Part shown: piece after piece, positions 1 to 64,000 of the stretch
How positions within the stretch are numbered: position 1 is the stretch's first letter
Layout: each line of letters opens with the position of its first letter
DNA from: a virus
Direction: 5' to 3' (one strand)
DNA: 64,000 bases
Virus record (IMG/VR): IMGVR_UViG_3300032431_000001
Span: 1-64,000 of that record
Translations under genes and position numbers: made by a program
The notes under the pieces: model-generated
Told to the model about the DNA's origin: nothing
What the model saw: the letters and a program-made list of their open reading frames with translations, nothing else
Database searches by the model: none

Positions 1-1
1 T

Positions 2-1087
2 GGTTTGTAGGGCTTTGATTTGCTCCTTGTTGACACTGCCAAAGACTTGCTCTTGTAGCCCTTCGCTCATGCCCAGGATGGCGTTGAGGGGGGTGCGGAG
101 TTCGTGGCTCATGTTGGCGAGAAATTCATCCTTGAGGCGGGTGGCGCGGGCAAGTTCCTCGTTAGAAATCGCGAGTTGTTGATTGCTGGCTGTGAGTTGC
201 TGTTGGGCTTGTTGTCGTTCGGCTTCTACTTGTTTGCGATCGGTAATATCTTGCACAATGCCTTCGATCGCGATCGGGTTACCAGCTTGGTCTCTGACGG
301 GATGCTGAGAGACGCTGATTGTGCGCTGCCCCCCATCTTGGTGAATAAAACGCATATCGAACTGCTGAAAATCGACCTGGTTTTCAACCAGTTTAATCAC
401 AGAGGAATGTGCTATTTCTACATCTTCTGGCAGCCAGTCGATCAAATCCATCCAAGGCTTGCCGATGACATCCTGTTTTCTGAGACCAAAAACCGAGGCG
501 ACACCATCACTCACATAGGTCAATAGACCACTGATACCCCTGTGACTGAAGACAACGAATTTGTCACCGATATCATCCACGAGTCGCTGAAACTTGGCTT
601 GGCTTTCCTGTAACTCTTCTTCTATTTGTTTGCGATCGGTAATGTCTTGGATCAGGGCAAGTGCATATGTCTGCCCGTTGTTATTCGATAGGACAGAGGT
701 GGAAATGGCGATCGTGCGTTGCTGTCCATCTTGACGCTGGATTTTCCATTCTTCGGCAATCAGGTTGTCTCCTTGCAGCATCCGTCCCGTGCGGGCGATC
801 GCCTGAGCTTGTACCTCTGGGTCGGGGTAAAGCCTTTGATACCATCCCAGACGGTTAATGTCTTCTAAGTTGTAGCCTGTAATCGCTTGCATTTGCCGAT
901 TCCAGACTGTGAAGTGGATAAAAGGAAACGCCGCAATTTCATCGCAAACGCATAGCCCTTCTGCCATATTTTCGACAATTTGCTGACGGAAGTTATTTTC
1001 CTGCTGGAGTTGTTGTTCGGCGAATTTGAGATCGCTAATATCGTTCACCGCGTTTTTCCAGGAACATTTGTCTTGGAGGCGATCGCC
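2..1087 (-). pseudogene. sensor histidine kinase fragment (PAS/PAC modules + HisKA H-box), 5'-truncated, 3' end beyond window
   Basis: The minus-strand frame is open from 1087 down to position 2; it is absent from the ORF track because it has no stop in the window. The translation has two PAS/PAC-type ends ([30 protein letters not shown]) and the H-box [27 protein letters not shown]. An in-frame TAA at 1088-1090 leaves only the last ~12 aa ([12 protein letters not shown]) of an upstream PAS module. Confidence 0.8.
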
Positions 1088-2427
1088 TTAACACCTTTCT
1101 CTGCAACGCCCGCTTCTTCCTCTTTGTCGGGGATTGCCTTCTCGTCTTTTGGTGGCTTCTCAGAACTCGGAGGTAACACCGCTTGTTGAGGGGCTTCACC
1201 ATCAAGCCCGGTGCCGTCCATAAATTTGTCACCTGCGGGCCCAATTGGTTGTAGTCCGGTATCGAGACGCATTTCGTTGCGCGTTGCTAAATTCTCCTTG
1301 AACAGCATTGTCGCTCTCGACGCTTCTTGTTCTTCCGTTCGTTTCTCTATATCGGCGTAGTCCTTGGTAAATCCAGGTTCGTAGTAGTCGATGAGCTCCA
1401 GATTTTCATGCTCATTGACAATATTGGCGATCGGGACGACACCTTCTTGGTATGATGCGTCTGCCGAAACCCCGGCGGTAGCATAAGTGAACTGCTCATG
1501 CCCCAAATCTTTAGGTGTCAAGCCAAACGGCATACAAATCAGTCGCAGCAGTAACTCTGTCCAACCTAGATATAGTTCCGAGTCGCTCGACGCACCCAAG
1601 GTAACAACCTTGATCAGACCTTTCCCTCCGGCGATCGGTGTTTGCCCATCGATTTCTACTTTTGTGTTCCAATATTCCCGGAATGCGTCGAGTTCAGATT
1701 GGTTTACGTCTCCGATGTCGAGAATATACTTGGCGGAAACTTTAGAAGTGGATGTGTGTTGGAAATTATTAAGCGCTAACCAGGAAAGAATGTAGGGAAA
1801 AGCCACTTCTACTGGCGATGGTGGCATCAGTTCGTAAGACGCACTATCAATCTGAATGATGTACATATCTTCGTCTGCCAACATCCGCGTATCGGAGTCG
1901 TTGCGATAAAGGTATCGCGCTTCTTCGGGATTGTCTTGCCAGGCATCGTTAAATTCTATCTTGGCGGCATCGACACAAAATGCGAAAAATTTGCGAACGC
2001 GGCGGTCTTTTGCTAGTAAGTTATCGTTACCGTGCATCCGCTGTATCGCAGCGTAATTGAGAGTCAATAAATCTTTTACGACAGCGTTAGTGTATTTTGT
2101 GTAAGTATTTTGGGCTAGCTCGTAATTTGGTCGGAGCAAACTGCCTTTAATTTCTTCAGCGCGCTGGATCGCCCCTGGTTTATTTCGGTCTTCCTTGGGC
2201 GGGCTGATATGCCAGGGCATAAGCACTAAACCACGCTGAATCCTCTGGATACATTTCGATACCGGCCCGACGCGAGTCGCCATGCGTAATAATTCAAATG
2301 AAGGTCGCGTCCGCAGTCGTACTGACCTTTGAAATTCGATCGTTGGATCGATTTCGGGATAGCGCGGGCGCGAGTTGTGCGTTTGTGGTCTTAAGAGGAC
2401 TAATTTACCGCGAGTGCTTGCTGCCAT
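1045..2427 (-). CDS. phage portal protein
   Basis: 460 aa. The central/C-terminal pattern ...[66 protein letters not shown]...[17 protein letters not shown] fits the conserved portal core (HK97/SPP1-type). It ends in an acidic/Pro-rich tail. The last ~15 codons overlap the kinase junction. Confidence 0.7.
1079..1086. repeat. HIP1 octamer GCGATCGC (one example of many)
   Basis: Exact palindrome GCGATCGC. By eye there are at least ten exact copies inside the tape-measure ORF alone (e.g. near 36811, 37507, 39568, 45385, 47225, 47620, 48487, 49665), and copies in many terminator stems. This octamer is a hallmark of cyanobacterial genomes. Confidence 0.9.
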
Positions 2428-2548
2428 AAAAAAAAAAGAGGTCGGGCGTTTTTCTTCGCTTGACCTCCGATTAGGGTTGGTATTTTACTGTATTTTTTTC
2501 TTCCTAGTTTAAGGATATGCTACTGGAAGCCAGAACAGTGCCAAGATA

Positions 2549-2911
2549 TTGATGTGGCTCGTTTCCAAAGGCAAAAAAATGTTTGAAATTTTCCACGGCA
2601 AAACCAAGGTCTGCTCGATCGCCCTTCTCGATATTGATCGCTCACAAGACATTGCTCCCATCCAGGCGAAATTCTCGGTCGTTGACAAAGACTTAATCAA
2701 CGAATTCCGTTACTACTACTGCACCACCGCAGGCTCTTTCGGCAGGTGCATGGGAGATGCACTGGCAACAGATCCTCCAAGTTGGGGCTTGAGCGACTTT
2801 GACAACTTAGAACAAATCCTGACGCGTTTTCCGAAGCCTTGGCGCACGGAAGTGACCGATCGCCCGAAACACGATCCATTTATCCCACCCGATAACGGAG
2901 CTATGTACTGA
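2549..2911 (+). CDS. hypothetical protein
   Basis: ORF track. Its stop TGA overlaps the ATG of the next ORF (TGATG at 2909-2913), which suggests translational coupling. An alternative start is ATG 2579 (MFEIFHG). No recognisable domain. Confidence 0.4.
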   Translation: MMWLVSKGKKMFEIFHGKTKVCSIALLDIDRSQDIAPIQAKFSVVDKDLINEFRYYYCTTAGSFGRCMGDALATDPPSWGLSDFDNLEQILTRFPKPWRTEVTDRPKHDPFIPPDNGAMY

Positions 2912-4668
2912 TGAGCTACGCTCTATTTCAAATTCAGTGCCTGGCGATCGAGATAACTCTAGCACTGGCAGAGCGAGAGTATTTGCGGTATCCACCCGGA
3001 ACCATCATTGATGGCGTAAATGTGGGCGGTCAGTTTGCCGTAGGGAAGAAATCGGGAGACTCCTCGCCGACGCCACAAATAGTGAGCGCCCCGAAATCCC
3101 TGATGGGCAATGTGCTTGAATCTTTGGAAAGCGCTTTTTCTAAAACCAAAGACTTGGAAGCTAAAGTGACCAAAACGGTTGCCGAAATATCAAAAAACAT
3201 TGTTGCTCAGTATCCTATAGATCAAACGCCTTTACAACTACCTGGAGCATCATTCGCTCAGAAACTGCAAGCGGCGGCTGCACAATATTTCTCCATTGAG
3301 GACAACCTTCCGATCACCAATCCTTCTGAACAAAACAAATTGCTGGGTATTGCGATCAAGACTGCGATTCCGCTGGCAGTTGCACTTGCGTTGACTGTCG
3401 GAGTTGAAGTGGCGATCGGGATGTTGATTGGTCAAACAATCGGGGAGGCGATCGTCGGCTCGGCATTGGTGTTTGGGGTGTCATCCGCCACGGATAAAGT
3501 ATTAGATATTGCGAAAGTTGACAATCCGATTGTTCGGGCTTCACTTCAGATTGTTGCTGGGTTAGCGACAGGCGGCTTGGTTGCGCGATCGATAAAGGTC
3601 GCTGCGATAAATGCAAAAAATATCACCGAAGTCGCAGAAAAGCTAATAAAAGAAGCTACCTTGACACCGGGTCTACTAAATAAGATATTAGACCCACATC
3701 GAATGGCGACAGTTTTAGAAAAAAATAAAATAGACTCCAAAAAAGTGCTAGATGCGCTATACCGAGAGGTTGCCAGAGACAAGCGAATCGGTAAAGTCTC
3801 ATTACATCCTTTCTCTAAGAGGCTTAATGAATACGTCGAACTCGCTAGTAGTAAGAATAATTTAAATAACGTAGCAATTGAGTGGCGCAAAGGAGTTATA
3901 GACGCGGAGTTAAAATACGGTGAAACAATTAATAAAATTTCTTTAGTTCCGATTGAAGACGTAACTTTACGTGCAGAGAAAAAGTTACTTACAGAATTCT
4001 TGAACGTCGTAAAGCAAGGGAAAGAGAACAAGTCAATCATACAAAAAGTAGATCAAGATTTTATAGACAAATATGGATATTTATTTGGAGAGAACGCCAA
4101 CTTTGTCTTAGAAGGAAAACGGAAATTTCGAGGATTCCAAGTCGATTCTAAACGTCGCGTTGACGAAGTTACGGACGCTGTACTTGAAGCCTCTCAACTA
4201 GCAGGAGTTGATCTCGGTAAAATTGCTGTTGGAAATATAGAAGGACCTGCATATGAAAAGTCTGGACTAGGACGCGCATTCGCGCGCACCTTTTTCGGTA
4301 AAAATGCCGGCTTAAAATATATAAACGCAGGGCTTGCGTCCGACTCTCGCAACGTTGGTTTTCACGAAACTGGGCACTTTATTGAGGATGCGAAAGGGTT
4401 CGCAAAGTATTCCGTAGACCTCGTTAAAGATCGCGCGACCAAGCAAAAACCGCTTATTATTGATGGACAAGAAGTGCCTTACGCTGGATTCCTAAGTCCG
4501 TACAGTGGAAAAATCTACAGTAGTCCAAATCGTCCCAACCGTGCCACTGAAGTCATTTCTACTGGGCTCGAAACTCTAACCTCATTTTCGAGGTTGCGTC
4601 GGATCACCCGTGAAGATCCCGATCATCTCAGATTTACGCTGTTCGCCCTCGATTCCGCCGTAAAATAG
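2911..4668 (+). CDS. hypothetical protein with hydrophobic Gly/Ala-rich core and C-terminal HExxH motif
   Basis: 585 aa. It has a membrane-like stretch AIPLAVALALTVGVEVAIGMLIGQTIGEAIVGSALVFGV and a C-terminal NVGFHETGHFIED (HExxH, zincin-like). No other family recognised. Confidence 0.55.
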   Translation: MSYALFQIQCLAIEITLALAEREYLRYPPGTIIDGVNVGGQFAVGKKSGDSSPTPQIVSAPKSLMGNVLESLESAFSKTKDLEAKVTKTVAEISKNIVAQYPIDQTPLQLPGASFAQKLQAAAAQYFSIEDNLPITNPSEQNKLLGIAIKTAIPLAVALALTVGVEVAIGMLIGQTIGEAIVGSALVFGVSSATDKVLDIAKVDNPIVRASLQIVAGLATGGLVARSIKVAAINAKNITEVAEKLIKEATLTPGLLNKILDPHRMATVLEKNKIDSKKVLDALYREVARDKRIGKVSLHPFSKRLNEYVELASSKNNLNNVAIEWRKGVIDAELKYGETINKISLVPIEDVTLRAEKKLLTEFLNVVKQGKENKSIIQKVDQDFIDKYGYLFGENANFVLEGKRKFRGFQVDSKRRVDEVTDAVLEASQLAGVDLGKIAVGNIEGPAYEKSGLGRAFARTFFGKNAGLKYINAGLASDSRNVGFHETGHFIEDAKGFAKYSVDLVKDRATKQKPLIIDGQEVPYAGFLSPYSGKIYSSPNRPNRATEVISTGLETLTSFSRLRRITREDPDHLRFTLFALDSAVK

Positions 4669-4678
4669 ATCGCCCGCA

Positions 4679-4984
4679 CTACCAATTCCCTATTTCGTCC
4701 GCTTCTTGGCGAGACTCGAACTGAACCGACTGCGAAAGTAGCAAACCTGGATATGCCGATCGCAGGCGATCGAATTCCGCGATAGTTTCCACATCGTCGA
4801 TCGCCACCAAAAGTCCAAAGCTAGTCTCCTCATACAAAGAGCGCTCGTTTTTGTGAACAAGTTTGCACAGCGATTTTGCCCAGAGTTTTCGCGTAGATTG
4901 CAGGCGATCTATACCAAAAAGTTTGTGAATCAGACCCACCTGAGTACAGGTGTAACAAAGCGTATATTTTTTATATCTGTACAT
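4679..4984 (-). CDS. hypothetical protein
   Basis: ORF track frame 4679..5008. I prefer the ATG at 4984 (MYRYKKYTLCYTC...). A bidirectional hairpin (ggagccgaga...tctcggttcc, about 5014-5040) lies upstream. Confidence 0.35.
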   Translation of the reverse strand: MYRYKKYTLCYTCTQVGLIHKLFGIDRLQSTRKLWAKSLCKLVHKNERSLYEETSFGLLVAIDDVETIAEFDRLRSAYPGLLLSQSVQFESRQEADEIGNW

Positions 4985-5210
4985 AGGCTTACTACCTTTA
5001 AGCAACAAAAAAGGAGCCGAGAGGATTAATTCTCGGTTCCTTTTTTTATTTTACCTTATTCATGTCCGCAATATATAGGCGAAACAACCAAATTCCAAAG
5101 CAAAAACCTGTAATTATGCCAACTAAATGGTAGTTCATGACTAAAAATTGGTATAGATATCTTAATTTTACCACAATTAGCCGATATTCTCCACTAAAAA
5201 TTACGAATAG

Positions 5211-5239
5211 TTGACATATTATTCTTTTTAGGATATAAT
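5211..5239 (+). promoter_or_regulatory. consensus sigma70-type promoter
   Basis: TTGACA (5211-5216), 17 bp spacer, TATAAT (5234-5239), 29 nt upstream of ATG 5268. The 16-mer TACGAATAGTTGACAT is repeated at the promoter at 50161-50176. Confidence 0.6.
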
Positions 5240-5267
5240 TAGAGTATAAACAACAAGGAACGAATAT

Positions 5268-5681
5268 ATGTTAATTAAAGCAATGTTAAGCGTATTCGGT
5301 GCTGAATATAAATTCGCGGAAGCGGTAGTCCTTTTAGGACTACAAAGAACCCGAATAAGCATTTCTTCGGATACGAAAAAAGCCCTCATAGACAGGGTAC
5401 ATCGACTGAGACTGGATACGAAACTTGCACTCACCCTACTCTGGTTAGCGGTAGTCCTAATCGCACTGCCGCCCGAATTCGAGATATGGGATCTCGAATT
5501 CCAACTCTGGGTTTTGAGGCTAATAACCCCATTACTCCAGTTTCTTTCCTACTTGCAAGGTTTTGCGGAAGGAACCGCATTTGGGGTTTTTGTTGCCGTC
5601 ACGGTATACGGCTTCATCCAATGGATGGAGTTGCAAAGACAGAAATACCTACTCTACTACCTGTTCTACAGGTGTAAATAA
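5268..5681 (+). CDS. hypothetical membrane protein
   Basis: 137 aa with hydrophobic segments (LALTLLWLAVVLIALPP, AFGVFVAVTVYGFIQW). Preceded by a perfect consensus promoter; a hairpin with a T-run follows at about 5690-5716. Confidence 0.5.
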   Translation: MLIKAMLSVFGAEYKFAEAVVLLGLQRTRISISSDTKKALIDRVHRLRLDTKLALTLLWLAVVLIALPPEFEIWDLEFQLWVLRLITPLLQFLSYLQGFAEGTAFGVFVAVTVYGFIQWMELQRQKYLLYYLFYRCK

Positions 5682-5827
5682 TCAAAAAAGAGTCATCAAA
5701 TTGATGGCTCTTTTTTTGTGTCTATATACCTAAAAAATAAGCCCCACCGAGTAATCACTTGGTGGGGCTTATTTTTCATGGTTTTCTGGCGGTTCTATTC
5801 AGCCGTACCGCAGATTGGCGCTGATTA

Positions 5828-6022
5828 CTACATATCGATTTGTGGCTGCATTAACTTCACTCTAGCTAGTCCAGCCCTGAGTGCCATAGCTTCGCTGCGT
5901 TCATTTCTTGCTAGGAAGCCAGCGCTAGACTTTTGAATACAAAGCCACTTACTTTGACTTTCTTCAATTGCGTCCAGCCCCGCTTTTGCGGATTCGATTC
6001 TGAGTTGTTCAACTGATTTCAT
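5828..6022 (-). CDS. small hypothetical protein
   Basis: ORF track frame 5828..6094 trimmed to the internal ATG at 6020-6022 (MKSVEQLRIE...). This removes the overlap with 6033..6368. Confidence 0.3.
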   Translation of the reverse strand: MKSVEQLRIESAKAGLDAIEESQSKWLCIQKSSAGFLARNERSEAMALRAGLARVKLMQPQIDM

Positions 6023-6032
6023 GGTTGCTTTA

Positions 6033-6368
6033 CTATTGAATTTTTTGCTCGAAATCGTTGCAATTGTGACGTGCGTGAGCCAGTCTACCATCAACCAGCT
6101 CTAGTTCGCTATCGTCAGGTTGCGGACAAATCCTGACTGCACAGATAAGAACCTTAGCCTCTATAGGCTGTCTGTACTCTCTTTTGTATTCACTGGGTGA
6201 CCCTATTAGACCGCTCCAATATTTACAGTCACAGCATTTTACTAATGGCTCTGTCTGAGTGTTTAAAGTCCGCTCTTGTAGCTTTTGTTCTCTTTGGTAA
6301 AAATCTATCATTGGTCTTGAATTTACCTGAATGTATTCGATTATTTTCATTGGCTTAATGAATCGCAC
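6033..6368 (-). CDS. hypothetical protein
   Basis: 111 aa, GTG start. Contains Cys residues (CCDCKYW...CAVRIC). No family recognised. Confidence 0.4.
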   Translation of the reverse strand: MRFIKPMKIIEYIQVNSRPMIDFYQREQKLQERTLNTQTEPLVKCCDCKYWSGLIGSPSEYKREYRQPIEAKVLICAVRICPQPDDSELELVDGRLAHARHNCNDFEQKIQ

Positions 6369-6451
6369 TCGTACACTGTTATTATATGATAAGCCTCATA
6401 TCAAGTCAAACAAAAAGCCCCGTCAAGTAAATTACTTGACGGGGCTTTTCT

Positions 6452-6748
6452 TTAGGTGAACACCGTATAAGCTAGTAAAACTAGCTCTAGCGCCGTATTT
6501 ACGGCGTGTTTTGAATACCTAGTTTTATTTGCTATCTTGTCTGACAGGGCATACTGCCCAAATGTCATAGTGATCGCCAACACTAGGTTGAATATCCCCA
6601 TTCCGGGGATGTGAATGAGTGTTCCGTGGACTATTAGTCCACGATAGATTTCAAAAATGGGATCTAGGAGTTCCCAGATCGAAGCTATCAGTGGGAAACC
6701 CACTAATAGCAAAAAGATCGCCTTTGGGCGATCGGAATTATTATTCAT
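6452..6748 (-). CDS. small membrane protein (about 3 TM segments)
   Basis: 98 aa: AIFLLLVGFPLIASIW, GIFNLVLAITMTFGQY, ALELVLLAYTVF. A palindromic terminator (aaaagccccgtcaagtaaattacttgacggggctttt) lies just downstream at about 6415-6451. Confidence 0.5.
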   Translation of the reverse strand: MNNNSDRPKAIFLLLVGFPLIASIWELLDPIFEIYRGLIVHGTLIHIPGMGIFNLVLAITMTFGQYALSDKIANKTRYSKHAVNTALELVLLAYTVFT

Positions 6749-6898
6749 GTTGTTGAAATACTATATCTCGGCTACTTTATTATTATCCCATTAAATACAA
6801 ACAATGTCAAGTTTAGAGTTGTTTAGGCGATCGATGGTATTTAATTGACTGTTTTAACGATAAACAATATAATAAAAGTGTAGTTCTTAGTTAGATCC

Positions 6899-7738
6899 AT
6901 GAAATTAGCATCTTCTTTGTACAAAGGTGGAGAGTTGATCGAGGCTTTCGAGGCGGATTACGAATGCAGTCGAGAATTAGGCATGATTTGTCCTTTTTGT
7001 AAAGAATCTGTATTCCTAACACGCGAACATACACGCAAAGAGAGCTATATCCGTGCCGCGTGGAAACATTATAGAGTATCAGAACAATCTGCATTCTGTG
7101 AAGAACGGGCGCTAACAACGCAAGGGAAGGAGATTCTCAGACAATTGCAACCTGAAGCTCGTGGGCAGCGATTGAAATTGTTTAATCGTCGTTTTTGGGA
7201 AGTGTACAAATACGAAAAAGACATACCATTACTGGACAAAGTAACAAGTCAAATGTTTGATGATAGAACACTCAATTCGCTCGTTAAACACTGTAAAGAT
7301 AGATGGGATATCCCAGCTATCATCAAAATAGTCCCTAGTAGAATAGAAGCTATCACCAAAACGGTAGAAAGGAGTGAGCCAAGGTTGGTTGCAATGTTGA
7401 ACCGTGTTGGTTTAGATAGATTACCATTTGCTGAGCAAAAAGACTTATTAGCGACCGCACAAAACTCTTTAAACTCCTTCAAAGATATCAAATTTTCGGT
7501 ATTGCGACACAAGATACTCTCGGAAGTCATTGAATGGCTCCCGACAGAAACAGCATCTGCCAGTTTTCGGAAAGTGATCCAACTTGCCATTATTGATAGC
7601 CTCGATTTTAGTGAACCTCCGTTCCATTCGAGTACGATCGCCAATGTAGTTGTATCAAGCTTGATACTTACTGACTGGGAAGTGGCGATCGCCAGCCTGA
7701 AAGAACCGCAGAAAGCACTTGGGTTTGCCAAGATTTAA
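6899..7738 (+). CDS. hypothetical protein
   Basis: 279 aa. Promoter TTGACT (6845-6850), 17 bp, TATAAT (6868-6873), N6, GTAGTT (6880-6885). A hairpin terminator follows at about 7748-7782. Confidence 0.55.
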   Translation: MKLASSLYKGGELIEAFEADYECSRELGMICPFCKESVFLTREHTRKESYIRAAWKHYRVSEQSAFCEERALTTQGKEILRQLQPEARGQRLKLFNRRFWEVYKYEKDIPLLDKVTSQMFDDRTLNSLVKHCKDRWDIPAIIKIVPSRIEAITKTVERSEPRLVAMLNRVGLDRLPFAEQKDLLATAQNSLNSFKDIKFSVLRHKILSEVIEWLPTETASASFRKVIQLAIIDSLDFSEPPFHSSTIANVVVSSLILTDWEVAIASLKEPQKALGFAKI

Positions 7739-7869
7739 GTCAAACAAAGCCTGCACATTTAATTTTAGATGTGCAGGCTTTTTTAGTGTGGGCGATCGGC
7801 ATCTTTTTAGTTTACATCACTTGATTTACCAGTTATAATCTTAATGTAGTCAAAAACAGGATCATTCTC

Positions 7870-8310
7870 ATGAAAACAATTCAAGAAATTGCAAGAGAAA
7901 CTCGCGAATCACTACGTCGTCTTATAAGCGGTCAAGTGACGCAAACAGAATGCGCTGAAACGCTTTGGGAATTGCGCGGTTATTTGCACAGGGATGTCGA
8001 ACGGGACTGTTTAGACAGCATATTAGCTGATCTTTCGAGGGTGTTTGGCTCCATTGATAAGATCGGAGACTATTTTGAACCTACAGAAGAACGTAATCTT
8101 AACGAACTGTGGAAATGGTTCATTTCCGATCAATCGCACGTCCGTCTCGTCGAAGCAGCGATCCGCAACTACGAGAAGACCGATGATTTGTATCGGTCGA
8201 TAAGTCTAGCACTGTGTGACAAAAAATATGAAATCTTTGAGGTAGCGAAAGCTTACATCATGGAAATCTATGAAGACCAGCCAGATGAAGATGAAGACGA
8301 AGACAAATAA
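7870..8310 (+). CDS. small acidic protein, paralog 1 of 3
   Basis: 146 aa, starts MKTIQEIARETRE..., shares the core NELWKWFISDQSHVRLVEAAIRN, and has the acidic tail EDQPDEDEDEDK. Own promoter (TTTACA 7811, TATAAT 7834, GTAGTC 7846) and own terminator (8321-8350). Confidence 0.65.
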   Translation: MKTIQEIARETRESLRRLISGQVTQTECAETLWELRGYLHRDVERDCLDSILADLSRVFGSIDKIGDYFEPTEERNLNELWKWFISDQSHVRLVEAAIRNYEKTDDLYRSISLALCDKKYEIFEVAKAYIMEIYEDQPDEDEDEDK

Positions 8311-8437
8311 TAAATAATTAAGCCCCGTTAGGTAGTTACCTAGCGGGGCTTTTGTTTTGCTAATCGGCACCTTTTTAGTTTACATCACTTGCTTTACCAG
8401 TTATAATCTTAATGTAGTCAAAAACAGGATCATTCTC

Positions 8438-8869
8438 ATGAAAACAATTCAAGAAGTTGCAACAGAGACTCGCAAATTACTATGTCTCCTTAAAGGCGGC
8501 CTAGTAAAACTACAGAGAGCCGAATGCGCGGAAACGCTTTGGGATTTGCAAGTCTACTTAGCTAACGAAGACGAGAGGGAATGCTTAGAACGCATCTTAG
8601 ATAATATTGCGGGGGCGTTTGGTCCCATTGATAAGATAGAAGAGTATTTTGAACCTACGAAGGAAGATGATCCTAACGAACTGTGGGAATGGTTCATTTC
8701 CGATCAGTCGCACGTTCGCCTCGTTGAAGAGGCGATCCGCGACACAGCGAATAACGATTTATATAAATCGATAAGCTTAGCGCTACTCTGGAAAGACCTT
8801 GAAATATTTGAGGCTGCGAAAGCTTACATAATGGAAGTCTTCAAAGATCAGCCTGATGATGAAGAATAA
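8438..8869 (+). CDS. small acidic protein, paralog 2 of 3
   Basis: ORF track 8357..8869 trimmed to ATG 8438 (MKTIQEVATETRK...), which aligns with paralog 1. The upstream 560-bp unit, promoter included, is duplicated. Terminator at 8877-8906. Confidence 0.65.
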   Translation: MKTIQEVATETRKLLCLLKGGLVKLQRAECAETLWDLQVYLANEDERECLERILDNIAGAFGPIDKIEEYFEPTKEDDPNELWEWFISDQSHVRLVEEAIRDTANNDLYKSISLALLWKDLEIFEAAKAYIMEVFKDQPDDEE

Positions 8870-8991
8870 ATAATTAAGCCCCGCTAGGTAGTTATCTAGC
8901 GGGGCTTTTGTTTTACCGATCGCCCGTCTTTTTTGTTGCTTTAATATCAACAAATGCTAAAATAATGAGGTAGTCGCAAAAACAACAACTC

Positions 8992-9414
8992 ATGATAACA
9001 ATTCAAGAATTAGCACGAAACGTATATGAAGCGGGTGTAGGATCTGACGATTACCTAAATCGACTAGCATCGGACGAATACCGCACTATGATGCTTAACA
9101 CCTTTTTAGATGATATTTCAAACATCTCAAATAAACACTCGTTTGAGGATCTAAGATTTATTCGTGAATGGACAGAGCCGTCCCGCCCAGAATGGAATCG
9201 TGTTTATTTGTGGAAGTGGTTTAATTCCACAAATAAACATTTTGAGCTTGTTGATCAAGCACTTTCATTACAATTAGCCGATGGGAACAAACCAACGTTG
9301 AGTGAATGCGTAAAGGATGCTATATGGGAACAGTCTTGGGAAGTGTTTGGCGCTGTAACTGAGTATCTAACAGAAGAGTACCATAGGGTGAACGCACTCG
9401 ACGACAAAGAATAG
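8992..9414 (+). CDS. small acidic protein, divergent paralog 3 of 3
   Basis: 140 aa, starts MITIQELARN..., with LWKWFNSTNKHFELVDQALS matching the family core. Promoter TAAAAT (8958), N6, GTAGTC (8970). Terminator at 9421-9450. Confidence 0.6.
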   Translation: MITIQELARNVYEAGVGSDDYLNRLASDEYRTMMLNTFLDDISNISNKHSFEDLRFIREWTEPSRPEWNRVYLWKWFNSTNKHFELVDQALSLQLADGNKPTLSECVKDAIWEQSWEVFGAVTEYLTEEYHRVNALDDKE

Positions 9415-9534
9415 CAATTAAGCCTCGCTAGGTAAGTACCTAGCGGGGCTTTTGTTTTGGGGAAGCCCGACAAAACCCCACAATCTTGGAATTGTGGAGA
9501 TTTTTTGTTTGTGGCTCGATTTACGCACAAAACC

Positions 9535-9584
9535 CAAGAAACCCTAAACGCTAATCTTTGAAGAGGTGCGTTCAGGGTTTCTTG
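9535..9584 (+). promoter_or_regulatory. 17-bp inverted repeat (16/17) in the leader of the tail gene
   Basis: CAAGAAACCCTAAACGC (9535-9551) pairs with GCGTTCAGGGTTTCTTG (9568-9584). It is followed by GGTAGTC and a tandem 16-mer: ATCTCAGATCCAATCA (9594-9609) and ATCTCAGATTTAATCA (9610-9625). Confidence 0.4.
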
Positions 9585-9686
9585 AGGTAGTCGATCTCAG
9601 ATCCAATCAATCTCAGATTTAATCAATCGTGTTTCTACTATAACACCGCTTAAAATAAAATTACCGATATTCTAAAAAAATAAATA

Positions 9687-12600
9687 ATGACTCCGATATC
9701 CAGAAGTCTCTACAATAATCTGCCTTACTATTTGCGGATGCTCGACGAGCAAGGGTCGGGGATGCTCAAGCACATCACAGACCCGACTCAGACACAGCTA
9801 GATAAGTGGTCTGACGCTAAAGGAATGATCGAACTGATCGAGAATCCTGATACGATCCCAAAAAGCTGGGCGTACTGGGCACAGCAAAAAGTCGGTGGTG
9901 CGGGTACTCGTGAACACTGGCTCGGAATCGGAGTTCACCCGGATTGGCCCGTCGAGCGGATGCGTCGATTCTTGCTCGAAAGCTGGAATTACTGGAATAC
10001 CAAAGGTACTCAATCTTCGATTCGATGGGCGATCGACTTTTGGCTCGACTGGGAAAAATCAAACAATCCAATTTATTTAGAATTTCGCAGACCGTTTGCC
10101 GATCGCCCAACATCTGAGCCGACGCAGTGGTGGTCGTATGCAACTCCCTACGGTGCAAACATTACGCAGCACTACACCGAATTTCAGTTTTGGGGTGGCG
10201 GAGATTACCCGCAACAATATCAACCGGAAGCTCGAACACTGCGACAAGATACTTGGCAGTGGGATTTTGAAACCGTGTGGGACGATCGCCTGCTCGTACT
10301 TGATAGACCGCCAGAGATTGATAATTCAAGATCGGGTTTGGGTCCTAGAAACGTGTGGATGCACTTTCACTTAAACGAAACCGAGTGGAATAAGGTCGCG
10401 CCCGACATCCACAAACTAAATCCAGAAACTTGGCATTCGCTAGCTAGACCGCAAGTATTTCTATGGCAAGATATCGAAGCCAGCTTGAAGCTTGTCGAAG
10501 ATCCTGAATTCCCGATCGCCACCACAAAAATTCTCTACAGTATCGACGGTTTTCAGTTTGGCGATATATTCCCGTGGCCCGTCAATCAACCTCCCAGAGT
10601 TGATTCCCAAATTGTACAGAGCGCTTGGCAACCAGATCCTTACTTTCAGTTCAACGATTGCTGGGGTGGTTCTGGGGGAGAACCCGTCGCACATTCCGAC
10701 AGATACAATTCGGTTGAAGTACAGCGATTCTCTCCTTACTGGACGGCATATACCTTTTTAGCGGAAGTCGTTAAACAGGTTTTCGTTCCATCTGTGCCGA
10801 ACGAACTTGGTCTGGCAGATGTTGGTACTGACTTTCAGTCGGTCTATGCTTTTCCTCCGAACTTAGAATCGACAACTGAGACAAGCACCGATCTCGTATT
10901 TTCACAGGCGATCATATGGTTTTCGGACTACCTCGACTGCTTTGGTGGTGGTGGGGAAATTGTCAGGCGATCGCCTGAGCCACAAACTGTTTCGACGCTT
11001 GCGGTAGTTGGTTCAAGTTTTGAGGATTTATTTTTCGCGTCTGGCACTTCCACGACTTCCACTTACAGTACCGAAATTCAGTCGAATATCGGTGCGGATT
11101 ACCTGACGGCTTACGATGAAATCTGGCAGTACAACGTTGAAATTATTTTAGAACAGCAAACATCGGCAAGTTTTTTAATACCTGCGGAGCCGTGGAGTAT
11201 TCCGTACTCTCAGCAAATTATTCTCCAAGAATTTCCAAATACTTACACCGAAACGCTACCGACAAATCAATGGTTCGCTCCAGAGCGCTACGTTGAAATC
11301 GAAACTGTCGTCGTCACCCCAGGGAGCGAATCGGGACAGCCAGGGGAATTGTGGCAAGCTACTAATTCCCGATCGCCCACGGGAGAAGAAGTTGAAATTG
11401 TCGAAACAGTCGAAACTCTCGGATTTAACGGCGCTCAATACACAGACACTTATTCTTGGGTTAACCTCGGAGTTTCGACTCAGACAATATCGACTACTTT
11501 TCGTTACTTGCCGGGAGCGACATTCCAAGATTGCTTCAACGAAGTGTGGTCGGCTCGAATCGAAGTTATCTCGACAACAGACATCGAAACTTCAGAACAA
11601 TCTGGATCTGGAGTTCCCTGGACGATCGCCCAGGGCGCGTGGGTCGAAACAATTGAAGAACTCGTACCAGGCATTCCCGAATTTACAGAACCTGCGACAA
11701 CGCATCTGTGGTATGCGAACTACCGAGAATGGGAAGAAGCGATCGAGATTGAAATTCCGGGCGTTCAAAATTGTTGGGCTGGTTTGCTGGCAGATGTTTT
11801 GGAAGGGCAACAAACGATACCTATTTCCGCGGAACCGGGATTCGCGCCGAACCTTTGGGGGAGTATCACGCTAGACACGCAAACAACAACTGTAGTGCCG
11901 GGATTTCTTGGAAGTGTTGGTATCGATTTCCAAACCCCGTATTTTGGCTTTGGGCTTCCGCAAACAATTTCTTTTGATCTCGCTCCAATATCTTTAGATG
12001 GTATTGCGCCATTGAAGATCGATGTCTCGCCGATCGCCCCTGTAATCCTCAACACCAAAATAGCTTATGACTTATTTGCAGACGAGAATCAGATTTTTAA
12101 CTCCGACGACTGGTGGCAGTACCCAGGAAAAGCGTCTGTGGAAACAGTGCTCGCCAGCATCGGGGGATTCCGCATCGACGAGCCACAATTATGTTTCCAA
12201 TATCTTGACACCTACGATAACGGTTTTCAATGGTACGCTTACGGTGTATCCACCGAAGCGACTTCAGTAGTTGAACCTGTTATCCAGCAGTACAACTTAT
12301 GCAACGTTGTTGACAACTTTACTTTAAGTAAAATCGAAAACCGCCGCGAGGTGATAGAATCAATACCAGATTCCGAACGGGCGATCGAGAAAACGTACCC
12401 GCTACTGCAACAAGCCGCTAGACAGCAAAACTGGACGCTTTCGGTTGAAACTGACGAGGAACTGATGCTAGTAGAGCCGTTGGTGTTTTTTACAGAAAAA
12501 GATGGGGAGAGATCACTGGCGATCGATCTCGATCGCCAACTTAATCTCGAATTCGTGTTTATCGTGGGTCGGTTTACGCATATTAGATCAATCTCTTTAT

Positions 12601-12725
12601 TTGTCGGACACAAAATCGTCGAGAGCAAGACGTACACGATTCCGCTTAACGTACATCCCAAAGATAAGATCGGGTTCAAATTCACTTTAAATCTAGCCCC
12701 TCAACCGTTGACAGCATTGGCTTAA
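9687..12725 (+). CDS. tail/baseplate protein with P2 gpI-like N-terminal domain
   Basis: 1012 aa. The N-terminus LPYYLRMLDE...IPKSWAYWAQQ...WPVERMRRFLLESWNYWNTKGTQSSIRWAIDFWL resembles phage tail protein I (P2 gpI: LLPWLAWAF...W...KRAVIRDAY..HCHKGT...IRRVVE). The long Thr/Ser/Glu-rich remainder is fibre-like. Confidence 0.5.
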   Translation: MTPISRSLYNNLPYYLRMLDEQGSGMLKHITDPTQTQLDKWSDAKGMIELIENPDTIPKSWAYWAQQKVGGAGTREHWLGIGVHPDWPVERMRRFLLESWNYWNTKGTQSSIRWAIDFWLDWEKSNNPIYLEFRRPFADRPTSEPTQWWSYATPYGANITQHYTEFQFWGGGDYPQQYQPEARTLRQDTWQWDFETVWDDRLLVLDRPPEIDNSRSGLGPRNVWMHFHLNETEWNKVAPDIHKLNPETWHSLARPQVFLWQDIEASLKLVEDPEFPIATTKILYSIDGFQFGDIFPWPVNQPPRVDSQIVQSAWQPDPYFQFNDCWGGSGGEPVAHSDRYNSVEVQRFSPYWTAYTFLAEVVKQVFVPSVPNELGLADVGTDFQSVYAFPPNLESTTETSTDLVFSQAIIWFSDYLDCFGGGGEIVRRSPEPQTVSTLAVVGSSFEDLFFASGTSTTSTYSTEIQSNIGADYLTAYDEIWQYNVEIILEQQTSASFLIPAEPWSIPYSQQIILQEFPNTYTETLPTNQWFAPERYVEIETVVVTPGSESGQPGELWQATNSRSPTGEEVEIVETVETLGFNGAQYTDTYSWVNLGVSTQTISTTFRYLPGATFQDCFNEVWSARIEVISTTDIETSEQSGSGVPWTIAQGAWVETIEELVPGIPEFTEPATTHLWYANYREWEEAIEIEIPGVQNCWAGLLADVLEGQQTIPISAEPGFAPNLWGSITLDTQTTTVVPGFLGSVGIDFQTPYFGFGLPQTISFDLAPISLDGIAPLKIDVSPIAPVILNTKIAYDLFADENQIFNSDDWWQYPGKASVETVLASIGGFRIDEPQLCFQYLDTYDNGFQWYAYGVSTEATSVVEPVIQQYNLCNVVDNFTLSKIENRREVIESIPDSERAIEKTYPLLQQAARQQNWTLSVETDEELMLVEPLVFFTEKDGERSLAIDLDRQLNLEFVFIVGRFTHIRSISLFVGHKIVESKTYTIPLNVHPKDKIGFKFTLNLAPQPLTALA

Positions 12726-12751
12726 TTTCTATATTCGCGAGAGATATTACA

Positions 12752-13072
12752 GTGACAACACAACCTTTAAAGAATCAAGATTCCCCGATATCCGACAAAA
12801 CGCTAATAGAAAAGCTGAAAAGGATTCTCGAAAGCGCGCATGATGCAGCGATCGTCTGGAGGAAAGACCTTTCGCGCGATCAAAGTCAATATGAAAATTA
12901 TCGAGATTGGTGTTTCTGTCAGGTATGGGATTTATTCTGGGATGTCGCAAGCAAGATTAAAATAGACGTAGATTACTGCGATCCAGATACTACCTGCGAA
13001 GCGGATATGCAGGCCCGACTAGATTCCTACAAAAATATTGACTGGGTGATCGATCTCAAAGAAAACTTGTAG
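12752..13072 (+). CDS. hypothetical protein
   Basis: 106 aa, GTG start, acidic. Followed by a half-terminator (aaaaagcgggcgatcgg with no second arm) at about 13087-13103. Confidence 0.45.
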   Translation: MTTQPLKNQDSPISDKTLIEKLKRILESAHDAAIVWRKDLSRDQSQYENYRDWCFCQVWDLFWDVASKIKIDVDYCDPDTTCEADMQARLDSYKNIDWVIDLKENL

Positions 13073-13188
13073 ACGATATCATAATAAAAAGCGGGCGATC
13101 GGATTCTGACAACATTTGGTTTTACTTGCCCTTGACAGTTGTACCTAGTTAGAGTACATTATAAAAGTAGTAATTCTTAAGAACCCAT

Positions 13189-13584
13189 ATGTTCTCATTA
13201 GTGAACGTTCGATCGTCAGATATTTGTTTTCGTTTGTACGAAGACGTTAAAGGTTCGCCTTACTTATTAAAAGTAAGCGTAACAGTCAAGGAAGTATTGG
13301 AAAAAGTAAAGCAAGGTATTGCTGAAAGCGGGTATACAGGACTCAACCTTACTAATTTTGATTCCGGTTCCTCTCTGCACATTGAAGCTAACGAAAACTA
13401 CGACTTAACCCTTGTAGCCGAAGCAATGGCTGAATACTGGGCGAGTCAAGATTATGTAGTCGCCCGCAAAAGGGGTACACTCGACTCGCCGTATGACGTT
13501 GAAACCTTTTTACTTGAAAGCGATCGCCTTCGAGCGAGTAAAGGGAAGTACACCAAGTGTTACGGATTGCCGGAAGTAGAGTAA
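13189..13584 (+). CDS. hypothetical protein
   Basis: 131 aa. Promoter TTGACA (13132), 17 bp, TACATT (13155), N6, GTAGTA (13167). Palindromic terminator at 13603-13637. Confidence 0.55.
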   Translation: MFSLVNVRSSDICFRLYEDVKGSPYLLKVSVTVKEVLEKVKQGIAESGYTGLNLTNFDSGSSLHIEANENYDLTLVAEAMAEYWASQDYVVARKRGTLDSPYDVETFLLESDRLRASKGKYTKCYGLPEVE

Positions 13585-13602
13585 AAGGTTAATATCTAAA
13601 AA

Positions 13603-13637
13603 GCGGGCGATCGAATTAATTTAATTCGATCGCTCGC
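13603..13637 (+). terminator. palindromic intrinsic terminator (HIP1-stem family)
   Basis: GCGGGCGATCGAATTAATTTAATTCGATCGCTCGC, flanked by an A-run and a T-run, 19 nt after stop 13584. Confidence 0.7.
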
Positions 13638-13776
13638 TTTTTGTTTGTATTGTGTTACGATTTTTCTAAAGCTTTTTATCAAGAAAGTAAAATGTAATGT
13701 GAATTAAATTAATTCATGTTTTTTTGTGCTGTTCTTGTAGTATAGTTGTAGTACAAGGAAACACAAAGGAGAAACA

Positions 13777-14163
13777 ATGAAAGCACCAATCTCGTTCAAA
13801 ACTCTGACAAAAACAGAGGAAGAGGCTACAAAAGTCATAGAAAAGGTCATACAAGACCTGAATATCGACTGGAAAGAAGTACGTCCCGGAGAAACACTCG
13901 TTGATGAGCCAAATTTTCGCGCATCAAACAAGAAATGGAGTGTAGGTGTTTACACGCACCACTGCGGAGTAGTGGGAGTATTCCTGTCTTGGAGGATTTC
14001 TGGCAAGGTTCCAGTTCTAGGAAGGGTTGGGGTTTACCTGACGCTTAATTCCCATCAGGGAGTAACCCTGTGGGAAGACCACGAAGAGATATGGAAGGGA
14101 GCGCTAGAATATAACGATCTGCTACGATATGGAATCGTAGGGAATCAAGCTCTCGAACGCTAA
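13777..14163 (+). CDS. hypothetical protein
   Basis: 128 aa. AGGAG-type SD (aaaggagaaacaATG). Palindromic terminator at 14171-14205. Confidence 0.55.
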   Translation: MKAPISFKTLTKTEEEATKVIEKVIQDLNIDWKEVRPGETLVDEPNFRASNKKWSVGVYTHHCGVVGVFLSWRISGKVPVLGRVGVYLTLNSHQGVTLWEDHEEIWKGALEYNDLLRYGIVGNQALER

Positions 14164-14170
14164 TAAAAAA

Positions 14171-14205
14171 GCGGGCGATCGGATTAAATTAATTCGATCG
14201 CCCGC
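14171..14205. terminator. palindromic bidirectional terminator (HIP1-stem family)
   Basis: GCGGGCGATCGGATTAAATTAATTCGATCGCCCGC with A-run/T-run. It lies between convergent genes ending at 14163 (+) and 14229 (-). Confidence 0.75.
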
Positions 14206-14228
14206 TTTTTTATTTCCGCAAAACCAGT

Positions 14229-14549
14229 TTAATTTTCGTCATACCACACAATGCGATCGTATGACTCAACCCAATAAAGCTGATTCGGCGTTATGGGGAA
14301 ATGACCCTCATTCTCGTCTCTCGGAAACTTAATTAAATCTTTGTCGTACAATTCTTGGGCGATCGTCACTGTTTCTTCGGGGAATTTACTCCAGTAACCT
14401 TTTGGGTATTCAGGAATGACGCGGTTTAAAAAAGTCTTTCTAGTGCAAGCGGAAATGATTTCTTTGACTTCCTCTTGTTTAACTCTACCGTCTGCGATTT
14501 GCACTATGCACACGGGAAGTGAAAGTCCGATCAAGTGCGGTTTAGACAT
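14229..14549 (-). CDS. hypothetical protein, coupled to gp25-like gene
   Basis: 106 aa. Its ATG overlaps the stop of 14549..15016 (shared nucleotide 14549). No family recognised. Confidence 0.5.
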   Translation of the reverse strand: MSKPHLIGLSLPVCIVQIADGRVKQEEVKEIISACTRKTFLNRVIPEYPKGYWSKFPEETVTIAQELYDKDLIKFPRDENEGHFPITPNQLYWVESYDRIVWYDEN

Positions 14550-15016
14550 TAATTTCTAAAAATAGGGAACGGTTCTCCATTGAACGACATACTCCTGCGA
14601 AACGATTCCATATCTCCTTCAAATAAAGCGCCACGGTAGGCGAACCAACCGAAAGTCAGTGTTTGGAGTGTAGGAAAGTCCCTGGGAATAAAGTCGATCG
14701 TCGCTTTCAGTTCATTGTAAGCGTCAGGCTGCTCTTCTATAAATACCCGCAGTTGTTCGATTCCGTCAACGTGCTTGAGAATTGCGGTGTGCGCTCTATA
14801 GCACCAATATTGCGGCTGGGCGTTCGACATCGGCTCAAACAAATCTGGTGCCAGACCAAAACTCGGATAGAGCGCAATCTCTCCTGGCTGCACCAGCAGC
14901 ACTGACGTAATTTCATCTGCGATTTTTTCGGGCCCGCGCACGATCCGGAGCGTACCTCGGCTAGTTTCCATCGGCCACAAACCCAGGGCCGACCCCATAT
15001 AGTCAAAATCAGGCAT
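14549..15016 (-). CDS. baseplate wedge protein, GPW/gp25-like
   Basis: 155 aa. EKIADEITSVLLVQPGEIALYPSFGLAPDLFEPMS matches the gp25/W signature (..I.qsi..iL.T..GER...P.FG..l..l.f.p). A later IEQLRVFIEE...LKATIDF also fits. Confidence 0.6.
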   Translation of the reverse strand: MPDFDYMGSALGLWPMETSRGTLRIVRGPEKIADEITSVLLVQPGEIALYPSFGLAPDLFEPMSNAQPQYWCYRAHTAILKHVDGIEQLRVFIEEQPDAYNELKATIDFIPRDFPTLQTLTFGWFAYRGALFEGDMESFRRSMSFNGEPFPIFRN

Positions 15017-15202
15017 AAAAAAACCGACTCTCTTGCGAGTAGCCGGATTAGGGGTGATTCTCTTTCTGTCTTGTGGTTCTTGCCCTTGAATTTTAGCTGA
15101 TTTTGTGATATTTTAACAGAACAAGGATTGCCGCTTGATCAAGGATCTGGTTTTGTCGGAGACGAAATATTTCGTCATTTTTACTTTAAAAGAGGCTGTA
15201 TA

Positions 15203-15415
15203 ATGACTTTACAAGAAATTATCGATCAGGTTGAAAGTTTATCAATAGAAGAGCAGGATCAGTTTTTTAATTTGATCTGCAAGCGACGGACTGAAAATCG
15301 GCGGGTTGAAATTTTGGCGAACGCCCAAGAAGTTTTTAAAGCTGTAGAGACGGGAACGGCTATGAGCGGAACTTTTGAAGAGTTGAAGGTATATTTATTA
15401 CAGACGGCGGATTGA
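15203..15415 (+). CDS. small antitoxin-like (addiction-module-component-like) protein, no partner
   Basis: ORF track 15128..15415 trimmed to ATG 15203, with an AGAGG SD 8 nt upstream. MTLQEIIDQVESLSIEEQDQFFNLI...AQEVFKAVETGTAMSGTFEELKVYL resembles small cyanobacterial antitoxin-type proteins. No toxin gene is adjacent. Confidence 0.3.
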   Translation: MTLQEIIDQVESLSIEEQDQFFNLICKRRTENRRVEILANAQEVFKAVETGTAMSGTFEELKVYLLQTAD

Positions 15416-15446
15416 TTTCAACAACCGATTCGAGTTTTAAAAGAAA

Positions 15447-15479
15447 AGCCCGTGCGATCGAAATTCGATCGCACGGGCT
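15447..15479 (+). terminator. palindromic terminator
   Basis: AGCCCGTGCGATCGAAATTCGATCGCACGGGCT followed by TTTCTTTT, after stop 15415. Confidence 0.7.
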
Positions 15480-15551
15480 TTTCTTTTGTCGTAAAACAAT
15501 ACAAAAAAGGAACCCCAGTCATTAATCAATGAACTGGGGTTCCTTTTTTTG

Positions 15552-16094
15552 CTACAACTTAATGTAGCTTTCCTTATCTAGTGGTATTTCTACCGCATCG
15601 TAAATCTCTGCTTCAGAAGCAGAGATTTTAAAAATCTCTGCTTCTGTTATAAAAAGAAAATAGGCATCCGCTCGCGAGGGCTTTACCCTCAACAGCGTAT
15701 CTGGCGCGACTTGCATCAACAAGTCATCCCAGGTGCCGGTTCTTCCGGCATCTCCGAAGGCTCCTTGCCCTCGTGATTTTACAGAAACGTTTTGTTCGCG
15801 TCCTTTGAGGACACGAATATTGCCATTGGCGTTCCTGACGTAGGCACCCTCTGTTGAGATCCGCATTAACCAGCAGCAAGGCTGGTTATCATCATTCGCT
15901 TCATCAGCACCTTGGGTTATTTTTGGTTTCCCAACCGTTGGAGCGAACAGATCAACCTGTTGTCCGTCTACGAGCCCCTTGGGGCAAGTGACTAGAGTGA
16001 ACTTGCGTCCTCTCCCACTTTCTCCCAATGTCAAAACATCTACGGCTCCAAAGGAAGCTGTATATGTGACCGCTTTTAAATTGTATGCTTTCAT
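15552..16094 (-). CDS. hypothetical protein
   Basis: ORF track 15552..16151 trimmed to ATG 16094 (MKAYNLKAV...), which has a GGAG SD. A hairpin terminator lies at about 15509-15550. Confidence 0.5.
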   Translation of the reverse strand: MKAYNLKAVTYTASFGAVDVLTLGESGRGRKFTLVTCPKGLVDGQQVDLFAPTVGKPKITQGADEANDDNQPCCWLMRISTEGAYVRNANGNIRVLKGREQNVSVKSRGQGAFGDAGRTGTWDDLLMQVAPDTLLRVKPSRADAYFLFITEAEIFKISASEAEIYDAVEIPLDKESYIKL

Positions 16095-16323
16095 GATCGA
16101 ACTCCTTTGTTTTTGTATCTTTATTATACAACGGATTATATACAAAGTCAATCATCTTTATTATATTTATTCGATCGCCATGTAGTTGCGTCTATTTGCG
16201 CGCGATCGGTAAATTAAATTAAGAAATGTTTTAGCGTCCGACATCTGCTAATGCTAGAATAAAAACAAGCCAACCGCATGATGGGCGATCGGCTTGTAAA
16301 AGTCACACTAGGTAGCTCACCAA

Positions 16324-16779
16324 ATGGCTAATAATATTGTACATATTCCAGAAGAAATTCGCAACGAGTTCAAGATCGATGCTGACGGCAAAGCCTTTGT
16401 CTCGATTCGAGGTGCTGTCCGATTGTCGGACATAAATAACAAAACGCTGAGCGATTCTTTGAAAACGGGTGCGGGGATAAAGTCGATCGCGAGCGATGAA
16501 ACATTGCCTGCACAAGGCTTTGAGGGTGCGGGGTAAAAATAACATTATACACATTGTAGAAGAGGTTCGCAACGAGTTTAAGATCGATGCTGATGGTAAA
16601 GCCTTTGCCTCGATTCGAGGTGTTGTTCGAGTCACATCGCACTAATTAAAGCGTTCGAGTGTGGTAACATGAGTCAATCGAAATCGGCTGAAATGCGTAC
16701 TATATCTGGATTTGTACCTGGTAACTTCGCCGAAACAGGTATTCCCGACATTGCACTTTTAGTGATCTCAAAATACTAA
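16324..16779 (+). pseudogene. decayed copies of a small gene family (same family as 27645-28114)
   Basis: The 70-aa ORF 16324..16536 starts MANNIVHIPEEIRNEFKIDADGKAFVSIRGAVRL. Its first ~95 nt (16330-16423) recur at 16538-16630 (NNIIHIVEEVRNEFKIDADGKAFASIRGVVRV, then a stop). A 36-aa ORF at 16669-16779 (…ISGFVPGNFAETGIPDIALLVISKY) resembles the family C-terminus seen at 27930-27990. Confidence 0.4.
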
Positions 16780-16987
16780 GCATACAAAGCAAGGTTGACG
16801 ACTGGTTTTGGGAACCTATGAATCAGTAAAACTACCAACCTCGATATACCGATCGCCCAGTTGAGGTAATTTAATCAACCGAAAACCCGCAAGTAATCAA
16901 TACTACTTGCGGGTTTTTGTAAAAGATTGTCGTTAAAATAACAAGATTATCGCTTATAATTATCGTGTAGTTACAATATCTAATCCA

Positions 16988-18763
16988 ATGTACAAACTAA
17001 GAGATTATCAACAACAACTAGAGGATGAAATCTTTAGGCTGTGGGCGATCGGTATTCGCAGTATAATGGTTCAATTACCGACTGGTGGTGGTAAGACAAA
17101 CACATTTGGTAGTATCACACATAAAGAGTTGGAAAACTATGGACGTGTCTTAGTGATCGCCCATAGGGAAGAGTTGATATTTCAAGCGAAAGCTACGATT
17201 GAAAAAGCGTCAGGGCATACGGCGGGGATAATTAAAAGCGGACACCAACCCAGTCCGCTGTTCCCGTTACAAGTAGCGTCGATCTTTACGCTAACCAAAT
17301 ACGAAAGTATGCCCCCAGCAGATTTGATTATTATTGACGAAGCGCACCACGCTTGCAGTCGCAGTTACACGCGAGTGACAGAGCAGTACCCAAATGCCAG
17401 AATATTAGGATTTACAGCAACACCTTGCCGCGGCGACGGGCAGGGGTTTAAGTATTTGTTCCAGGAATTGATTTGCGGGCCTACGACAAAAGAGTTAATC
17501 GATCGCGGGCATTTGTGTCAGTACAAGCTGTTTGAAGCTGGTAAAACGATCGACACCAGCGACCTGAAAACAAACAGTGAAGGTGAATTTAATGTCGAAC
17601 AGTTGAGTAAAGCTGTCGGCGCTCAAATCGAACCTGAAGATGTTGTCCGGGAATGGTTGAATAAGGCAAGCGGTAAGCAAACCGTAGTATTTGCGGTGGA
17701 TGTTGAAAAAAGCAAAGCTTACGCCGCAGCTTTTTGTCGAGATGGAATTCCGGCGGAACATATAGACGGGAAAACTGAAAAGGACGATCGCCAAGAAATC
17801 CTGCGTCGATTCACATCCGGTGAGACGCTCGTGCTGTGTAACTGTGGAATTGTCTCGGAAGGCGTCGATATTCCTGGGATAATAGCAGTTCAAATCGTGA
17901 AACCGGTAGCAAGCTTGAGTCTCTGGCGACAAATGGTCGGTCGCGCATTACGACCTGCTGAAGGTAAAGATTTCGCGATTATCATCGATCACTCACGCCA
18001 AACGGCTCGGAAAAAATTGGGTCTTCCTGATGACGACGTGGATTGGACGCTGGAACCTCAAAGCCTCGACGAACTCGGTAAAAAGTTCTTCTCAGTCACT
18101 TGCTCTGACTGTGGCCACGTATTCAAACCCTTGCCTCACGAAATACCTAAATTGATTTGTGAGTGTCCAAACTGTCAAACAGAAAATACGTTCAAGATGG
18201 GTAGTGGTAGCGAAAAAGAGGTGGAACCGAAGGAAGTTCTAGTTGCGGGTAGCGACAAGGAGCGGGCGATCGATCTCACCGTCAATCCCGATCATCAGTT
18301 AATTATCGACAAGCTTTTTTGCGACAGCGATCGCCACCAACACCGAAAAGATTGGGTCTATCACCAATTTATGGATGTCGCGAGTGAATGGTTGTCAGAT
18401 ATCTCAATGGGAACGTGGCGCTACCTCGCTCAAAAACTCGGCTACAAAACAACGTGGGCTACGAAAAAATATCAAGAAATCGAAGAGCAATACCGAGAAC
18501 TCACACCGGTAGAACTCAAATCGCTGTGGGAAAATACCGTAGCCGTAATTGAACCCTATTCGACGCGGGCGCTGCTCCGTCAGCATTGCTATCTCGTAGG
18601 ATTTAAAAACAAACACGCCAACCTAGAGGTAACTTCAGCACCGCTACTGAAAATGGCGAGAGCCAGGCAAGACAGAATCCAAGATGCTTTTACAAAAGTG
18701 ATCGCTTTCACGCCGACTGTGGAACTGAGAGCTAGAGAAAAAATTCAGGAGGCGATCGGGTAA
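16988..18763 (+). CDS. SF2 DEAD/DEAH-box DNA helicase with internal zinc ribbon
   Basis: 591 aa. Walker A QLPTGGGKT, DEAH box LIIIDEAHHA, motif III GFTATP, motif VI WRQMVGRALRP, zinc ribbon CSDCGH...CECPNCQ. The extra ~200-aa C-terminal region is of unknown function. Confidence 0.85.
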   Translation: MYKLRDYQQQLEDEIFRLWAIGIRSIMVQLPTGGGKTNTFGSITHKELENYGRVLVIAHREELIFQAKATIEKASGHTAGIIKSGHQPSPLFPLQVASIFTLTKYESMPPADLIIIDEAHHACSRSYTRVTEQYPNARILGFTATPCRGDGQGFKYLFQELICGPTTKELIDRGHLCQYKLFEAGKTIDTSDLKTNSEGEFNVEQLSKAVGAQIEPEDVVREWLNKASGKQTVVFAVDVEKSKAYAAAFCRDGIPAEHIDGKTEKDDRQEILRRFTSGETLVLCNCGIVSEGVDIPGIIAVQIVKPVASLSLWRQMVGRALRPAEGKDFAIIIDHSRQTARKKLGLPDDDVDWTLEPQSLDELGKKFFSVTCSDCGHVFKPLPHEIPKLICECPNCQTENTFKMGSGSEKEVEPKEVLVAGSDKERAIDLTVNPDHQLIIDKLFCDSDRHQHRKDWVYHQFMDVASEWLSDISMGTWRYLAQKLGYKTTWATKKYQEIEEQYRELTPVELKSLWENTVAVIEPYSTRALLRQHCYLVGFKNKHANLEVTSAPLLKMARARQDRIQDAFTKVIAFTPTVELRAREKIQEAIG

Positions 18764-18824
18764 TAACAATTTACTTACTTTCTCGGCAAAGATACAATGG
18801 TAGAGTAGTCAACAGGTTTAGCTA

Positions 18825-19163
18825 ATGACAGATATTAATTTCAATATCAAAGTAGACCCTAAAACACCGCAAGAAATCACAAAAGCTTTTGCTAGTGTTC
18901 CTGCTGCGCTTGCACTAACAGCGCATCAATCCGCCTTTGAAAGACGGATTGCAAGGCGTTTTGATGCGAGGGAAACCGATCGGATAATCGCAGAGATAAA
19001 AGTGATTGGGAATTTTGACGCGGGACAAGTTGGAGACATTAACACAGCTATCCGCTTTTCACCGTTCGGCGGCTCTAGCACCGCAACAGCACAATATATT
19101 AAGGATAAGGTGTTGGAAGGGATGAAATTGCAATCAATCTTAGATGACGTCATGGGGAATTAG
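18825..19163 (+). CDS. hypothetical protein
   Basis: 112 aa. Promoter TTTACT (18770), TACAAT (18793), N6, GTAGTC (18805). The stop TAG (19161-19163) abuts the intron-derived GTGCG. Confidence 0.5.
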   Translation: MTDINFNIKVDPKTPQEITKAFASVPAALALTAHQSAFERRIARRFDARETDRIIAEIKVIGNFDAGQVGDINTAIRFSPFGGSSTATAQYIKDKVLEGMKLQSILDDVMGN

Positions 19164-19448
19164 TGCGATTCGTTCAGGCTGAATAGGTAGGTGCGATTCG
19201 TTCAGCCGAAATGAGTAGAAATACTCAGGGATGGCTGGCTGGCATCATTAGCCAGACAACTGATTATACAAGTAGGTGCAAAACCTACCCCGCAGATGCA
19301 GCGGTGAAAGCATAACCCCTAGTTTGGTGGGTAGCAACCATCAGACTAAAGCGGGGTTAAAAGGCAGACTACTAGGAGCCGAACCCGGTAACTGTCGAGC
19401 AGGAGTCCATGTGCAGCATAAGCAAAGATGTGTCTGAACCATCTTGAT
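19163..19448 (+). mobile_element. truncated group II intron copy (5' ~260 nt of domain I)
   Basis: 19191-19448 aligns at roughly 93-95% identity with the reverse complement of 59311-59568, which is the 5' end (GTGCGATTCG...) of the full intron. The first 15 nt, GTGCGATTCGTTCAG, occur twice (19163-19177 and 19191-19205). Homology stops after TTGAT (19444-19448). Confidence 0.85.
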
Positions 19449-20820
19449 ATCCTCCCCACTGATGAATCAGGGGGATTCCAATCTACCCAAACAACGAAAG
19501 CTGTCTAGGGAACTGGTGGGTTGACGCTTCACTGGAAGATGCCACATTAGCTGCGGTCTTACTCCGTCCTCCACGTCCGTTTATAGTCTCAGGCAATCCG
19601 CCCGCGACTTTTATATTAATCGCCGCATTCTCATCTCGGTCGTGAACTGCTCCACAAAATAAGCAAGTCCATTCCCGAACTGAAAGCTCTTTTTTACCGC
19701 CAATTTGTCCACAACAAGAACATCGTTGGCTAGTTGGTTCCCATCGACTAATAACCCGAAAATCTCTCCCGTACATTTCCGACTTGGCTTCTAGCATTGT
19801 CCTAAAACTGCGCCACCCTAAATCGGAAATAGCACGGGATAACTTACGGTTTTTGATCATGCCGGAAACATTGAGGTCTTCTAGAACTATCGCTTGGTTT
19901 TCACGAATAATTCTAGTGCTCAATTTGTGTAGGAAGTCATTGCGGATATCAGAGATTTTGGCGTGAATTTTTGCAACCTTTCGACGTGCTAGTTCCCTTC
20001 GCTTACTTCCCTTCTTTTTTCTGGCTAACTTGCGTTGTGCCTTGTGAAGCTTTCTTAGATGCTTCTTGAGAGGCTTGGGAGCTTTTATTTTCTCGCCTGT
20101 ACTCAGGGTTGCGAAATCAGTTATACCGAGGTCTATACCGACAGATTGCCCGTTGTCGGGTAGTTTCGTCGGGGCAACTTCAACTACAAAGCTGATAAAG
20201 TATCGGTTCGCAGCATCCTTAATTACCGTGACTGAACTCGGTAAAGAAGGTAACTCCCTTGACCAGACGACTTTGATTCGCCCAATTTTAGCAAGATAGA
20301 TTTTCCCATGTTTAATAGAGAAGCCTCCGATCCTGAATCGTGCTGACTGTCTGCTGTTACGCTTTTTGAACTTGGGACGACTAATTCTCCGACCTTTTCG
20401 CGTACTTTTTAGCGAGTCAAAGTAATTCTTCCAAGCTACTCCTAAATCAGCAATTGATTGCTGAAGGGGAATGTTTGAAACTTCCGCTAGCCATTCCCGT
20501 TCTTCCGACTTCTTGGCTTGAGTAATGAATGTTTTTTGTAAATCTCCATTACTGGGTAGTTTCTCGGATAAATTGCATGATGCTAGCGAATCGTTCCATA
20601 CAACACGACAGCATCCAAACAATTTAGCAAGACTATGAACTTGCGGAGGAGTTGGATATATGCGGTATTTGTATCGTTGTTTCATATAACTATTTTAACA
20701 GTAAAAACCACATTAATACAAATAGATATATTAAGAATACGACTCACTTGAAGAAAGAAAAGAAGGCGGTTGAAACCGCTGCCGACTTTTCCCCGTGTCT
20801 AAAGCCAGGGGCTTGCGTCT
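19449..20820 (-). mobile_element. IS200/IS605-family element, tnpB only (IS1341-like); ends approximate
   Basis: The end downstream of tnpB has a hairpin, GGAATCCCCCTGATTCATCAGTGGGGAGGATATCAAG (minus strand), conserved with the second element (GAATCCCCGTACCTTAAGGTCGGGGAGTATTTCAAG). The upstream end motif AAAGCC..GGGGCTTGCGTC (20801-20819) is conserved with 27591-27620. No tnpA is present. Confidence 0.6.
19483..20685 (-). CDS. tnpB: TnpB (RuvC-like RNA-guided nuclease family)
   Basis: 400 aa. N-terminus YKYRIYPTPPQVHSLAKLFGCCRVVWN; RuvC residues in GIDLGITDF, VLEDLNVSGM and DRDENAAINI; zinc finger CSCCG...CLFCG. The C-terminus is ...PRQLSLFG. Confidence 0.85.
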   Translation of the reverse strand: MKQRYKYRIYPTPPQVHSLAKLFGCCRVVWNDSLASCNLSEKLPSNGDLQKTFITQAKKSEEREWLAEVSNIPLQQSIADLGVAWKNYFDSLKSTRKGRRISRPKFKKRNSRQSARFRIGGFSIKHGKIYLAKIGRIKVVWSRELPSLPSSVTVIKDAANRYFISFVVEVAPTKLPDNGQSVGIDLGITDFATLSTGEKIKAPKPLKKHLRKLHKAQRKLARKKKGSKRRELARRKVAKIHAKISDIRNDFLHKLSTRIIRENQAIVLEDLNVSGMIKNRKLSRAISDLGWRSFRTMLEAKSEMYGRDFRVISRWEPTSQRCSCCGQIGGKKELSVREWTCLFCGAVHDRDENAAINIKVAGGLPETINGRGGRSKTAANVASSSEASTHQFPRQLSLFG

Positions 20821-20879
20821 CGCTCTTCGGTCATGGGTCGAGAAATAATAAATTTCAAGACCATGATCCTGCTCGATAA

Positions 20880-21452
20880 CTATCTTTGCAGGGCAAGTAT
20901 TTCCGCAGACATATAAGCTTCGTTGTGCCGGCCATCAGCATTTTCGATGTCAGCAGCAGATGAGTGTCTATGAAAACGCAAAAACTCAGCTTGAGCGGCA
21001 AGCGCAAGAAGCTCTTCACCTGCGTAATTGGTTATATCAAACTCGTTGCGTAGCATTCTTTTTGCGTGTATCGCTTCGTGGATTAATACCGAAGCCCCTA
21101 AAATATAATCAGGGTTCCATGCACAACGCCCCATGCTGTCCGACCCCGCTTCATATACGCCTAGATGGTTTACCCCGCTATCTGCGTAAGTAGCGCCCAT
21201 GATGATTCCTCTCAACGTTGCTACTAAAGATTCCCATTTTGTGTTTTTTATTTCTTCTAGACAACGATTTACGTGTTTTACGAAAACATCACTACCTTCA
21301 ATCCTAATATCATCCAAATTTCGAGTTAACACCTCGGTATATCGCAATTCAGTTTCCGAAGTCGAGTGTACTGTATATTCTACCGAGGTATTTGTGTCAG
21401 TATTGTCGCTATCTGTAAACCCCCAAGTTTCCGCAAGCCATCCAATAAGCAT
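20880..21452 (-). CDS. putative zincin-like metallopeptidase (HExxH)
   Basis: 190 aa. VLIHEAIHAKRMLRNEFDITNYAGEELLA gives HExxH plus a Glu about 20 residues downstream (gluzincin-like spacing). This is motif-level evidence only. Confidence 0.4.
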   Translation of the reverse strand: MLIGWLAETWGFTDSDNTDTNTSVEYTVHSTSETELRYTEVLTRNLDDIRIEGSDVFVKHVNRCLEEIKNTKWESLVATLRGIIMGATYADSGVNHLGVYEAGSDSMGRCAWNPDYILGASVLIHEAIHAKRMLRNEFDITNYAGEELLALAAQAEFLRFHRHSSAADIENADGRHNEAYMSAEILALQR

Positions 21453-21572
21453 TTCATCGTCCTCTGTTGTTTTGTTTGCATACGATCGCTAGCATAACAG
21501 ATTTAACGAGATTATATATTCGTATCGTGTGAATTAACCTGAATTTAGTTCTCCCAATACCAAAAATTAAGT

Positions 21573-22577
21573 TTATGTTACCTTGATTTCTTTAATGGCT
21601 TCTTGCAAATGTTCGTGAATGACTAGCTCCTCTCGTTCAAGAATTGCCTGTTTAGCAGCATCTTGTGCAACCCTCACGGCTTGAGCGGCAGAAAAATCTC
21701 TCATCATATCAACGATCGCCAGCCAGTCGATCGCGCCGACTTCAATGGCAGATAGTGTTTCCTTTAAGATAAGTGCTAACTCTTTTTCCCCCGGTTTGGG
21801 TACTTCAATCAAATCATCAAAGCGCCTCCACAGTGCAGTATCAAGAGATTTATTCAGGTTCGTAGCTGCTACAAGAAGACCCGATGTCGGTTCATATTCG
21901 TCCAAAATCTGAAGAAATGTATTGACGACGCGCTTCATTTCTCCTACTTCCTGATAATCTTCTCTTGACTTAGCAATTGAGTCGCACTCATCAAGAAGCA
22001 ACAAGCAGGGATTTTTTAACGCATCCTCAAAAACAAGTCTCAAGTTGCTCGCAGTTTCTCCTAAAAAAGATGATACCGTTGCATCAAATCGAACTTTCAG
22101 AAGTGGTAAACCTGTATTCCAAGCTAAACGTTCGGCTCCCAGTGTTTTACCACAACCGGGAAGACCATACAGTAGAATTTTTTGCCTGTAGCGGAGCCCG
22201 TGATGAGCCAGCCTATCTCTTGCTGCATACTCGCGCTCAATTCGCTGGAAACGTTTTTCAATCACTTCAGGTAGTACCATGTGATGCCGCAGTTTTTCTC
22301 TTGGTATGACAGTAACTAAAGGAAGATTAAATCGCTTACTGCTCGACAGTTCACTTAGGGCTTGTCGGCTTTCTGGTACGACCGAAGTAGATGAGCTGTT
22401 AGATGTGGGTTTCTCTTTCTGGCTCCTCTTCGTAATACTCTCTAATTGATCTGCTAGGAGCGTGTGTCCCTTTTTGCGTTCCTCCTCGATAACTAGATAC
22501 GTCAATTTGTCGATCGCCTCTGTATCGGAACTGGCGATCGCTTTAAATAGCCTTTTAAGAACTTCTGCTTTCATCAT
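21573..22577 (-). CDS. AAA+ ATPase (classic AAA clade)
   Basis: Walker A LLYGLPGCGKT, Walker B CLLLLDECDS, second region of homology VAATNLNKSLDTALWRRFD. ORF track start is 22760. I prefer ATG 22577 (MMKAEVLKRLF...), which removes the overlap with the divergent MerR-like ORF. Confidence 0.8.
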   Translation of the reverse strand: MMKAEVLKRLFKAIASSDTEAIDKLTYLVIEEERKKGHTLLADQLESITKRSQKEKPTSNSSSTSVVPESRQALSELSSSKRFNLPLVTVIPREKLRHHMVLPEVIEKRFQRIEREYAARDRLAHHGLRYRQKILLYGLPGCGKTLGAERLAWNTGLPLLKVRFDATVSSFLGETASNLRLVFEDALKNPCLLLLDECDSIAKSREDYQEVGEMKRVVNTFLQILDEYEPTSGLLVAATNLNKSLDTALWRRFDDLIEVPKPGEKELALILKETLSAIEVGAIDWLAIVDMMRDFSAAQAVRVAQDAAKQAILEREELVIHEHLQEAIKEIKVT

Positions 22578-22720
22578 GATCCCTGGTGTAGGTTTATTCA
22601 GATATTGTAACAGATTTATTGGTAATACACTCTCGTATATATTAGTCACTAAAAATGAATGTGTTACGGGTGCATTATAATAAGGTGTGACTCCGTTAAC
22701 CACGATCGCCCGCAATAAAT

Positions 22721-23254
22721 ATGGAACGCTCTCGCGATACGCAGCCTTGTAATTGCCCAACTCAAGGGTTCACCCGACAAGAGACGATAATACTCACCGA
22801 CATCACGTCATCTCGGCTAGCATACCTTGACCGCGTAAACATAATTATCCCGCAAAAGTACGGCAGCCACAAAAAACCGCGCGTCGATTATTCGTGGGAG
22901 CAGGTTCTACAACTGCGAGCCATTACACACTTAAAGCAGACGATATCCCTAGATTTAACCCGGAAAATAGTTCACTATTTCGATGAAATCGGTATCGCTC
23001 AAGATTGGGGCGATCGGCATCTTGTAATAGCAGGTGAAGATATTTTTACCAGCAAACCAGACTGGTCGGATATGGCACAAATCATGAGCGATGCCGCAGC
23101 CGATCGCCCAGAAGATTTTACAGTAGTCGTTTTTCCTAACATCGATCGCATTGTTTCGGATGTGTGTCGGGTGGCGATCGATTCCAATTTAATTGATATC
23201 GAAACATTCATTGAACGTGCGAAAATAGGTATGCCTGCTTTATTGAACGGTTGA
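22721..23254 (+). CDS. MerR/excisionase-type HTH protein (putative)
   Basis: 177 aa. FTRQETIILTDITSSRLAYLDRVNIIIPQKYG...YSWEQVLQLRAITHLKQ follows the MerR-like HTH pattern. Divergent from the AAA+ gene. Confidence 0.4.
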   Translation: MERSRDTQPCNCPTQGFTRQETIILTDITSSRLAYLDRVNIIIPQKYGSHKKPRVDYSWEQVLQLRAITHLKQTISLDLTRKIVHYFDEIGIAQDWGDRHLVIAGEDIFTSKPDWSDMAQIMSDAAADRPEDFTVVVFPNIDRIVSDVCRVAIDSNLIDIETFIERAKIGMPALLNG

Positions 23255-23317
23255 TGGGCGATCGGGTAAGAAAAAAGCGAGCTATCCCGGATTTGAGATA
23301 GCTCGCTTTTTATTTAA

Positions 23318-23719
23318 TTAGTTACTACGAAGGCAGTTGTGGATATAGTAATTATCGACTTCCACGGCTTGGGCGATCGCCTCGGCGAATCGCTCCAAGT
23401 CGCCCCATACGGGCCAGTCGTAATCGTTTCCACCAATTTCAGGTAGACCTTCATCGAAAGATATGCCGGCGCTGTTTAGCGCAGCAAAAATCGCTCCAAA
23501 GCGACTGTTTGCCTTACCGCTCCCTGTCACGTATATTATTTTTTTGTTGATCCAGATACAAGAGTAGTACGTTTTCTGACCTTTTTTATACAGGTCTATC
23601 CTTACTACCGCTTCTTTGTCTGCACAATCTATCACTACCATTTGACCTTCCAAATTAGCATCGTGACGATGCTTTGGGTTGATCTCCATACGTGTAGTGT
23701 CTTCAAAGAATACTTTCAT
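23318..23719 (-). CDS. hypothetical protein, tandem paralog A
   Basis: 133 aa, about 80% identical to 23833..24231. Own promoter (TAAAAT, N6, GTAGTC; 23738-23755 minus) and own terminator (about 23274-23312). Confidence 0.65.
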   Translation of the reverse strand: MKVFFEDTTRMEINPKHRHDANLEGQMVVIDCADKEAVVRIDLYKKGQKTYYSCIWINKKIIYVTGSGKANSRFGAIFAALNSAGISFDEGLPEIGGNDYDWPVWGDLERFAEAIAQAVEVDNYYIHNCLRSN

Positions 23720-23832
23720 GTGATTGACCTTAGCTGTGACTACTTCATTATTTTAGCATCAAAGTGATCACAAGTCACGCTTAATTGACACAAAAAAAAG
23801 AACCACACATAAGTAATGTGCGGTTCTTTTCA

Positions 23833-24231
23833 TTAATTACTACGAAGGCAGTTGTGGATATAGTAATTATCGACTTCCACGGCTTGGGCGATCGCCTCGG
23901 CGAATTGTTCTAACTTATCCCAAACTTGCAAATCGACGTGACTCCCAAGATAGGGTAATGGTAGATCGAAAGATACCCCGGCGCTGTGTAGCGCAGCATA
24001 AATCGCTCCAAAGCGACTGTTTGCCTTACCGCTCCCTGTCACGTAGACAGTGTTTTTGTTGATCCAGATACAAGAGGAGTACGTTTTCTGACCTTTTTTA
24101 TACAGGTCTATCCTTACTACCTCTTCTTTGTCTGTACAATCGATCACCACCATTTGACCTTCTAGATTAGCATCGTGACGATGCTCGGACTTGATTGCCC
24201 GTAGGGCTGTGCTTTCAAAGAATACTTTCAT
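23833..24231 (-). CDS. hypothetical protein, tandem paralog B
   Basis: 132 aa. The 3' ~75 nt is identical to paralog A. Promoter at 24250-24267 (minus). Terminator at about 23793-23830. Confidence 0.65.
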   Translation of the reverse strand: MKVFFESTALRAIKSEHRHDANLEGQMVVIDCTDKEEVVRIDLYKKGQKTYSSCIWINKNTVYVTGSGKANSRFGAIYAALHSAGVSFDLPLPYLGSHVDLQVWDKLEQFAEAIAQAVEVDNYYIHNCLRSN

Positions 24232-24337
24232 GTGATTAATCTTATCTGTGACTACTTTATTATTTTAACATTAAAGTGATCACTTGTCTCTCGTTTTGCC
24301 CGATCGCCAGCTTGAATTTTCCATCAAATAAAGATAC

Positions 24338-24835
24338 TTAGAAATCAAAATCAGGCTGCGATGGTGGGGGCGGTATGGGAATGTTTTGCAAAGGTGTTGG
24401 GGCGATATATTCTAAAGTTTTATCCGGCTGCGTTACCGTATTACTGCTGAATTTGGAAGCATTTATTAGTTTTAATTCGTGATAGATACTGTTTCCTTGG
24501 TGCGTGTATTCTTTTTTGTGTTCGACTTGAAACAACTCTCCATTATACGCAATTCGTGATCCTGGTGTTAAGTCTGCAATCTTGAAATCTTTGCTTGAAA
24601 CGCAGGCAACTAAATTAGTGGCGATCGCCCGAATGATTCCCGTTTCTGTTGGGATTGCGCTTTTCTGTTCGATGACGTGTCCGCGCACTTTTCTTTTGGT
24701 ATAACTGACACCTTCAGAAAAGCCCAGTTCCGGCATAGCGGATTGAGTTTGTATTGCGGTACACAGTTCAATATTGTGAGCGAGTTCTGCGGAGAGGTAT
24801 AAAAAATCTTCAGGTGTGATATTGTAGTTTCCCAT
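24338..24835 (-). CDS. hypothetical protein (very weak head-tail joining/head-closure resemblance)
   Basis: ORF track 24338..24991 trimmed to ATG 24835 (MGNYNITPEDF...). The segment ADLTPGSRIAYNGELFQVEH...YHELKL loosely resembles SPP1 gp16-type head-closure proteins. Pro-rich C-terminus. Confidence 0.3.
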   Translation of the reverse strand: MGNYNITPEDFLYLSAELAHNIELCTAIQTQSAMPELGFSEGVSYTKRKVRGHVIEQKSAIPTETGIIRAIATNLVACVSSKDFKIADLTPGSRIAYNGELFQVEHKKEYTHQGNSIYHELKLINASKFSSNTVTQPDKTLEYIAPTPLQNIPIPPPPSQPDFDF

Positions 24836-24932
24836 TATTCTATAAACAAGGTATAATAGTAGAAGGCAGTGAAAGCCTGCGATATTCTTACAATACACTT
24901 TTTCCACCGCCTCTATACGGGGCGGTTTTACT

Positions 24933-25400
24933 ATGCTTAAAATTTTAGATTTTGACAAGTACGCCGGGCAAAGAGTCCACTTGTATCGCAACTTACATCA
25001 TCAAGATGTAGGGCGATTTTCGATTCAAGCCAATGAGGAGATGGATGGAAATATTAGAAAAAAAGTTGTCGGTCACGTAGACAGGGCAATCCTCAGAAAT
25101 GTGACATTTTATGTGTCGCAAAGTACGAGAACCCGGTCACTGGCAACCGGGCAAAACGGGCAGCGGACGGTTCACGCCTGGGCGATCGGTTATCTGATCG
25201 CCCAGGATTTCAACCTAGAAGAAATTCCAGGGGCGATCGGCATTCGCTACAATTACAAAGAACACAATTCGTTTGTAGTTACGGCAACGAACGAGCCTGT
25301 GCATCGATCCGAGTTTTTCGCCGTTTACGACGGGCAAGCTTTTATCACGCGGGCGATCGTATCCCCGTGCTGTCCCAAGCAGTTATCTTTGTTTGGATAG
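24933..25400 (+). CDS. hypothetical protein ending in consensus beta-clamp-binding peptide
   Basis: 155 aa. The C-terminus ...CCPKQLSLFG (QLSLFG = 25380-25397) matches the QL[SD]LF clamp-binding consensus. Palindromic terminator at 25426-25458. Confidence 0.55.
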   Translation: MLKILDFDKYAGQRVHLYRNLHHQDVGRFSIQANEEMDGNIRKKVVGHVDRAILRNVTFYVSQSTRTRSLATGQNGQRTVHAWAIGYLIAQDFNLEEIPGAIGIRYNYKEHNSFVVTATNEPVHRSEFFAVYDGQAFITRAIVSPCCPKQLSLFG

Positions 25401-25425
25401 CGCTAGGAATTTCATAAAACAAAAA

Positions 25426-25458
25426 AGACGCATCTAATTAAATTAATTAGATGCGTCT
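25426..25458 (+). terminator. palindromic terminator (AATTAAATTAATT-loop family)
   Basis: AGACGCATCTAATTAAATTAATTAGATGCGTCT flanked by A6 and T9, after stop 25400. Confidence 0.75.
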
Positions 25459-25640
25459 TTTTTTTTGTAAGGTTATTCGATTCCGATATAAACAGGTTGT
25501 AACCAAGAGAGAGAAACCACGTTCGTCGTTCATTAGCTTTGAGCCTTTTAAACTACCAATATAATACCAAAACAGTTGACGGTATATAGTAAACCGCGTA
25601 TACTGATATATATAAAGAACAAAAACAACACCAAAAACAA

Positions 25641-25886
25641 ATGGAACTCAATTCTGCTTCTAACTCGTATAGCATGGAATCAATCGTGAACTATGCACAC
25701 CTCCGTGCAAAAGACCAGTTGCGAATGACAATTGCTACTCAAATACTCGCGCAACTAGCGCTGGGAAACAATATTATTTGGACACACGATCCAGATGCTT
25801 GTTCCTCTGACGTAGAACTAACAGACCGTGCGATTGAATTTGCCGATTTACTGCTTAAGAGATTAAGTCAAAGCGAAAGCAAGTAG
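25641..25886 (+). CDS. hypothetical protein
   Basis: 81 aa. Promoter TTGACG (25576), 17 bp, TATACT (25599). Palindromic terminator at 25902-25936. Confidence 0.5.
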   Translation: MELNSASNSYSMESIVNYAHLRAKDQLRMTIATQILAQLALGNNIIWTHDPDACSSDVELTDRAIEFADLLLKRLSQSESK

Positions 25887-25901
25887 ATTTAACAAACAAA
25901 A

Positions 25902-25936
25902 AGGACGCATCTAATTAAATTAATTAGATGCGTCCT
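25902..25936. terminator. palindromic bidirectional terminator (near-duplicate of 25426-25458)
   Basis: AGGACGCATCTAATTAAATTAATTAGATGCGTCCT, between convergent ORFs ending at 25886 (+) and 25949 (-). Confidence 0.75.
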
Positions 25937-25948
25937 TTTTTAGTAAGG

Positions 25949-26239
25949 TTAGTCAATTCCGCACTTTTGAATTACACTCCGACATTTTTCGTAAATGTCT
26001 TTGGTCATTGTCGTGCGATCGATTAGAGTAAGCAGATTATCCTTGTAGTCCGCTTGAGCTCTTTGTTTATGAAACGCTTCGGCTGAGAATAAATACCTGT
26101 AGGTGCGATTCCCTTTCTTACTGGGAGCCTGCTTTCCAGACAGGCGATCGAATTTCAATCCTGGATACCTTTCTATCCGAATATATTTCCCCTTGAAATA
26201 CTCCCCGACCTTAAGGTACGGGGATTCTTGACACTTCAT
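25949..26239 (-). pseudogene. chimeric ORF: 3' part of a small gene interrupted by the second TnpB element
   Basis: The first ~16 codons lie inside the IS end or the tnpB 3' end. The remainder (GKYIRIERYPGLKF...VIQKCGID) lies outside the IS and ends at the shared terminator. Confidence 0.35.
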
Positions 26240-27389
26240 CGACTGATGCTACCGAGATAGTCTTACTCTGTCTCTGTGTCCGTTTATAGTCGTGGCGATT
26301 CCCCATCCCGACTTTTTCTATATTCTTTGCGGCGTTTTCATCTCGATCATGTTCTGCCCCACAACTTAAACATTTAATTGTACGAACCTTTAGATCGAGT
26401 TTTCCCCATTTAAAACCACACTCAGAACAAATTTGACTGCTAGGTTCCCAGCGACTAATTACTACAAAGTCTCTACCAAACTTCTCACATTTTGCTTCGC
26501 ACAGAGTTCGGAATTCCGCCCAACCTTGCTGACTAATAGCTCTTGAAAGTTTTCGGTTTTTCATCATCCCTGACACATTTAAATCTTCTAAAACAATAGC
26601 TTGGTTTTCGCTAACAACTTTAGTCGATAGTTTGTGCAAGAAGTCTTTACGAGTATCTGCAATTTGATTATGCAGTTTAGCGATTTGAATCCGAGTTTTC
26701 CTTCTGCGGTTCGAGTCTTTCTGTTGACGTGCTAACTTTTTCTGAAGCTTGCGAACTCTCTTGTCTAACTCTTTGTATGACGGGCTTTCAGCTTTTTCGC
26801 CGTTGCTCATAAAAGCAAAAGTCTTAATCCCCAAATCAATACCGATGCTTTGGTTTTTGGCTTCGATATTGACAGGTTCTATCTCAACTACAAAGCTAAG
26901 AAAATAGCGGTTAGCACAGTCTTTGATTACCGTTACAGAGCTAGGGGCTACTGGTAACTCTCTTGACCAAACGGGATTGATATCACCAATTTTAGCTAAA
27001 TAAACACTCTTACCCTTTATAGAAAAACCATTGAGAGTGAATCTTGCCGATTGTTGGTTGGTTCTCTTTTTGAATCTTGGACTACCTAACTTTTTCCCTT
27101 TTCTCTTACCTTTTAATGAGTCAAAGAAATTTTTATAGGCAACACCTAAATCAGCAATAGATTGTTGCAACGGAACATTAGAGACACTAGCAAGCCATTC
27201 TCTCTCTAAAGTCTTCTTTGCCTGGGTGATTACAAGCTTTTGCAAGTCGCCATTACTGGGCAGTTTTTCCGATTCTTTACAGATAGCCAGTGCATCATTC
27301 CAGACTACTCGAACACAGCCAAACAACCGAGCTAAACTCTGTTGCTGTTGGTTGGTTGGGTAGAATCGGTACTGATATCTGGCTTTCAT
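26211..27389 (-). CDS. tnpB: TnpB (RuvC-like RNA-guided nuclease family)
   Basis: 392 aa. YQYRFYPTNQQQQSLARLFGCVRVVWN; GIDLGIKTF; VLEDLNVSGM; CSECG...CLSCGAEHDRDENAAKNI. All catalytic and zinc-finger positions are present. Confidence 0.85.
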   Translation of the reverse strand: MKARYQYRFYPTNQQQQSLARLFGCVRVVWNDALAICKESEKLPSNGDLQKLVITQAKKTLEREWLASVSNVPLQQSIADLGVAYKNFFDSLKGKRKGKKLGSPRFKKRTNQQSARFTLNGFSIKGKSVYLAKIGDINPVWSRELPVAPSSVTVIKDCANRYFLSFVVEIEPVNIEAKNQSIGIDLGIKTFAFMSNGEKAESPSYKELDKRVRKLQKKLARQQKDSNRRRKTRIQIAKLHNQIADTRKDFLHKLSTKVVSENQAIVLEDLNVSGMMKNRKLSRAISQQGWAEFRTLCEAKCEKFGRDFVVISRWEPSSQICSECGFKWGKLDLKVRTIKCLSCGAEHDRDENAAKNIEKVGMGNRHDYKRTQRQSKTISVASVDEVSRIPVP

Positions 27390-27450
27390 TCGTGTTTCCC
27401 TCCGTTGTTTATTGTATTATACTGTATGTACTGCCATTTGAACGGACGAA

Positions 27451-27603
27451 ATGAAAACAAAAAGAATTGATATTCGGATGACAGCCTATGAAGTTCTACA
27501 ACTAGACTCGGAGGCTGAGCGCCGGGGAATGACGCGCTCGGAGTTGATCCGAAGCATGGTTGCTAGGTTGCCAGAGCTAGAATTAGAATTAAAGCCGTCT
27601 TGA
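27451..27603 (+). CDS. ribbon-helix-helix (CopG/MetJ-like) small protein
   Basis: 50-aa ORF below the track cutoff: MKTKRIDIRMTAYEVLQLDSEAERRGMTRSELIRSMVARLPELELELKPS. It shows the beta-strand KRIDIRMT plus two helices typical of RHH. It lies between the tnpB start and the IS end motif. Confidence 0.45.
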   Translation: MKTKRIDIRMTAYEVLQLDSEAERRGMTRSELIRSMVARLPELELELKPS

Positions 27604-27724
27604 AAGACGGGGCTTATGACCCATTTTTCCGGTTAACGATATAATTTAAGGAAAAAAATCGACTCTAAATCGCTAGAAGCCTTTCTGGGTCGAGATTTGA
27701 TTCTAGGAAAAGTTTCGGGTCGTA

Positions 27725-28114
27725 TTGTCAACAAGGATGGAGCCGGAACCCCAAAGTCTTATCAAATACGGCGTCTGGGATAACCTAGAAGTTGCGGTAG
27801 ATGTTGGCAAAGAAGACCTGTACTTATCGTTTCCCACGATTGAGACGATTCTCAACTACAGACCAAATAGTTTAAGGGAAAAAATCGCCTCTAAATCCCT
27901 AAAAACCTTTCTGGGGGAGGGTTTAATTCTAGGGAAAATTTCGGGTAATATTGTCAACAAGGCAGGAACCGGAACCCCGAAAGTCTCTTTAATTTTGTTG
28001 AGGAATTTCACCGATCGCCCGCTAAATTCTAAAACAAAAGCCCCGTTACTAAATTTAGTAACGGGGCTTTTGTTGTTATTGAGGTCTAAACTCGATCTGC
28101 GTGATCGGTGCTAG
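27725..28114 (+). pseudogene. decayed member of the 16324-type family; reads through its terminator
   Basis: TTG start. The ORF runs through the terminator hairpin (28039-28068) into the 3' end of the convergent gene. A ~115-nt direct repeat (27645-27759 vs 27871-27986, about 75% identity) encodes KI(D/A)SKSL..FLG..LILGK.SG.IVNK.G.GTPK twice. Confidence 0.35.
28039..28068. terminator. palindromic bidirectional terminator
   Basis: AGCCCCGTTACTAAATTTAGTAACGGGGCT with A-run/T-run, just 3' of the 705-aa gene stop (28076). Confidence 0.7.
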
Positions 28115-30193
28115 TTTTTGTTCTTCGATGACCGATCGCCCGACCCAAATCCTCAAGCGTTCGGCAATTTTAGCCAAATCGTCGGGTAACTTAGATCGCA
28201 GGTTTTCGCAAATTTCTGCGACACCTTCGATGCCTCGAAGTTCTGCTTCACGTTTGACATCGACCAAAGCGGCTTTATATCCGCGATAGTATTCTTTACT
28301 CAAACTTGCTTGCCATATAATTCGTAATCGTGGGATCTCTTGGGACAATGTGTCTTGTCCCAATATCTCAACGATAGTTTCACTGGCTGTTGACAGATCA
28401 TCTGCCAAGTCAGCCAATACGAGAATATATTCGTTGAAATCCACACGAGATTTCGTGATTTCAGATTTCGCTTTCGCGAATCCATCTGGCGTTGCCAGAC
28501 GGTATATATCTCGAATCGTGTCCGCGACGGGACACTTGTCTTCAGAGAAGACTTTGTAGTTTTGATAGTCCCTCACGAAGCTTGAAACTTCGGAAATAAT
28601 ATCGACTTCCTCGTCAATTTCCCCTGGTTCGGGGGTTGACTCGGCTTGGGCGATCGGATTGATCTCGATCGCCCGACAGACAAAGCTGCCGTTTGAATCA
28701 AGCACTTCTTGGACAAGTTCGTCCGGGAGTGCTTGCTGCTCTTTTCTGAAGCTGATGAAATGTGGTTCATGAAGAACGCATATACCCACTTCAGTCTTAT
28801 CGTCACCAATACGACACATTTCTGTGTCGGTCGTTGGTAGAGCGATCCGAATTCTCGAATCGAGACTCTCGATGATGTCCGCAAGTGCAACGGCACTCAC
28901 GTAACATTTGTACGGCGTAGTGTCGTACCCCCTGTTTTTTGGGGTCAGGGTGACTAAACCGTCAATACCTTGAAAGGTCAAGGTGTTGTCTTCCCCCCAC
29001 CAAATTCGACAGTAGTTATCTGTTGGATTTCTCCAATTCAACCACCGTGTAACTTTGGATAGGGCTTGTAGGAATTCGTCTCTGCTAAATTCAGCAGGGA
29101 CTTCCTTGCTAACAGGCAATTCGTGCCAGTTACTGGGATATTCGTTGATATCCATCAATTCGCCACGTAGTGCGGCGCTTTCCGATGTTAGTACGAATTC
29201 CCCATTTTCCTTAAAAGATAAGGAGACTATTTGGTCGTCATCGCGCTGAATTCGACAGAATTCGTCGATCCCATCTTGTGGGACTAAGAATCTGCCTGGG
29301 TTGTCAGAGCGTCCGAGTTCAGCGCTGTAAACGCTAATCCCAGAAAATCCTTTTATCCGGGTATAAGCTCCGGTATGGATCTCGACACCTGTTAAGTAAA
29401 AATCTGAGTGCTGTCTGCAAGGCAAGCTTGCAACTATTTTGGTCGCAAATTTCATTTTCTTCCAGTTTTCCTGGGAGAAGTGAACTGTTGCGATTGTCGG
29501 AATAGAGGTCTGGACTTTCTTGTCGAAAGCTGTCAATCCTCCATTCCTGTGAACGATGCGTAGGCGATCGCCTTGCATTAAGCAAACTGAGAGTTCCCAA
29601 TCTTTCTCTAGCGCAAGATGAATATCTTTTTCGGGGATATTCATCGTTGTAACCGTACCGTGTTTTTTTGTGACTTTAGTTGTCACCTCGGCGATTTTCT
29701 TTGTCGCCTTAAATGTGTACTGTTCCTTCTCAAGAGAATCTTTATGGCTCAGGATTTTTAGTTGCTGGCGATCGAGATAGAACACTTTAAATTGTTCTAA
29801 CTGCGCCACGACAGCTTGGACTTCGTAGAATTCGCGGGCATAATTTTCCCCGCAATACTCATTGTCGTTGCTTTCATCGTCACTAACATCTGTTTCTATT
29901 TGTAGCACCTGAATTGGCGCTTCTTGTACACCTTCCTTCTTTTCCACTACTTGGAGTAGTATTTCCGAGTATGGACAATTGGAAGGGTTTAGTCTTCCTA
30001 GAGCTGTCAATATCTCAGATGTATCTACAGTAATCTGAAATACCTGCGTTTGAGTTGCCCCAATGGCAGGTAAGGCGATCGTGTATTTATTACCCTTTTT
30101 CCCTGAAATTACAACAGAGTTCCAAGCCCAGTCAATAGAGACCTCTTTGGTATTTAGGCTGGCTATTGTGTTGGCTAACTTTTCAGTTTTCAT
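28076..30193 (-). CDS. aberrant DnaN-fold (sliding-clamp-like) protein with helical C-terminal extension
   Basis: 705 aa. Collinear with the window's own DnaN: YLTGVEIH..RIKGFSGISVYSAEL vs VLSGIHLK..ELAATDGHRLSLTSV; MDINEYPSNWHELPV vs RTLQGAYPNYPDLIP; AEFSRDEFLQALSKV vs ILVDRKRLLASVERI; YVSAVALADIIESLDS vs FGFNIKYLLDILKAGN. It also has an acidic insertion in domain I and a ~200-aa C-terminal tail. Confidence 0.5.
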   Translation of the reverse strand: MKTEKLANTIASLNTKEVSIDWAWNSVVISGKKGNKYTIALPAIGATQTQVFQITVDTSEILTALGRLNPSNCPYSEILLQVVEKKEGVQEAPIQVLQIETDVSDDESNDNEYCGENYAREFYEVQAVVAQLEQFKVFYLDRQQLKILSHKDSLEKEQYTFKATKKIAEVTTKVTKKHGTVTTMNIPEKDIHLALEKDWELSVCLMQGDRLRIVHRNGGLTAFDKKVQTSIPTIATVHFSQENWKKMKFATKIVASLPCRQHSDFYLTGVEIHTGAYTRIKGFSGISVYSAELGRSDNPGRFLVPQDGIDEFCRIQRDDDQIVSLSFKENGEFVLTSESAALRGELMDINEYPSNWHELPVSKEVPAEFSRDEFLQALSKVTRWLNWRNPTDNYCRIWWGEDNTLTFQGIDGLVTLTPKNRGYDTTPYKCYVSAVALADIIESLDSRIRIALPTTDTEMCRIGDDKTEVGICVLHEPHFISFRKEQQALPDELVQEVLDSNGSFVCRAIEINPIAQAESTPEPGEIDEEVDIISEVSSFVRDYQNYKVFSEDKCPVADTIRDIYRLATPDGFAKAKSEITKSRVDFNEYILVLADLADDLSTASETIVEILGQDTLSQEIPRLRIIWQASLSKEYYRGYKAALVDVKREAELRGIEGVAEICENLRSKLPDDLAKIAERLRIWVGRSVIEEQKLAPITQIEFRPQ

Positions 30194-30207
30194 AATTGAG
30201 TTAAGAA

Positions 30208-30267
30208 AGACTACCCCTCTATTATACTACAAATGGAGTGATTTGTAGTATAATAGAGGGGTAGTCT
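30208..30267. promoter_or_regulatory. 27-bp perfect inverted repeat carrying mirrored divergent promoters
   Basis: AGACTACCCCTCTATTATACTACAAAT (30208-30234), 6 nt, ATTTGTAGTATAATAGAGGGGTAGTCT (30241-30267). Each arm contains TATAAT, N6, GTAGTC reading outward (plus 30249-30266, minus 30209-30226). Confidence 0.7.
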
Positions 30268-30282
30268 TTTAAAGGTTCAATC

Positions 30283-32256
30283 ATGACTTTTATTAATTTA
30301 AAACATTTCAAAGGAAAGGTTGCCACTGTCGCAAAAATAAGCGATCGTAACAACTTCGTAGAATTAATCCTTTCAAAACAAGGAAGGCTGTCGTTCCGAA
30401 TTTTATTTGGGGACGGTCAGGGTCAGGTCAGTATCCCGATCGAATCACGGACTATAAAAGACAAATCACAATTTTCCGATAAAACGGTTGTTGTGCCTGT
30501 AGAAATACTGGCCAAATTAACAAGAAATCTTCCTGTTTTACTGGAAGAAATCAAGCTGGAGTTTACATCTCCAGGACTGATTATTACGGGTGGTTACGGA
30601 AAAACGCAGACTGACGAAGAAAAACCGCTGTATTCGATGCAGTATGAATTGCATCATTGTGAATACTTGCATAATAAGCGCGAGTATGACCTTACTGAAG
30701 AGAAGGTTATATCCTTCTCTACGAAGACAGACGTTGCTTCGGTCTTGACCGACGCAGCAAAGGTCGCACAAAAAGCCACCGCTTCGAGGTTAAATAATTT
30801 ATTTTTGTCCTGTAAAGAGGACGAAATACTAATCTCGGCTACGAATGGTCATCAGATCATTCAAAAATACATTTACAGTACAGCGACGCTTGATGCGGAT
30901 ATTGACTTTATTGTCAGTGCCGAATTAGGCGTGGCGATCGGGAAGTTCTCTTTCCAAATCGCCCACTGGGAAATCTATCAAAATTTCGTCAAAGTAACTC
31001 TTGACGATGTTATTGAAATATTTGCCGAGCGCCCGCTGATGCCTGAATTCCCGGATTTCAAAAAATGGGAAGACAAAAGCCAGCACGTAAGTCTGATCGT
31101 GGATGCTAACGAGATAAAAACTCGTCTAGCCAAGTTCAGTAAAGATACTTGGCTGTGGTTATACACAGTTGAAAATCGACTGGCGATCGAATGCTATCAG
31201 GATGATAGCGTAGGGATTTCTTGGGTAAAAAATACCCTCAAGACACCCCCGGCAATAGCTATTGTTAACAGCAAGTTATTGCTGGACACTTTAAAAGCCG
31301 TCAAGAAAGGGACGAGTCAGATCAGGCTTTTGCTACCTAAATTGGTAGCTGAGAACGAGTCTGAAGAGTTCTTTAATAGCGGTACAGATACCCGAAATGT
31401 AGTGTATTTAGAGTTTGATAAAAACTCTTATCTCGTTGCTGGAGGGAAAAGACGAGCTTTGCGAACACCGCCAGGTGTTAGCGACTGGTTGATCGTCCAA
31501 GGATGGTCGATATTTCCAGAAAGTAAGCCAGTTTCGACCGCTGCAAAATCAGTGGTTAAGATCCTTAGTGATCGTTGGAATGGCAAAGGGTGGGAACGCC
31601 CTGAGCTCATTGAGTGCGGATGCGGAACCGTGCATGACGAATCTACCTTAAAACCGCAAATCAAGAAATTGAAAGGTCATTGCGAGTTCTGCGAAGATTA
31701 TCGCGAACTTGCTTTGTACCGAATTGACCGCCGTTGCGCGAACCCAACTTGTAATACGCGGAACACGGTAACGGTCGATCTCCCATTTCCTAACCCAGTT
31801 TGTATGAACTGCGGAAATGGTTCGTTCACAACGACGCACTATTTTAAGTGCTTAGAATGTGAAGCGCGTGTAACAGTCGAAGACTGCAAAAGCTGTCTTT
31901 ATGACGACGCAATCCTAGAAAAGGATGCGTTAATGTGGCAGTGCGGTGCTTGCGAGTCTACCTTTTTCGCGGATGATATTTGCGATAAAGAGGATTTGCA
32001 GTACCTTCAAGAACTAGAGGTAGAGGACGACTTTATCTTTATCGGATGCCCGTGCTGTAAACGGTTCGATGTCGAACTGACTAGCTCGCAGATGTATTCG
32101 TGCTTCGTGTGTGGTACAACCGCCCACGAATCTTTTTACATTCCCGAAATTGAAGCATTATTGCTTCCTTGTTCGGAATGCAACGAAGACCTGAGCAGCA
32201 TTCCTTCAGAAAAAATGAACAATCCGTTTGTCGTTGGAGGAGTGACTAGATTCTAA
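30283..32256 (+). CDS. DnaN-like sliding-clamp homolog fused to a C-terminal multi-zinc-ribbon domain
   Basis: 657 aa. VPVEILAKLTRNLP vs DnaN VPAKLLLDIVSRLP; ILISATNGHQIIQ vs LELAATDGHRLSL; ERPLMPEFPDFKKW vs RTLQGAYPNYPDLIP; IAIVNSKLLLDTLKAV vs FGFNIKYLLDILKAG; YLVAGGKR vs FLMMPVQLR. The C-terminal ~230 aa carries about ten CxxC/CxC pairs (CGCG, CEFC, CMNC, CLEC, CKSC, CGAC, CPCC, CFVC, CSEC). Confidence 0.6.
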   Translation: MTFINLKHFKGKVATVAKISDRNNFVELILSKQGRLSFRILFGDGQGQVSIPIESRTIKDKSQFSDKTVVVPVEILAKLTRNLPVLLEEIKLEFTSPGLIITGGYGKTQTDEEKPLYSMQYELHHCEYLHNKREYDLTEEKVISFSTKTDVASVLTDAAKVAQKATASRLNNLFLSCKEDEILISATNGHQIIQKYIYSTATLDADIDFIVSAELGVAIGKFSFQIAHWEIYQNFVKVTLDDVIEIFAERPLMPEFPDFKKWEDKSQHVSLIVDANEIKTRLAKFSKDTWLWLYTVENRLAIECYQDDSVGISWVKNTLKTPPAIAIVNSKLLLDTLKAVKKGTSQIRLLLPKLVAENESEEFFNSGTDTRNVVYLEFDKNSYLVAGGKRRALRTPPGVSDWLIVQGWSIFPESKPVSTAAKSVVKILSDRWNGKGWERPELIECGCGTVHDESTLKPQIKKLKGHCEFCEDYRELALYRIDRRCANPTCNTRNTVTVDLPFPNPVCMNCGNGSFTTTHYFKCLECEARVTVEDCKSCLYDDAILEKDALMWQCGACESTFFADDICDKEDLQYLQELEVEDDFIFIGCPCCKRFDVELTSSQMYSCFVCGTTAHESFYIPEIEALLLPCSECNEDLSSIPSEKMNNPFVVGGVTRF

Positions 32257-32262
32257 AACAAA

Positions 32263-32292
32263 AGCCCCGCAAGGTATTAACCTTGCGGGGCT
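32263..32292. terminator. palindromic bidirectional terminator shared by the 657-aa gene and the DGQHR gene
   Basis: AGCCCCGCAAGGTATTAACCTTGCGGGGCT between stops 32256 (+) and 32299 (-). Confidence 0.75.
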
Positions 32293-32298
32293 TTTTAT

Positions 32299-33489
32299 TT
32301 ATTTAGTTTTGGGCTTGGTGACTGGTAATTCCAGTTTTTCCACCAAGTAATCAAAGATGCGCTCATCTGCGCCAGATGTGATTACCTTCCCTTGTGGGGT
32401 TAAAACATCGATCGCCAGCCAATCTGCATTACCTTTCGACCAGTCAATGTCTGAAAGCTTTTGCAAAATTGCAATCTTGCCTTCACGCAGTGCTTCTGTT
32501 GTAGGCATGAACACGGCTCCCAATTTCCCGATCGCCTTCACGGAGATCGAATGAGTGGCGATCGTTTCCCGTCGGACTATGACGGGGTTTTGTCCCCAGT
32601 CTTTCATGACCTGAGAGATGATACTCCAGTATTGGCGTACTAATCGCTTCTGATCGTCTAGGGGGCTGAACTTAATGTGTTTGCGAGAGAACTCGATCGC
32701 CTCTTGCAATGTTTTGTACGGGAAAATCTTTTCACTTTTCCCGTTTACTGACGGGCTGTTGTACTCGATACAACTCTGAGAGAATACTGAGATTCGCTCG
32801 TCGTGATCTTGGGCAATAATGTGGGACACAAGATGCGTTCCCGGATTGCGGTGATCCATCGACTTCGATAGACCACTTGATACTTTTGTTTGCTCTTCGT
32901 TGATGTCGCGGAAAGCCTGTCTGCGGGCGATTACACTGTCTATACAGTAAAGCGTCGCCGTGACGTGTTCATCGGCTAGTGTCGGATCTTCTCGCAAAGC
33001 GAGATTAAGACCTAGTAACCGATGCTGTCCGTCTAAAGGGAATAGTTTTGTTCCCTTTCTTAAACATAGCTCGCCGTAACACCCACCAACAGAAAAGAAG
33101 TCGAATCCACCTTCAATCACTATTGTAACTGCGGGTAGAATGTAAGACGTTCTGTTTGCTAGCACATAGGCTGAAAGTTTTTTAACTTTCGGCCCTTTAA
33201 CTTCGCGCTGTATTCGTTCCGGTTGTGGAACGTTCCTCTCCGCAAAAGATATTAGCTTCGCTAGCTTGCCAATCGTTAGTTGGATGGTGTAGAACTCTCG
33301 TTCGGCTTGAACACCTTTTAAGGCGTCAAACTTGATCCAGTGTTCGATTGGTTCGATTAATTCGATTGCTTCGGCGATCGGTTCGATTGCCACAGACTCT
33401 AAAACTTCTTCTGGAATTATTTCCAGGTTTTCAGTGGGAGTTATCGCTACTTTCGCAGGTACAACTTTTTTCTTAGTATTGAGTGGCAT
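32299..33489 (-). CDS. DGQHR-domain (DndB/DpdB-like, ParB-nuclease-superfamily) protein
   Basis: 396 aa with an exact DGQHR signature (KLFPLDGQHRLLGLNLAL). Promoter TAAAAT, N7, GTAGTC (33505-33523 minus). Convergent with the 657-aa gene across a shared terminator (32263-32292). Confidence 0.8.
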   Translation of the reverse strand: MPLNTKKKVVPAKVAITPTENLEIIPEEVLESVAIEPIAEAIELIEPIEHWIKFDALKGVQAEREFYTIQLTIGKLAKLISFAERNVPQPERIQREVKGPKVKKLSAYVLANRTSYILPAVTIVIEGGFDFFSVGGCYGELCLRKGTKLFPLDGQHRLLGLNLALREDPTLADEHVTATLYCIDSVIARRQAFRDINEEQTKVSSGLSKSMDHRNPGTHLVSHIIAQDHDERISVFSQSCIEYNSPSVNGKSEKIFPYKTLQEAIEFSRKHIKFSPLDDQKRLVRQYWSIISQVMKDWGQNPVIVRRETIATHSISVKAIGKLGAVFMPTTEALREGKIAILQKLSDIDWSKGNADWLAIDVLTPQGKVITSGADERIFDYLVEKLELPVTKPKTK

Positions 33490-33553
33490 ATAAAACCTTA
33501 GATGGACTACATTTATAATTTTACTTTATTGTGTTTATAAAATCAAATAAAAA

Positions 33554-33592
33554 AGCCTACCAAACTAATTAAATTAATTAGTTTGGTAGGCT
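33554..33592. terminator. palindromic terminator (AATTAAATTAATT loop)
   Basis: AGCCTACCAAACTAATTAAATTAATTAGTTTGGTAGGCT with A5/T6 flanks, 3' of stop 33600 (-). Confidence 0.7.
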
Positions 33593-33599
33593 TTTTTAT

Positions 33600-33980
33600 T
33601 TACCACTCGTCTCTTGTTATTCGCAAGATAGAGGTACTCGTGTCGTTCTTCTCGAACAACCAGGCTTCTATTTGATTCCAAGCTTCGCTTGGCGACTCAC
33701 ATAGAATGGGCAACGCCCGTCCGTCTGACAGTTCGACTCGATGTACCGCGATTGTTTCCGTCCAGTAGTCTTCGTAGTCATCGTCGTCTTTTTCGACTTC
33801 TATAAACCAAGGGCTTGCTTTTTCCTGAGAAGCTAGATACTGTAAGAAAACAATCGCGGTTGCGATCGCTTCTCGAACGGTTTTTACCGCTTTTGAAAGA
33901 ACAGTTAATTGGTCAAGAAAATAAATCATTTGCATTTCCTGGTTTTGTTGAATGAGGAGGTTCTCTCCTCTTGTATACAT
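33600..33980 (-). CDS. hypothetical acidic protein
   Basis: 126 aa with a DDDDYEDYW acidic patch. A palindromic terminator at 33554-33592 lies immediately downstream. Confidence 0.5.
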   Translation of the reverse strand: MYTRGENLLIQQNQEMQMIYFLDQLTVLSKAVKTVREAIATAIVFLQYLASQEKASPWFIEVEKDDDDYEDYWTETIAVHRVELSDGRALPILCESPSEAWNQIEAWLFEKNDTSTSILRITRDEW

Positions 33981-34281
33981 TAATTATACTCTATATAAGG
34001 AATAAATGCAATAGTGTAGTTTGGGGAAATATATAAGGAGGATTGATTTAAGTATAAAAGTTGGTAATTACTCGAAGGATTGCGGTTTTCAGAGACAAGT
34101 ATAATCATCTCGGAGCGCTAATATGTTTCAGGCACGTAACGCTTCGACAAGGATTTGATATATGCGTAGCTTTTACTTATGTGTAAGCGCAAAAAAGCAG
34201 CTTGCTATCGCTAGGAAGCTGCTTTTTATAGAGGTAGTTGCGGGCGATCGGGCTTAATCTTTGAAACTAATTCTCGCTGAT

Positions 34282-34593
34282 CTATGTTGCTACGGAAAGA
34301 GCGATTTGTGGATACCCGTAGATATTGCTTTTCCTGACAATCGTGTTACCTGCTTTTATAAGTAAACCTGATTTAACTCCAAAATCCAGGCAGGCTGCTG
34401 AAACGCCGTGGTTGTCAGAAACGATTGCACTCGTTTCTGACGGGGCATCGGTTTTAGCCGTTAATATTTCAAAAACCTTCTCAAAATAAGATAATCGTTC
34501 CTTATCTTGCCACTCGCTTTTGCACATTTGACTCAGGTTGACAACAATGTTATCTTTTTTGGGTTTACTGTCCGCACGTAGATATCTTTGCAA
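34282..34593 (-). CDS. hypothetical protein (uncertain)
   Basis: 103 aa from a TTG start; an alternative start is ATG 34527. A bidirectional hairpin lies downstream at about 34196-34226. No domain recognised. Confidence 0.3.
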   Translation of the reverse strand: MQRYLRADSKPKKDNIVVNLSQMCKSEWQDKERLSYFEKVFEILTAKTDAPSETSAIVSDNHGVSAACLDFGVKSGLLIKAGNTIVRKSNIYGYPQIALSVAT

Positions 34594-34661
34594 CGTGGTG
34601 GAACTGTTATCAAGTAACGCTTATAACTCTTTGGACATCCGATTTTGCAACGTGGTGGAAC
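34587..34661. promoter_or_regulatory. two identical 18-bp direct repeats (candidate operator sites)
   Basis: TTTGCAACGTGGTGGAAC occurs at 34587-34604 and 34644-34661 (57 bp apart), in the divergent region upstream of the KilA-N gene. Confidence 0.4.
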
Positions 34662-34790
34662 GGCGTAATCTGATACCTTTGGGTAGTTATCTTCCTGAGA
34701 GTTGAAATATGATATGATTTAAAGGTTAGCCGCAAGGGTGCTACAAACACCCCATTATCAGCGGCAGTCCACTTAGGGAAGTAAGCAGAC

Positions 34791-35579
34791 ATGACTAATT
34801 TAACAGTTTTTGACTTTTCTGGCAAGAATATTCGGTTTGAGCGCCGGGGCGATCGTGTCTGGGTCAGCTTGACCGACATGGCCAAAGCATCAGGCAAATT
34901 AGTAGCAGACTATTCCCGATCTAAGTCTACCAGTGAGTTCTTAGGAGAGTTAGAGAGCATTATGGGAAATCCCATAATGCTCTCTAATGTCGGAGGAACC
35001 CCGGAAATGACGGGAACATGGGGTGTGGAAGAAGTTGCGATCGACTTTGCGGCCTGGTGTAGCGTGACGTTCAGAATATGGGTGTCTCAGCAAATCCGTA
35101 CTTTGATGACAGATGGTACGGTGACGATCGCGCCCCAATCGGAGCAGCTAAGAGTAGATTTAACTCCAAATCAGTTAGATTTGCTCCGAACATCACTGTC
35201 TAGCGTTCCCGTGCCTCTAGTAGACGGGTTACTTCTGAACGAGGTGCAGCAACATTATCCGCACCTTAAGAGTGCTGTCAACGCGGGTCATTCGTTGCTT
35301 GCAGCCACTACCGCAATTCCCGACATACTACTAACTCCAACAGCGATCGGCGAACAACTCGGAATATCAGCGCGCACTGTTAACGCCGTCTTAACGGCCA
35401 ACGACTACCAAATCAAGAACCCCAGCAAGAGCAAAACGCAGCCCGCCTATCTCCCGACTGAGAAGGGCAAACCGTATTCTTCCAACACGATCGCAACGGG
35501 TCGCGACACCGACAACACTAGCTACCAGCATATTAAGTGGGTTCAGGCGATCGTTGAGGTAGTCCGAAGCCTGATGTAG
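34791..35579 (+). CDS. KilA-N domain protein
   Basis: 262 aa. TVFDFSGKNIRFERRGDRVWVSLTDMAKASGK...STSEFLGELE...GGTPEMTGTWGVEEVAIDFAAWCSVTFRIWVSQQI fits the KilA-N pattern (..GTW.h..la..fA.W.sp.F..wv). The C-terminal part has a possible HTH (IGEQLGISARTVNAVL). Confidence 0.7.
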   Translation: MTNLTVFDFSGKNIRFERRGDRVWVSLTDMAKASGKLVADYSRSKSTSEFLGELESIMGNPIMLSNVGGTPEMTGTWGVEEVAIDFAAWCSVTFRIWVSQQIRTLMTDGTVTIAPQSEQLRVDLTPNQLDLLRTSLSSVPVPLVDGLLLNEVQQHYPHLKSAVNAGHSLLAATTAIPDILLTPTAIGEQLGISARTVNAVLTANDYQIKNPSKSKTQPAYLPTEKGKPYSSNTIATGRDTDNTSYQHIKWVQAIVEVVRSLM

Positions 35580-35733
35580 CGTTTTGCTATTCTGCTGAAA
35601 GAGGTCGCGGGATAAGAACGAGTTACCCGATCGCCCAAAAGATACAGACTTGCTCAGGTTGAGAGAGAATAGAGTTGAAAAGCTAAATTTTCGCCCCACC
35701 CTACCAGGCAGCGCCATTACAGGCGCTTTTTTT

Positions 35734-38700
35734 ATGTCCGACCAGTATGGCTTAGAGTCGAATTTTAAATTTGCTGCTTCCAGTAACTCGTTCTCGCAGA
35801 TGGATCGGGTGATTGCGCTGTTGGAAGGAATCGAACAGGCTACAAAAGAGACGGCTCAGACGATCGCCAGTACGAGCCTGGGCAAAGATTTAATGAAGTC
35901 ACTCAACGCCGATGGGGTGAAGCGGGCAAGCAAAGATATTCAGGGTGCGACCAAGAAGATTGGGAACGCGCTCAGTCCTTTGAAGACTGAATTTAGAGCA
36001 TTACGGGCGGAGTCTCGAAATATTGATTTCGGTGAAATGACGGACACGAGGCAGTTCAAGAAGGCGTCAAATGAAGTTAGCGCATACATTAAAAAGTTAA
36101 AGGAATTAGAGAAGCAAATAACGGGAACCGAGCCTGCCGATCGCGAGTTCAAGGCTGGTCTGCGATCACAGCAACGGACTGCGGGCGACAAAGTAAAAAT
36201 GGCAAAGGCGAACCGAGATGCGTCGATGGCGTCAGAACGACTGGGATTCTCGCAGGCGATCCAGGGTGGTGGACAAAGTGTGCTTGATGTGTTTGCCACC
36301 CCACTTGAATCTGCGATGGAATTGCAGAAGAGTATGGCCGGTGTGAAGAAGCTGGCCGGTGACATTAGCGAAGGCGGTAATCGGTTACTGCAAAATGAAG
36401 TTTTTAATTTATCTGCAAGATTAGGTGTTGAAGATACAAAAGTTAGTGCAATCTTTGAAGATTTAGCCGGTTCTGGTAAACAGTTTGGCGATCAGATGGG
36501 TGGCATTGGAACCCGGATCGCAGAAGTTGAGCAAATTTTAAAAAATCAACAGGCTCTTGATGTCTCTGGTGGCGCTGCAACGCAATTAGACGTAACACTG
36601 GGTTCTATTTATAAAAATTTAGTATCTAAAGATCCGCAGGCGATCGTTGAATTGAACGCAAGAGTCGCATCTAGTATCAATCAACTTGCAGATAAATTGA
36701 GCGATGTGCGGATTTCCGCAGAAGACGTTATCCCTGTAATGAACGTCGTGATGAACACCGTTGGTGACGCTGCCAATTTTCCCATTGATCAGATCGCAGC
36801 CTATTCTGCGGCGATCGCCTCGCTCGGAACTATTGAACCAGAGGCTGCGGGTTCGTTCTTCAACCGCCTGGGCGCCAAGATGTCAGAAAACACAAAGGCT
36901 TTTGCTGGCGCGTTAAATATGGACGTTGAGGATTTTGAAAAAGCATTAAATACTGACAAATTAGGTGTTGTTACAAAAGTAGCCGAAGCCTATAAAAACG
37001 TTCAAGGTGGAGAGCTTAAACAAGGTGCTTTCTTTAAGTCTATCGGAGTTGGATCTGTACAAGACCAGAAACTTTTACAGGGACTTGCCAACAATATAGA
37101 CACCCTAAAAAGTGCCAGTGTCGTTGCCAAAGGCGGCTTCTTTGGTAAAGATATTTTAGAGTTAGTAGACCCAAAAACTGGCAAAAAAGTCATGAGCTTG
37201 GGTAAAGATTTAGGAGAGTTATCAATTGATCATGAAATCGGGGAGGTAATGAAAACGGCTTACTTCCAAACCACAAGATTTGACACATCAGTGGGTGCGC
37301 TTATGAGTACCTTGGGGATTGCTTGGTTAAAAGTAATTACACCACTTAAAGCTCTTGGTGCCGATATTGCTGGTGTACTTTTAAAGGTTACTCAAGCCGC
37401 TCCTGAGCTGACAACGGCTTTAACTGTTCTAGTCGTTGGATTCGCCACGTTAGCGGCAATGGCTGGAACTGCTGGTGTTGCTTTATTTGGGTTCCAACAA
37501 GCACAGGCGATCGCCGCAACCGCAGCGATCGGAATGCAGCACAGTCTAATTCCGTTAACCGGGTTTTTTGAGACGGCGATGACCGGGTTTAAGGGGACAA
37601 ATCCTTGGACGGGCGTGTTTCGGCAGTCAACGGTACTAGCTGATGAATTTACAGTTGCGGCGAACGGTGCAAAGGGTTTGGTTGGTGGTGAATTGCGAAC
37701 TGCATTTATTGCGCTGCGTGCTCAAGTCATGATGACAAGCCAAGCCGCGTTGAGTATGGGGCGGGCATTCCTGTTGTCGCCGCTAGGGTTGGCGATCGGA
37801 TCGTTCTTGCTGTTTGATCAATTACTCCAACGGGCAAATCCTAAAGTGCGACTGCTCGGAACCTTGTTCAGCTTGTTTAGTTCCGCAGCCGGTTTTGCGT
37901 TTGGAATTCTCGAAGGCTTTGTCGGTGCGTTTCTCGAATTGTTGAAAGTTCCTGCTGGGGCTGCGGGTGGATTACTGTCTGCGCCATTTACTGCAATCTC
38001 CCAAGCTTTAGAGTTTGCGATGGAAAGTTTCAAAAACTGGGAGCGATCGGGAAAGCATATTGGTGAAAGTATTTTCAATATTTTGGCGAGTCCCTTTATT
38101 CTTGCAGCTAGCGCAACTGCCGGAGCGTGGGACAAGACAATCTCATTTATCGCCGGATTGTTAAAACCACTAGCCGACCTTGCCGCCTACATCGGTTACT
38201 TCATTCAAGGTTCTTTATCGGAGCATTCACCCGGACCTACTTCGATGATTCGACTTAAATGGGCGATCACAGCAGCATCCGTCGTCGGTAGCTTTCTGAT
38301 GATGCAAGTCTCGTCAGCAATAACTGGTTTAAAAATACGAGAAGCGATGGGCGCGGCCGCAGCCTGGGTGGTCACAAATTGGCAAGCGTCTGTCGAGAAA
38401 GTTACTAATTTCTTTGCCGGATTAACTTTACCTGACACGCTCACCAACTTTGCCACAGAAATAGGCAACGCTTGGAACAACACTTTCGGAATGATGACGA
38501 GTGGTTGGCTTAGTTTTGTGGATACCTTTACATCGACAACACCTAATTTTGGCGGGTTAGCGATGGCAGGTATGGCGGCGATGCAGCCTCTCATTGCTTG
38601 GGGGTTGCCTGACATTGTTTCCGATGGTTTTGACAAAGTGACGCAACCCCGATCGCCCGCAACCGCTCCCAAAATACTTCCTCCCACAACACCTCCACAG

Positions 38701-41700
38701 CAGTCGGAACCGATCGCCCAAATAGCAGAGCAGGTAACAGTTCAGGCGCAAGAAATCCAGACAATCTGGCAACAAATGTGGATCTGGATAGGAGACAAAG
38801 CACAACAAGGACTGGATCGCGTTCGAGGGGCGATTACAACAAATCTCGGTGCGGGGACACTCGCGTTTTTAGACAAAATTGGTGCGATCACTAGCGACAC
38901 TATACAAAACGTCACTGATGCGTTTAATCGATTCGCGGTTGAAGGGGCTACAGGAATTCAAGTTGCTGTTGGTGTCGGTTTTGCGCTGTTTGAACTTGTC
39001 AAGGGGCTGGGGGTTGTAAGCACAGTCTTTATGGACGCGGAAGGCGGTTTTTTCCATACCGCAATTGAGAATTTCAATTTGCTTGGTTTCTCCGCGTTGC
39101 TCGCCTCGTCGATGCTAATGAGTTTGGTGACCGTGCCGTTTGAAGCACTCAAAAACCTACCGCTTTTCTTTGGCACGATCGTCAGTGGTGTTACATCAGT
39201 TTTTGGACTCGGCAACGAAAAACTCTTAGAAGAAGGCGCAAGTAAATACGTTAGCTTCCTCAAGGTGTTCGATCGCCCAGGAATAGGAACTGCTATCGCC
39301 AAAGGTTTGCCAGGACTTGTCGCAGTTTTGATGGGCTTGAACGTCTTCAATCACCTAACAACAGACTGGACTGCGACGCTAATTGATTGGTCTAATCGTT
39401 TACCTGAGTTGCTATCGGGAACTGTTAACATAATTTTTCCAGCCGGACAGATGCGCGATGACGTGAATGTCGTACTAGGCGAGGTTGGTGGAATGCTGGC
39501 ATCCTTCTGGCAAGAGTTGGCCAGTTCTGCCGAGCGGGTAGGTGATTTTATTAAACCGATATTTGAGGCGATCGCCTCAATGAAAATTTTAACGATTCCC
39601 CAACTATTTGCAAACTACATGGGATTCGGCGAGGCGATGCAGCCCGTAACCGACTTCTTCCATAGCTTACCTCTACTGGGGATGCCGATGGGAGAATTTG
39701 TTGTAATTGAAGCTGCGGTCAGCGCATTTTTTGACGTACTTAAAAGCCCAACGCTTGCAGGATTTGTTGGTTTTCTGACTGGACCTTTGTTTAAAGCCGT
39801 CGTCGCAGTCGGTGCTGTATTCATAAATCTCGGTCGCACGATCGGCACCGCTTTTGTTGGGTTGCCGTTTGCGATGATTGCTGTCGCAATTAAAAATGCG
39901 GCAACTACTGGTGGAGATACAATCAAAGGAAGTTTGATAGCTCCGATTAAAACGTTCATCGTTGAACAGGCGAAACTTATTCCTGGCTTGATTTCTGCCG
40001 GCGTAACACAACTACTCAATCTTATACGGCAGATCCCGATAATCGGTAATTTTGTTGGCAACGCACTTGAAGTGGCGATCGGTGGGATCAGTAAGTTATT
40101 CGGACTGGCAGGAGAAGCGTTGCCTGGGTATCTTGGGATGCTGCGAAGCGAATTGAATATTCTTGGCACGGCACTCCGGGGTTTGTTACCTGTATTTGCT
40201 GCGGTGGGATTAAGTCTCGTCGCCGGCGGTAAGTACATCATCAATGAAGCTCTCAAACCGCTGCTGGATGCGATCGGATTTATCGGAGGCGGAGGCTTCA
40301 ATAAACTCTACATTCAGACAAAAGGGATGCAGGGTGTCACAAAAGGAGTCAACCCAGTTGACTTAGGCCTTGCAATGATGGATGACGCTCTCGTACAGCT
40401 TCAATCTAAGTTCGGTATGTTTGACGGACTTGAAGGTACCGCGCGGGAGACAGCGATGAAAGCTTCTCGACCGATCCGAAACGTGATGATGGGCATCTAC
40501 GAAACATACAGGATTTCAGCAAAAGATGTTGGTGCTAAAGTCGCAGGAGCTTCTGGGCAGCTTGGGAACGCGGTGGTGACAGCGACCGAAGAAATATTCC
40601 CGATCAGTATCTTAGGTCAAAAAATTAACCGTGTCCGCAAAGCGTATTTGGGAGGAATTGACCAAATGCGGTACGCGAAGGGATACGACAGAAAATTCGG
40701 ATTAGGGGCAATCAATGAAGGGCTTATTATGTTTAGACTGGTCGCCCCGTCAGTCATACAGCTTCTATCACGGCTTGCGTTCACTTGGATGACTTATTAC
40801 ACAGTCTTAGATGCAATTAAGCCTGCGCTACTCGACAATATCGACACATTTGCTAGAACGCATAAGCAGTTAGGCGTATTTGCTAACGTCATTTTCGTGA
40901 TCACGGGCGCGATTAGGATATTACGTTTTGCGTTAGTCGATAGCGTCAACACTGTTGTTGCTTTCGCTGTCGGCTTCTTTCAAGCGTTTCAATCACTTGC
41001 ACCGATCGCCGGGAAAGCTGCCGGAATTATCGCTTACGGTATCGGGCTGATCATTAAAGGTGCGACTCTAGGGGTGCAGATTTTAGGGGCTGTGTTGCTA
41101 CTGCCTGTTATTGCGATCAGTAAAGTAATGCAGGGAGTTTTAATTGCTGTTAAGTACGTTACTCAGCAAATAGCAGCCGAAGTTATGTCGATTATTGATG
41201 TCTTTGTAGACCTCGGGTCTGCAATATTGAAGGGCGATGTGCTTGGAGCTTTTTGGGCGATCGGTAGATTGATTCCGACCATTATTCAGGTTGTTGTAGG
41301 GATCGGCTTTTTTAAACTTGGCCGTTTTGTCGCTGCGGGTATGATTGCACTTGCGGGTGTGGTTTGGCGAATCGCCATTGACGGAATCTCGTTGCTAATT
41401 TTTAAGGTAATTCCTTACGTTGCAAAGAAAGCTTATGAGATCGGGTGGGCGATCATTTTAGGGATTGTCTGGGGAGCGCAGGCAGGATTTAAATTGTTAA
41501 TTACAACAATTTTGACAGTATTTAACATTCTAGATCAGTCTTTGATAGCAGTCGGGAATAATGTCGCCAAAGGAATGGGTATTGCATTAACAACATTTAA
41601 CCAGATGCGACAGTTTGGTGCGGGCGCTCTTGCTTTATTTGCTAGCTTTGTCTGGGTGTTGGTTTCTGTTAACGCACAAATACATTTTGTCGGCATTGGG

Positions 41701-44700
41701 TTTACATGGTTGCTTTCACTAATGGGTGGGACGGTTAGCCTGCCGATTGTCGCAGCGTTAGTGCTTGCAGCACTTTTAATATGGCAAGTAACAGATGGAT
41801 TCAAAGAACTTGACGCGATAATCAGCGCACTCAACCATCCTGTACAGTGGCTGCAAGACAGTATGTCGAACATAGCAAAGACATTTTCAGGTGGAATCAA
41901 TACTGACTGGATCGCCTTCTTTGTAGAAAAACTAATCCGCGTCATCCCGATCGTTCTCGGCGGCATATTCTTGCTCGGTTTCGCAGTTAAGAAGCACATC
42001 TTTGGCGGATTTATGCTGGTTTGGGATGTCGTCAAAGGTATCGCTAATAGTTTGATCAATGTTGTGCGATCGGCAAAGGCGATCCCAGGGGCGGTGATGG
42101 GTATTGGCACGGAAGGACGGATTTTAGAAGGTGTTCACAAAACTAGATCGACTCTAGGTCTCTACAAAGATCCACAGTCAAAAGACGCACGGGAGAATGA
42201 GTTTAAACTTGCCAAAGAGTCTGCGATGTTCAAAGACAAAGTGATTGCCAATTCTCAAGCGCAAATTTATACGCTAGCACGGGAGCAGAAGACGGATTAT
42301 GGACATTTGGCGGAAGAAGTTGAGACTACGAAGGGAGGCTTCTTCGGAATTGGAGCAAGCAAACAAAAAAAATGGCAATTGACAGGGGCGGGTGAAGAAT
42401 TCCATCAAAAAAGATTGGCGGAAACGCTTGAAGTGAAGACGGGAGTATTCGACGACAAATCATTAAAAGATGTAGCTAAAAGCGTCTCGCCAGCACGTCT
42501 CGGCATGATGCAGGGTGAAGAATTGCGGGCAATTTTTACAAAAGATCGCCCCGATTTAGCAGCCTTGGGACGCGCACTAGAGACGGTCAAAACTCAGAAT
42601 GTTGCGGTAATGAATGTCGCCAGAATGAATGGCGGTGACTCTTCTAGCAAAGATACAAGTATTGGCAAAATTAAGTACAGCAGAGGGGAACTTGAAGGGT
42701 TAAACGTTAAAGGCTTAGAGAGCGGGCAGGATAGTTTTGGAGTATCCGAACTCGGCGTTGCTCAAATAATAAAAGCACTTAAGGGATTAAACGTTCCCGC
42801 AGAACAGATGACCGATAATTATACTTCTCTCAACTCTATAACACAAAATACGAAAAAGTTTATAGCTCGGTTGCTTCAGTTTCAACTTGCAGCAGCAAGT
42901 GGAAAAATAGACAACAAAGCAGCTACGGGTGTGGCAAGTGTCTCGCACTTACAGGATCAATTTAAACTCGATACTGTAGATAGAAGCAAAATAGGAGATC
43001 CGGCTCAGTTTCACGAATTGATGAAAGACAAAGTTGCGGTACTGGAAGATGCGATGCGAAATGGGAGTCATGCTGCGCTACAAGGTTTCGATTTCAATGA
43101 TGTGGCGAATCAGTTGAAAGACTCAACTGGCGAGAGTGATTATCAGTTACGTTTAAAAGGTGTTCTCGAAAGCATGATGGCGCATCAGTTAAAAACAGTA
43201 GAGAATACGTTCAACCAGACACCTACCATTTTTGAGACAGAAGCCTCTAGGCTACGAAGTATTACAGGAGAAACGCCGAGCAAAATTTCGCACGGATTGA
43301 AGGGGATTTTTTCAGATGTTATGAGCGGTATTGGACAAGCTTTTACTAATGCCGCCAAGAAACTTCCCGGTATTAATGATAGTTTGTCGAGTGAAGCTCT
43401 GCGGGCGATCGATCGCCAGGTAGCGGGTGTTGCACCTTTAGCAGATCAAAGAGCGCAAGATTCAAGGCGATCGAAACTCGAAGCAGCGCAGCGTCAATTG
43501 CGCGAAGGTCAGTTAAATTCTGAGAAACAGCAGCAAGTTTTACAAAACATTGCGAATTTGATACAACGTGATGTTTACGAGTTGACGCACCCGACAATGA
43601 ATCCAGAGCAACTTCGCGCGCGCGTTGATCGGGCAAAAACGGAGCGCGAAAAGCTATTTAATGGGATGCGGGGTGGTAACAAATCTTTGGAGCAATGGAT
43701 CTCTCGATTCACAGCAGAAGAACAACGGGCGATCTCTCAGCAGATCAAGGAAGGTCGTTTTCGAGGTGGCGCATTGACCACCAGAGGAGTGGATCGGACG
43801 GTAACAGAAGGGACTCGGCGGGTGACTACGCCTACTTACGTCAATAACGAGGCGAGCTTAGCTCAAGCGCTGGGTTATGAAAACATTAAGCAAGTAGAGC
43901 AAGCTTTTTCTACGGATACGATACTAGAAAATGCCAAGCGAAGCTGGGGTGAACAGCTTAGACTTCTTGTTGGTATTGGTGACGATGCTAATACCTACAA
44001 CAAGCAAGTTGACGCTCTTCGCGCCCAAATAGACCAGCGTGTGAAAAGGCAGACTTCGGGATTTGCGGAACGAGAATCCCGACGAAACGCGGCTATGGCA
44101 AATCGGGAATCCGGCTTTCTCGCTCAGTTAAACCAAGTTGGCAGGAGTCGCGCAGATTTTACTACAAGACTCAACGCTACACAACAAAAAACTTTTGAAG
44201 ATTTTCTAAAGACAGGAAAACTGCAAACAGCAACATCGGATGATCAGTTCAAGGTCATGGGTAAGGAATTTGGCTTTGCCGACAACGATGCTGGCATGAA
44301 ATCTTTTAAGGACTTTCAATCAGAATTAGGGAAAGCTGAAAACAAAAATATTGCTGAATACTTTAGAACGGCGTTAGTGGACGATCCGGGAAAACTTAGA
44401 GGCAGAGGCTCTTCTTTTGTCGCGGCAGACGGCACTCAAGTAAACGATCCCAACGAGAGGATAAAAGAGTTAATAAGAAATGCTACTCCGCCAGAGGGAC
44501 GTATGGCGGCACACGATCAGTTGGACAGGCTAAGTGCAAATAGACGGCGAAGTAGTGGAAATCCCGATACAACGAGAGTGTGGGAAAGTGCGATCGACTA
44601 CCTCGCGACAGGTCGTGCGACTACGGATTTAACAGTTGAACAAATTGCAGAGATTGGTCGCGCGATGGAACTGGAAGGTGATAACGAATCTGTTGCAATG

Positions 44701-47700
44701 CAATTGCGTTCGATCGCTAATCAAAGGAATACAGGATTCGGTGCTATTACTGACAGTATCAAGCGTTTTCTCAAAAATATAGAAGTCGATGCTGAAAGTG
44801 TAGAAGAATATATTCATAATAGATTAGTGGACATGAGTTCACTTAGCGCGTTTGGTGGTCACCCTTTAGCAACGGTTAGCGATATCCTGCGAAACGTATT
44901 ATTCGAGCCAATAGTATCTTTAGTAAAAGGAACTTGGATGTGGCTGGGAAATGCAATTAATAGTATTGGTACAAATGCTGCTGCGCTAAGAACGAGAGCG
45001 ACAGGCTTGTTAACTTCATTGCCAGGTGTTAGAACTTTTGCACAGGCGAGGCAGCGGCGCGAAACCGATCGCCAAAGCAGCTTGCAAAGTCTAAGCGCCA
45101 AAATGGGCTACGAAAACCAAGAGAAATTTGCAGAAGAGTTCAAAAAAGCCTTGATTACTAGAGGTATTACCGAAGGGCGCTTACAGAATAAAGCGCTGCA
45201 AGCGGTACTCAATAGCAGGCGATCGAAAGGCGTTGCCGAAACGTTGCGGACGAGTCGTTTCCAGGAAGTTCAAGATAGTAGTCGGCAAATCGGTGAAGCT
45301 TTGGCTGCGACACTCGGACTCAATGGCAGTCCTCAAGAAATTGCAAACCTGTTAGCGCCGGGTGGATTCACTACTAGGGCGATCGCCCCTCTGAGAAACT
45401 ATTTCCTTAAAGCTGTAATTCCTGCGGTTGTTGATGTTGGGTTAGCACCTTTGAAACTGATCTGGGGAATTGTCCGCAATCCTGGTCTATCGTTGGCCGC
45501 GATCAAAACCAAGACCGGTCAAATCGCAGATGCTGTTTCTGATTTCATGGTTTCCTCATATACGACAATTCGTAGGGTATTCTCTTTCGCAGCAACGCAA
45601 CTTGGTAAGGTTCCGCTGTTTAGCAGGATCTGGGGTGCAGTTTCGGGATTCTTCGGCAAGATTGCCTCGAAGATTCAGGGCATGGCTGCACCGGCTTCGA
45701 CTCAAAGACTGCGCGAAGTACAGACTCAACGGCACGTGGCCGCGCGCGAAGCTGCGCTTGTATCCGCTCGCGCCGGTGACATTGAACCAGATCAAATAGG
45801 CCGTGTCGCTGGTGTAGCAGAAGAATCGGGTACTGGAGTAATAGGGAGGCTTAACGAGCAAATCGGCAGGCTGTCTCAGTTCCGCGCTCAAGAAGTTGCG
45901 CGCCTCAACCCATTCCAGAAATTGCTAATTTTTGCTACAACAGCCGCTAGAGGCGCTAAAAATGCCTGGGCGCAAACAGCAGAAGAGATTTCTGAAGGTG
46001 GCTGGCGCGGATTGATCTCTCGGTTTAAGCGCATCGGCTACTTACTGAAGCGGAACATATCGGAAGGATCACCCGGACCTTCTGCTGACACCCGCGAGAA
46101 CTGGGAACGCACTCAGCAGGCTGTCGGACAGAACATGGGAGAGATTGCTAACAGCGCACACGTTGCCGGTCAGCAAATCCAAGGAGATATGCAGCGCACG
46201 GCGCGTCGTTCTGCTGGATTCTTGGGTGCGATCGGTGGGGCGGTTCATGGTATGGGCAAGGCGGGTATGGCGATCGGTGGAGCTGTTACTGCTATTGGTT
46301 TCGCCGCGCAAACTGCTAGTTACTCCCTTGTTAATATGGGACTAATTGATGAAGCTAGTGCTGCGAAACTCAATAAATTCCTAGAAATTTTCACACTCAT
46401 GGGTGCAGTCGGTGGATTACTGGCTCCCGTGATGGGCGCGATCGGAGCCAGTGTTGGGGCGATCGGTTGGGCGTTTGCTTTGATATTTAACCCAGTCACT
46501 TTAACGATCGCCGCAATTACTGGTGGACTATTCCTAATTAACGAAGGATTGAAGCGATTCGCCGGAATTGATTTGCTAGGCCCGCTACTGACAAATGTGC
46601 AGCAACCATTCCAAGGGGTGATCTCCTTTATCCAGGGAAAGATTGATGAAGTGTTTGCATGGATGATGGACAAATTTGGTACGCAATTGAGTCCTATTCT
46701 TGAACCAATGAATATTGCGGTTGAGCAAATCAAAGGAGCATGGCAGGGCTTTGTGGACTGGTTTACTGCGATGCCCCTGGTACAAACGGCGATCGATATT
46801 GGAACCGGACTTATTAATGCGCTAAATCACAACCCTACAGATCAGATTCCGCTGGCATGGGAAGGCGCTGTCGAACAAATCAAAGGGATGTTATTCGGCT
46901 TGCCATTTGTTGGCGACTTTATCGCCAGTCTTCTTGAGGATTCATTAGATCCAGGTAAGATTCTCGGCAACCTATTCAGTGGTTTTGGTGGTAAAAAAGT
47001 CAAAACAGAAATTCCAGTAGAAGCTGGTGTGAAATTAAATTATAAAGATGCGTTGGAATCTGCGGTACGCCAAGCAGATTTTGACGCGCGATCTGGTTCC
47101 GCTAGCGCTCAAGCAGCATCCGCTAATTTGCAGTACCAGCTAAAAACGACTGGCGGACAGATGACGGCAGATCAACTTGGCGCAGCATACCAGGGGCCTG
47201 GTGGTGAATTCTTGCAAAAGGCGATCGCCAAAGAGAACAATCGCCTGTTCGTAGATCAAGGAATAGCAGCCAAGGAAAAACGGGAAAGTTTACAGCAGGA
47301 TCTGAAAGCACTGAACCAGCAAGAGGTCACTCTGCAAACGCAATACGCAGAGGCGATCGGGCAAGTCCAAGTTGCAGCAGCTAAATCAGCGCCAACCAAC
47401 TTCTTCCAAAGCTTGCTAGGTGGTAGTAGTGTCAGCACTCTTACTGCTCAAGCTGCGACCGTCTCGCAGTCAATGACGAGACTACAAACAGAGCGAGAGG
47501 AACTTGAGAAAAAAATAACAGACACAAGTTTTACGTTTGATTCTGGAACAGATCGAATGCTTAAAAATATGGGAATTGATCCGGCAGGGTTGAAAGTTGC
47601 GGTTGCAGAGGGCAAGGTGGCGATCGCCACGGGAATCAAGGAAGTCGGTTTGGCTGTATCAGATCGCTGGCGCTACCTAGAAAGAAGCGGTGGTGGAAAT

Positions 47701-50154
47701 CTTGGCGACATGATGAGGACTGATCTCCAAAAAACAGGTGGTGCGTTCCGTATCCTCAAAGGAGATGTCGCCGATTTTGCCCAAAAAGCAGCAACTTCAC
47801 TGATGAAAATGGACTGGGAAGGATTCAAAGGCGCGGCGGGGGATTTCTGGAGTAATTTAACTTTCGGCTTAGGGCAGATGTCTTCTGGATTTACCGGTGC
47901 TGGATTGAGCGCACTACTTTTCTCGGTTCACCTAGCACCGATCGCCTTCATTCTTGGTGGTGTTGCATTGGGTGCGCTGGCAATTTCAACTAATTTCTTA
48001 GGCTTGAGATCGATCCTAATGGGATTGTGGCGAATGTTCAGCGGATTTGTACAGATTACCGTCTCTGGGCTGATGATGATCTTGAATGTCGTGAGAGGTG
48101 TTGTGAAAGTTGTCGGGGCTATTCCCAACGCTCTTCGTGGAGACTTTACCCAGTTGGGTGAAGGTATCGAGATCGTTTGGCTAGGAGTCAAGGATGGTGC
48201 GAGAGGAATGTTTATCGGACTAAGTTCAGTCTTTGGCGGCGGACTTGAAGTTCTGGGCGGATTGTTTAAAGGGCTTCAGCAAACGATCGGTATTGTGTTT
48301 GGACCAGGGTTGATAAATTCGGCGCGAGAGGCTGTTACCGCGATCAAGCAATTATTTGATTCCGCCGGTGAGACAATTACGGCGGCACTAAGAAAACCAG
48401 GTCAAGTTTTAGATGGAATCGCTAATCGTTTTCGCAAAGGCAACGCACAAGTTGCCGATTCACCGATTGGTAGAACGGTTGGGGCGATCGCCGATGTCGC
48501 TAGCGGCAAAGCTCCAAACATGGATGCTGCCAGAGTCGCGCATGATTTTGATATGAAAATGCGTGGTAAAGACCCGGACGCTCAGCTAACCGCAGGCGAT
48601 CGGGCTCGTCTCGCACAGAGCCAAATGGAGGGCGTCGTCAATCAAGCGTTTAACACGTCACGCGGACTGGGCGCTGATATTGTCTCGCCATCTCGCGGTC
48701 AGGGAGTGCTTAGCGAAATCGATGACGAATTGAGACGTGCGGAAGCAGGGCTAGGCCGTATGAAAAACCGTAGCGTTTCCGCAGCCGACGCAACGAACGA
48801 CGCGCTTTCTTCACTGGGTATAGCGCTTAGTTCTTTTTCTCCAGCACTAGCATCGCCTTTATTTTTGGTCGGTGATCTGCTCAGCGGATTTACTGGACTT
48901 TCGCTGGCGCTACCGCGACTTGGAGTGATGTTCCCTGGGGTCGCAGTGGCGATCGGTACGTTCACAACAGCAGTAACAGCAGGCACTTGGACTGTCTCTG
49001 GAGCGATCGCAGGCTTCAGTACAGTGTTTACAGGAGCTATGGCGGGTATAAGCTCTGCTGCTTCGGTTGCTTGGGTTGCCATCAGTGGGCCGATGTTCCC
49101 AATTTTTATCCTGTTCGCTGCTTTGGCCGCCGGATTCTTGCTATTTAAAACAAATTTCTTGGGTTTTGCCGATATTGCTTCTGGTGTCTTTGATGGCGTC
49201 AAAGACATTCTTTCCGGTATCTGGGATACTGTAACCGAGGGGATTCAAGGCGTTGGTTCGCTGATAGGGTCGATCGGTGGATATCTGATCGAACCGCTCG
49301 CACCGCTACTACAACTATTTGGCATTGATGTTGGAAATGCAGGTTCTGGATTACAGACAGCATTCGTTCAGCAAGCGATTACCGCGTTATTACTGCCGAT
49401 TCGGGCGATCGGTCTGGTATTCCGCGGGATTGTTTGGAGCGTTTTTGCTGTTACAAAATCGTTACTGTGGCTAGGGGGCCTTGTTGTGCGAATTGTTCTG
49501 GCTCCGATAACACTCGTCGCTAACGCGGTTGGGGCGATCGTCCGAGGATTCCAAGCTCTCGGCTCAATCCTTGCCACGGTACTGCTCGCACCGTTCCAGT
49601 TCTTGCAAAACGTTGTGAACTGGATCTGGGGAAAACTGACGCAATTGCCTGCGTTCTTAAGTCAGGCGATCGCTAGCGTTCCTTTAATTGGCCCGCTACT
49701 TCAGAACTTAGGTAACACCATTTTCCAAAGTGGCGCACAAACTCCTGTACAGCAATTCGCATCTGGTGGCTCGGTTGTCGGGCCAGGTTCTGGTACTGCC
49801 GACAGGATACCTGCACTGCTTTCAAATGGAGAGTTTGTAGTATCAGCAAGACCCGCTCAAGAAAATATGGGTTTGCTAACCGCACTCAATGAAGGGCGTA
49901 GCGTTGAAGTAATGGCAATGCCAGCACCAACTAGAATACCGTTGGCGTTAGCAGGCAATAGTGAAACAGCACAATCTGACAATATGCCAAGACAAATGCC
50001 ACCAGTTGAGATTAATATCAACCTACAAGGCGACATAGTATTAGCGGGAACTAATTCAGCAGCAGATGCCCAAGAATTTCTCACAAAAATAGAGCCGTAC
50101 TTACAACAAGCTGTATGGGGAATGTTCCGAAATTGGGTTGATTTTAACCGTTAA
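35734..50154 (+). CDS. giant tail tape-measure-like protein (4806 aa from ATG 35734; 4834 aa from TTG 35650)
   Basis: The N-terminal region ...AMELQKSMAGVKKLAGD...NEVFNLSARLGVEDTKVSAIFEDLAGSGK resembles the TP901-type TMP core. There are many Gly/Ala-rich hydrophobic segments and coiled-coil stretches. The TMP-type SPxx motif occurs twice (SEHSPGPT 38218-38241; SEGSPGPS 46060-46083). The C-terminus is typical of TMPs: FASGGSVVGPGSGTADRIPALLSNGEFVVSA. Confidence 0.7.
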   Translation: MSDQYGLESNFKFAASSNSFSQMDRVIALLEGIEQATKETAQTIASTSLGKDLMKSLNADGVKRASKDIQGATKKIGNALSPLKTEFRALRAESRNIDFGEMTDTRQFKKASNEVSAYIKKLKELEKQITGTEPADREFKAGLRSQQRTAGDKVKMAKANRDASMASERLGFSQAIQGGGQSVLDVFATPLESAMELQKSMAGVKKLAGDISEGGNRLLQNEVFNLSARLGVEDTKVSAIFEDLAGSGKQFGDQMGGIGTRIAEVEQILKNQQALDVSGGAATQLDVTLGSIYKNLVSKDPQAIVELNARVASSINQLADKLSDVRISAEDVIPVMNVVMNTVGDAANFPIDQIAAYSAAIASLGTIEPEAAGSFFNRLGAKMSENTKAFAGALNMDVEDFEKALNTDKLGVVTKVAEAYKNVQGGELKQGAFFKSIGVGSVQDQKLLQGLANNIDTLKSASVVAKGGFFGKDILELVDPKTGKKVMSLGKDLGELSIDHEIGEVMKTAYFQTTRFDTSVGALMSTLGIAWLKVITPLKALGADIAGVLLKVTQAAPELTTALTVLVVGFATLAAMAGTAGVALFGFQQAQAIAATAAIGMQHSLIPLTGFFETAMTGFKGTNPWTGVFRQSTVLADEFTVAANGAKGLVGGELRTAFIALRAQVMMTSQAALSMGRAFLLSPLGLAIGSFLLFDQLLQRANPKVRLLGTLFSLFSSAAGFAFGILEGFVGAFLELLKVPAGAAGGLLSAPFTAISQALEFAMESFKNWERSGKHIGESIFNILASPFILAASATAGAWDKTISFIAGLLKPLADLAAYIGYFIQGSLSEHSPGPTSMIRLKWAITAASVVGSFLMMQVSSAITGLKIREAMGAAAAWVVTNWQASVEKVTNFFAGLTLPDTLTNFATEIGNAWNNTFGMMTSGWLSFVDTFTSTTPNFGGLAMAGMAAMQPLIAWGLPDIVSDGFDKVTQPRSPATAPKILPPTTPPQQSEPIAQIAEQVTVQAQEIQTIWQQMWIWIGDKAQQGLDRVRGAITTNLGAGTLAFLDKIGAITSDTIQNVTDAFNRFAVEGATGIQVAVGVGFALFELVKGLGVVSTVFMDAEGGFFHTAIENFNLLGFSALLASSMLMSLVTVPFEALKNLPLFFGTIVSGVTSVFGLGNEKLLEEGASKYVSFLKVFDRPGIGTAIAKGLPGLVAVLMGLNVFNHLTTDWTATLIDWSNRLPELLSGTVNIIFPAGQMRDDVNVVLGEVGGMLASFWQELASSAERVGDFIKPIFEAIASMKILTIPQLFANYMGFGEAMQPVTDFFHSLPLLGMPMGEFVVIEAAVSAFFDVLKSPTLAGFVGFLTGPLFKAVVAVGAVFINLGRTIGTAFVGLPFAMIAVAIKNAATTGGDTIKGSLIAPIKTFIVEQAKLIPGLISAGVTQLLNLIRQIPIIGNFVGNALEVAIGGISKLFGLAGEALPGYLGMLRSELNILGTALRGLLPVFAAVGLSLVAGGKYIINEALKPLLDAIGFIGGGGFNKLYIQTKGMQGVTKGVNPVDLGLAMMDDALVQLQSKFGMFDGLEGTARETAMKASRPIRNVMMGIYETYRISAKDVGAKVAGASGQLGNAVVTATEEIFPISILGQKINRVRKAYLGGIDQMRYAKGYDRKFGLGAINEGLIMFRLVAPSVIQLLSRLAFTWMTYYTVLDAIKPALLDNIDTFARTHKQLGVFANVIFVITGAIRILRFALVDSVNTVVAFAVGFFQAFQSLAPIAGKAAGIIAYGIGLIIKGATLGVQILGAVLLLPVIAISKVMQGVLIAVKYVTQQIAAEVMSIIDVFVDLGSAILKGDVLGAFWAIGRLIPTIIQVVVGIGFFKLGRFVAAGMIALAGVVWRIAIDGISLLIFKVIPYVAKKAYEIGWAIILGIVWGAQAGFKLLITTILTVFNILDQSLIAVGNNVAKGMGIALTTFNQMRQFGAGALALFASFVWVLVSVNAQIHFVGIGFTWLLSLMGGTVSLPIVAALVLAALLIWQVTDGFKELDAIISALNHPVQWLQDSMSNIAKTFSGGINTDWIAFFVEKLIRVIPIVLGGIFLLGFAVKKHIFGGFMLVWDVVKGIANSLINVVRSAKAIPGAVMGIGTEGRILEGVHKTRSTLGLYKDPQSKDARENEFKLAKESAMFKDKVIANSQAQIYTLAREQKTDYGHLAEEVETTKGGFFGIGASKQKKWQLTGAGEEFHQKRLAETLEVKTGVFDDKSLKDVAKSVSPARLGMMQGEELRAIFTKDRPDLAALGRALETVKTQNVAVMNVARMNGGDSSSKDTSIGKIKYSRGELEGLNVKGLESGQDSFGVSELGVAQIIKALKGLNVPAEQMTDNYTSLNSITQNTKKFIARLLQFQLAAASGKIDNKAATGVASVSHLQDQFKLDTVDRSKIGDPAQFHELMKDKVAVLEDAMRNGSHAALQGFDFNDVANQLKDSTGESDYQLRLKGVLESMMAHQLKTVENTFNQTPTIFETEASRLRSITGETPSKISHGLKGIFSDVMSGIGQAFTNAAKKLPGINDSLSSEALRAIDRQVAGVAPLADQRAQDSRRSKLEAAQRQLREGQLNSEKQQQVLQNIANLIQRDVYELTHPTMNPEQLRARVDRAKTEREKLFNGMRGGNKSLEQWISRFTAEEQRAISQQIKEGRFRGGALTTRGVDRTVTEGTRRVTTPTYVNNEASLAQALGYENIKQVEQAFSTDTILENAKRSWGEQLRLLVGIGDDANTYNKQVDALRAQIDQRVKRQTSGFAERESRRNAAMANRESGFLAQLNQVGRSRADFTTRLNATQQKTFEDFLKTGKLQTATSDDQFKVMGKEFGFADNDAGMKSFKDFQSELGKAENKNIAEYFRTALVDDPGKLRGRGSSFVAADGTQVNDPNERIKELIRNATPPEGRMAAHDQLDRLSANRRRSSGNPDTTRVWESAIDYLATGRATTDLTVEQIAEIGRAMELEGDNESVAMQLRSIANQRNTGFGAITDSIKRFLKNIEVDAESVEEYIHNRLVDMSSLSAFGGHPLATVSDILRNVLFEPIVSLVKGTWMWLGNAINSIGTNAAALRTRATGLLTSLPGVRTFAQARQRRETDRQSSLQSLSAKMGYENQEKFAEEFKKALITRGITEGRLQNKALQAVLNSRRSKGVAETLRTSRFQEVQDSSRQIGEALAATLGLNGSPQEIANLLAPGGFTTRAIAPLRNYFLKAVIPAVVDVGLAPLKLIWGIVRNPGLSLAAIKTKTGQIADAVSDFMVSSYTTIRRVFSFAATQLGKVPLFSRIWGAVSGFFGKIASKIQGMAAPASTQRLREVQTQRHVAAREAALVSARAGDIEPDQIGRVAGVAEESGTGVIGRLNEQIGRLSQFRAQEVARLNPFQKLLIFATTAARGAKNAWAQTAEEISEGGWRGLISRFKRIGYLLKRNISEGSPGPSADTRENWERTQQAVGQNMGEIANSAHVAGQQIQGDMQRTARRSAGFLGAIGGAVHGMGKAGMAIGGAVTAIGFAAQTASYSLVNMGLIDEASAAKLNKFLEIFTLMGAVGGLLAPVMGAIGASVGAIGWAFALIFNPVTLTIAAITGGLFLINEGLKRFAGIDLLGPLLTNVQQPFQGVISFIQGKIDEVFAWMMDKFGTQLSPILEPMNIAVEQIKGAWQGFVDWFTAMPLVQTAIDIGTGLINALNHNPTDQIPLAWEGAVEQIKGMLFGLPFVGDFIASLLEDSLDPGKILGNLFSGFGGKKVKTEIPVEAGVKLNYKDALESAVRQADFDARSGSASAQAASANLQYQLKTTGGQMTADQLGAAYQGPGGEFLQKAIAKENNRLFVDQGIAAKEKRESLQQDLKALNQQEVTLQTQYAEAIGQVQVAAAKSAPTNFFQSLLGGSSVSTLTAQAATVSQSMTRLQTEREELEKKITDTSFTFDSGTDRMLKNMGIDPAGLKVAVAEGKVAIATGIKEVGLAVSDRWRYLERSGGGNLGDMMRTDLQKTGGAFRILKGDVADFAQKAATSLMKMDWEGFKGAAGDFWSNLTFGLGQMSSGFTGAGLSALLFSVHLAPIAFILGGVALGALAISTNFLGLRSILMGLWRMFSGFVQITVSGLMMILNVVRGVVKVVGAIPNALRGDFTQLGEGIEIVWLGVKDGARGMFIGLSSVFGGGLEVLGGLFKGLQQTIGIVFGPGLINSAREAVTAIKQLFDSAGETITAALRKPGQVLDGIANRFRKGNAQVADSPIGRTVGAIADVASGKAPNMDAARVAHDFDMKMRGKDPDAQLTAGDRARLAQSQMEGVVNQAFNTSRGLGADIVSPSRGQGVLSEIDDELRRAEAGLGRMKNRSVSAADATNDALSSLGIALSSFSPALASPLFLVGDLLSGFTGLSLALPRLGVMFPGVAVAIGTFTTAVTAGTWTVSGAIAGFSTVFTGAMAGISSAASVAWVAISGPMFPIFILFAALAAGFLLFKTNFLGFADIASGVFDGVKDILSGIWDTVTEGIQGVGSLIGSIGGYLIEPLAPLLQLFGIDVGNAGSGLQTAFVQQAITALLLPIRAIGLVFRGIVWSVFAVTKSLLWLGGLVVRIVLAPITLVANAVGAIVRGFQALGSILATVLLAPFQFLQNVVNWIWGKLTQLPAFLSQAIASVPLIGPLLQNLGNTIFQSGAQTPVQQFASGGSVVGPGSGTADRIPALLSNGEFVVSARPAQENMGLLTALNEGRSVEVMAMPAPTRIPLALAGNSETAQSDNMPRQMPPVEININLQGDIVLAGTNSAADAQEFLTKIEPYLQQAVWGMFRNWVDFNR

Positions 50155-50169
50155 TCGTAGTACGAATAG

Positions 50170-50198
50170 TTGACATTCTACTACAATTGTAGTATTAT
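50170..50198 (+). promoter_or_regulatory. sigma70-type promoter
   Basis: TTGACA (50170-50175), 17 bp, TATTAT (50193-50198). It shares TACGAATAGTTGACAT with the promoter at 5201-5216. Confidence 0.5.
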
Positions 50199-50239
50199 AT
50201 ATATATGCCCAGATTCTATACATAAACGGGCTAAAAACA

Positions 50240-51367
50240 ATGCAAATCACAAATAGCGCAGCAATTCAAATCGAACCTGTAGTCAAAAAAGCTTCGTTAC
50301 TCTCTGCAATAAAGCAGCGAGTGACTTCGTTACTCTCTGCAACAAAGCAGGGCGTAAAGATGATTCTTCGACCACAGTGGAAGAAATGGAAAGATACACA
50401 CGATATAAACCGCTTTATAGAAGCGGTGTGGATGCAACAAATGAAGCAAGAGATATCTGCCGACAATTTCCAACAACTTCGCGCCTTAGAGCGCGAAATG
50501 GAACAGACACGGCAATCGTCTCGCTATTGTTTCACAAAAACACAACTCCGTACCAAGCAATTGTGCGGATATTATCTGTCGGAACAAGACACAAACACTG
50601 CGTTTAATTACGCAGTCGAGCGTCATTTCTCCGCGCTAAGTCGCGGAGTTATACCGACGGAGGACGATCAGTCGTTATCAGCCGTCCGGCTCGAAGCGAT
50701 CGATCGAGTGTTAAAAAACACCCCGGCAGTCAAAGACTGTCGGGCAGATTCCGAGGCTTCGATTGTCCCAGTGGTGCTAAACACCACACCGGAAACAATA
50801 GAAGCAGCAGAACTCCGCATTGACCAATTGTGCGGATATTATCTGTCGAAAAAAGACACAAACACTGCGTTTAATTACGCCGTCGGGTGTCATTTCTCCG
50901 CGCTAAGTCGCGGAGTTGTACCAACAGATAACGATAGGTCACTTTCGCGCATACGCGAGGAAGCGATCACTCAAGTGATTAAAAACACCCCGGCAGTCAA
51001 AGACTGTCGGACACAAGATTCCGGAGTCATAGACTCCGGCGCAAATATGCTAAACGCGATGGCTTCGATTGTCGAAGCTACGCAAGTGGTGTTAGACGCC
51101 ACACCGGAAACAACAATAGAAGTAGCAGCAGAAGTGCTGCTTACTGAAGCGGTGGTATCGAATACCACCGCATTAACTGACAAGCAACTCATGGAGTTGC
51201 GTCAGTCAATGGTTGGAAAGACCAGTATAGGGCAGCTTAGACTGCCTCACTTAAAACTGTACGCAAAAGCGCACGGGATTAAGATACCTGGGAGATCAAC
51301 CAGGATTAAAGACATCAAGAATATTATTGCCGCCGCACAAGGCAGCAATAAGCTTCTCAAGATTTAA
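50240..51367 (+). CDS. repeat-containing protein with C-terminal HeH/SAP/Rho-N-like motif
   Basis: 375 aa. An 89-aa unit (QLCGYYLS..DTNTAFNYAV..HFSALSRGV.PT...NTPAVKDCR...TPET) is repeated in tandem (nt 50558-50824 and 50825 to about 51125). The C-terminus LRLPHLKLYAKAHGIKIPGRSTRIKDIKNII resembles the HeH/SAP/Rho-N fold. Confidence 0.6.
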   Translation: MQITNSAAIQIEPVVKKASLLSAIKQRVTSLLSATKQGVKMILRPQWKKWKDTHDINRFIEAVWMQQMKQEISADNFQQLRALEREMEQTRQSSRYCFTKTQLRTKQLCGYYLSEQDTNTAFNYAVERHFSALSRGVIPTEDDQSLSAVRLEAIDRVLKNTPAVKDCRADSEASIVPVVLNTTPETIEAAELRIDQLCGYYLSKKDTNTAFNYAVGCHFSALSRGVVPTDNDRSLSRIREEAITQVIKNTPAVKDCRTQDSGVIDSGANMLNAMASIVEATQVVLDATPETTIEVAAEVLLTEAVVSNTTALTDKQLMELRQSMVGKTSIGQLRLPHLKLYAKAHGIKIPGRSTRIKDIKNIIAAAQGSNKLLKI

Positions 51368-51369
51368 TT

Positions 51370-51451
51370 AACAAAAGTCCGCAACTCAAGAAACAGACGG
51401 AGTAATGAGGGCTAAATTACAAGCGTAAAACGCGGTATATTTAGCTAGAGG
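51370..51451 (+). repeat. left copy of an ~82-bp inverted repeat pair
   Basis: The reverse complement of 51370-51451 aligns with 55317-55398 at about 75% identity. Long identical blocks: CCGCGTTTTACGCTTG and GAGTTGCGGACTTTTGTT. Confidence 0.7.
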
Positions 51452-51556
51452 ATAAACAAAAAGCGCGCATCTAATAAATGTATTAGATGCGCGCTTTTTG
51501 TTGACTTGTATAGTTGGCTATGATATATTAATTATGTAGTCACTTAGGTATCCGTT

Positions 51557-51919
51557 ATGATGATTGAAGAAAAGATCGCACACAGTATACTGCATCAACA
51601 AAAGGATGTAATTACCCGCCATCTGAATCAAATTCAAGAAGCCTTGCAAGAAGACTTCAACAAGGAAGACCTTATTGTTCACAATGAATCGTCACCTTTC
51701 TTTGGAAAGGTTGGCGTTGAGATTCGACTTCGGTATGACAAGCGTTGTCGCTCTTGGGATTTATATCACGGACTACAAAGTCCGAAAGAGCCTTGGCACA
51801 ACTGGGTAGCACATGGATTCTTATGCTACGAAGACGGTGATCTCAATGATTTAGCTTGCGAGCTAGTTGAGTGCGTCATTCAGGACGCAGTTGAAGAGTA
51901 CCAAAACGAATATTGCTAA
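51557..51919 (+). CDS. hypothetical protein (cassette 1 of a duplicated promoter/terminator pair)
   Basis: 120 aa. Promoter TTGACT (51501), TATATT (51524), N6, GTAGTC (51536). Terminator at 51925-51958. Confidence 0.55.
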   Translation: MMIEEKIAHSILHQQKDVITRHLNQIQEALQEDFNKEDLIVHNESSPFFGKVGVEIRLRYDKRCRSWDLYHGLQSPKEPWHNWVAHGFLCYEDGDLNDLACELVECVIQDAVEEYQNEYC

Positions 51920-52018
51920 TCAAAAGCGCGCATCTAATACATTTATTAGATGCGCGCTTTTTGTTGACTTGTATAGTTGCCTATGATATATTAATTATGT
52001 AGTCGTTTGGAAGACTTT

Positions 52019-52354
52019 ATGTCAATCAGTCAATTAGAAATCAATTTGATTAAGAACAAAGACAATATAGCTTCTGAGCTTAACTCAGAATGGCTGTCAA
52101 TGAAAGCGACCTTTAAAAGGATCGAGTTAAAAACAGAAAATGACAATGCTGGCATAGATGTCAGACTAATCGTCGAAGATGGTTGTTGGAGACTCCATAT
52201 AGGAGACGCTCAATATGACACATCGCAAGGCGATTATTGCGCTAGCGAGTTCCTTGATTACGACTGGGAAGAAGCGGAAGTTGAGGCATTATGTCTTTCT
52301 ACCGCAGGAGACTTAATCGAGTCAATTGCAGAAACGGAGGCTTGGCAGTCTTAG
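52019..52354 (+). CDS. hypothetical protein, distant paralog of 51557..51919
   Basis: ORF track 52007 (TTG) trimmed to ATG 52019. AGIDVRLIVEDGCWRLHIGD parallels VGVEIRLRYDKRCRSWDLYHG in the previous ORF. The upstream 84 nt is nearly identical. Terminator at 52371-52405. Confidence 0.55.
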   Translation: MSISQLEINLIKNKDNIASELNSEWLSMKATFKRIELKTENDNAGIDVRLIVEDGCWRLHIGDAQYDTSQGDYCASEFLDYDWEEAEVEALCLSTAGDLIESIAETEAWQS

Positions 52355-52370
52355 CAATATAAAAACAAAA

Positions 52371-52405
52371 GCGGGCGATCGGATTAATTTAATCCGATCG
52401 CCCGC
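52371..52405 (+). terminator. palindromic terminator (HIP1-stem family)
   Basis: GCGGGCGATCGGATTAATTTAATCCGATCGCCCGC after stop 52354. Confidence 0.7.
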
Positions 52406-52783
52406 TTTATTATGTCCTTTATTTGGTTTAACACTCTCAGGTCTAAAGACACTGAGATTCTACTGACAGAATTGGATTAAGGATATTGCCTAAAGCCTAA
52501 TTCTCGTTACGACCGTCAAACGCCGTCTACTTAGTTACTCTAAGTCAAGCTTAGGTTTCTAGCTACTTTGTGTCCGCAATATTGGGATACAAACGCAACT
52601 GGCTTTTGGAGATCGAGGATAAGTCTCCCGACAAGCCGAAAACCTTGCTTGATAAGGGTTATAGAGGCACGACGAATTCTTGGAGGCGCTTGCCGAGAAT
52701 AGAGCCGAATTAGAGGTTAAATAACAGTGTAACGTTTTCTAACGAAAGCTAATATATCCTGACATTTGCGGTAGATTGAGTGA

Positions 52784-53359
52784 ATGGCATACATACCACT
52801 CAGAAAAGCAGTCGAGTTTCTGGGCTTGCACCCAAACACTTTAAGGAAGTACGCAGATGAAGGGAAAATCAAAAGCATCAAAAACGAAGCAGGACAAAGA
52901 CTCTACGATGTCGAGTCTTACCAACGCGGTGCAATTGGAACTACCACTGTTTGCTACTGCCGTGTCAGTTCAACAAAGCAGCGAGACGACCTCGCTAGAC
53001 AAGTTGAATTTATGCGTAACCAGTATCCAGCAGCCGAAATCGTCCAAGATATCGGCTCTGGACTCAACTTCAAGCGCAAAGGACTGCAAGCCCTACTGGT
53101 CAGACTTATGCGCGGAGATCAGCTCCAAATTATTGTTGCCTGTCGCGACAGATTGTGTAGATTCGGATTTGAATTGTTCGAGTTTATGGTCAAACAAAAC
53201 GGTGGAGGGATCTTGGTTCTCTCAAATCCTGTACACTGTCCACAAACAGAACTCACCGCCGATCTTCTTGCCATCCTTCACGTCTTCAGTTGCAGAATGC
53301 ACGGACTTAGAAGCTACAGCCAGAAGATCAAGGAAGATCCGAATATTCCTAAGCCCTGA
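52784..53359 (+). CDS. tnpA: IS607-type serine recombinase TnpA (MerR-like HTH + resolvase catalytic domain)
   Basis: 191 aa. N-terminal HTH LRKAVEFLGLHPNTLRKYADEGKI; catalytic-Ser motif VCYCRVSSTKQRDDLARQ; resolvase core ...IVACRDRLCRFGFE. Confidence 0.8.
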   Translation: MAYIPLRKAVEFLGLHPNTLRKYADEGKIKSIKNEAGQRLYDVESYQRGAIGTTTVCYCRVSSTKQRDDLARQVEFMRNQYPAAEIVQDIGSGLNFKRKGLQALLVRLMRGDQLQIIVACRDRLCRFGFELFEFMVKQNGGGILVLSNPVHCPQTELTADLLAILHVFSCRMHGLRSYSQKIKEDPNIPKP

Positions 53360-54437
53360 ACAGAAGGCTTTACTAAAAAGATGGTTTGGTGTTTCCCGGT
53401 TTGTTTTCAACGCAACAATTAAATTCTTACAACAACCAGGAACTCAAGCTAATTGGCTAGCAATTAAAACGGAACTTCTTAACTCGTTGCCGGATTGGGC
53501 ATCGGCAGTCCCATTCCAAATTAAATCAATTGCTATCAAAGATGCCTGCCAAGCTGTCAAAAAAGCCAAAGCGGATTTCAGAAAAGATGGGCAAGTTCGT
53601 CGTTGTAAATTTCGCAGTCGTAAAGATACAACGCAATCTGTTTTTATCCCCAAAACTGCCATCAAAGACTGTGGTATCTACCACACAATACTGGGTCGGT
53701 CAAAGCTGAAAGAGGCATTACCCAAAGGCTTCAGTGACGGAAGGTTAACGCTTGCCTATGGCGAGTATTACCTAATCGTCTCTGAAGAAGTGCAGCCACG
53801 TCAGACCGACAACCAAGGTCGCGTAGTTGCCTTAGATCCCGGAGTCCGCACATTTATGACCTTCTTTTCCGAGAATTCTTACGGGTATCTCGGCAATGAT
53901 TCCAATCTTCAAATTCAAAAACTGTGCTTCAAGTTAGACAAGCTAGTCTCTAAGATGAGTAAAGCTTCTAGCGCGCAGAAGAAGCGATTCAGAAAAGCAT
54001 CTGACAGGCTGAAGTCTCGAATTCAGCACATGGTGAAAGAGCTGCACTATAAAACTGCGAAGTTTTTGGTTGACAATTTCGATGTAATTTTACTACCGTC
54101 GTTTGAATCATCTCAGATGGTTAGCAAGTCACGTCGTAAGCTTCGTTCTAAAACTGTGCGTCAAATGCTTACACTGTCGCACTATCAGTTCAAGAAACAC
54201 TTAGAGTGGAAAGCTTGGGAATCGGGGAAAGTAGCCTTGACGGATATCAACGAAGCTTATACGTCTAAAACGGTTTCATGGACTGGGGAAATCAAGAAGA
54301 TTGGTGGCTCTCGCGTCATTAAAAGTGCGGACGGACGTTCTATGAACAGGGATCTAAATGGTGCTCGTGGGATCTTCTTGCGGGCATCGGTTGATACGCC
54401 TTGGTTGAGAGAACATCTTAACTTATGTATTTGTTAG
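53268..54437 (+). CDS. tnpB: TnpB (IS607-associated), zinc-finger cysteines absent
   Basis: Family homology begins at RKIRIFLSPEQKALLKRWFGVSRFVFN (about 53325). There is no in-frame ATG between 52911 and that point, so I propose TTG 53268. RuvC residues lie in ALDPGVRTF, LLPSFESSQM and NRDLNGARGI. The usual CxxC...CxxC is replaced by TSKTVSWTGE...IKSADG. Confidence 0.7.
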   Translation: MPSFTSSVAECTDLEATARRSRKIRIFLSPEQKALLKRWFGVSRFVFNATIKFLQQPGTQANWLAIKTELLNSLPDWASAVPFQIKSIAIKDACQAVKKAKADFRKDGQVRRCKFRSRKDTTQSVFIPKTAIKDCGIYHTILGRSKLKEALPKGFSDGRLTLAYGEYYLIVSEEVQPRQTDNQGRVVALDPGVRTFMTFFSENSYGYLGNDSNLQIQKLCFKLDKLVSKMSKASSAQKKRFRKASDRLKSRIQHMVKELHYKTAKFLVDNFDVILLPSFESSQMVSKSRRKLRSKTVRQMLTLSHYQFKKHLEWKAWESGKVALTDINEAYTSKTVSWTGEIKKIGGSRVIKSADGRSMNRDLNGARGIFLRASVDTPWLREHLNLCIC

Positions 54438-54521
54438 TGAAAATTAGCAAAAAAGTATCGGCGCTGCGTTTGCCTATGGATTCGTACTACTACGGTTCTG
54501 ACGAAGAAGAATAACAATAAA

Positions 54522-54556
54522 GCGGGCGATCGAATTAATTCAATCCGATCGCCCGC
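54522..54556 (+). terminator. palindromic terminator (HIP1-stem family)
   Basis: GCGGGCGATCGAATTAATTCAATCCGATCGCCCGC followed by TTTTG, about 85 nt after the tnpB stop. Confidence 0.65.
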
Positions 54557-54607
54557 TTTTGTTTGGATTTAATATATACTATTTGGAACCTCTCTTCTTT
54601 TTAATTT

Positions 54608-55267
54608 ATGTACTTAGCATCGATCACTAATACCGAGATTGCGGATGTACTGATCCGTCTCGACTCTACGCTACTCGATCCTGTAACAAAGCGCATTAAA
54701 CTACTGCCCGTGTCTGTTTATTCGGGAATCGACAGAACTGAACTACGGATCTGGTGTCACTACCGCGCTCGCTACCTTATCCCTACGATCGAGTTGATTA
54801 ATTGGTTGAGCGATCGGATAGATGGGCGACGGGCGATCGAAATTGGTGCAGGTAATGGCGATTTAGGTTATCACCTTGGAATTCTGGCGATCGATAACGG
54901 TTGCCAGCAGTACGCAAATGTTAAACTTGCTTATTTGATGTCAGGGCAAGTTCCAACAAATCCACCTGCCGACGTGAGACGGATCGACGCAATTCAAGCG
55001 ATTCACGATTATCGACCAGAAGTGGCGATCGGGGCGTGGATAACCGATAAATTTGTAGACGGTATCACTGAAGGAAATATGTACAGTCCCGATGGGCATC
55101 AGATCATCCAAAATGTCGAATATATCCGTATAGGCACGGAAAAGATTCATGGTCGTAGCAAAATCTTAGAATTTCCTCACGAAACCGTTAAACCTCCAGG
55201 GTTAGTATCGAGGACAAGCGTAAATCCGCCCGATGATGTCATTCATGTTTGGAAAAAATTGCAATAA
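54608..55267 (+). CDS. putative class I SAM-dependent methyltransferase-like protein
   Basis: 219 aa. RRAIEIGAGNGDLGYHLG resembles Rossmann motif I (E.G.G.G). ILAIDNG is a plausible acidic end of beta-2. Motif-level evidence only. Confidence 0.35.
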   Translation: MYLASITNTEIADVLIRLDSTLLDPVTKRIKLLPVSVYSGIDRTELRIWCHYRARYLIPTIELINWLSDRIDGRRAIEIGAGNGDLGYHLGILAIDNGCQQYANVKLAYLMSGQVPTNPPADVRRIDAIQAIHDYRPEVAIGAWITDKFVDGITEGNMYSPDGHQIIQNVEYIRIGTEKIHGRSKILEFPHETVKPPGLVSRTSVNPPDDVIHVWKKLQ

Positions 55268-55271
55268 AAAA

Positions 55272-55307
55272 AGACCGACCAATTAAATTCGATTAATTGG
55301 TCGGTCT
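55272..55307 (+). terminator. palindromic terminator
   Basis: AGACCGACCAATTAAATTCGATTAATTGGTCGGTCT with A-run/T-run, after stop 55267. Confidence 0.7.
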
Positions 55308-55316
55308 TTTTGTTGC

Positions 55317-55398
55317 CCTCTAGTTGAGCGCGCCGCGTTTTACGCTTGCTGCTCCACCCTCGTTACTCCGTTTGTTTCACGAGTTGCGGACTTTTGTT
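55317..55398 (-). repeat. right copy of the ~82-bp inverted repeat pair
   Basis: See 51370-51451. Each copy lies immediately 3' of a stop codon (51367 plus strand; 55404 minus strand), in the same orientation relative to that gene. Confidence 0.7.
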
Positions 55399-55403
55399 GC
55401 GGT

Positions 55404-56000
55404 TTACATACCGCTGATGCCGGATTGGAATCCGTCAACGAATCCGTTAAGGAACGGATTAACGTACACCACACACACCTTCACCAGAAAGATGAACAAT
55501 GTTAAAAACAGGTAGTACGAATGTTTTTTGTCTGCGGTCAATACCGCGTAAAACTGCGTTAGCCTGTCAAAGGCTAAACAGAGAAGCTCTAGTAAGAGCT
55601 TGAATACCATCAGGTATTCGAGTGCTGTTACCGCCGTTTCCGGCAGTGTGGCTAAAGCTATGATTAGTAAATTAGCTAATAAGCTAGCCTCGAAAATGAG
55701 TCTCGATGTTCCTGGTAACAGGAACATGAAGTACCCCGTTACCGCGACAGTGATTGCTATATAGCATGGGTTTAATCCAACGACATACGCCGCCCCCGCA
55801 CTAAGTGCGAGGGAAACTAGCCGATTGGGGATACTTCCTTGCGTAGTCTCTTTTAAATCCAAATAAACGGAATCTTCGACCTTCGTTTCTTTTTCCACTG
55901 CATTTGCCTTTGTGTCGGCATTTGCGAAGAATTTCGCGAACTTTGCTTGTGCTGCGTTTTTTACTGAGGCAGCACGGTCGTTGTTGTTTAAGATTGACAT
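55404..56000 (-). CDS. hypothetical membrane protein
   Basis: ORF track 55404..56066 trimmed to ATG 56000 (MSILNNNDRAAS...). Several hydrophobic segments (LALSAGAAYVVGLNPCYIAITVAVTGYFMFLLP; LLIIALATLP). Confidence 0.45.
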   Translation of the reverse strand: MSILNNNDRAASVKNAAQAKFAKFFANADTKANAVEKETKVEDSVYLDLKETTQGSIPNRLVSLALSAGAAYVVGLNPCYIAITVAVTGYFMFLLPGTSRLIFEASLLANLLIIALATLPETAVTALEYLMVFKLLLELLCLAFDRLTQFYAVLTADKKHSYYLFLTLFIFLVKVCVVYVNPFLNGFVDGFQSGISGM

Positions 56001-56169
56001 AATTTGTTGAACACCCGATTTGTTATTTGAATTTGGGTGTTTTTCTCCATACACATAATATATCATTATTCACACTTAAAGTCAAGTAAATATACTCAAT
56101 TCTAGTGATAAAAATGTTTTTAAATACCAATAAAAAAGGTGTTACTTGATTAGTAACACCTTTTATTAT

Positions 56170-56631
56170 TTAAACTTGCGTCTCAAACCATTGAGACATT
56201 ATCCCCATGAATTTCGATCTCAAGCTTCGATATTGTGAATTATTTTTTTGCAAGAGATCGATCGCCAGTAGATCGTCACCCTCGCAATTTATTGCCTTCA
56301 ATATAGCAATGGATGAATCGATCGCCCGCTCCACCCGACGGACGGTATGAACTTGGTGGGTAGCAATCTCTGATGAAATTACCACCTCACCGAACAAGGT
56401 TTCTAATGATTGCAAGGTAATGCGAGCGTACTCGCTACCATACCATGCGGCAAAACAACCACTTTCGAGGTACATATAGTCGAAAGTGTCCAAGGATACT
56501 GCATATCGCTGAATTAACGTGAGGGAAGCGTCGTATATCTCGGAAAGGGTAGCAGGACAGCCTGCTTTTTTGCGCGTAATGTTCATTGCCTGATACGCTA
56601 GTCTTTTTTGCTCGATATATTCTGTGAACAT
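56170..56631 (-). CDS. hypothetical protein
   Basis: 153 aa. A hairpin terminator lies at about 56136-56166. No family recognised. Confidence 0.5.
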   Translation of the reverse strand: MFTEYIEQKRLAYQAMNITRKKAGCPATLSEIYDASLTLIQRYAVSLDTFDYMYLESGCFAAWYGSEYARITLQSLETLFGEVVISSEIATHQVHTVRRVERAIDSSIAILKAINCEGDDLLAIDLLQKNNSQYRSLRSKFMGIMSQWFETQV

Positions 56632-56704
56632 GAGATCGTGTATAGACTACACAATCAATCTATCAAATACAAACCGTTATATCAAGCAATATCAGGACAA
56701 CGCT

Positions 56705-57127
56705 TCACTTTAATTTGACACCCATTTGCAATGCGATCGCCAGCACAAACCGTCTTGCTTCAATAGGGAGTCCTTGCTCCTCATAATGTGTGAAGGTTTC
56801 CTCACAAAGAGTCCTTGTGGCGATCCTATACATCGAATCATCAGCGTACTTATTGATCAGTGCTACCTGTTGCTTGCAATATTTCAGCGTTGCATAATCC
56901 ATTTTTCTTATTTCTCGATCAGCGCACTGTCTTTCGTTTTTTGTAAGTTTAAGCATTTCATGCTTAGACAACAGCGCCAGTAGGCTGGGATTTTCGTCGA
57001 TCAATACCCATTTAGAGTCGATCTTTTGCGTGTAATCACTCTTGCGGGCGATCGGGAACTCTTCTCGTTGATGTCCAAGAAGTCTAAATGTCCGATCGCC
57101 ATTATTACTGTATGGTACAAATTTCAT
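56705..57127 (-). CDS. hypothetical protein; first gene downstream of the group II intron
   Basis: 140 aa. The ATG at 57127 lies only ~15-20 nt downstream of the predicted intron 3' end. Confidence 0.5.
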   Translation of the reverse strand: MKFVPYSNNGDRTFRLLGHQREEFPIARKSDYTQKIDSKWVLIDENPSLLALLSKHEMLKLTKNERQCADREIRKMDYATLKYCKQQVALINKYADDSMYRIATRTLCEETFTHYEEQGLPIEARRFVLAIALQMGVKLK

Positions 57128-57183
57128 AAAATAGCCTGGTAGTTAGAGTCGATAGGGGCATTGCTACCCCTACCTCTCCTTCA

Positions 57184-57217
57184 GAACCGTGCATGAAACT
57201 TTCGTCTCACACGGCTC
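57184..57217 (-). ncRNA. group II intron domain V
   Basis: The minus strand reads GAGCCGTGTGAGACGAAAGTTTCATGCACGGTTC: 34 nt, AGC triad, GAAA tetraloop. This closely matches the domain V consensus. Confidence 0.85.
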
Positions 57218-57249
57218 CTTGATAAAACCACCCTTGTTATGGGTACGAT

Positions 57250-58971
57250 TCAAAACGGATTGTCGTCATAGCTCTTGTGGAGGGAGCCATCTGATGCCGT
57301 TTTTGTGTCATGACAATGTTTATGCAGAAGCTGAAGGTTTGTATACTCATCCTTCCCACCTAATGATTTAGGCGTTATGTGGTCAACTTCTACAATGTCT
57401 GTACTCGTAAAATACAAACCACAGTGAGAACAAATACCTTTTTGTTCCTTCAAGAGTTTTGACACTCTTGTCGGTGTTTCGGGATATTCTCCTCGTCTTT
57501 TGCTCCAGTAAATCCAGTCACCGTTATACGGACTAACATTACCCTTTACTTTGACGTGCCTTTTTATTGGTGTCGCTGCATGGTTACTTAGTTCTAGTCC
57601 ATTTTCAGTGCTGAAACACCAATTTCGGTCTTTTACTGTTCTCCAGTATTTGTCCTTATTGATGCTACCTTTTCCCCTCGTTCTTGCCCATGCTCTTAAT
57701 TTGTCGTAAGTTAAATGGTCACATTTTGAGAATGTTTCCTTACTTACAACTGTTGAGTAATAGTTTGACCATCCCCTAATGATTGGATTCAGCTTGCTAA
57801 TTAAAGCAGCTTGTGGGGTGGTTTTATGGGTGTCTATTACCTCAGCTATCTTAGCTAGATGAGCTTTTAATTTTGGCTTAGAAGGGGTGATTATTGTATT
57901 GAAACCTAATGGGATTCCGTGGGTATTCTTGGCACTTCTGTAGTTACCTACTTTGTACTGTTGCACATGGAATCCTAAAAATTCAAACCCAACATTTCCG
58001 TTGTATTCGTTGAGGGTGTGGGTTAATTTTGTTTTACTTGGTTTCAATTCCAGTCCTATGTCACCTAACCACTCTGTGATTATCTCTTGGCTTTTGAGGA
58101 TTACATTAATGTCTTCATGAATTATTACGAAGTCATCGGCGTATCGAATCAAGCTTAGGGCTTGGCGGTTATTATACTTGCTTAACCCCCCTTTTAGCGT
58201 TACCGCATATTGCTTAATCCTTTCCTCCATACCATGTAAAGCGATATTAGCCAATAGGGGTGATATGACTCCCCCTTGTGGTGTTCCCTCATTAGTCTGA
58301 GAGATATTACCTCTTTCCATTACCCCTGATTTTAACCAGCTTTTAATCTGTTTTCTCAGGGATGGGTATGTCTTAATCTTGTCTAGGAGTGTGTTGTGGT
58401 TTATGCGGTCAAAGCATTTTGAAATATCAGCATCTAGCACATATTTTGCTTTATATCTGATACTTAGAAATATTGCTTCAATCGCATCGTGACACGAACG
58501 TCCGGGTCTAAAACCGTAACTGTTAGGCTCGAATTTTGCCTCCCATTCCGGTTCTAACGCTATTTTTACAAGCGCTTGCAGTGCGCGGTCGTTTATTGTG
58601 GGGATTCCTAATGGTCTAGTTTCGGTTGTTCCTGGTTTTGGGATGTTAACCCTACGAGTGGGTTTTGCCTTGCCAGTAATCCTTAATGCTCCTACAAGGT
58701 TGGTACGCTGCTTTGGGGTCAACGATTTAACGCCATCCACTCCAGCAGTGTTTTTACCTTGATTATCTTGTGTTACCCGACGTACCGCGATACACTTTGC
58801 AGACCAAGACCTAATCAAGGTCTTTTGAAGTTTACGAACTGCTTTAACATCGCCACGCTCACTCGCTTGAAATATCCGCTTTTGCAACTTGAAAGTTATC
58901 CGTTCTAACTTACGCCAGTTAAGGTCTTTCCATTCCACCGTCAGATTGTTCTGCGTTTTAGACATTTTCAT
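57250..58971 (-). CDS. group II intron reverse transcriptase/maturase with HNH endonuclease domain
   Basis: 573 aa. RT motifs include LIRYADDFVIIH (YADD). A maturase/X region is present (...RGWSNYY...). C-terminal HNH: CSHCGLYF...VEVDHITPKSLGGKDEYTNLQLLHKHCHDTKT. Confidence 0.9.
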   Translation of the reverse strand: MKMSKTQNNLTVEWKDLNWRKLERITFKLQKRIFQASERGDVKAVRKLQKTLIRSWSAKCIAVRRVTQDNQGKNTAGVDGVKSLTPKQRTNLVGALRITGKAKPTRRVNIPKPGTTETRPLGIPTINDRALQALVKIALEPEWEAKFEPNSYGFRPGRSCHDAIEAIFLSIRYKAKYVLDADISKCFDRINHNTLLDKIKTYPSLRKQIKSWLKSGVMERGNISQTNEGTPQGGVISPLLANIALHGMEERIKQYAVTLKGGLSKYNNRQALSLIRYADDFVIIHEDINVILKSQEIITEWLGDIGLELKPSKTKLTHTLNEYNGNVGFEFLGFHVQQYKVGNYRSAKNTHGIPLGFNTIITPSKPKLKAHLAKIAEVIDTHKTTPQAALISKLNPIIRGWSNYYSTVVSKETFSKCDHLTYDKLRAWARTRGKGSINKDKYWRTVKDRNWCFSTENGLELSNHAATPIKRHVKVKGNVSPYNGDWIYWSKRRGEYPETPTRVSKLLKEQKGICSHCGLYFTSTDIVEVDHITPKSLGGKDEYTNLQLLHKHCHDTKTASDGSLHKSYDDNPF

Positions 58972-59628
58972 TGCTACTTGTTTGTATTTCTTTGGAATTA
59001 CCGTGTATCTGTCAGCATATCCTCATCATTAAAGTGAGGCATTCGCTTCTGATACAATCCTTCCCTCTTAAATCATTCGTTAGCTACTTACTGGATTTCG
59101 ACCTCTCCAGAGATTTAAAGGGGTTACTTCGTTCCGATTACACACGTTTGAATCCTTAGCGCGATGCTTTCCACCGGGTTTCTAGGTAATGCTTATAGGT
59201 CAATACCAAAATTGCCTATACCCTATCCTTGCCTTTTGGCTTGGTGTTAACCAGTCTTTACCGTGTTTCTCAACGGGTTTATTCATGATTCAGCCTTTAC
59301 ACCATTTAAAATCACGATGGTTCAAACACATCTTTGCTTGCGCTGCACATAGACTCCTGCTCGACAGTTACCGGGTTAGGCTCCTAGTAGTCTGCCTTTT
59401 AACCCCGCTTTAATCTGATGGGTGCTATCCATCGAACTAGGGGTTATGCTTTCACCGCTGCATCTGCGGGGTAGGTTTTGCACCTACTTGTATAATCAGT
59501 TGTCTGGCTAATGATGCCAGCCAGCCATCCCTGAGTATTTCTACTCATTTCGGCTAAACGAATCGCACTTGGTTTGTTTTAGCATAGCGCAAATGATATC
59601 ATTAATACATCCTCTCAAGGTAAATAAT

Positions 59629-60756
59629 ATGACTTCGCAAATAGCGCGTTATACAGATCGAACTAAAATCGACCCGTTAACGCAGTCCAGAACCTCAATC
59701 CGGTTCAAAAAGAAAGTCGTTAAATATGTTAACGGTTTCTCTGACGGTGGAATTGTTAGGTACGGGCGACTCGACGAATATGGAACTGTGAAAATCGGGT
59801 CAACTAAGGTAACTGTCACTTGGGATGATGGCAATCGTCGAATCTATTCGGCTTTCTACGACGAAGAAACGCAAACTCACTATTCTGCGCTAGAAATAGC
59901 CCAAGAATGCGGTTGTATAAAACCAGTTCCTTGGTTCATAGTGGGACAGACGATCGTGGTCATTCCGAAACCTGATGGCTCGATCGCTCTTCCCGAATGT
60001 GAGTATCAAGTTGTCTCTGTAGACGATAAATGGATAGAAATTCGACAAATATCGGGCGATCGCGTTGACAGATACCCGATCGGCGAGATACCTGGTTTTC
60101 CGTTCCGAACCGATGTCGTTATCAAAGAACGACCTCTACTACCAGTCCCTCCTCGCTACGAACTGAAACACACTGCTGGTAAGCATTACTTGTGGTACAA
60201 AGAGAACCTTGTCGATCTCATTAGTCAAAAAAGCAAGCTATATGCGGTCTTTAGAACGGAGCAAAGTAGCTTGAGTGATTCTGAAGAAGATTTCGTTTGG
60301 GCTTGGCGGGAAGAATGGAATCGGTACGCGCGAAGGCTAGCGCGAGATCGTGGTCACGGAGGGAAAACGATTGGGACACAGCTTTTTATTGAAGGGGCGA
60401 TCGAGACGCTAGCTGACTTCGATACGGAGAGCTTTGAATTCATAACCGATAAACATAGGCGGATTCCTTTGTTGCAGCTATATTTACATCCAGAACTGGC
60501 GATCGAAAAACTAGCTAACAACATTTTCATATTGACCGCTGGTGAATACATGGAAGCTCGTGTCGGATTCAACAACAAAGATAAAGCCCAAAAACGAGGG
60601 ACACTAATTAAGCGACTGTCTGGCTGTAAGAATCCGACTTTGATCACTGGCGAATTTACTGGATGTACTCACGAATGGCTGTTGTCTAACCCTTTTAAGC
60701 GGCTCGATACGTTCATGAGTCGCTTGATCGATCTGGCTTCGCGACTACCTGGATAA
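59629..60756 (+). CDS. hypothetical protein upstream of dnaN
   Basis: ORF track 59569 (a TTG directly abutting the intron end) trimmed to ATG 59629 (MTSQIARYTDRTK...). 375 aa, no domain recognised. A hairpin terminator lies at about 60760-60792. Confidence 0.5.
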   Translation: MTSQIARYTDRTKIDPLTQSRTSIRFKKKVVKYVNGFSDGGIVRYGRLDEYGTVKIGSTKVTVTWDDGNRRIYSAFYDEETQTHYSALEIAQECGCIKPVPWFIVGQTIVVIPKPDGSIALPECEYQVVSVDDKWIEIRQISGDRVDRYPIGEIPGFPFRTDVVIKERPLLPVPPRYELKHTAGKHYLWYKENLVDLISQKSKLYAVFRTEQSSLSDSEEDFVWAWREEWNRYARRLARDRGHGGKTIGTQLFIEGAIETLADFDTESFEFITDKHRRIPLLQLYLHPELAIEKLANNIFILTAGEYMEARVGFNNKDKAQKRGTLIKRLSGCKNPTLITGEFTGCTHEWLLSNPFKRLDTFMSRLIDLASRLPG

Positions 60757-60849
60757 ATAAACCCGTAATACAGTTATGTATTGCGGGTTTTATTTTGATC
60801 TCTGTCCCATTGTGTGTTAACTTTTGAGTTGTAGTGTATAAATGTAATC

Positions 60850-62019
60850 ATGCAATTCAGAACCAATCAATCCACGTTCGATGAGATTTTGTCTTTAACA
60901 AATAGAGCGATACCCAGCAAAGCTACACATCCTGTGTTAAGTTGCTTTCTGATCGAAGCGGACGCGACGCAAGATGCCGTGAGCGTGACTGGGTTTGACT
61001 TAGGCATGGGGATCAATGCCACGTTCTCGGCGATCGTCGAGAAAGGTGGAACGTGTGCCGTCCCGGCTAAGTTGCTGCTCGATATAGTTTCCCGACTACC
61101 AGAAGGCGAAATCGTTTTCAAGGTGAGCGACTTGTTGCTGACCTTGACAAACTCGTCGGGGAATTATGCGGTTCGGACGATGGAACCCGATGAATACCCC
61201 GAACTTCCCGATATTTCGGAAAATCCACTCTGGCAAATAGAGTTCAACCCGGAAGGGCTTGCTGCCGGAATTAGAAATACTGCTTTTGCCGCTTCGACAG
61301 ACGAAGCCAAGCAAGTTTTGAGCGGAATACATTTGAAGGTATCCGGTGGATACCTAGAGCTTGCCGCTACCGACGGACATCGATTATCTTTAACTTCTGT
61401 TATGTCGGGAGACGCAAGTGATGGAGAAGGTACGGAGTTCAAAGCGACAATTCCACTACGAGCCATGCGTGAAGTTGAGCGCCTGCTCCAGAGGTGTTCA
61501 GACCCGATCGTTTTGAATTTTTCAGAAGATCAAGTGTTGCTGCGGACGAAAGGTGATGGAAAAACCGCCACAATAGTGGCCCGCACTTTACAGGGAGCCT
61601 ACCCGAATTACCCGGATTTGATACCTCCAGTTTTCACGCAAAAAATCCTCGTCGATCGAAAAAGACTGCTTGCCAGCGTAGAACGTATTAACGTGTTCGC
61701 CCTGGGAAAATCCCCCGCTTGCCTATTTGCGATTTCCGAAGAAGATCAGTGTATCTCCCTTTCTAGCCAAACTCAAGATATCGGCAATGGTCGGGAGTCG
61801 ATCGCGGCGCAAGTCACTGGAACTGACATAACTTTTGGATTCAATATCAAATATCTCCTTGATATATTGAAGGCGGGTAACTCGCCAGAGATTGAACTTC
61901 ACGCGAATTCCGCGTTCGCCCCAGTGGTTTTCAAACCACTGGGAGGTGCGAATGTTACTTTTTTGATGATGCCTGTTCAACTGCGGGGTGGTAATAACGA
62001 GTCTACTAGAGTAAATTAG
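60850..62019 (+). CDS. dnaN: DNA polymerase III beta subunit (sliding clamp)
   Basis: 389 aa with full three-domain collinearity: SKATHPVLSCFLIEAD, VPAKLLLDIVSRLP, LELAATDGHRLSL, GAYPNYPDLIP, FGFNIKYLLDILK, FLMMPVQLR. Confidence 0.9.
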   Translation: MQFRTNQSTFDEILSLTNRAIPSKATHPVLSCFLIEADATQDAVSVTGFDLGMGINATFSAIVEKGGTCAVPAKLLLDIVSRLPEGEIVFKVSDLLLTLTNSSGNYAVRTMEPDEYPELPDISENPLWQIEFNPEGLAAGIRNTAFAASTDEAKQVLSGIHLKVSGGYLELAATDGHRLSLTSVMSGDASDGEGTEFKATIPLRAMREVERLLQRCSDPIVLNFSEDQVLLRTKGDGKTATIVARTLQGAYPNYPDLIPPVFTQKILVDRKRLLASVERINVFALGKSPACLFAISEEDQCISLSSQTQDIGNGRESIAAQVTGTDITFGFNIKYLLDILKAGNSPEIELHANSAFAPVVFKPLGGANVTFLMMPVQLRGGNNESTRVN

Positions 62020-62146
62020 CCCGATCGCCCGACAAACAAAACCGCCAGGAAATCCACCTGGCGGTTTTTTCTTGTTGAGTTCTAAAGTTGTGTTATTTAC
62101 ACGCCTAAAACACTGGTCTATTATAAGGTTATGCATTATTTTTTTT

Positions 62147-62374
62147 ATGAGCTTAGAAGCACTGTCAAGTCGAGCATCACTTTTCCCGATCGCCCAATGG
62201 GGGTCGTCTCTGTCCAGGGAAACTGTGCGACGAGTTATTTACAAGCCACCGCTGACAAAATTTCTAGAGGATAACGGGGCTTCTTTAGATATTCAGGCAT
62301 TTCTGTGGTTAAATAAAACTACAGCGTTTAATCTGGAAGCAGGAACTTTAGTTAGTCTAGCTACAGATCAATAG
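62147..62374 (+). CDS. small hypothetical protein
   Basis: ORF track 62072..62374 trimmed to ATG 62147. A strong terminator (62411-62439) follows. Confidence 0.3.
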   Translation: MSLEALSSRASLFPIAQWGSSLSRETVRRVIYKPPLTKFLEDNGASLDIQAFLWLNKTTAFNLEAGTLVSLATDQ

Positions 62375-62410
62375 AAATTTAAAGATACGAACCAAGACCA
62401 ACCCTAACCA

Positions 62411-62439
62411 AGAGGTCGAGCCAAAAAAGCTCGACCTCT
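62411..62439 (+). terminator. intrinsic terminator
   Basis: AGAGGTCGAGC-CAAAAAA-GCTCGACCTCT followed by T7, after stop 62374. Confidence 0.75.
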
Positions 62440-62455
62440 TTTTTTGTGAATTTTT

Positions 62456-64000
62456 ATGAACACTTCAATTGAAGCTGTAGGTGCAGTGCTGTCTCAAAAA
62501 AATAGCTCCGCCGTCAAAAATGCGTGGCAAGCGCTTACGGATCTCTTACTAGCGTCTGGGAATTTGTCGTTCTCCGACATTCCCAAAGAATTGGTCAGCG
62601 CTCAAAGTGTTTACGAGGCTCACAAGAAAGAAATCAATGCTTCGGAAAGACTGACAGACTGCGTAAACAGAGCAACCTGGGAGATGCGCTTGCGGACGGT
62701 GATGGATCATTTTAGCTCCATGTTTTATCAGGCTGCTTTCTACAGCGAAAAGTCCAAAAAAGACCTAATAATCTCCGAACTGACTTCGGATTTTTTAGAG
62801 ATCGTCAAAGACTTAGCTGTAAATACACCCAGCTTCGAGAAACCGTCAAACATGGTTTACGCAAGCAGTTCTCAAGAAAAGGTCGGATTTTCTGAAGAAG
62901 TTGCACCGCCGGTGCCGGAAATCTCACCTGAAGAAAAACATCTTGAAATAGCCCCCGAACCTGTAAGTGATTTAGAAAAACTGTTCCAGCAATCTGTTGC
63001 GCTAGAGCAAAATTCCGAATCGTCTGCGGAACCAACGCTCGTACAAGCGGGGAGTCAACAAGTGTCGTTCTCAGTGCTCGAAGAAGACAATCCGCTAGCT
63101 ATTCAAATCGAAGCAAAAGCGCACCTTGGGCGTTCAGCAACAAATGAGCGCGTAGTCGAAGGTATTTTGTTTAAAATCGATCGCCCAAGCGAAGCAATTC
63201 CGAGCGTCGGGCCAGGGCTACCTCTGTATATTCCTCGCAATGTCGCCTTAGAAGCTTTAGCTTGCTTAGATTTTACAAGACCGAAACCGATCGACGCGCA
63301 CGACTCGCTCTCAAAACACGCTTCGACAGAAATTGTTGGCGCGATGACAAGCGCCCGAATCAATGGCGATGATTTCTGGGTGACGGGTGTTTTGTGGGAT
63401 TACAACCAGCCTCACAAGGTTGAAGCAATTGCGGCGTCCCAAGATCACTTGGGAATGTCGGTTAATGCGACGGCCGAGGGTCATCCCGCAGAAGTAGACG
63501 GGCGATCGGTGTGGCAGATCGATCGCCTACGAATTCTGGGCGCTAACATCCTTTTCTCCGAAAAGGCAACTTTTAAAAAAACCAGAACCAACGTTTTAGC
63601 CAGCTCCGAATCTGGAGACTTAATTCCGATACTGGCATCTGCCGATGATTTTGAATTAGAAAACCTCACCTCCGATACTTCCGAAACTATGGACACCTCT
63701 GCTATTGCCTCTCAAATCCGCGAACTCAGCGAAAGCGTCGCATCAATGCACTCTGAAGTGAGAAACCGACTAAACACACTGGAGCCGACAGTAAAAGAAT
63801 TAGCCTCGCAGATGAGCGATATCCAAGCTGCTGCCAGGGAAACTAAAAACCAAGAACTGCAAGCGGCTGCTATGCAAATCGAACAGCAAAAACAGGCCCA
63901 ATTGTTGCAATCAATGACGCAAGTATTTGAAGAAAAGCTAGCGACGCTAGCCCCCAGAACAGGGCCAAGATATCCAAGCCGCCCATTACCTTTAGCCGCT
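62456..64000 (+). CDS. partial ORF: putative prohead protease / scaffolding-like protein (3' end beyond window)
   Basis: The frame is open from ATG 62456 to the window end (515 codons, no stop, hence not in the ORF track). The middle part (...PLYIPRNVALEALACLDFTRPKPIDAHDS...EIVGAMTSARINGDDFWVTGVLWD...HLGMSVNA) follows a prohead serine protease His...Ser pattern. The C-terminal part is a long coiled coil (IRELSESVASMHSEV...QIEQQKQAQLLQ), which is scaffold-like. Confidence 0.4.
   Translation, partial: MNTSIEAVGAVLSQKNSSAVKNAWQALTDLLLASGNLSFSDIPKELVSAQSVYEAHKKEINASERLTDCVNRATWEMRLRTVMDHFSSMFYQAAFYSEKSKKDLIISELTSDFLEIVKDLAVNTPSFEKPSNMVYASSSQEKVGFSEEVAPPVPEISPEEKHLEIAPEPVSDLEKLFQQSVALEQNSESSAEPTLVQAGSQQVSFSVLEEDNPLAIQIEAKAHLGRSATNERVVEGILFKIDRPSEAIPSVGPGLPLYIPRNVALEALACLDFTRPKPIDAHDSLSKHASTEIVGAMTSARINGDDFWVTGVLWDYNQPHKVEAIAASQDHLGMSVNATAEGHPAEVDGRSVWQIDRLRILGANILFSEKATFKKTRTNVLASSESGDLIPILASADDFELENLTSDTSETMDTSAIASQIRELSESVASMHSEVRNRLNTLEPTVKELASQMSDIQAAARETKNQELQAAAMQIEQQKQAQLLQSMTQVFEEKLATLAPRTGPRYPSRPLPLAA

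What the first reader, a model, noticed from the sequence alone, without database searches (positions are those of the whole stretch)
28076..33489. Mirror-image gene pair encoding two aberrant DnaN-fold (sliding-clamp-like) proteins, one fused to a zinc-ribbon array, next to an orphan DGQHR/DndB-like gene
Both large ORFs can be threaded domain by domain onto the genuine DnaN in this same window. Examples: VPAKLLLDIVSRLP / VPVEILAKLTRNLP; LAATDGHRLSL / ISATNGHQIIQ / IKGFSGISVYS; GAYPNYPDLIP / MPEFPDFKKW / INEYPSNWHELPV; FGFNIKYLLDILKAG / IAIVNSKLLLDTLKAV / YVSAVALADIIESLDS. They are very diverged from DnaN and from each other. Each carries a large non-clamp extension: about ten CxxC pairs (roughly five zinc ribbons) on the 657-aa protein, and an acidic insert plus a ~200-aa helical tail on the 705-aa protein. 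They are transcribed back to back from a perfectly symmetric promoter palindrome, which argues for strict co-expression and possibly a heteromeric ring. I recognise no polymerase, clamp loader or primase beside them. Instead, the convergent neighbour across a shared terminator is a solitary DGQHR (ParB-nuclease-superfamily, DndB/DpdB-like) protein, with none of its usual dnd or dpd partners. I know of no described system with this architecture. It could be a DNA-tracking sensor/effector (defence or counter-defence), or a phage device that substitutes for or poisons the host clamp.
Basis: partly seen in the sequence, partly recalled or inferred. Interest (0 to 1): 0.85.

Follow-up and report, generated by a model that had tools for sequence, protein, structure and literature searches.

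The report
Two aberrant sliding-clamp paralogues in a cyanophage
A clade of about 200-kb phages, probably of filamentous cyanobacteria, carries an ordinary DNA sliding clamp plus two very diverged clamp-fold proteins with unusual extra domains, expressed from one conserved palindrome; this is real and unusual, but the link to the neighbouring DndB-like gene, and hence to defence, is not supported.

Summary
28076-30193(-) encodes a 705-aa protein (A) and 30283-32256(+) a 657-aa protein (B). Both are diverged DnaN (beta-clamp) homologues.

- **B:** a complete three-domain clamp protomer (Foldseek TM 0.7-0.81 to solved DnaN; hhalign 85%). It carries a very acidic array of about five zinc ribbons.
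- **A:** weaker evidence. Pfam DNA_pol3_beta scores above threshold in 15 of 17 relatives, and Foldseek gives E=2e-12 but with poor global superposition. It seems to have three or four clamp-type units, no basic inner helices and an acidic helical tail.
- **Control region:** between the genes lies a perfect 29+29-nt palindrome with TATAAT in each arm. It is conserved, with compensatory changes, in all seven relatives examined.
- **Genome context:** the element is a 190-225-kb phage known only from metagenomes. The whole clade also carries a canonical dnaN.
- **Distribution:** family A is confined to this clade, with 3 clusters among 1.84 billion representative proteins.
- **DGQHR gene:** it is real but is a separate transcription unit. 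Its sequence divergence across relatives does not track that of A and B. In other phages such genes sit beside DNA methyltransferases, not clamps.

Best reading: a lineage-specific, non-replicative adaptor pair derived from the clamp, not a defence triad. The mechanism is inferred, not shown.

The parts
28033..28074 (.). Perfect 21+21-nt palindrome (A-run, GC stem, T-run). Intrinsic terminator closing gene A.
   Evidence: I9. It lies directly 3' of the stop codon of A at 28076.
28076..30193 (-). Gene A, 705 aa. A diverged DnaN-fold protein with 3-4 clamp-type units (about 1-130, 131-227, 233-345 and 367-471). It has an acidic insert at 102-121, an ultra-conserved connector at 341-362 and an acidic helical tail at 476-705 that ends in a conserved C-terminal peptide.
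30206..30269 (.). Perfect 29+29-nt palindrome with a 6-nt spacer. Each arm holds GTAGTATAAT, a consensus -10 box pointing at the adjacent gene. Inferred to be a bidirectional promoter/operator or a cruciform.
   Evidence: It is conserved in 7 genomes: 7 pairs carry changes on both sides, and 0 of 500 shuffles reach the observed covariation. DNA hairpin -29.8 kcal/mol, z = -12.
30283..32256 (+). Gene B, 657 aa. A complete three-domain beta-clamp protomer (aa 1-~400), a conserved Trp-rich linker (389-444), an acidic array of about five zinc ribbons (445-633) and a conserved C-terminal tail ...NDPFVVGxVTRF.
32254..32301 (.). Bidirectional intrinsic terminator shared by the convergent genes B and DndB-like.
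   Evidence: I11
32299..33489 (-). DGQHR-domain (DndB-like, ParB/Srx superfamily) protein, 396 aa. A separate transcription unit whose functional link to A and B is unproven.
33545..33601 (.). Perfect 28+28-nt bidirectional terminator. It separates the upstream 126-aa gene from the DndB-like unit. A sigma-70-like site at 33546-33518(-) lies just inside it.
   Evidence: I2
60850..62019 (+). Canonical phage-borne dnaN, 389 aa. It is the reference clamp and shows that A and B are supernumerary.

Best explanation
A and B are lineage-specific, neo-functionalised paralogues of the beta sliding clamp. They are encoded by a clade of about 190-225-kb phages, probably of filamentous cyanobacteria, that also keep a canonical dnaN for replication.

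Shown:
- Both proteins have the DnaN fold.
- B is a full three-domain protomer whose predicted inner helices are conserved and basic.
- The zinc-ribbon array of B (net charge about -24) and the tail of A (about -18) are strongly acidic.
- The most conserved stretches of both proteins are segments predicted to be disordered.
- The two genes are monocistronic units that diverge from one conserved, covarying palindrome carrying a consensus -10 box in each arm.

Inferred:
- B rides on double-stranded DNA as a ring or partial ring.
- A lacks a basic lining. It acts as a clamp-fold adaptor that binds a partner peptide through the cleft built around its invariant connector (ALRGELMD-x-N-x-YPS-x-WHELP). 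That connector corresponds to the DnaN domain II-III connector, which contributes to the peptide-binding cleft in beta. The likeliest partner is a conserved tail or linker of B.
- The acidic zinc-ribbon array and helical tail recruit proteins rather than DNA.
- The pair therefore works as a DNA-tracking recruitment platform. It couples phage DNA replication to another DNA transaction. The best precedent is clamp-dependent late transcription, as with T4 gp45 plus gp33/gp55 and Mu MuC plus the host clamp.
- Equal-strength mirror promoters give matched expression of the two genes.
- The DGQHR gene is a neighbour, not a component.
For: - **Fold:**
- **Canonical dnaN in every large contig of the clade:** orthologues lie on the 199,763-, 224,197- and 44,572-bp contigs. 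The replicative clamp role is therefore already filled.
- **Basic helices:** five of the seven helix segments scored in B are basic, +1 to +3 in all members. The eight in A average between -1.8 and +1.8.
- **Acidic modules:**
- **Conservation of low-confidence segments (fraction of invariant positions):**
  - A 341-362: 68%
  - A 667-705: 36%
  - B 389-444: 32%
  - folded domains: 13-28%
.
- **Pair always divergent and adjacent:**
- **Palindrome:** conserved with compensatory changes and unique within the 64 kb.
- **Monocistronic units bounded by terminators:**
- **No defence-family hits:**
- **Precedent for clamp-dependent phage late transcription:** PMC12867686, and the T4 gp45 system, which is established knowledge.
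Against: - There is no direct evidence for DNA binding, for ring formation, for A-B contact or for any transcription link.
- The A model is weak (pLDDT 60, pTM 0.29). The first 230 aa of A have no sequence support for a clamp fold.
- A count of 4+3 domains does not fit a canonical six-domain ring.
- No sigma-like or gp33/gp55-like partner was identified in the window.
- A and B are among the faster-evolving genes compared. Against the distant relative L001 they are 37-39% identical, versus 77% for the N-terminus of the tape-measure protein and 45% for dnaN and DndB. This would also fit an arms-race role.
- Promoter function is inferred from a consensus -10 box only. The -35 match is 3 of 6.
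Confidence: 0.4

Rival explanations
1. Host take-over decoy. A and/or B mimic the host beta clamp. They sequester or mis-direct host clamp-binding proteins such as Pol III alpha, the clamp loader, Hda-like regulators or repair factors. This shuts down host replication or redirects the replisome to phage DNA.
For: - A has a clamp fold without a basic DNA-facing lining and with an invariant cleft connector.
- Both proteins are very acidic and evolve fast.
- The phage keeps its own canonical dnaN.
- The -10 box is of the host type, which fits expression by the unmodified host polymerase.
- Phage proteins that target the host clamp are known (own knowledge: Staphylococcus phage Twort and G1 clamp-binding inhibitors).
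Against: - A and B are so far from cyanobacterial DnaN that faithful mimicry of the host cleft is doubtful. hhalign gives E=0.047 for A.
- A decoy would not obviously need two proteins, or a zinc-ribbon array, or the conserved basic helices of B.
Confidence: 0.2
2. Dedicated processivity factor for the phage's own family-A DNA polymerase. A and B form a homo- or heteromeric clamp that tethers PolA. The canonical dnaN serves host Pol III or repair.
For: - Relatives encode a PolA (exonuclease plus polymerase domains) 7-9 kb downstream of A, in the same early/replication region.
- Foldseek finds many phage beta clamps, some of them extended to 440-470 aa.
- Viral clamp-fold processivity factors with extra C-terminal regions exist (own knowledge: herpesvirus UL42 and UL44).
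Against: - No PolA homologue of the relatives lies in the 64-kb window, so linkage is loose.
- No clamp loader was found nearby.
- A canonical dnaN is already present.
- The acidic appendages, about 250 aa on each protein, and the non-basic helices of A are not expected for a simple processivity ring.
Confidence: 0.15
3. A, B and the DGQHR protein form one defence or counter-defence system, a DNA-tracking sensor plus a ParB-like effector.
For: - The three genes are neighbours in the window and in all six relatives whose fetched sequence extends beyond B (L001, L002, L005, L009, L016).
- DGQHR proteins belong to DNA-modification and defence contexts.
- The pair evolves fast.
Against: - The whole region is syntenic, from the giant tail protein to L5-gp82. 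Adjacency therefore carries little independent weight.
- Relatives have an extra small gene between B and DndB.
- The three genes are separate transcription units.
- DndB identity is decoupled from A and B, 49% against 71/61% in L016. This indicates a recombination breakpoint between them.
- In other phages orphan DGQHR genes pair with DNA methyltransferases.
- A and B have no PADLOC hits.
- The family is absent from 185,579 species-representative bacterial and archaeal genomes.
Confidence: 0.1

Closest known systems
Bacterial and phage beta sliding clamp (DnaN; Pfam PF00712/PF02767/PF02768, TIGR00663, PHROG 947)
   Same: - The fold and domain order match. B superposes on solved DnaN with TM 0.7-0.81.
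- Both A and B keep the [FY]-P-x-[FWY] connector motif.
- B keeps basic helices and a DnaN-like C-terminal strand.
   Different: - Sequence identity is only 10-16%, far below the family equivalog cut-offs.
- Both proteins are nearly twice the normal length and carry novel fusions. B has an acidic array of about five zinc ribbons. A has a possible extra clamp unit, an acidic insert and a 230-aa helical tail.
- They come as a divergent pair and coexist with a canonical dnaN.
- A lacks the basic lining.
T4 gp45 clamp with gp33/gp55, and phage Mu MuC with the host beta clamp (PMC12867686)
   Same: A sliding clamp is used by a phage as a mobile platform for something other than polymerase processivity, namely late transcription coupled to replication. 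This is a functional analogy only.
   Different: - Those systems use the replicative clamp itself plus small clamp-binding factors.
- Here the clamp fold itself is duplicated, diverged and fused to adaptor modules.
- No transcription factor partner was identified.
Herpesvirus UL42/UL44 and other viral clamp-fold processivity factors
   Same: These are viral clamp-fold proteins, highly diverged in sequence, with C-terminal extensions. They do not need a clamp loader.
   Different: - They are of the PCNA type with two domains, and belong to eukaryotic viruses.
- They bind a family-B polymerase directly.
- They have no zinc ribbons and do not come as a pair.
DndB / DpdB DGQHR proteins and orphan phage DGQHR genes (PHROG 7901/5732; Salmonella phage SPN1S gp33, Vibrio phage Va_PF430-3_p42)
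   Same: The 396-aa neighbour has the full DGQHR domain. Like other phage copies, it lacks dndACDE and dpdA.
   Different: - It scores below the DndB equivalog cut-off (162.9 against 328 bits).
- Other phage copies sit next to DNA methyltransferases. None was found beside this one.

Membership tests
Beta sliding clamp (DnaN) | Three tandem clamp domains, each a doubled beta-alpha-beta-beta-beta unit, superposable on solved DnaN | tested here: met
   Met for B: Foldseek E=1e-18, TM 0.70-0.81, rmsd 3.5-5 A over the full clamp, and the secondary-structure pattern agrees. For A the result is only local: E=2e-12 with TM 0.25, and four apparent units. A is therefore inconclusive.
Beta sliding clamp (DnaN) | Sequence score above curated family thresholds | tested here: not met
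   - TIGR00663 (cut-off 137.65): B scores 22.5 bits and A has no hit.
- Pfam, single domains only: A matches PF00712 at 31.1 bits against a cut-off of 24.4. B matches PF02767 at 18.6 bits against 27.
- The PDB profile search finds no clamp.
These are homologues, not equivalogs.
Beta sliding clamp (DnaN) | Positively charged helices lining the DNA channel | tested here: inconclusive
   - B: five of the seven predicted helix segments are conserved and basic.
- A: four of eight are net negative and none is strongly basic.
The test is based on predicted helices, not on a ring model.
Beta sliding clamp (DnaN) | Head-to-tail dimer that closes a six-domain ring, loaded by a clamp loader and binding polymerases through the hydrophobic cleft | not testable with these tools
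No clamp loader was found in the window.
DndB / DGQHR (PF14072, TIGR03187, TIGR03233) | DGQHR domain present | tested here: met
   PF14072 E=4.8e-52. TIGR03187 scores 142.7 bits against a cut-off of 58.85. The DGQHR motif itself is visible in the translation.
DndB / DGQHR (PF14072, TIGR03187, TIGR03233) | DndB equivalog score, and dndACDE (or dpdA/dpdC) neighbours | tested here: not met
   TIGR03233 scores 162.9 bits against a cut-off of 328. No Dnd or Dpd partner turned up among the window ORFs scanned or in relatives.
Known anti-phage defence systems (PADLOC-DB 2.0) | Match of the component proteins to a defence-system model | tested here: not met
   A and B have no hits. Only the DGQHR protein matches, and only the DndB model.

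The most novel reading that the evidence does not exclude
A and B assemble into an asymmetric heteromeric beta-type clamp. A conserved tail of B sits in the invariant cleft of A. I know of no described heterodimeric bacterial-type sliding clamp.

Its genes would be fired from a palindrome that works as an extruded hairpin or cruciform promoter. Such a promoter would be active only on supercoiled or transiently single-stranded DNA, that is, on replicating phage DNA. Together the module would be a self-contained switch from replication to late functions.

The selection for base-pairing in the palindrome is shown: 7 pairs covary and 0 of 500 shuffles reach the observed score. The remainder of this reading is not excluded, but it is untested.
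Probability: 0.12. Interest if true: 0.8.

Novelty: new variant of a known kind. Interest (0 to 1): 0.55.

Why it matters
Sliding clamps are among the most conserved parts of the replisome. In bacteria and their phages, as far as I know, they are described as homo-oligomers of a single short protein.

This phage lineage has kept a normal clamp and also evolved two clamp-fold proteins with new architectures under one unusual mirror-symmetric control element. If they do form a DNA-tracking adaptor or a heteromeric ring, this would show that the bacterial clamp fold can be turned into a specialised recruitment machine. Eukaryotes did the same with the 9-1-1 complex. It would also extend the idea, recently revived by work on phage Mu, that phages use clamps to couple replication to other programmes.

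The case also shows the limits of inferring a system from adjacency. Here the neighbouring DGQHR gene does not appear to belong to the pair.

The practical impact is limited for now. The family is confined to an uncultured phage clade.

Tried and rejected
- **Nucleotide and protein searches of isolate collections.** blastn of the region against 50,697 phage and 72,556 plasmid records found nothing. tblastn of A and B against the phage records also found nothing. The clade has no sequenced isolate there.
- **Profile searches against PDB sequences.** No clamp was found. B gave only weak zinc-ribbon hits, to L37Ae and HypA.
- **hhalign of A against B.** No detectable similarity. They are not recent duplicates of each other.
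- **Per-domain hhalign.** Only A 231-362 against DnaN domain II (E=0.002) and A 363-475 against B domain I (E=0.0012) give even weak signals. A 1-230 gives none.
- **Full HMMER scan with the family A profile.** The scan of 1.84 billion representative proteins returned 3 clusters, all from the same clade. No independent lineage exists in which to test co-occurrence.
- **Wider locus scans.** The scan of 185,579 species genomes found no relative. The metagenome scan for B found only 3 loci, all with A adjacent.
- **A canonical clamp-binding motif (QL[SD]LF) in the conserved C-terminal tails.** By eye there is no convincing match. A ends in ...QIEFRPQ and B in ...PFVVGxVTRF. I do not claim one.
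- **The palindrome as a general phage promoter or terminator class.** Rejected. Its half-site occurs nowhere else in the 64 kb. The many other palindromes are a different, GC-stem and T-run terminator type.
- **Rfam and tRNA scans.** Nothing in the region.
- **Prophage or host origin of the canonical dnaN.** Rejected. It sits among phage genes, and orthologues occur on the same viral contigs.

Full report
**What is there.** The window is part of a large tailed-phage genome.
- It carries a portal gene (1045-2427; PHROG 2662/12) and a 4,834-aa ORF with a weak tape-measure match.
- It also carries an SF2 helicase, three TnpB genes, a group II intron and a canonical dnaN at 60850-62019.
- Relatives lie on metagenomic contigs of 188-224 kb. 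Two of them are IMG/VR viral genomes.
- No relative was found in 185,579 species-representative genomes, in 50,697 phage records or in 72,556 plasmid records.
- The nearest cellular relatives of the phage dnaN are DnaN of Nostocales, Microcoleus and Leptolyngbya, at 43-48% identity. The host is therefore probably a filamentous cyanobacterium. This is an inference.

**The two large ORFs.** A is 28076-30193(-), 705 aa. B is 30283-32256(+), 657 aa. They diverge from an 89-bp spacer.

B is a clamp:
- Its AlphaFold model has pLDDT 66, and 70-86 over most of aa 1-386.
- The model superposes on solved DnaN structures with E=1e-18, TM 0.70-0.81 and rmsd 3.5-5 A over the whole clamp. It matches phage clamps equally well.
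- A 118-sequence DnaN profile aligns collinearly, B 17-401 on DnaN 34-380, with probability 85% and E=6e-6.
- Eight of 12 family members hit Pfam DNA_pol3_beta.
- After the clamp comes a Trp-rich linker (389-444). It is conserved but modelled with low confidence.
- Then come ten conserved Cys pairs, about five zinc ribbons, at 445-633.
- The protein ends in a conserved C-terminal peptide, NDPFVVGxVTRF.

A is less clear:
- Pfam DNA_pol3_beta matches aa 370-462 above the gathering score. Fifteen of 17 members match, best E=6e-10.
- PHROG 947 matches at E=8e-7.
- All 304 significant Foldseek PDB hits head with beta clamps, E=2e-12. TM is only 0.25, because the model (pLDDT 60, pTM 0.29) does not place the domains.
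- The predicted secondary structure shows four doubled beta-alpha-beta-beta-beta units, at about 1-130, 131-227, 233-345 and 367-471. A helical region follows at 476-705.
- The weak but collinear hhalign match, A 149-463 on DnaN 39-354, maps the last three units onto DnaN domains I-III.
- The first 230 aa have no sequence support for a clamp fold. 'Four units' is therefore tentative.
- A and B show no detectable similarity to each other.

**Features that bear on mechanism.**
- Five of the seven helix segments scored in the clamp of B carry a conserved net positive charge. This is expected for a DNA-facing channel.
- The eight helices of A are neutral or acidic.
- The zinc-ribbon array of B has a net charge of about -24, and the tail of A about -18. 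These appendages are unlikely to bind DNA. They look more like protein-recruitment modules or DNA mimics.
- The best-conserved parts of both proteins are segments modelled with low confidence:
  - A 341-362, 68% invariant. The sequence is SAALRGELMD-x-N-x-YPS-x-WHELP. It aligns to the DnaN domain II-III connector, G-x-[FY]P-x-Y-x-x-[LV]IP, which contributes to the peptide-binding cleft in beta (established structural knowledge).
  - A 667-705, 36% invariant.
  - B 389-444, 32% invariant.
  - B 621-657, 24% invariant.
- High conservation combined with low predicted order is typical of segments that fold on a partner. This is an inference.

**Regulatory anatomy.**
- The spacer holds a perfect palindrome, 30206-30234 / 30241-30269, with 29-nt arms and a 6-nt centre.
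- Each arm contains GTAGTATAAT, so a consensus -10 box points at each gene, about 28 nt before its start codon. The -35 match is poor, 3 of 6 by my own reading.
- The palindrome is present in all seven distinct relatives examined.
- The outer nine bases (AAAGACTAC) and the -10 block are almost invariant: one relative, L009, carries a compensated C-to-T / G-to-A change in the outer block. The five bases between the two blocks differ among genomes but always change in both arms: CCCTC/GAGGG, TTCTT/AAGAA, TCTAT/ATAGA, TTCAT/ATGAA.
- Seven pairs show changes on both sides, 93% of cells are paired, and 0 of 500 shuffles reach the observed covariation.
- As single-stranded DNA the spacer folds at -29.8 kcal/mol, z = -12.
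- The half-site occurs nowhere else in the 64 kb.
- Dyad symmetry or base-pairing itself is therefore under selection. Whether this reflects a dimeric regulator, a cruciform or a hairpin promoter is open.
- The genome is full of a different class of long palindromes. These have an A-run, a GC stem, often a TTAATTAA centre, and a T-run. They act as bidirectional terminators after most genes.
- By these terminators, A (28033-28074), B and DndB (shared, 32254-32301) and the gene upstream of DndB (33545-33601) are separate monocistronic units.

**Distribution.**
- Family A has 17 members at the 90% clustering level.
- In a full HMMER scan of 1.84 billion representative proteins it has only three clusters at the 50% level, all from the same clade.
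- Family B has 12 members, plus distant ones the word index missed.
- In every contig with enough flank, B lies divergently next to A. This covers 8 distinct genomes inspected, and 6 more inferred from matching contig lengths.
- The whole region is syntenic, from the giant tail protein through a 126-aa gene, DndB, B and A to L5-gp82. Adjacency therefore adds little independent evidence that the genes function together.
- Relatives carry a family-A DNA polymerase 7-9 kb beyond A. No homologue of it is in this window.

**The DGQHR gene.**
- It is a genuine DGQHR-domain protein, but it scores below the DndB equivalog threshold.
- No dnd or dpd partner was found.
- Its divergence is decoupled from that of A and B. 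Identity to the window for A/B/DndB:

| Relative | A | B | DndB |
|---|---|---|---|
| L005 | 71% | 67% | 80% |
| L002 | 71% | 63% | 76% |
| L016 | 71% | 61% | 49% |

  This implies a recombination breakpoint between B and DndB.
- Relatives have an extra small gene between B and DndB.
- In Salmonella phage SPN1S, Vibrio phage Va_PF430-3_p42 and Pseudoalteromonas phage KB12-38, orphan DGQHR genes lie next to DNA methyltransferases and not next to clamps.
- I therefore treat DndB as a neighbour, not a component.

**Interpretation.**
The 'strict co-expression' claim is plausible.
- The 'system with DndB' and 'defence' readings are not supported. PADLOC gives no hits for A or B, and the pair is present at the same position in every clade genome inspected.
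- The phage keeps a canonical dnaN, and A and B carry large acidic adaptor modules. The most economical model is a non-replicative pair derived from the clamp. B tracks DNA. A is a clamp-fold adaptor that uses its invariant cleft connector. Together they recruit other proteins to replicating phage DNA.
- The best precedents are T4 gp45-dependent late transcription and the recent finding that Mu MuC needs the host clamp for late transcription (PMC12867686).
- I give this model 0.4. The rivals are a decoy for the host replisome (0.2), a processivity factor for the phage PolA (0.15) and a defence triad with DndB (0.1).
- None of these could be tested directly.

**Novelty and score.**
- The clamp fold is known, and extended phage clamps exist.
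- What I found nowhere else is the combination of features: a divergent pair of supernumerary, highly diverged beta-type clamps; an acidic array of about five zinc ribbons on one; a possible extra clamp unit plus a helical tail on the other; and a covarying palindromic control element.
- This makes it a new variant of a known kind. Interest is 0.55: it is surprising for replication and phage specialists, but it is confined to one uncultured clade and no mechanism has been demonstrated.

Noticed in passing
window 35650-50154 (+): A single 4,834-aa ORF with only a weak tape-measure match (phrog_58, aa 3438-3749). Orthologues of 4,837-4,865 aa occur in relatives. Its N-terminus stays 77-80% identical even where A and B have dropped to 39%. 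If it really is a tape measure, it implies an extraordinarily long tail.
   Followed up: partly
window, e.g. 14162-14214, 15439-15487, 25415-25469, 28033-28074, 33545-33601, 51455-51502: About nineteen long, mostly perfect palindromes. They have an A-run, a GC stem, often a TTAATTAA centre, and a T-run. They lie in intergenic regions after most genes and look like bidirectional intrinsic terminators that cut the genome into single-gene cassettes.
   Followed up: partly
window 19483-20685 (-), 26211-27389 (-), 52857-54437 (+); 57142-58971 (-): Three TnpB (IS605 OrfB/Cas12f-like) genes, and a group II intron with RT-maturase-HNH (Rfam RF00029 at 57142-57219), all inside a phage genome. The TnpB at 26211-27389 is absent from the same position in relatives.
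   Followed up: no
window 21573-22760 (-) and 20880-21452 (-): An IetA-like AAA ATPase (NCBIfam anti-phage IteA E=1e-63; PADLOC IetA E=6e-78) next to a small ORF with a weak Peptidase_M91 match. This may be a phage-borne Iet-like defence or exclusion pair, with a non-canonical protease partner.
   Followed up: no
window 16988-18763 (+): A RadD-like SF2 helicase. Its C-terminal 80-100 aa match the DnaA_N-like domain of STICHEL and of cyanobacterial DNA polymerase III tau (PRK14948 positions 427-520). This suggests a helicase that plugs into the host replisome.
   Followed up: no
window 60850-62019 (+) and L007 6064-15322: The canonical phage dnaN is not in a replication module. It lies between a group II intron and a run of large unannotated genes, probably structural. 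A 395-aa ORF with no family match (59569-60756) precedes it.
   Followed up: partly
L016 8300-9460 versus L005 6364-7500: Among relatives with equally similar A (71%), the DGQHR protein is 80% identical in one and 49% in the other. This indicates allele replacement by recombination just beyond gene B.
   Followed up: partly
window 50167-50198: A near-consensus sigma-70 promoter (TTGACA, 17 nt, TATTAT) with a CTACAATTGTAG palindrome embedded in it. It sits between the end of the giant ORF and the next gene. It shares the GTAGTAT core with the A/B palindrome.
   Followed up: no
BFVD hits A0A1C7A3Q1 (804 aa, Haloarcula californiae icosahedral virus 1) and A0A8S5VB45 (594 aa, Siphoviridae sp.): Two long, uncharacterised viral proteins align to B over 600-730 columns in Foldseek, with low TM. 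They may be other cases of clamp folds with large extensions or tandem clamps.
   Followed up: no

What the first reader, a model, noticed from the sequence alone, without database searches (positions are those of the whole stretch)
35734..50154. A 14.4-kb tape-measure-like gene (about 4800 aa)
One uninterrupted ORF makes up 22% of the window. It has TMP hallmarks at both ends: a TP901-type core-like N-terminal region, and a C-terminal GG.V.GPGSGTADRIPALLSNGEFVV motif. In between are dozens of Gly/Ala-rich hydrophobic segments and coiled coils. In lambda-like phages the tail length scales at roughly 0.15 nm per TMP residue. A ruler of this size would therefore specify a tail of roughly 0.7 micrometre, well beyond typical siphoviruses and myoviruses. 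No gpG/GT-type chaperone pair with a slippery site precedes it; a KilA-N gene does. The gene is packed with HIP1 sites yet remains intact, which suggests selection. Alternatively it is a non-ruler giant membrane-active or ejection protein.
Basis: partly seen in the sequence, partly recalled or inferred. Interest (0 to 1): 0.7.

Follow-up and report, generated by a model that had tools for sequence, protein, structure and literature searches.

The report
Giant tape-measure gene of a cyanophage
The 14.4-kb gene is real and is a very divergent, hugely expanded phage tail tape-measure protein from a family (up to 7,615 residues) carried by ~170-225-kb phage-like contigs, several of them binned with filamentous cyanobacteria; it probably specifies a tail of about 0.7 micrometre or more, but no particle has been seen.

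Summary
Observation confirmed. ATG 35734 to stop 50154 is one open frame of 4,806 aa. Two independent assemblies carry the identical protein. Orthologues at 75% identity stay intact (4,834 and 4,843 aa) with dN/dS of about 0.09 along the whole length.

Interpretation supported. Pfam and NCBIfam TMP models miss the protein. However, a profile of its family aligns residues 181-560 to canonical PF10145 tape-measure cores (99.6%, E=1e-23). The C-terminal motif matches PDB chains deposited as tape measure protein. A normal 904-aa PF10145 TMP is collinear with both ends.

The gene belongs to a family of 39 complete proteins of 904-7,615 aa (38 are 1,814 aa or more; median 5,684) with almost no cysteine. 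They sit on phage-like contigs of 169-224 kb, several binned with filamentous cyanobacteria. IMG already labels six of them TP901-family TMPs.

A cultured analogue exists: Nodularia phage vB_NpeS-2AV2 has a 3,404-aa TMP and a 795-nm tail. Its TMP gene also lies away from the tail module, beside a dnaN gene.

Not shown: the tail length (721 nm at 0.15 nm/aa is inferred), prophage status, and tail type. A gp25-like baseplate gene hints at a contractile tail, but no sheath or tube gene was found.

Verdict: an extreme new member of a known kind.

The parts
35734..50154 (+). Giant tape-measure-protein gene, 4,806 aa, about 512 kDa, no cysteine
   Evidence: ORF. Identical protein in two other assemblies. 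dN/dS 0.08-0.10 against orthologues of 4,843 and 4,834 aa. Belongs to a family of giant homologues.
35734..36303 (+). Conserved N-terminal segment (aa 1-190), family signature M..(D)xYGL.A.F
   Evidence: Aligns from residue 1 in about 45 family members. 49.5% identical to the N-terminus of P0002, a canonical PF10145 TMP.
36274..37413 (+). Divergent TP901/PF10145-type TMP core (aa 181-560)
   Evidence: hhalign of the family profile against canonical PF10145 TMPs: 99.7%, E=2.8e-25; 99.6%, E=1.4e-23 without P0002. phmmer links to eight PF10145 proteins. tblastn to the Staphylococcus phage HHU-22 TMP, E=1e-6. The Pfam model itself does not hit.
37351..42033 (+). Hydrophobic Gly/Ala-rich block (aa 540-2100) holding about 20 of the 31 hydrophobic segments
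   Evidence: Hydropathy profile. aa 540-900 and 1075-2200 are conserved in family members.
42034..45333 (+). Charged, predicted all-helical central block (aa 2101-3200)
   Evidence: 25-31% charged residues. An AF2 single-sequence model of aa 2090-3289 has only helices and coil, with no strands, but low confidence (pLDDT 40). dN/dS 0.02-0.06 against U199.
45931..46983 (+). Repeatable TMP module (aa 3400-3750)
   Evidence: phrog_58 'tail length tape measure protein', E=8e-6. The same module aligns to about eight places in the 7,556-aa member P0004 and to several in P0017.
48721..50151 (+). Conserved C-terminal module (aa 4330-4806), inferred tail-tip end of the ruler
   Evidence: Aligns to the very C-terminus of about 40 family members. 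Aligns to P0002 residues 477-903, E=7e-19.
49765..49842 (+). Motif GGSVVGPGSGTADRIPALLSNGEFVV
   Evidence: Matches PDB 8zdo_S 'Tape measure protein (gp16)', E=1.5e-9, and 8rk3_A, E=2.4e-5. Matches annotated TMPs of Nodularia phages and EBPR siphovirus 1.
34791..35579 (+). KilA-N domain regulator directly upstream; not a chaperone
   Evidence: Pfam KilA-N E=2.8e-14, phrog_129 E=2.5e-22. A KilA-N gene also flanks the 7,556-aa homologue in L007.
1045..2427 (-). Portal protein, marking the region as a tailed-phage genome
   Evidence: phrog_2662 E=9e-15. Precomputed PF04860 Phage_portal. 85% identical orthologue on the 199,763-bp IMG/VR contig.
14549..15016 (-). gp25-like baseplate wedge protein (candidate)
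   Evidence: Pfam GPW_gp25 E=0.0011, below the gathering score. phrog_43 baseplate wedge E=0.0013. PDB 7aeb_S 'Putative tail lysozyme' E=1.5e-4 over nearly the full length, followed by far weaker matches to 9gtp_V (Gp25-like, E=0.81) and 7b5h_AI (All3318, E=1.3).

Best explanation
The ORF encodes the tail tape-measure protein of a large tailed phage. The genome is probably about 190-200 kb and the host a filamentous cyanobacterium.

Shown: it is homologous to TP901/PF10145-type tape measures at the N-terminal core and at the C-terminal module. It sits in a genome with a portal gene. It is one member of a family with conserved ends and a modular middle of very variable length. The whole length is under purifying selection.

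Inferred from established TMP biology (lambda gpH; TP901-1 TMP at 0.145-0.15 nm per residue, PMC5099701):
- Several copies of the mostly helical, cysteine-free chain lie extended inside the tail tube.
- The conserved C-terminal module is anchored in the tail-tip or baseplate complex.
- Tube polymerisation stops when it reaches the N-terminal end.
- Tail length is therefore set at about 0.72 micrometre. It would be about 1.1 micrometre at the 0.234 nm per residue calculated for the cultured Nodularia phage 2AV2.

On infection the protein would be expelled first. Its roughly 31 hydrophobic Gly/Ala-rich segments would insert into the envelope to line a DNA conduit. A very long tail would let the phage reach the cell through thick sheath or mucilage layers; this last step is speculation.
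For: - ORF integrity and independent assemblies.
- Purifying selection with near-constant length in orthologues at 75% identity: 4,806, 4,834 and 4,843 aa, dN/dS 0.08-0.10, every 400-aa window at or below 0.17 where it could be estimated (dS was saturated in one window of each comparison).
- N-terminal core aligned to PF10145 by profile-profile comparison: 99.7% and 99.6%, with supporting links.
- Collinearity with the 904-aa PF10145 TMP P0002 at both ends.
- C-terminal motif in PDB TMP chains and in annotated cyanophage TMPs.
- PHROG TMP hit in the repeated module.
- The 6,706-aa homologue has a PF10145 hit and aligns over 93% of the window protein.
- IMG names six giants 'TP901 family phage tail tape measure protein'.
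- No cysteine in 4,806 aa, and near zero across the family.
- Phage context: portal, synteny with IMG/VR contigs including one of 199,763 bp, and family contigs of 169-224 kb.
- Cultured precedent: vB_NpeS-2AV2 has a 795-nm tail (PMC6293099) and a 3,404-aa cysteine-free TMP placed away from the tail module beside dnaN.
Against: - No curated TMP model (Pfam, NCBIfam) hits the window protein directly.
- The N-terminus has no PDB match.
- The gene is not in the canonical chaperone-TMP-tip order, and no neighbour is conserved across the family.
- No tube, sheath, capsid or terminase gene was identified in the window or in about 60 kb of relatives.
- No particle, proteome or tail measurement exists.
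- About a third of the protein is strongly hydrophobic, more than in well-studied TMPs, so part of it may not serve as a straight ruler.
- The 2AV2 ratio of 0.234 nm per residue exceeds the helical rise. The simple scaling is therefore imperfect even in the precedent.
Confidence: 0.72

Rival explanations
1. It is TMP-derived, but only part of it measures the tail. The core and C-terminal module work as in ordinary TMPs. Much of the roughly 4,200-aa insert is cargo: a membrane- and envelope-spanning conduit or effector, stored compactly in the lumen or partly in the capsid. The tail would then be much shorter than 0.7 micrometre.
For: The protein has 31 hydrophobic segments and 25 long uncharged stretches. 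Family lengths vary four-fold between related phages, and the variation comes from module gain and loss. By my own estimate, three copies would fill only about 20% of a 4-nm by 720-nm lumen, so more compact storage is physically possible. No tail-tube gene was found from which to judge investment in tube protein.
Against: Length is held nearly constant (plus or minus 0.4%) in orthologues at 75% identity. Every block is under purifying selection. No enzymatic or globular domain is detected anywhere. The central block is predicted as helix and coil only (low confidence). In TP901-1, hydrophobic regions also contribute to tail length (PMC5099701). The cultured 3,404-aa TMP goes with a 795-nm tail.
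Confidence: 0.2
2. It is not a tail component. It would be a giant capsid-internal ejection protein, or a component of a non-viral contractile injection or secretion system that merely borrowed TMP-like ends.
For: The gene lies among replication and regulatory genes, not tail genes. The best PDB matches of the gp25-like neighbour are CIS proteins. Many flanking genes have no known function.
Against: Both ends are collinear with a bona fide PF10145 TMP. The C-terminal motif is found in solved tail TMP chains. A portal gene and synteny with IMG/VR viral contigs are present. The cultured Nodularia siphovirus has the same displaced TMP arrangement.
Confidence: 0.05
3. It is an artefact or a decaying gene: a mis-assembled, chimeric or pseudogenised reading frame.
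For: The Richelia MAG homologue (4.8x coverage) shows one frame change. One contig with the gene changes context at IS elements.
Against: The identical 4,806-aa product is in two other assemblies. Intact orthologues of 4,834 and 4,843 aa exist with dN/dS of about 0.09. There are 39 complete homologues with matching termini.
Confidence: 0.01

Closest known systems
TP901-1-type tail tape measure proteins (Pfam PF10145 PhageMin_Tail / TIGR01760)
   Same: The N-terminal core is homologous by profile-profile alignment. It is followed by hydrophobic segments, a helical body and a conserved C-terminal module. The presumed function is the same: a ruler at 0.145-0.15 nm per residue (PMC5099701) plus a DNA-conduit role.
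   Different: It is 5-6 times longer than typical members (TP901-1 TMP is 937 aa by my recollection; the canonical relatives found here are 800-1,500 aa). The core is too divergent for the Pfam and NCBIfam models. It is not flanked by chaperone or tail-tip genes. It has about 31 hydrophobic segments.
Nodularia phage vB_NpeS-2AV2 gp176 tape measure protein (Ravarandavirus; 3,404 aa; 795-nm tail)
   Same: It is a giant, cysteine-free TMP in a large phage of a filamentous cyanobacterium. The gene is displaced from the head and tail module and lies near dnaN. The genome has KilA-N regulators and IS200/IS605 elements. It shares the GPG..D..PA.L..GEFV module (E=5e-10). It is the only cultured evidence found here that such a TMP goes with a near-micrometre tail (PMC6293099).
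   Different: It is not an orthologue. Only about 100 aa align, and the motif sits at residue 1008 of 3,404 rather than at the C-terminus. The family N-terminal profile does not match it. No structural genes are shared with the window. The window protein is 41% longer, and family members reach 2.2 times its length.
Lambda gpH and T5 pb2 type tape measures (ruler plus membrane channel)
   Same: The proposed mechanism is the same: the C-terminus sits at the tail tip, length is determined by the extended protein, and on ejection hydrophobic segments insert into the envelope. This rests on established knowledge and was not tested here.
   Different: No sequence similarity was detected, and the scale differs by 4-6 fold.
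TMP chains in solved tails: PDB 8zdo_S (gp16, 1,699 aa) and 8rk3_A (1,158 aa)
   Same: They share the GG..GPG.G..D.IPA..S.GEF motif. In 8zdo_S it occurs twice, which shows the module can be repeated or internal.
   Different: Similarity is limited to about 50 residues.

Membership tests
Phage tail tape measure protein, TP901/PF10145 type | Direct match to the curated core-domain model (PF10145 / TIGR01760) | tested here: not met
   No hit on the whole protein or on aa 1-600, even at E up to 10.
Phage tail tape measure protein, TP901/PF10145 type | Homology of the core region to bona fide members, by a more sensitive method | tested here: met
   hhalign gives 99.7% (E=2.8e-25) and, without P0002, 99.6% (E=1.4e-23) for aa 181-560. 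phmmer links to eight proteins that pass the PF10145 gathering score. The 6,706-aa homologue carries PF10145.
Phage tail tape measure protein, TP901/PF10145 type | C-terminal TMP module or motif shared with experimentally visualised TMPs | tested here: met
   PDB 8zdo_S E=1.5e-9 and 8rk3_A E=2.4e-5. C-terminal 405 aa aligned to P0002, E=7e-19.
Phage tail tape measure protein, TP901/PF10145 type | Elongated helical protein without globular enzymatic domains and with few or no cysteines | tested here: inconclusive
   No cysteine in 4,806 aa and no Pfam domain. The AF2 central block is helix and coil only, but pLDDT is 40. No coiled-coil predictor was run.
Phage tail tape measure protein, TP901/PF10145 type | Gene position: after tail tube and G/GT frameshift chaperones, before distal tail or tip genes | tested here: not met
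   The upstream gene is KilA-N and the downstream ORFs are unknown. No neighbour is conserved across the family. The cultured phage 2AV2 also fails this feature, so it is not universal.
Phage tail tape measure protein, TP901/PF10145 type | Encoded in a tailed-phage genome | tested here: met
   Portal gene. Synteny with IMG/VR contigs of 44.6 and 199.8 kb. gp25-like baseplate candidate.
Phage tail tape measure protein, TP901/PF10145 type | Protein length determines tail length, and the protein is present in the virion tail lumen | not testable with these tools
   This needs particles: EM, proteomics, or deletion and duplication mutants.
Ravarandavirus-type giant TMP (Nodularia phage gp176 orthologue) | Full-length orthology to gp176 | tested here: not met
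   Only aa 4675-4763 align to gp176 residues 986-1091. The family N-terminal HMM gives no hit.
Contractile (myovirus or CIS-type) tail | gp25/W-like baseplate wedge protein | tested here: inconclusive
   Window 14549-15016(-) gives three concordant but weak hits: Pfam E=1.1e-3 (below cut-off), PHROG E=1.3e-3, PDB 7aeb_S E=1.5e-4.
Contractile (myovirus or CIS-type) tail | gp6/J-like wedge protein, sheath and tube genes | tested here: inconclusive
   A 398-aa ORF in the 200-kb relative hits phrog_6, E=7e-8, but has no PDB support. No sheath or tube gene was detected in the window. Most of the ~200-kb genome was not examined.
Prophage | Integrase, attachment sites and flanking host genes | tested here: not met
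   No tRNA. The only recombinase-like ORF belongs to an IS607-like element. The window is syntenic with viral contigs through to dnaN. The one contig that runs into DnaJ/TusA switches context exactly at IS elements.

The most novel reading that the evidence does not exclude
The window gene marks an uncultured clade of roughly 170-225-kb phages of filamentous cyanobacteria. Their tape measures (median 5,684 aa, up to 7,615 aa) would specify the longest tails in the known virosphere: 0.7 to 1.1 micrometre at 0.15 nm per residue, and up to 1.8 micrometre at the ratio seen in Nodularia phage 2AV2. These tails may sit on a contractile-type baseplate. This clade could be the genetic counterpart of the 'extremely long-tailed' particles seen by EM in environmental samples.
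Probability: 0.4. Interest if true: 0.75.

Novelty: new member of a known kind. Interest (0 to 1): 0.55.

Why it matters
If the ruler rule holds, this family gives sequence-level handles on phages with micrometre-long tails. The window protein is 1.4 times, and the largest relatives 2.2 times, the size of the largest TMP found here that is tied to a measured tail (3,404 aa, 795 nm).

Three things follow:
- The family tests how far the tape-measure mechanism scales. A 0.72-micrometre tail needs about 180 tube rings at roughly 4 nm per ring (my estimate, from general knowledge of tail-tube rise).
- It offers a natural length series (1,814-7,615 aa with homologous ends) for studying how modules are added.
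- It may explain how phages reach cells buried in thick cyanobacterial sheaths.

There is also a practical lesson. Curated TMP models miss this protein, so such giant genes are likely to be left as 'hypothetical' in MAGs. The Crinalium, Leptolyngbyaceae and Phormidesmis entries are labelled that way.

Tried and rejected
- The whole-protein search of the 5.8-billion collection timed out. The N-terminal 700 aa found only two relatives through the word index. The exhaustive search was needed to reveal the family.
- Megablast against phages and plasmids gave nothing.
- Self-BLASTP showed no internal repeats at E<1e-3. Weak module repetition only became visible through family members.
- AF2 of the 1,012-aa protein with a 13-sequence alignment failed (pLDDT 31). 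AF2 of the giant's central block had pLDDT 40. No fold search was run on either model, because the matches would be meaningless.
- I suspected the three tandem ~150-aa paralogues (7870-9414) of being tube proteins. I dropped the idea: they are helical, acidic and carry a conserved Cys, and they have no PDB match.
- Walking leftwards along the 200-kb IMG/VR contig yielded non-structural, Cys-rich and ATPase-like ORFs.
- PDB sequence searches of the 1,012-aa, 375-aa and 279-aa ORFs, the N-terminal 600 aa, and 25 further concatenated unannotated ORFs were all negative.
- Orthology with the Nodularia TMP is rejected.
- I rejected the DnaJ/TusA continuation of contig L002 as evidence of a prophage junction, because identity to the window ends exactly at IS elements on both sides.
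- Literature searches found no description of tape measures of this size.
Full report
**1. The observation**

The window contains one stop-free frame from 35650 to 50154 on the + strand. The ATG at 35734 gives 4,806 residues, about 512 kDa. Close orthologues start with the same MSDQYGLESNF, so 35734 is the likely start.

The gene is not an assembly accident. Exactly the same 4,806-aa product is encoded on an ENA metagenome contig (30 kb) and on a Logan assembly of SRR5468153 (18 kb). The latter is 100% identical to the window over 17.9 kb.

Two IMG/VR contigs carry intact orthologues of 4,843 and 4,834 aa at about 75% amino-acid identity. Synonymous sites are saturated (dS about 2). Whole-gene dN/dS is 0.08-0.10, and no 400-aa window in which it could be estimated exceeds 0.17. 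A 46-60% identical homologue in a Richelia MAG is open for at least 3,900 aa, apart from one frame change in a 4.8x-coverage contig.

A KilA-N gene precedes the ORF. There are 31 separate strongly hydrophobic segments. HIP1 is enriched about 38-fold in the window, but the gene has only 9 sites, all read as Ala-Ile-Ala.

**2. What the protein is**

Curated models do not recognise it. Pfam and NCBIfam give no tape-measure hit. PHROGs gives one weak TMP hit at aa 3410-3721.

The link to tape measures comes from intermediates.

- P0002, a 904-aa protein from a TARA contig, has a strong PF10145 domain (E=3e-50). It aligns to the window protein at both ends: P0002 1-105 with giant 83-191 (49.5% identity), and P0002 477-903 with giant 4402-4806 (E=7e-19).
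- The exhaustive HMMER search with aa 1-1200 returned 65 proteins. The weakest ones, 800-1,500 aa long, all pass the PF10145 gathering score. In each, the PF10145 domain overlaps the stretch that aligns to the window protein.
- A profile of 18 family N-termini aligns to a profile of these canonical TMPs with 99.7% probability (E=2.8e-25). With P0002 removed it is 99.6% (E=1.4e-23) over giant residues 181-560.
- The C-terminal motif matches PDB chains deposited as tape measure proteins: 8zdo_S at E=1.5e-9 and 8rk3_A at E=2.4e-5. It also matches annotated TMPs of Nodularia phages and of EBPR siphovirus 1.

The protein has no cysteine, 0.6% His and 1.0% Tyr. No enzymatic domain is detected anywhere.

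**3. The family**

The same search showed that the window protein is not a lone oddity. Thirty-nine proteins have both the conserved N-terminus and a C-terminus that aligns to their last residues. One is the ordinary-sized 904-aa P0002. The other 38 range from 1,814 to 7,615 aa, and the overall median is 5,684. The window's 4,806 aa is therefore below the family median.

Cysteine is absent or nearly absent in all of them.

Alignments are collinear and modular. The N-terminal module is 1-900. A weakly conserved hydrophobic region spans 1075-2200. The module at 3400-3750 is the PHROG-positive part, and it recurs in about eight places in the 7,556-aa member. Another module spans 3960-4230, and the C-terminal module spans 4330-4806. 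P0026 (6,706 aa) carries a PF10145 hit and aligns over 93% of the window protein.

IMG's pipeline already calls six of the giants 'TP901 family phage tail tape measure protein'. NCBI MAG entries from Crinalium, Leptolyngbyaceae and Phormidesmis call them hypothetical.

**4. Context**

The window has a portal gene at 1045-2427(-). It is syntenic with the two IMG/VR contigs from about 28 kb to 62 kb. That stretch includes two clamp-like fusion genes, a DndB-like gene, the giant gene and a complete dnaN. The TnpB-type element at 52.8-54.4 kb and the group II intron at 57.2-59.0 kb are insertions specific to the window.

Family members sit repeatedly on contigs of 169-224 kb. That suggests genomes near the jumbo range.

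Their neighbourhoods are dense with unannotated genes. The annotated ones are helicases, methyltransferases, KilA-N, a peptidase M15 and DUF5131. No gene family is consistently adjacent to the giant gene, so no chaperone partner can be proposed.

I found no evidence that the window is a prophage. There is no tRNA, no integrase and no clear host gene. The only contig that runs into DnaJ/TusA changes context exactly at IS elements.

**5. A cultured precedent**

Nodularia phage vB_NpeS-2AV2 is 139 kb, has a 95-nm capsid and has a 795-nm tail (PMC6293099 Table 1). It is annotated with a 3,404-aa tape measure, gp176. That protein also lacks cysteine.

The gp176 gene lies about 100 kb from the major tail protein gene, next to a DNA polymerase III beta gene. 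The genome also holds KilA-N regulators and IS200/IS605 transposases. The missing G/GT pair and the unusual neighbours are therefore not arguments against a tape measure in this group of phages.

gp176 is not an orthologue. Only the roughly 100-aa motif module aligns (E=5e-10), and in gp176 it is internal. The window shares only dnaN, TnpB, KilA-N and a helicase with that phage.

**6. How it most likely works**

What follows is inference from established TMP biology. In TP901-1, about 810 residues span 118 nm, which is 0.145 nm per residue. Deletions shorten the tail in proportion, including a deletion of transmembrane segments (PMC5099701).

Applied here, 4,806 residues give about 720 nm. The empirical 2AV2 ratio (795/3,404 = 0.234 nm per residue) gives about 1.1 micrometre. 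For the 7,615-aa member the figures are 1.1 and 1.8 micrometre.

Near-constant length among orthologues at 75% identity fits a length constraint. The central charged block is modelled as helix and coil only, but at low confidence. The hydrophobic segments would form the envelope conduit after ejection, as proposed for other TMPs.

A long tail could help the phage cross thick sheaths. The TP901-1 authors raise the same idea for surface polysaccharide. For this phage it is speculation.

**7. Tail type is unresolved**

The 155-aa ORF at 14549-15016(-) gives three concordant weak hits to gp25-like baseplate wedge proteins. These are Pfam at E=1.1e-3 (below cut-off), PHROG at E=1.3e-3, and PDB 7aeb_S at E=1.5e-4 over nearly the full length. 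The next PDB hits, a Gp25-like protein (E=0.81) and Anabaena All3318 (E=1.3), are far weaker.

A 398-aa ORF near the portal in the 200-kb relative hits the PHROG 'baseplate wedge subunit' (E=7e-8). It has no PDB support.

These hits point to a contractile-type baseplate. Even so, no sheath or tube gene was found in the window or in the roughly 60 kb of relatives I could read. Most of the ~200-kb genome remains unseen.

**8. Comparison and novelty**

The protein works like, and is homologous to, TP901-type tape measures. It fails the direct model test and the gene-order criterion. It meets the sensitive-homology, C-terminal-motif and phage-context criteria.

Giant tape measures linked to near-micrometre tails are already known from one cultured cyanophage. 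Annotation pipelines have labelled some members of this very family. I found no paper describing tape measures of this size. Environmental EM has reported siphoviruses with extremely long tails (PMC11500664).

I rate the finding as an extreme new member of a known kind. It is of moderate interest in itself, and of higher interest if micrometre tails are confirmed.

Noticed in passing
window 28076-30193 (-), 30283-32256 (+), 60850-62019 (+): The region has three sliding-clamp-related genes. Two are unusual fusions: a 705-aa protein with only a DNA_pol3_beta N-domain at aa 370-462, and a 657-aa protein with a weak central-domain hit and a Cys-rich C-terminus. The third is a complete dnaN, 32% identical to Nodularia phage gp179. 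All three are syntenic in the IMG/VR relatives.
   Followed up: partly
window 32299-33489 (-): A DndB-like gene (PF14072, E=5e-52; DNA-sulfur-modification associated) lies two genes upstream of the giant gene and is conserved in the viral relatives. Its role in a phage is unknown.
   Followed up: no
window 19483-20685 (-), 26211-27389 (-), 52784-54437 (+), 57250-58971 (-): The window has a heavy load of mobile elements: two TnpB (IS605-type) genes, an IS607-like pair (a serine-recombinase-like ORF overlapping a 526-aa TnpB-like ORF) and a group II intron RT/maturase/HNH. The 52.4-54.4 kb and 57-59.5 kb segments are absent from both IMG/VR relatives, so they are recent insertions.
   Followed up: partly
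window 14549-15016 (-): A 155-aa ORF gives three concordant weak hits to gp25-like baseplate wedge proteins of contractile systems (Pfam, PHROG, PDB 7aeb_S). This hints that the phage may have a contractile-type baseplate, although no sheath gene was found.
   Followed up: partly
window 7870-8310, 8357-8869, 8992-9414 (+); L019 142-1830: Three tandem paralogues of about 140-170 aa sit here. They are helical and acidic with a conserved Cys. They are also triplicated in the 200-kb relative. Their function is unknown and they do not look like tail-tube proteins.
   Followed up: partly
window 23318-23719 and 23833-24231 (-); window 50558-50743 vs 50825-51010: A pair of tandem paralogous ORFs is 85% identical at the nucleotide level. 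Separately, a 187-bp direct repeat lies inside the 375-aa ORF immediately downstream of the giant gene.
   Followed up: no
window 19191-19448 vs 59311-59568: A 258-bp inverted repeat (95% identical) joins the flank of a TnpB gene and the region between the group II intron and the 395-aa ORF. It may be an IS end or a TnpB-associated RNA region.
   Followed up: no
window 2549-4668 (+); L005 40796-42845; L007 32680-42672: A gene pair of about 120 aa plus 585 aa next to the portal is one of the few modules shared with distant family loci. The larger protein has four paralogues clustered beside the 7,556-aa gene in L007. It gives only a weak 'minor head protein' PHROG hit (E=1e-3).
   Followed up: partly
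L002 (ENA ERZ27246954 k141_966940) 344-28085 vs window 26723-54461: This contig carries the identical giant gene but leaves window identity exactly at IS elements on both sides and continues into DnaJ and TusA genes. This is either a chimeric join at repeated IS copies or a real host junction; it is unresolved.
   Followed up: partly
L011/L014 (Nodularia phage vB_NpeS-2AV2 gp176, record 124378-134592): The cultured phage's 795-nm tail divided by its 3,404-aa TMP gives 0.234 nm per residue, well above the 0.147-0.15 nm helical rise. Its TMP motif sits at residue 1008, not at the C-terminus. The simple ruler constant may not hold for giant cyanophage TMPs.
   Followed up: no
L004 (Richelia sp. 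CSU_2_1 MAG, JAAUPF010000169.1) about nt 4130-4215: The homologous giant gene shows a single frame change in a 4.8x-coverage contig. This is probably a sequencing error, but a real split or programmed frameshift was not excluded.
   Followed up: no
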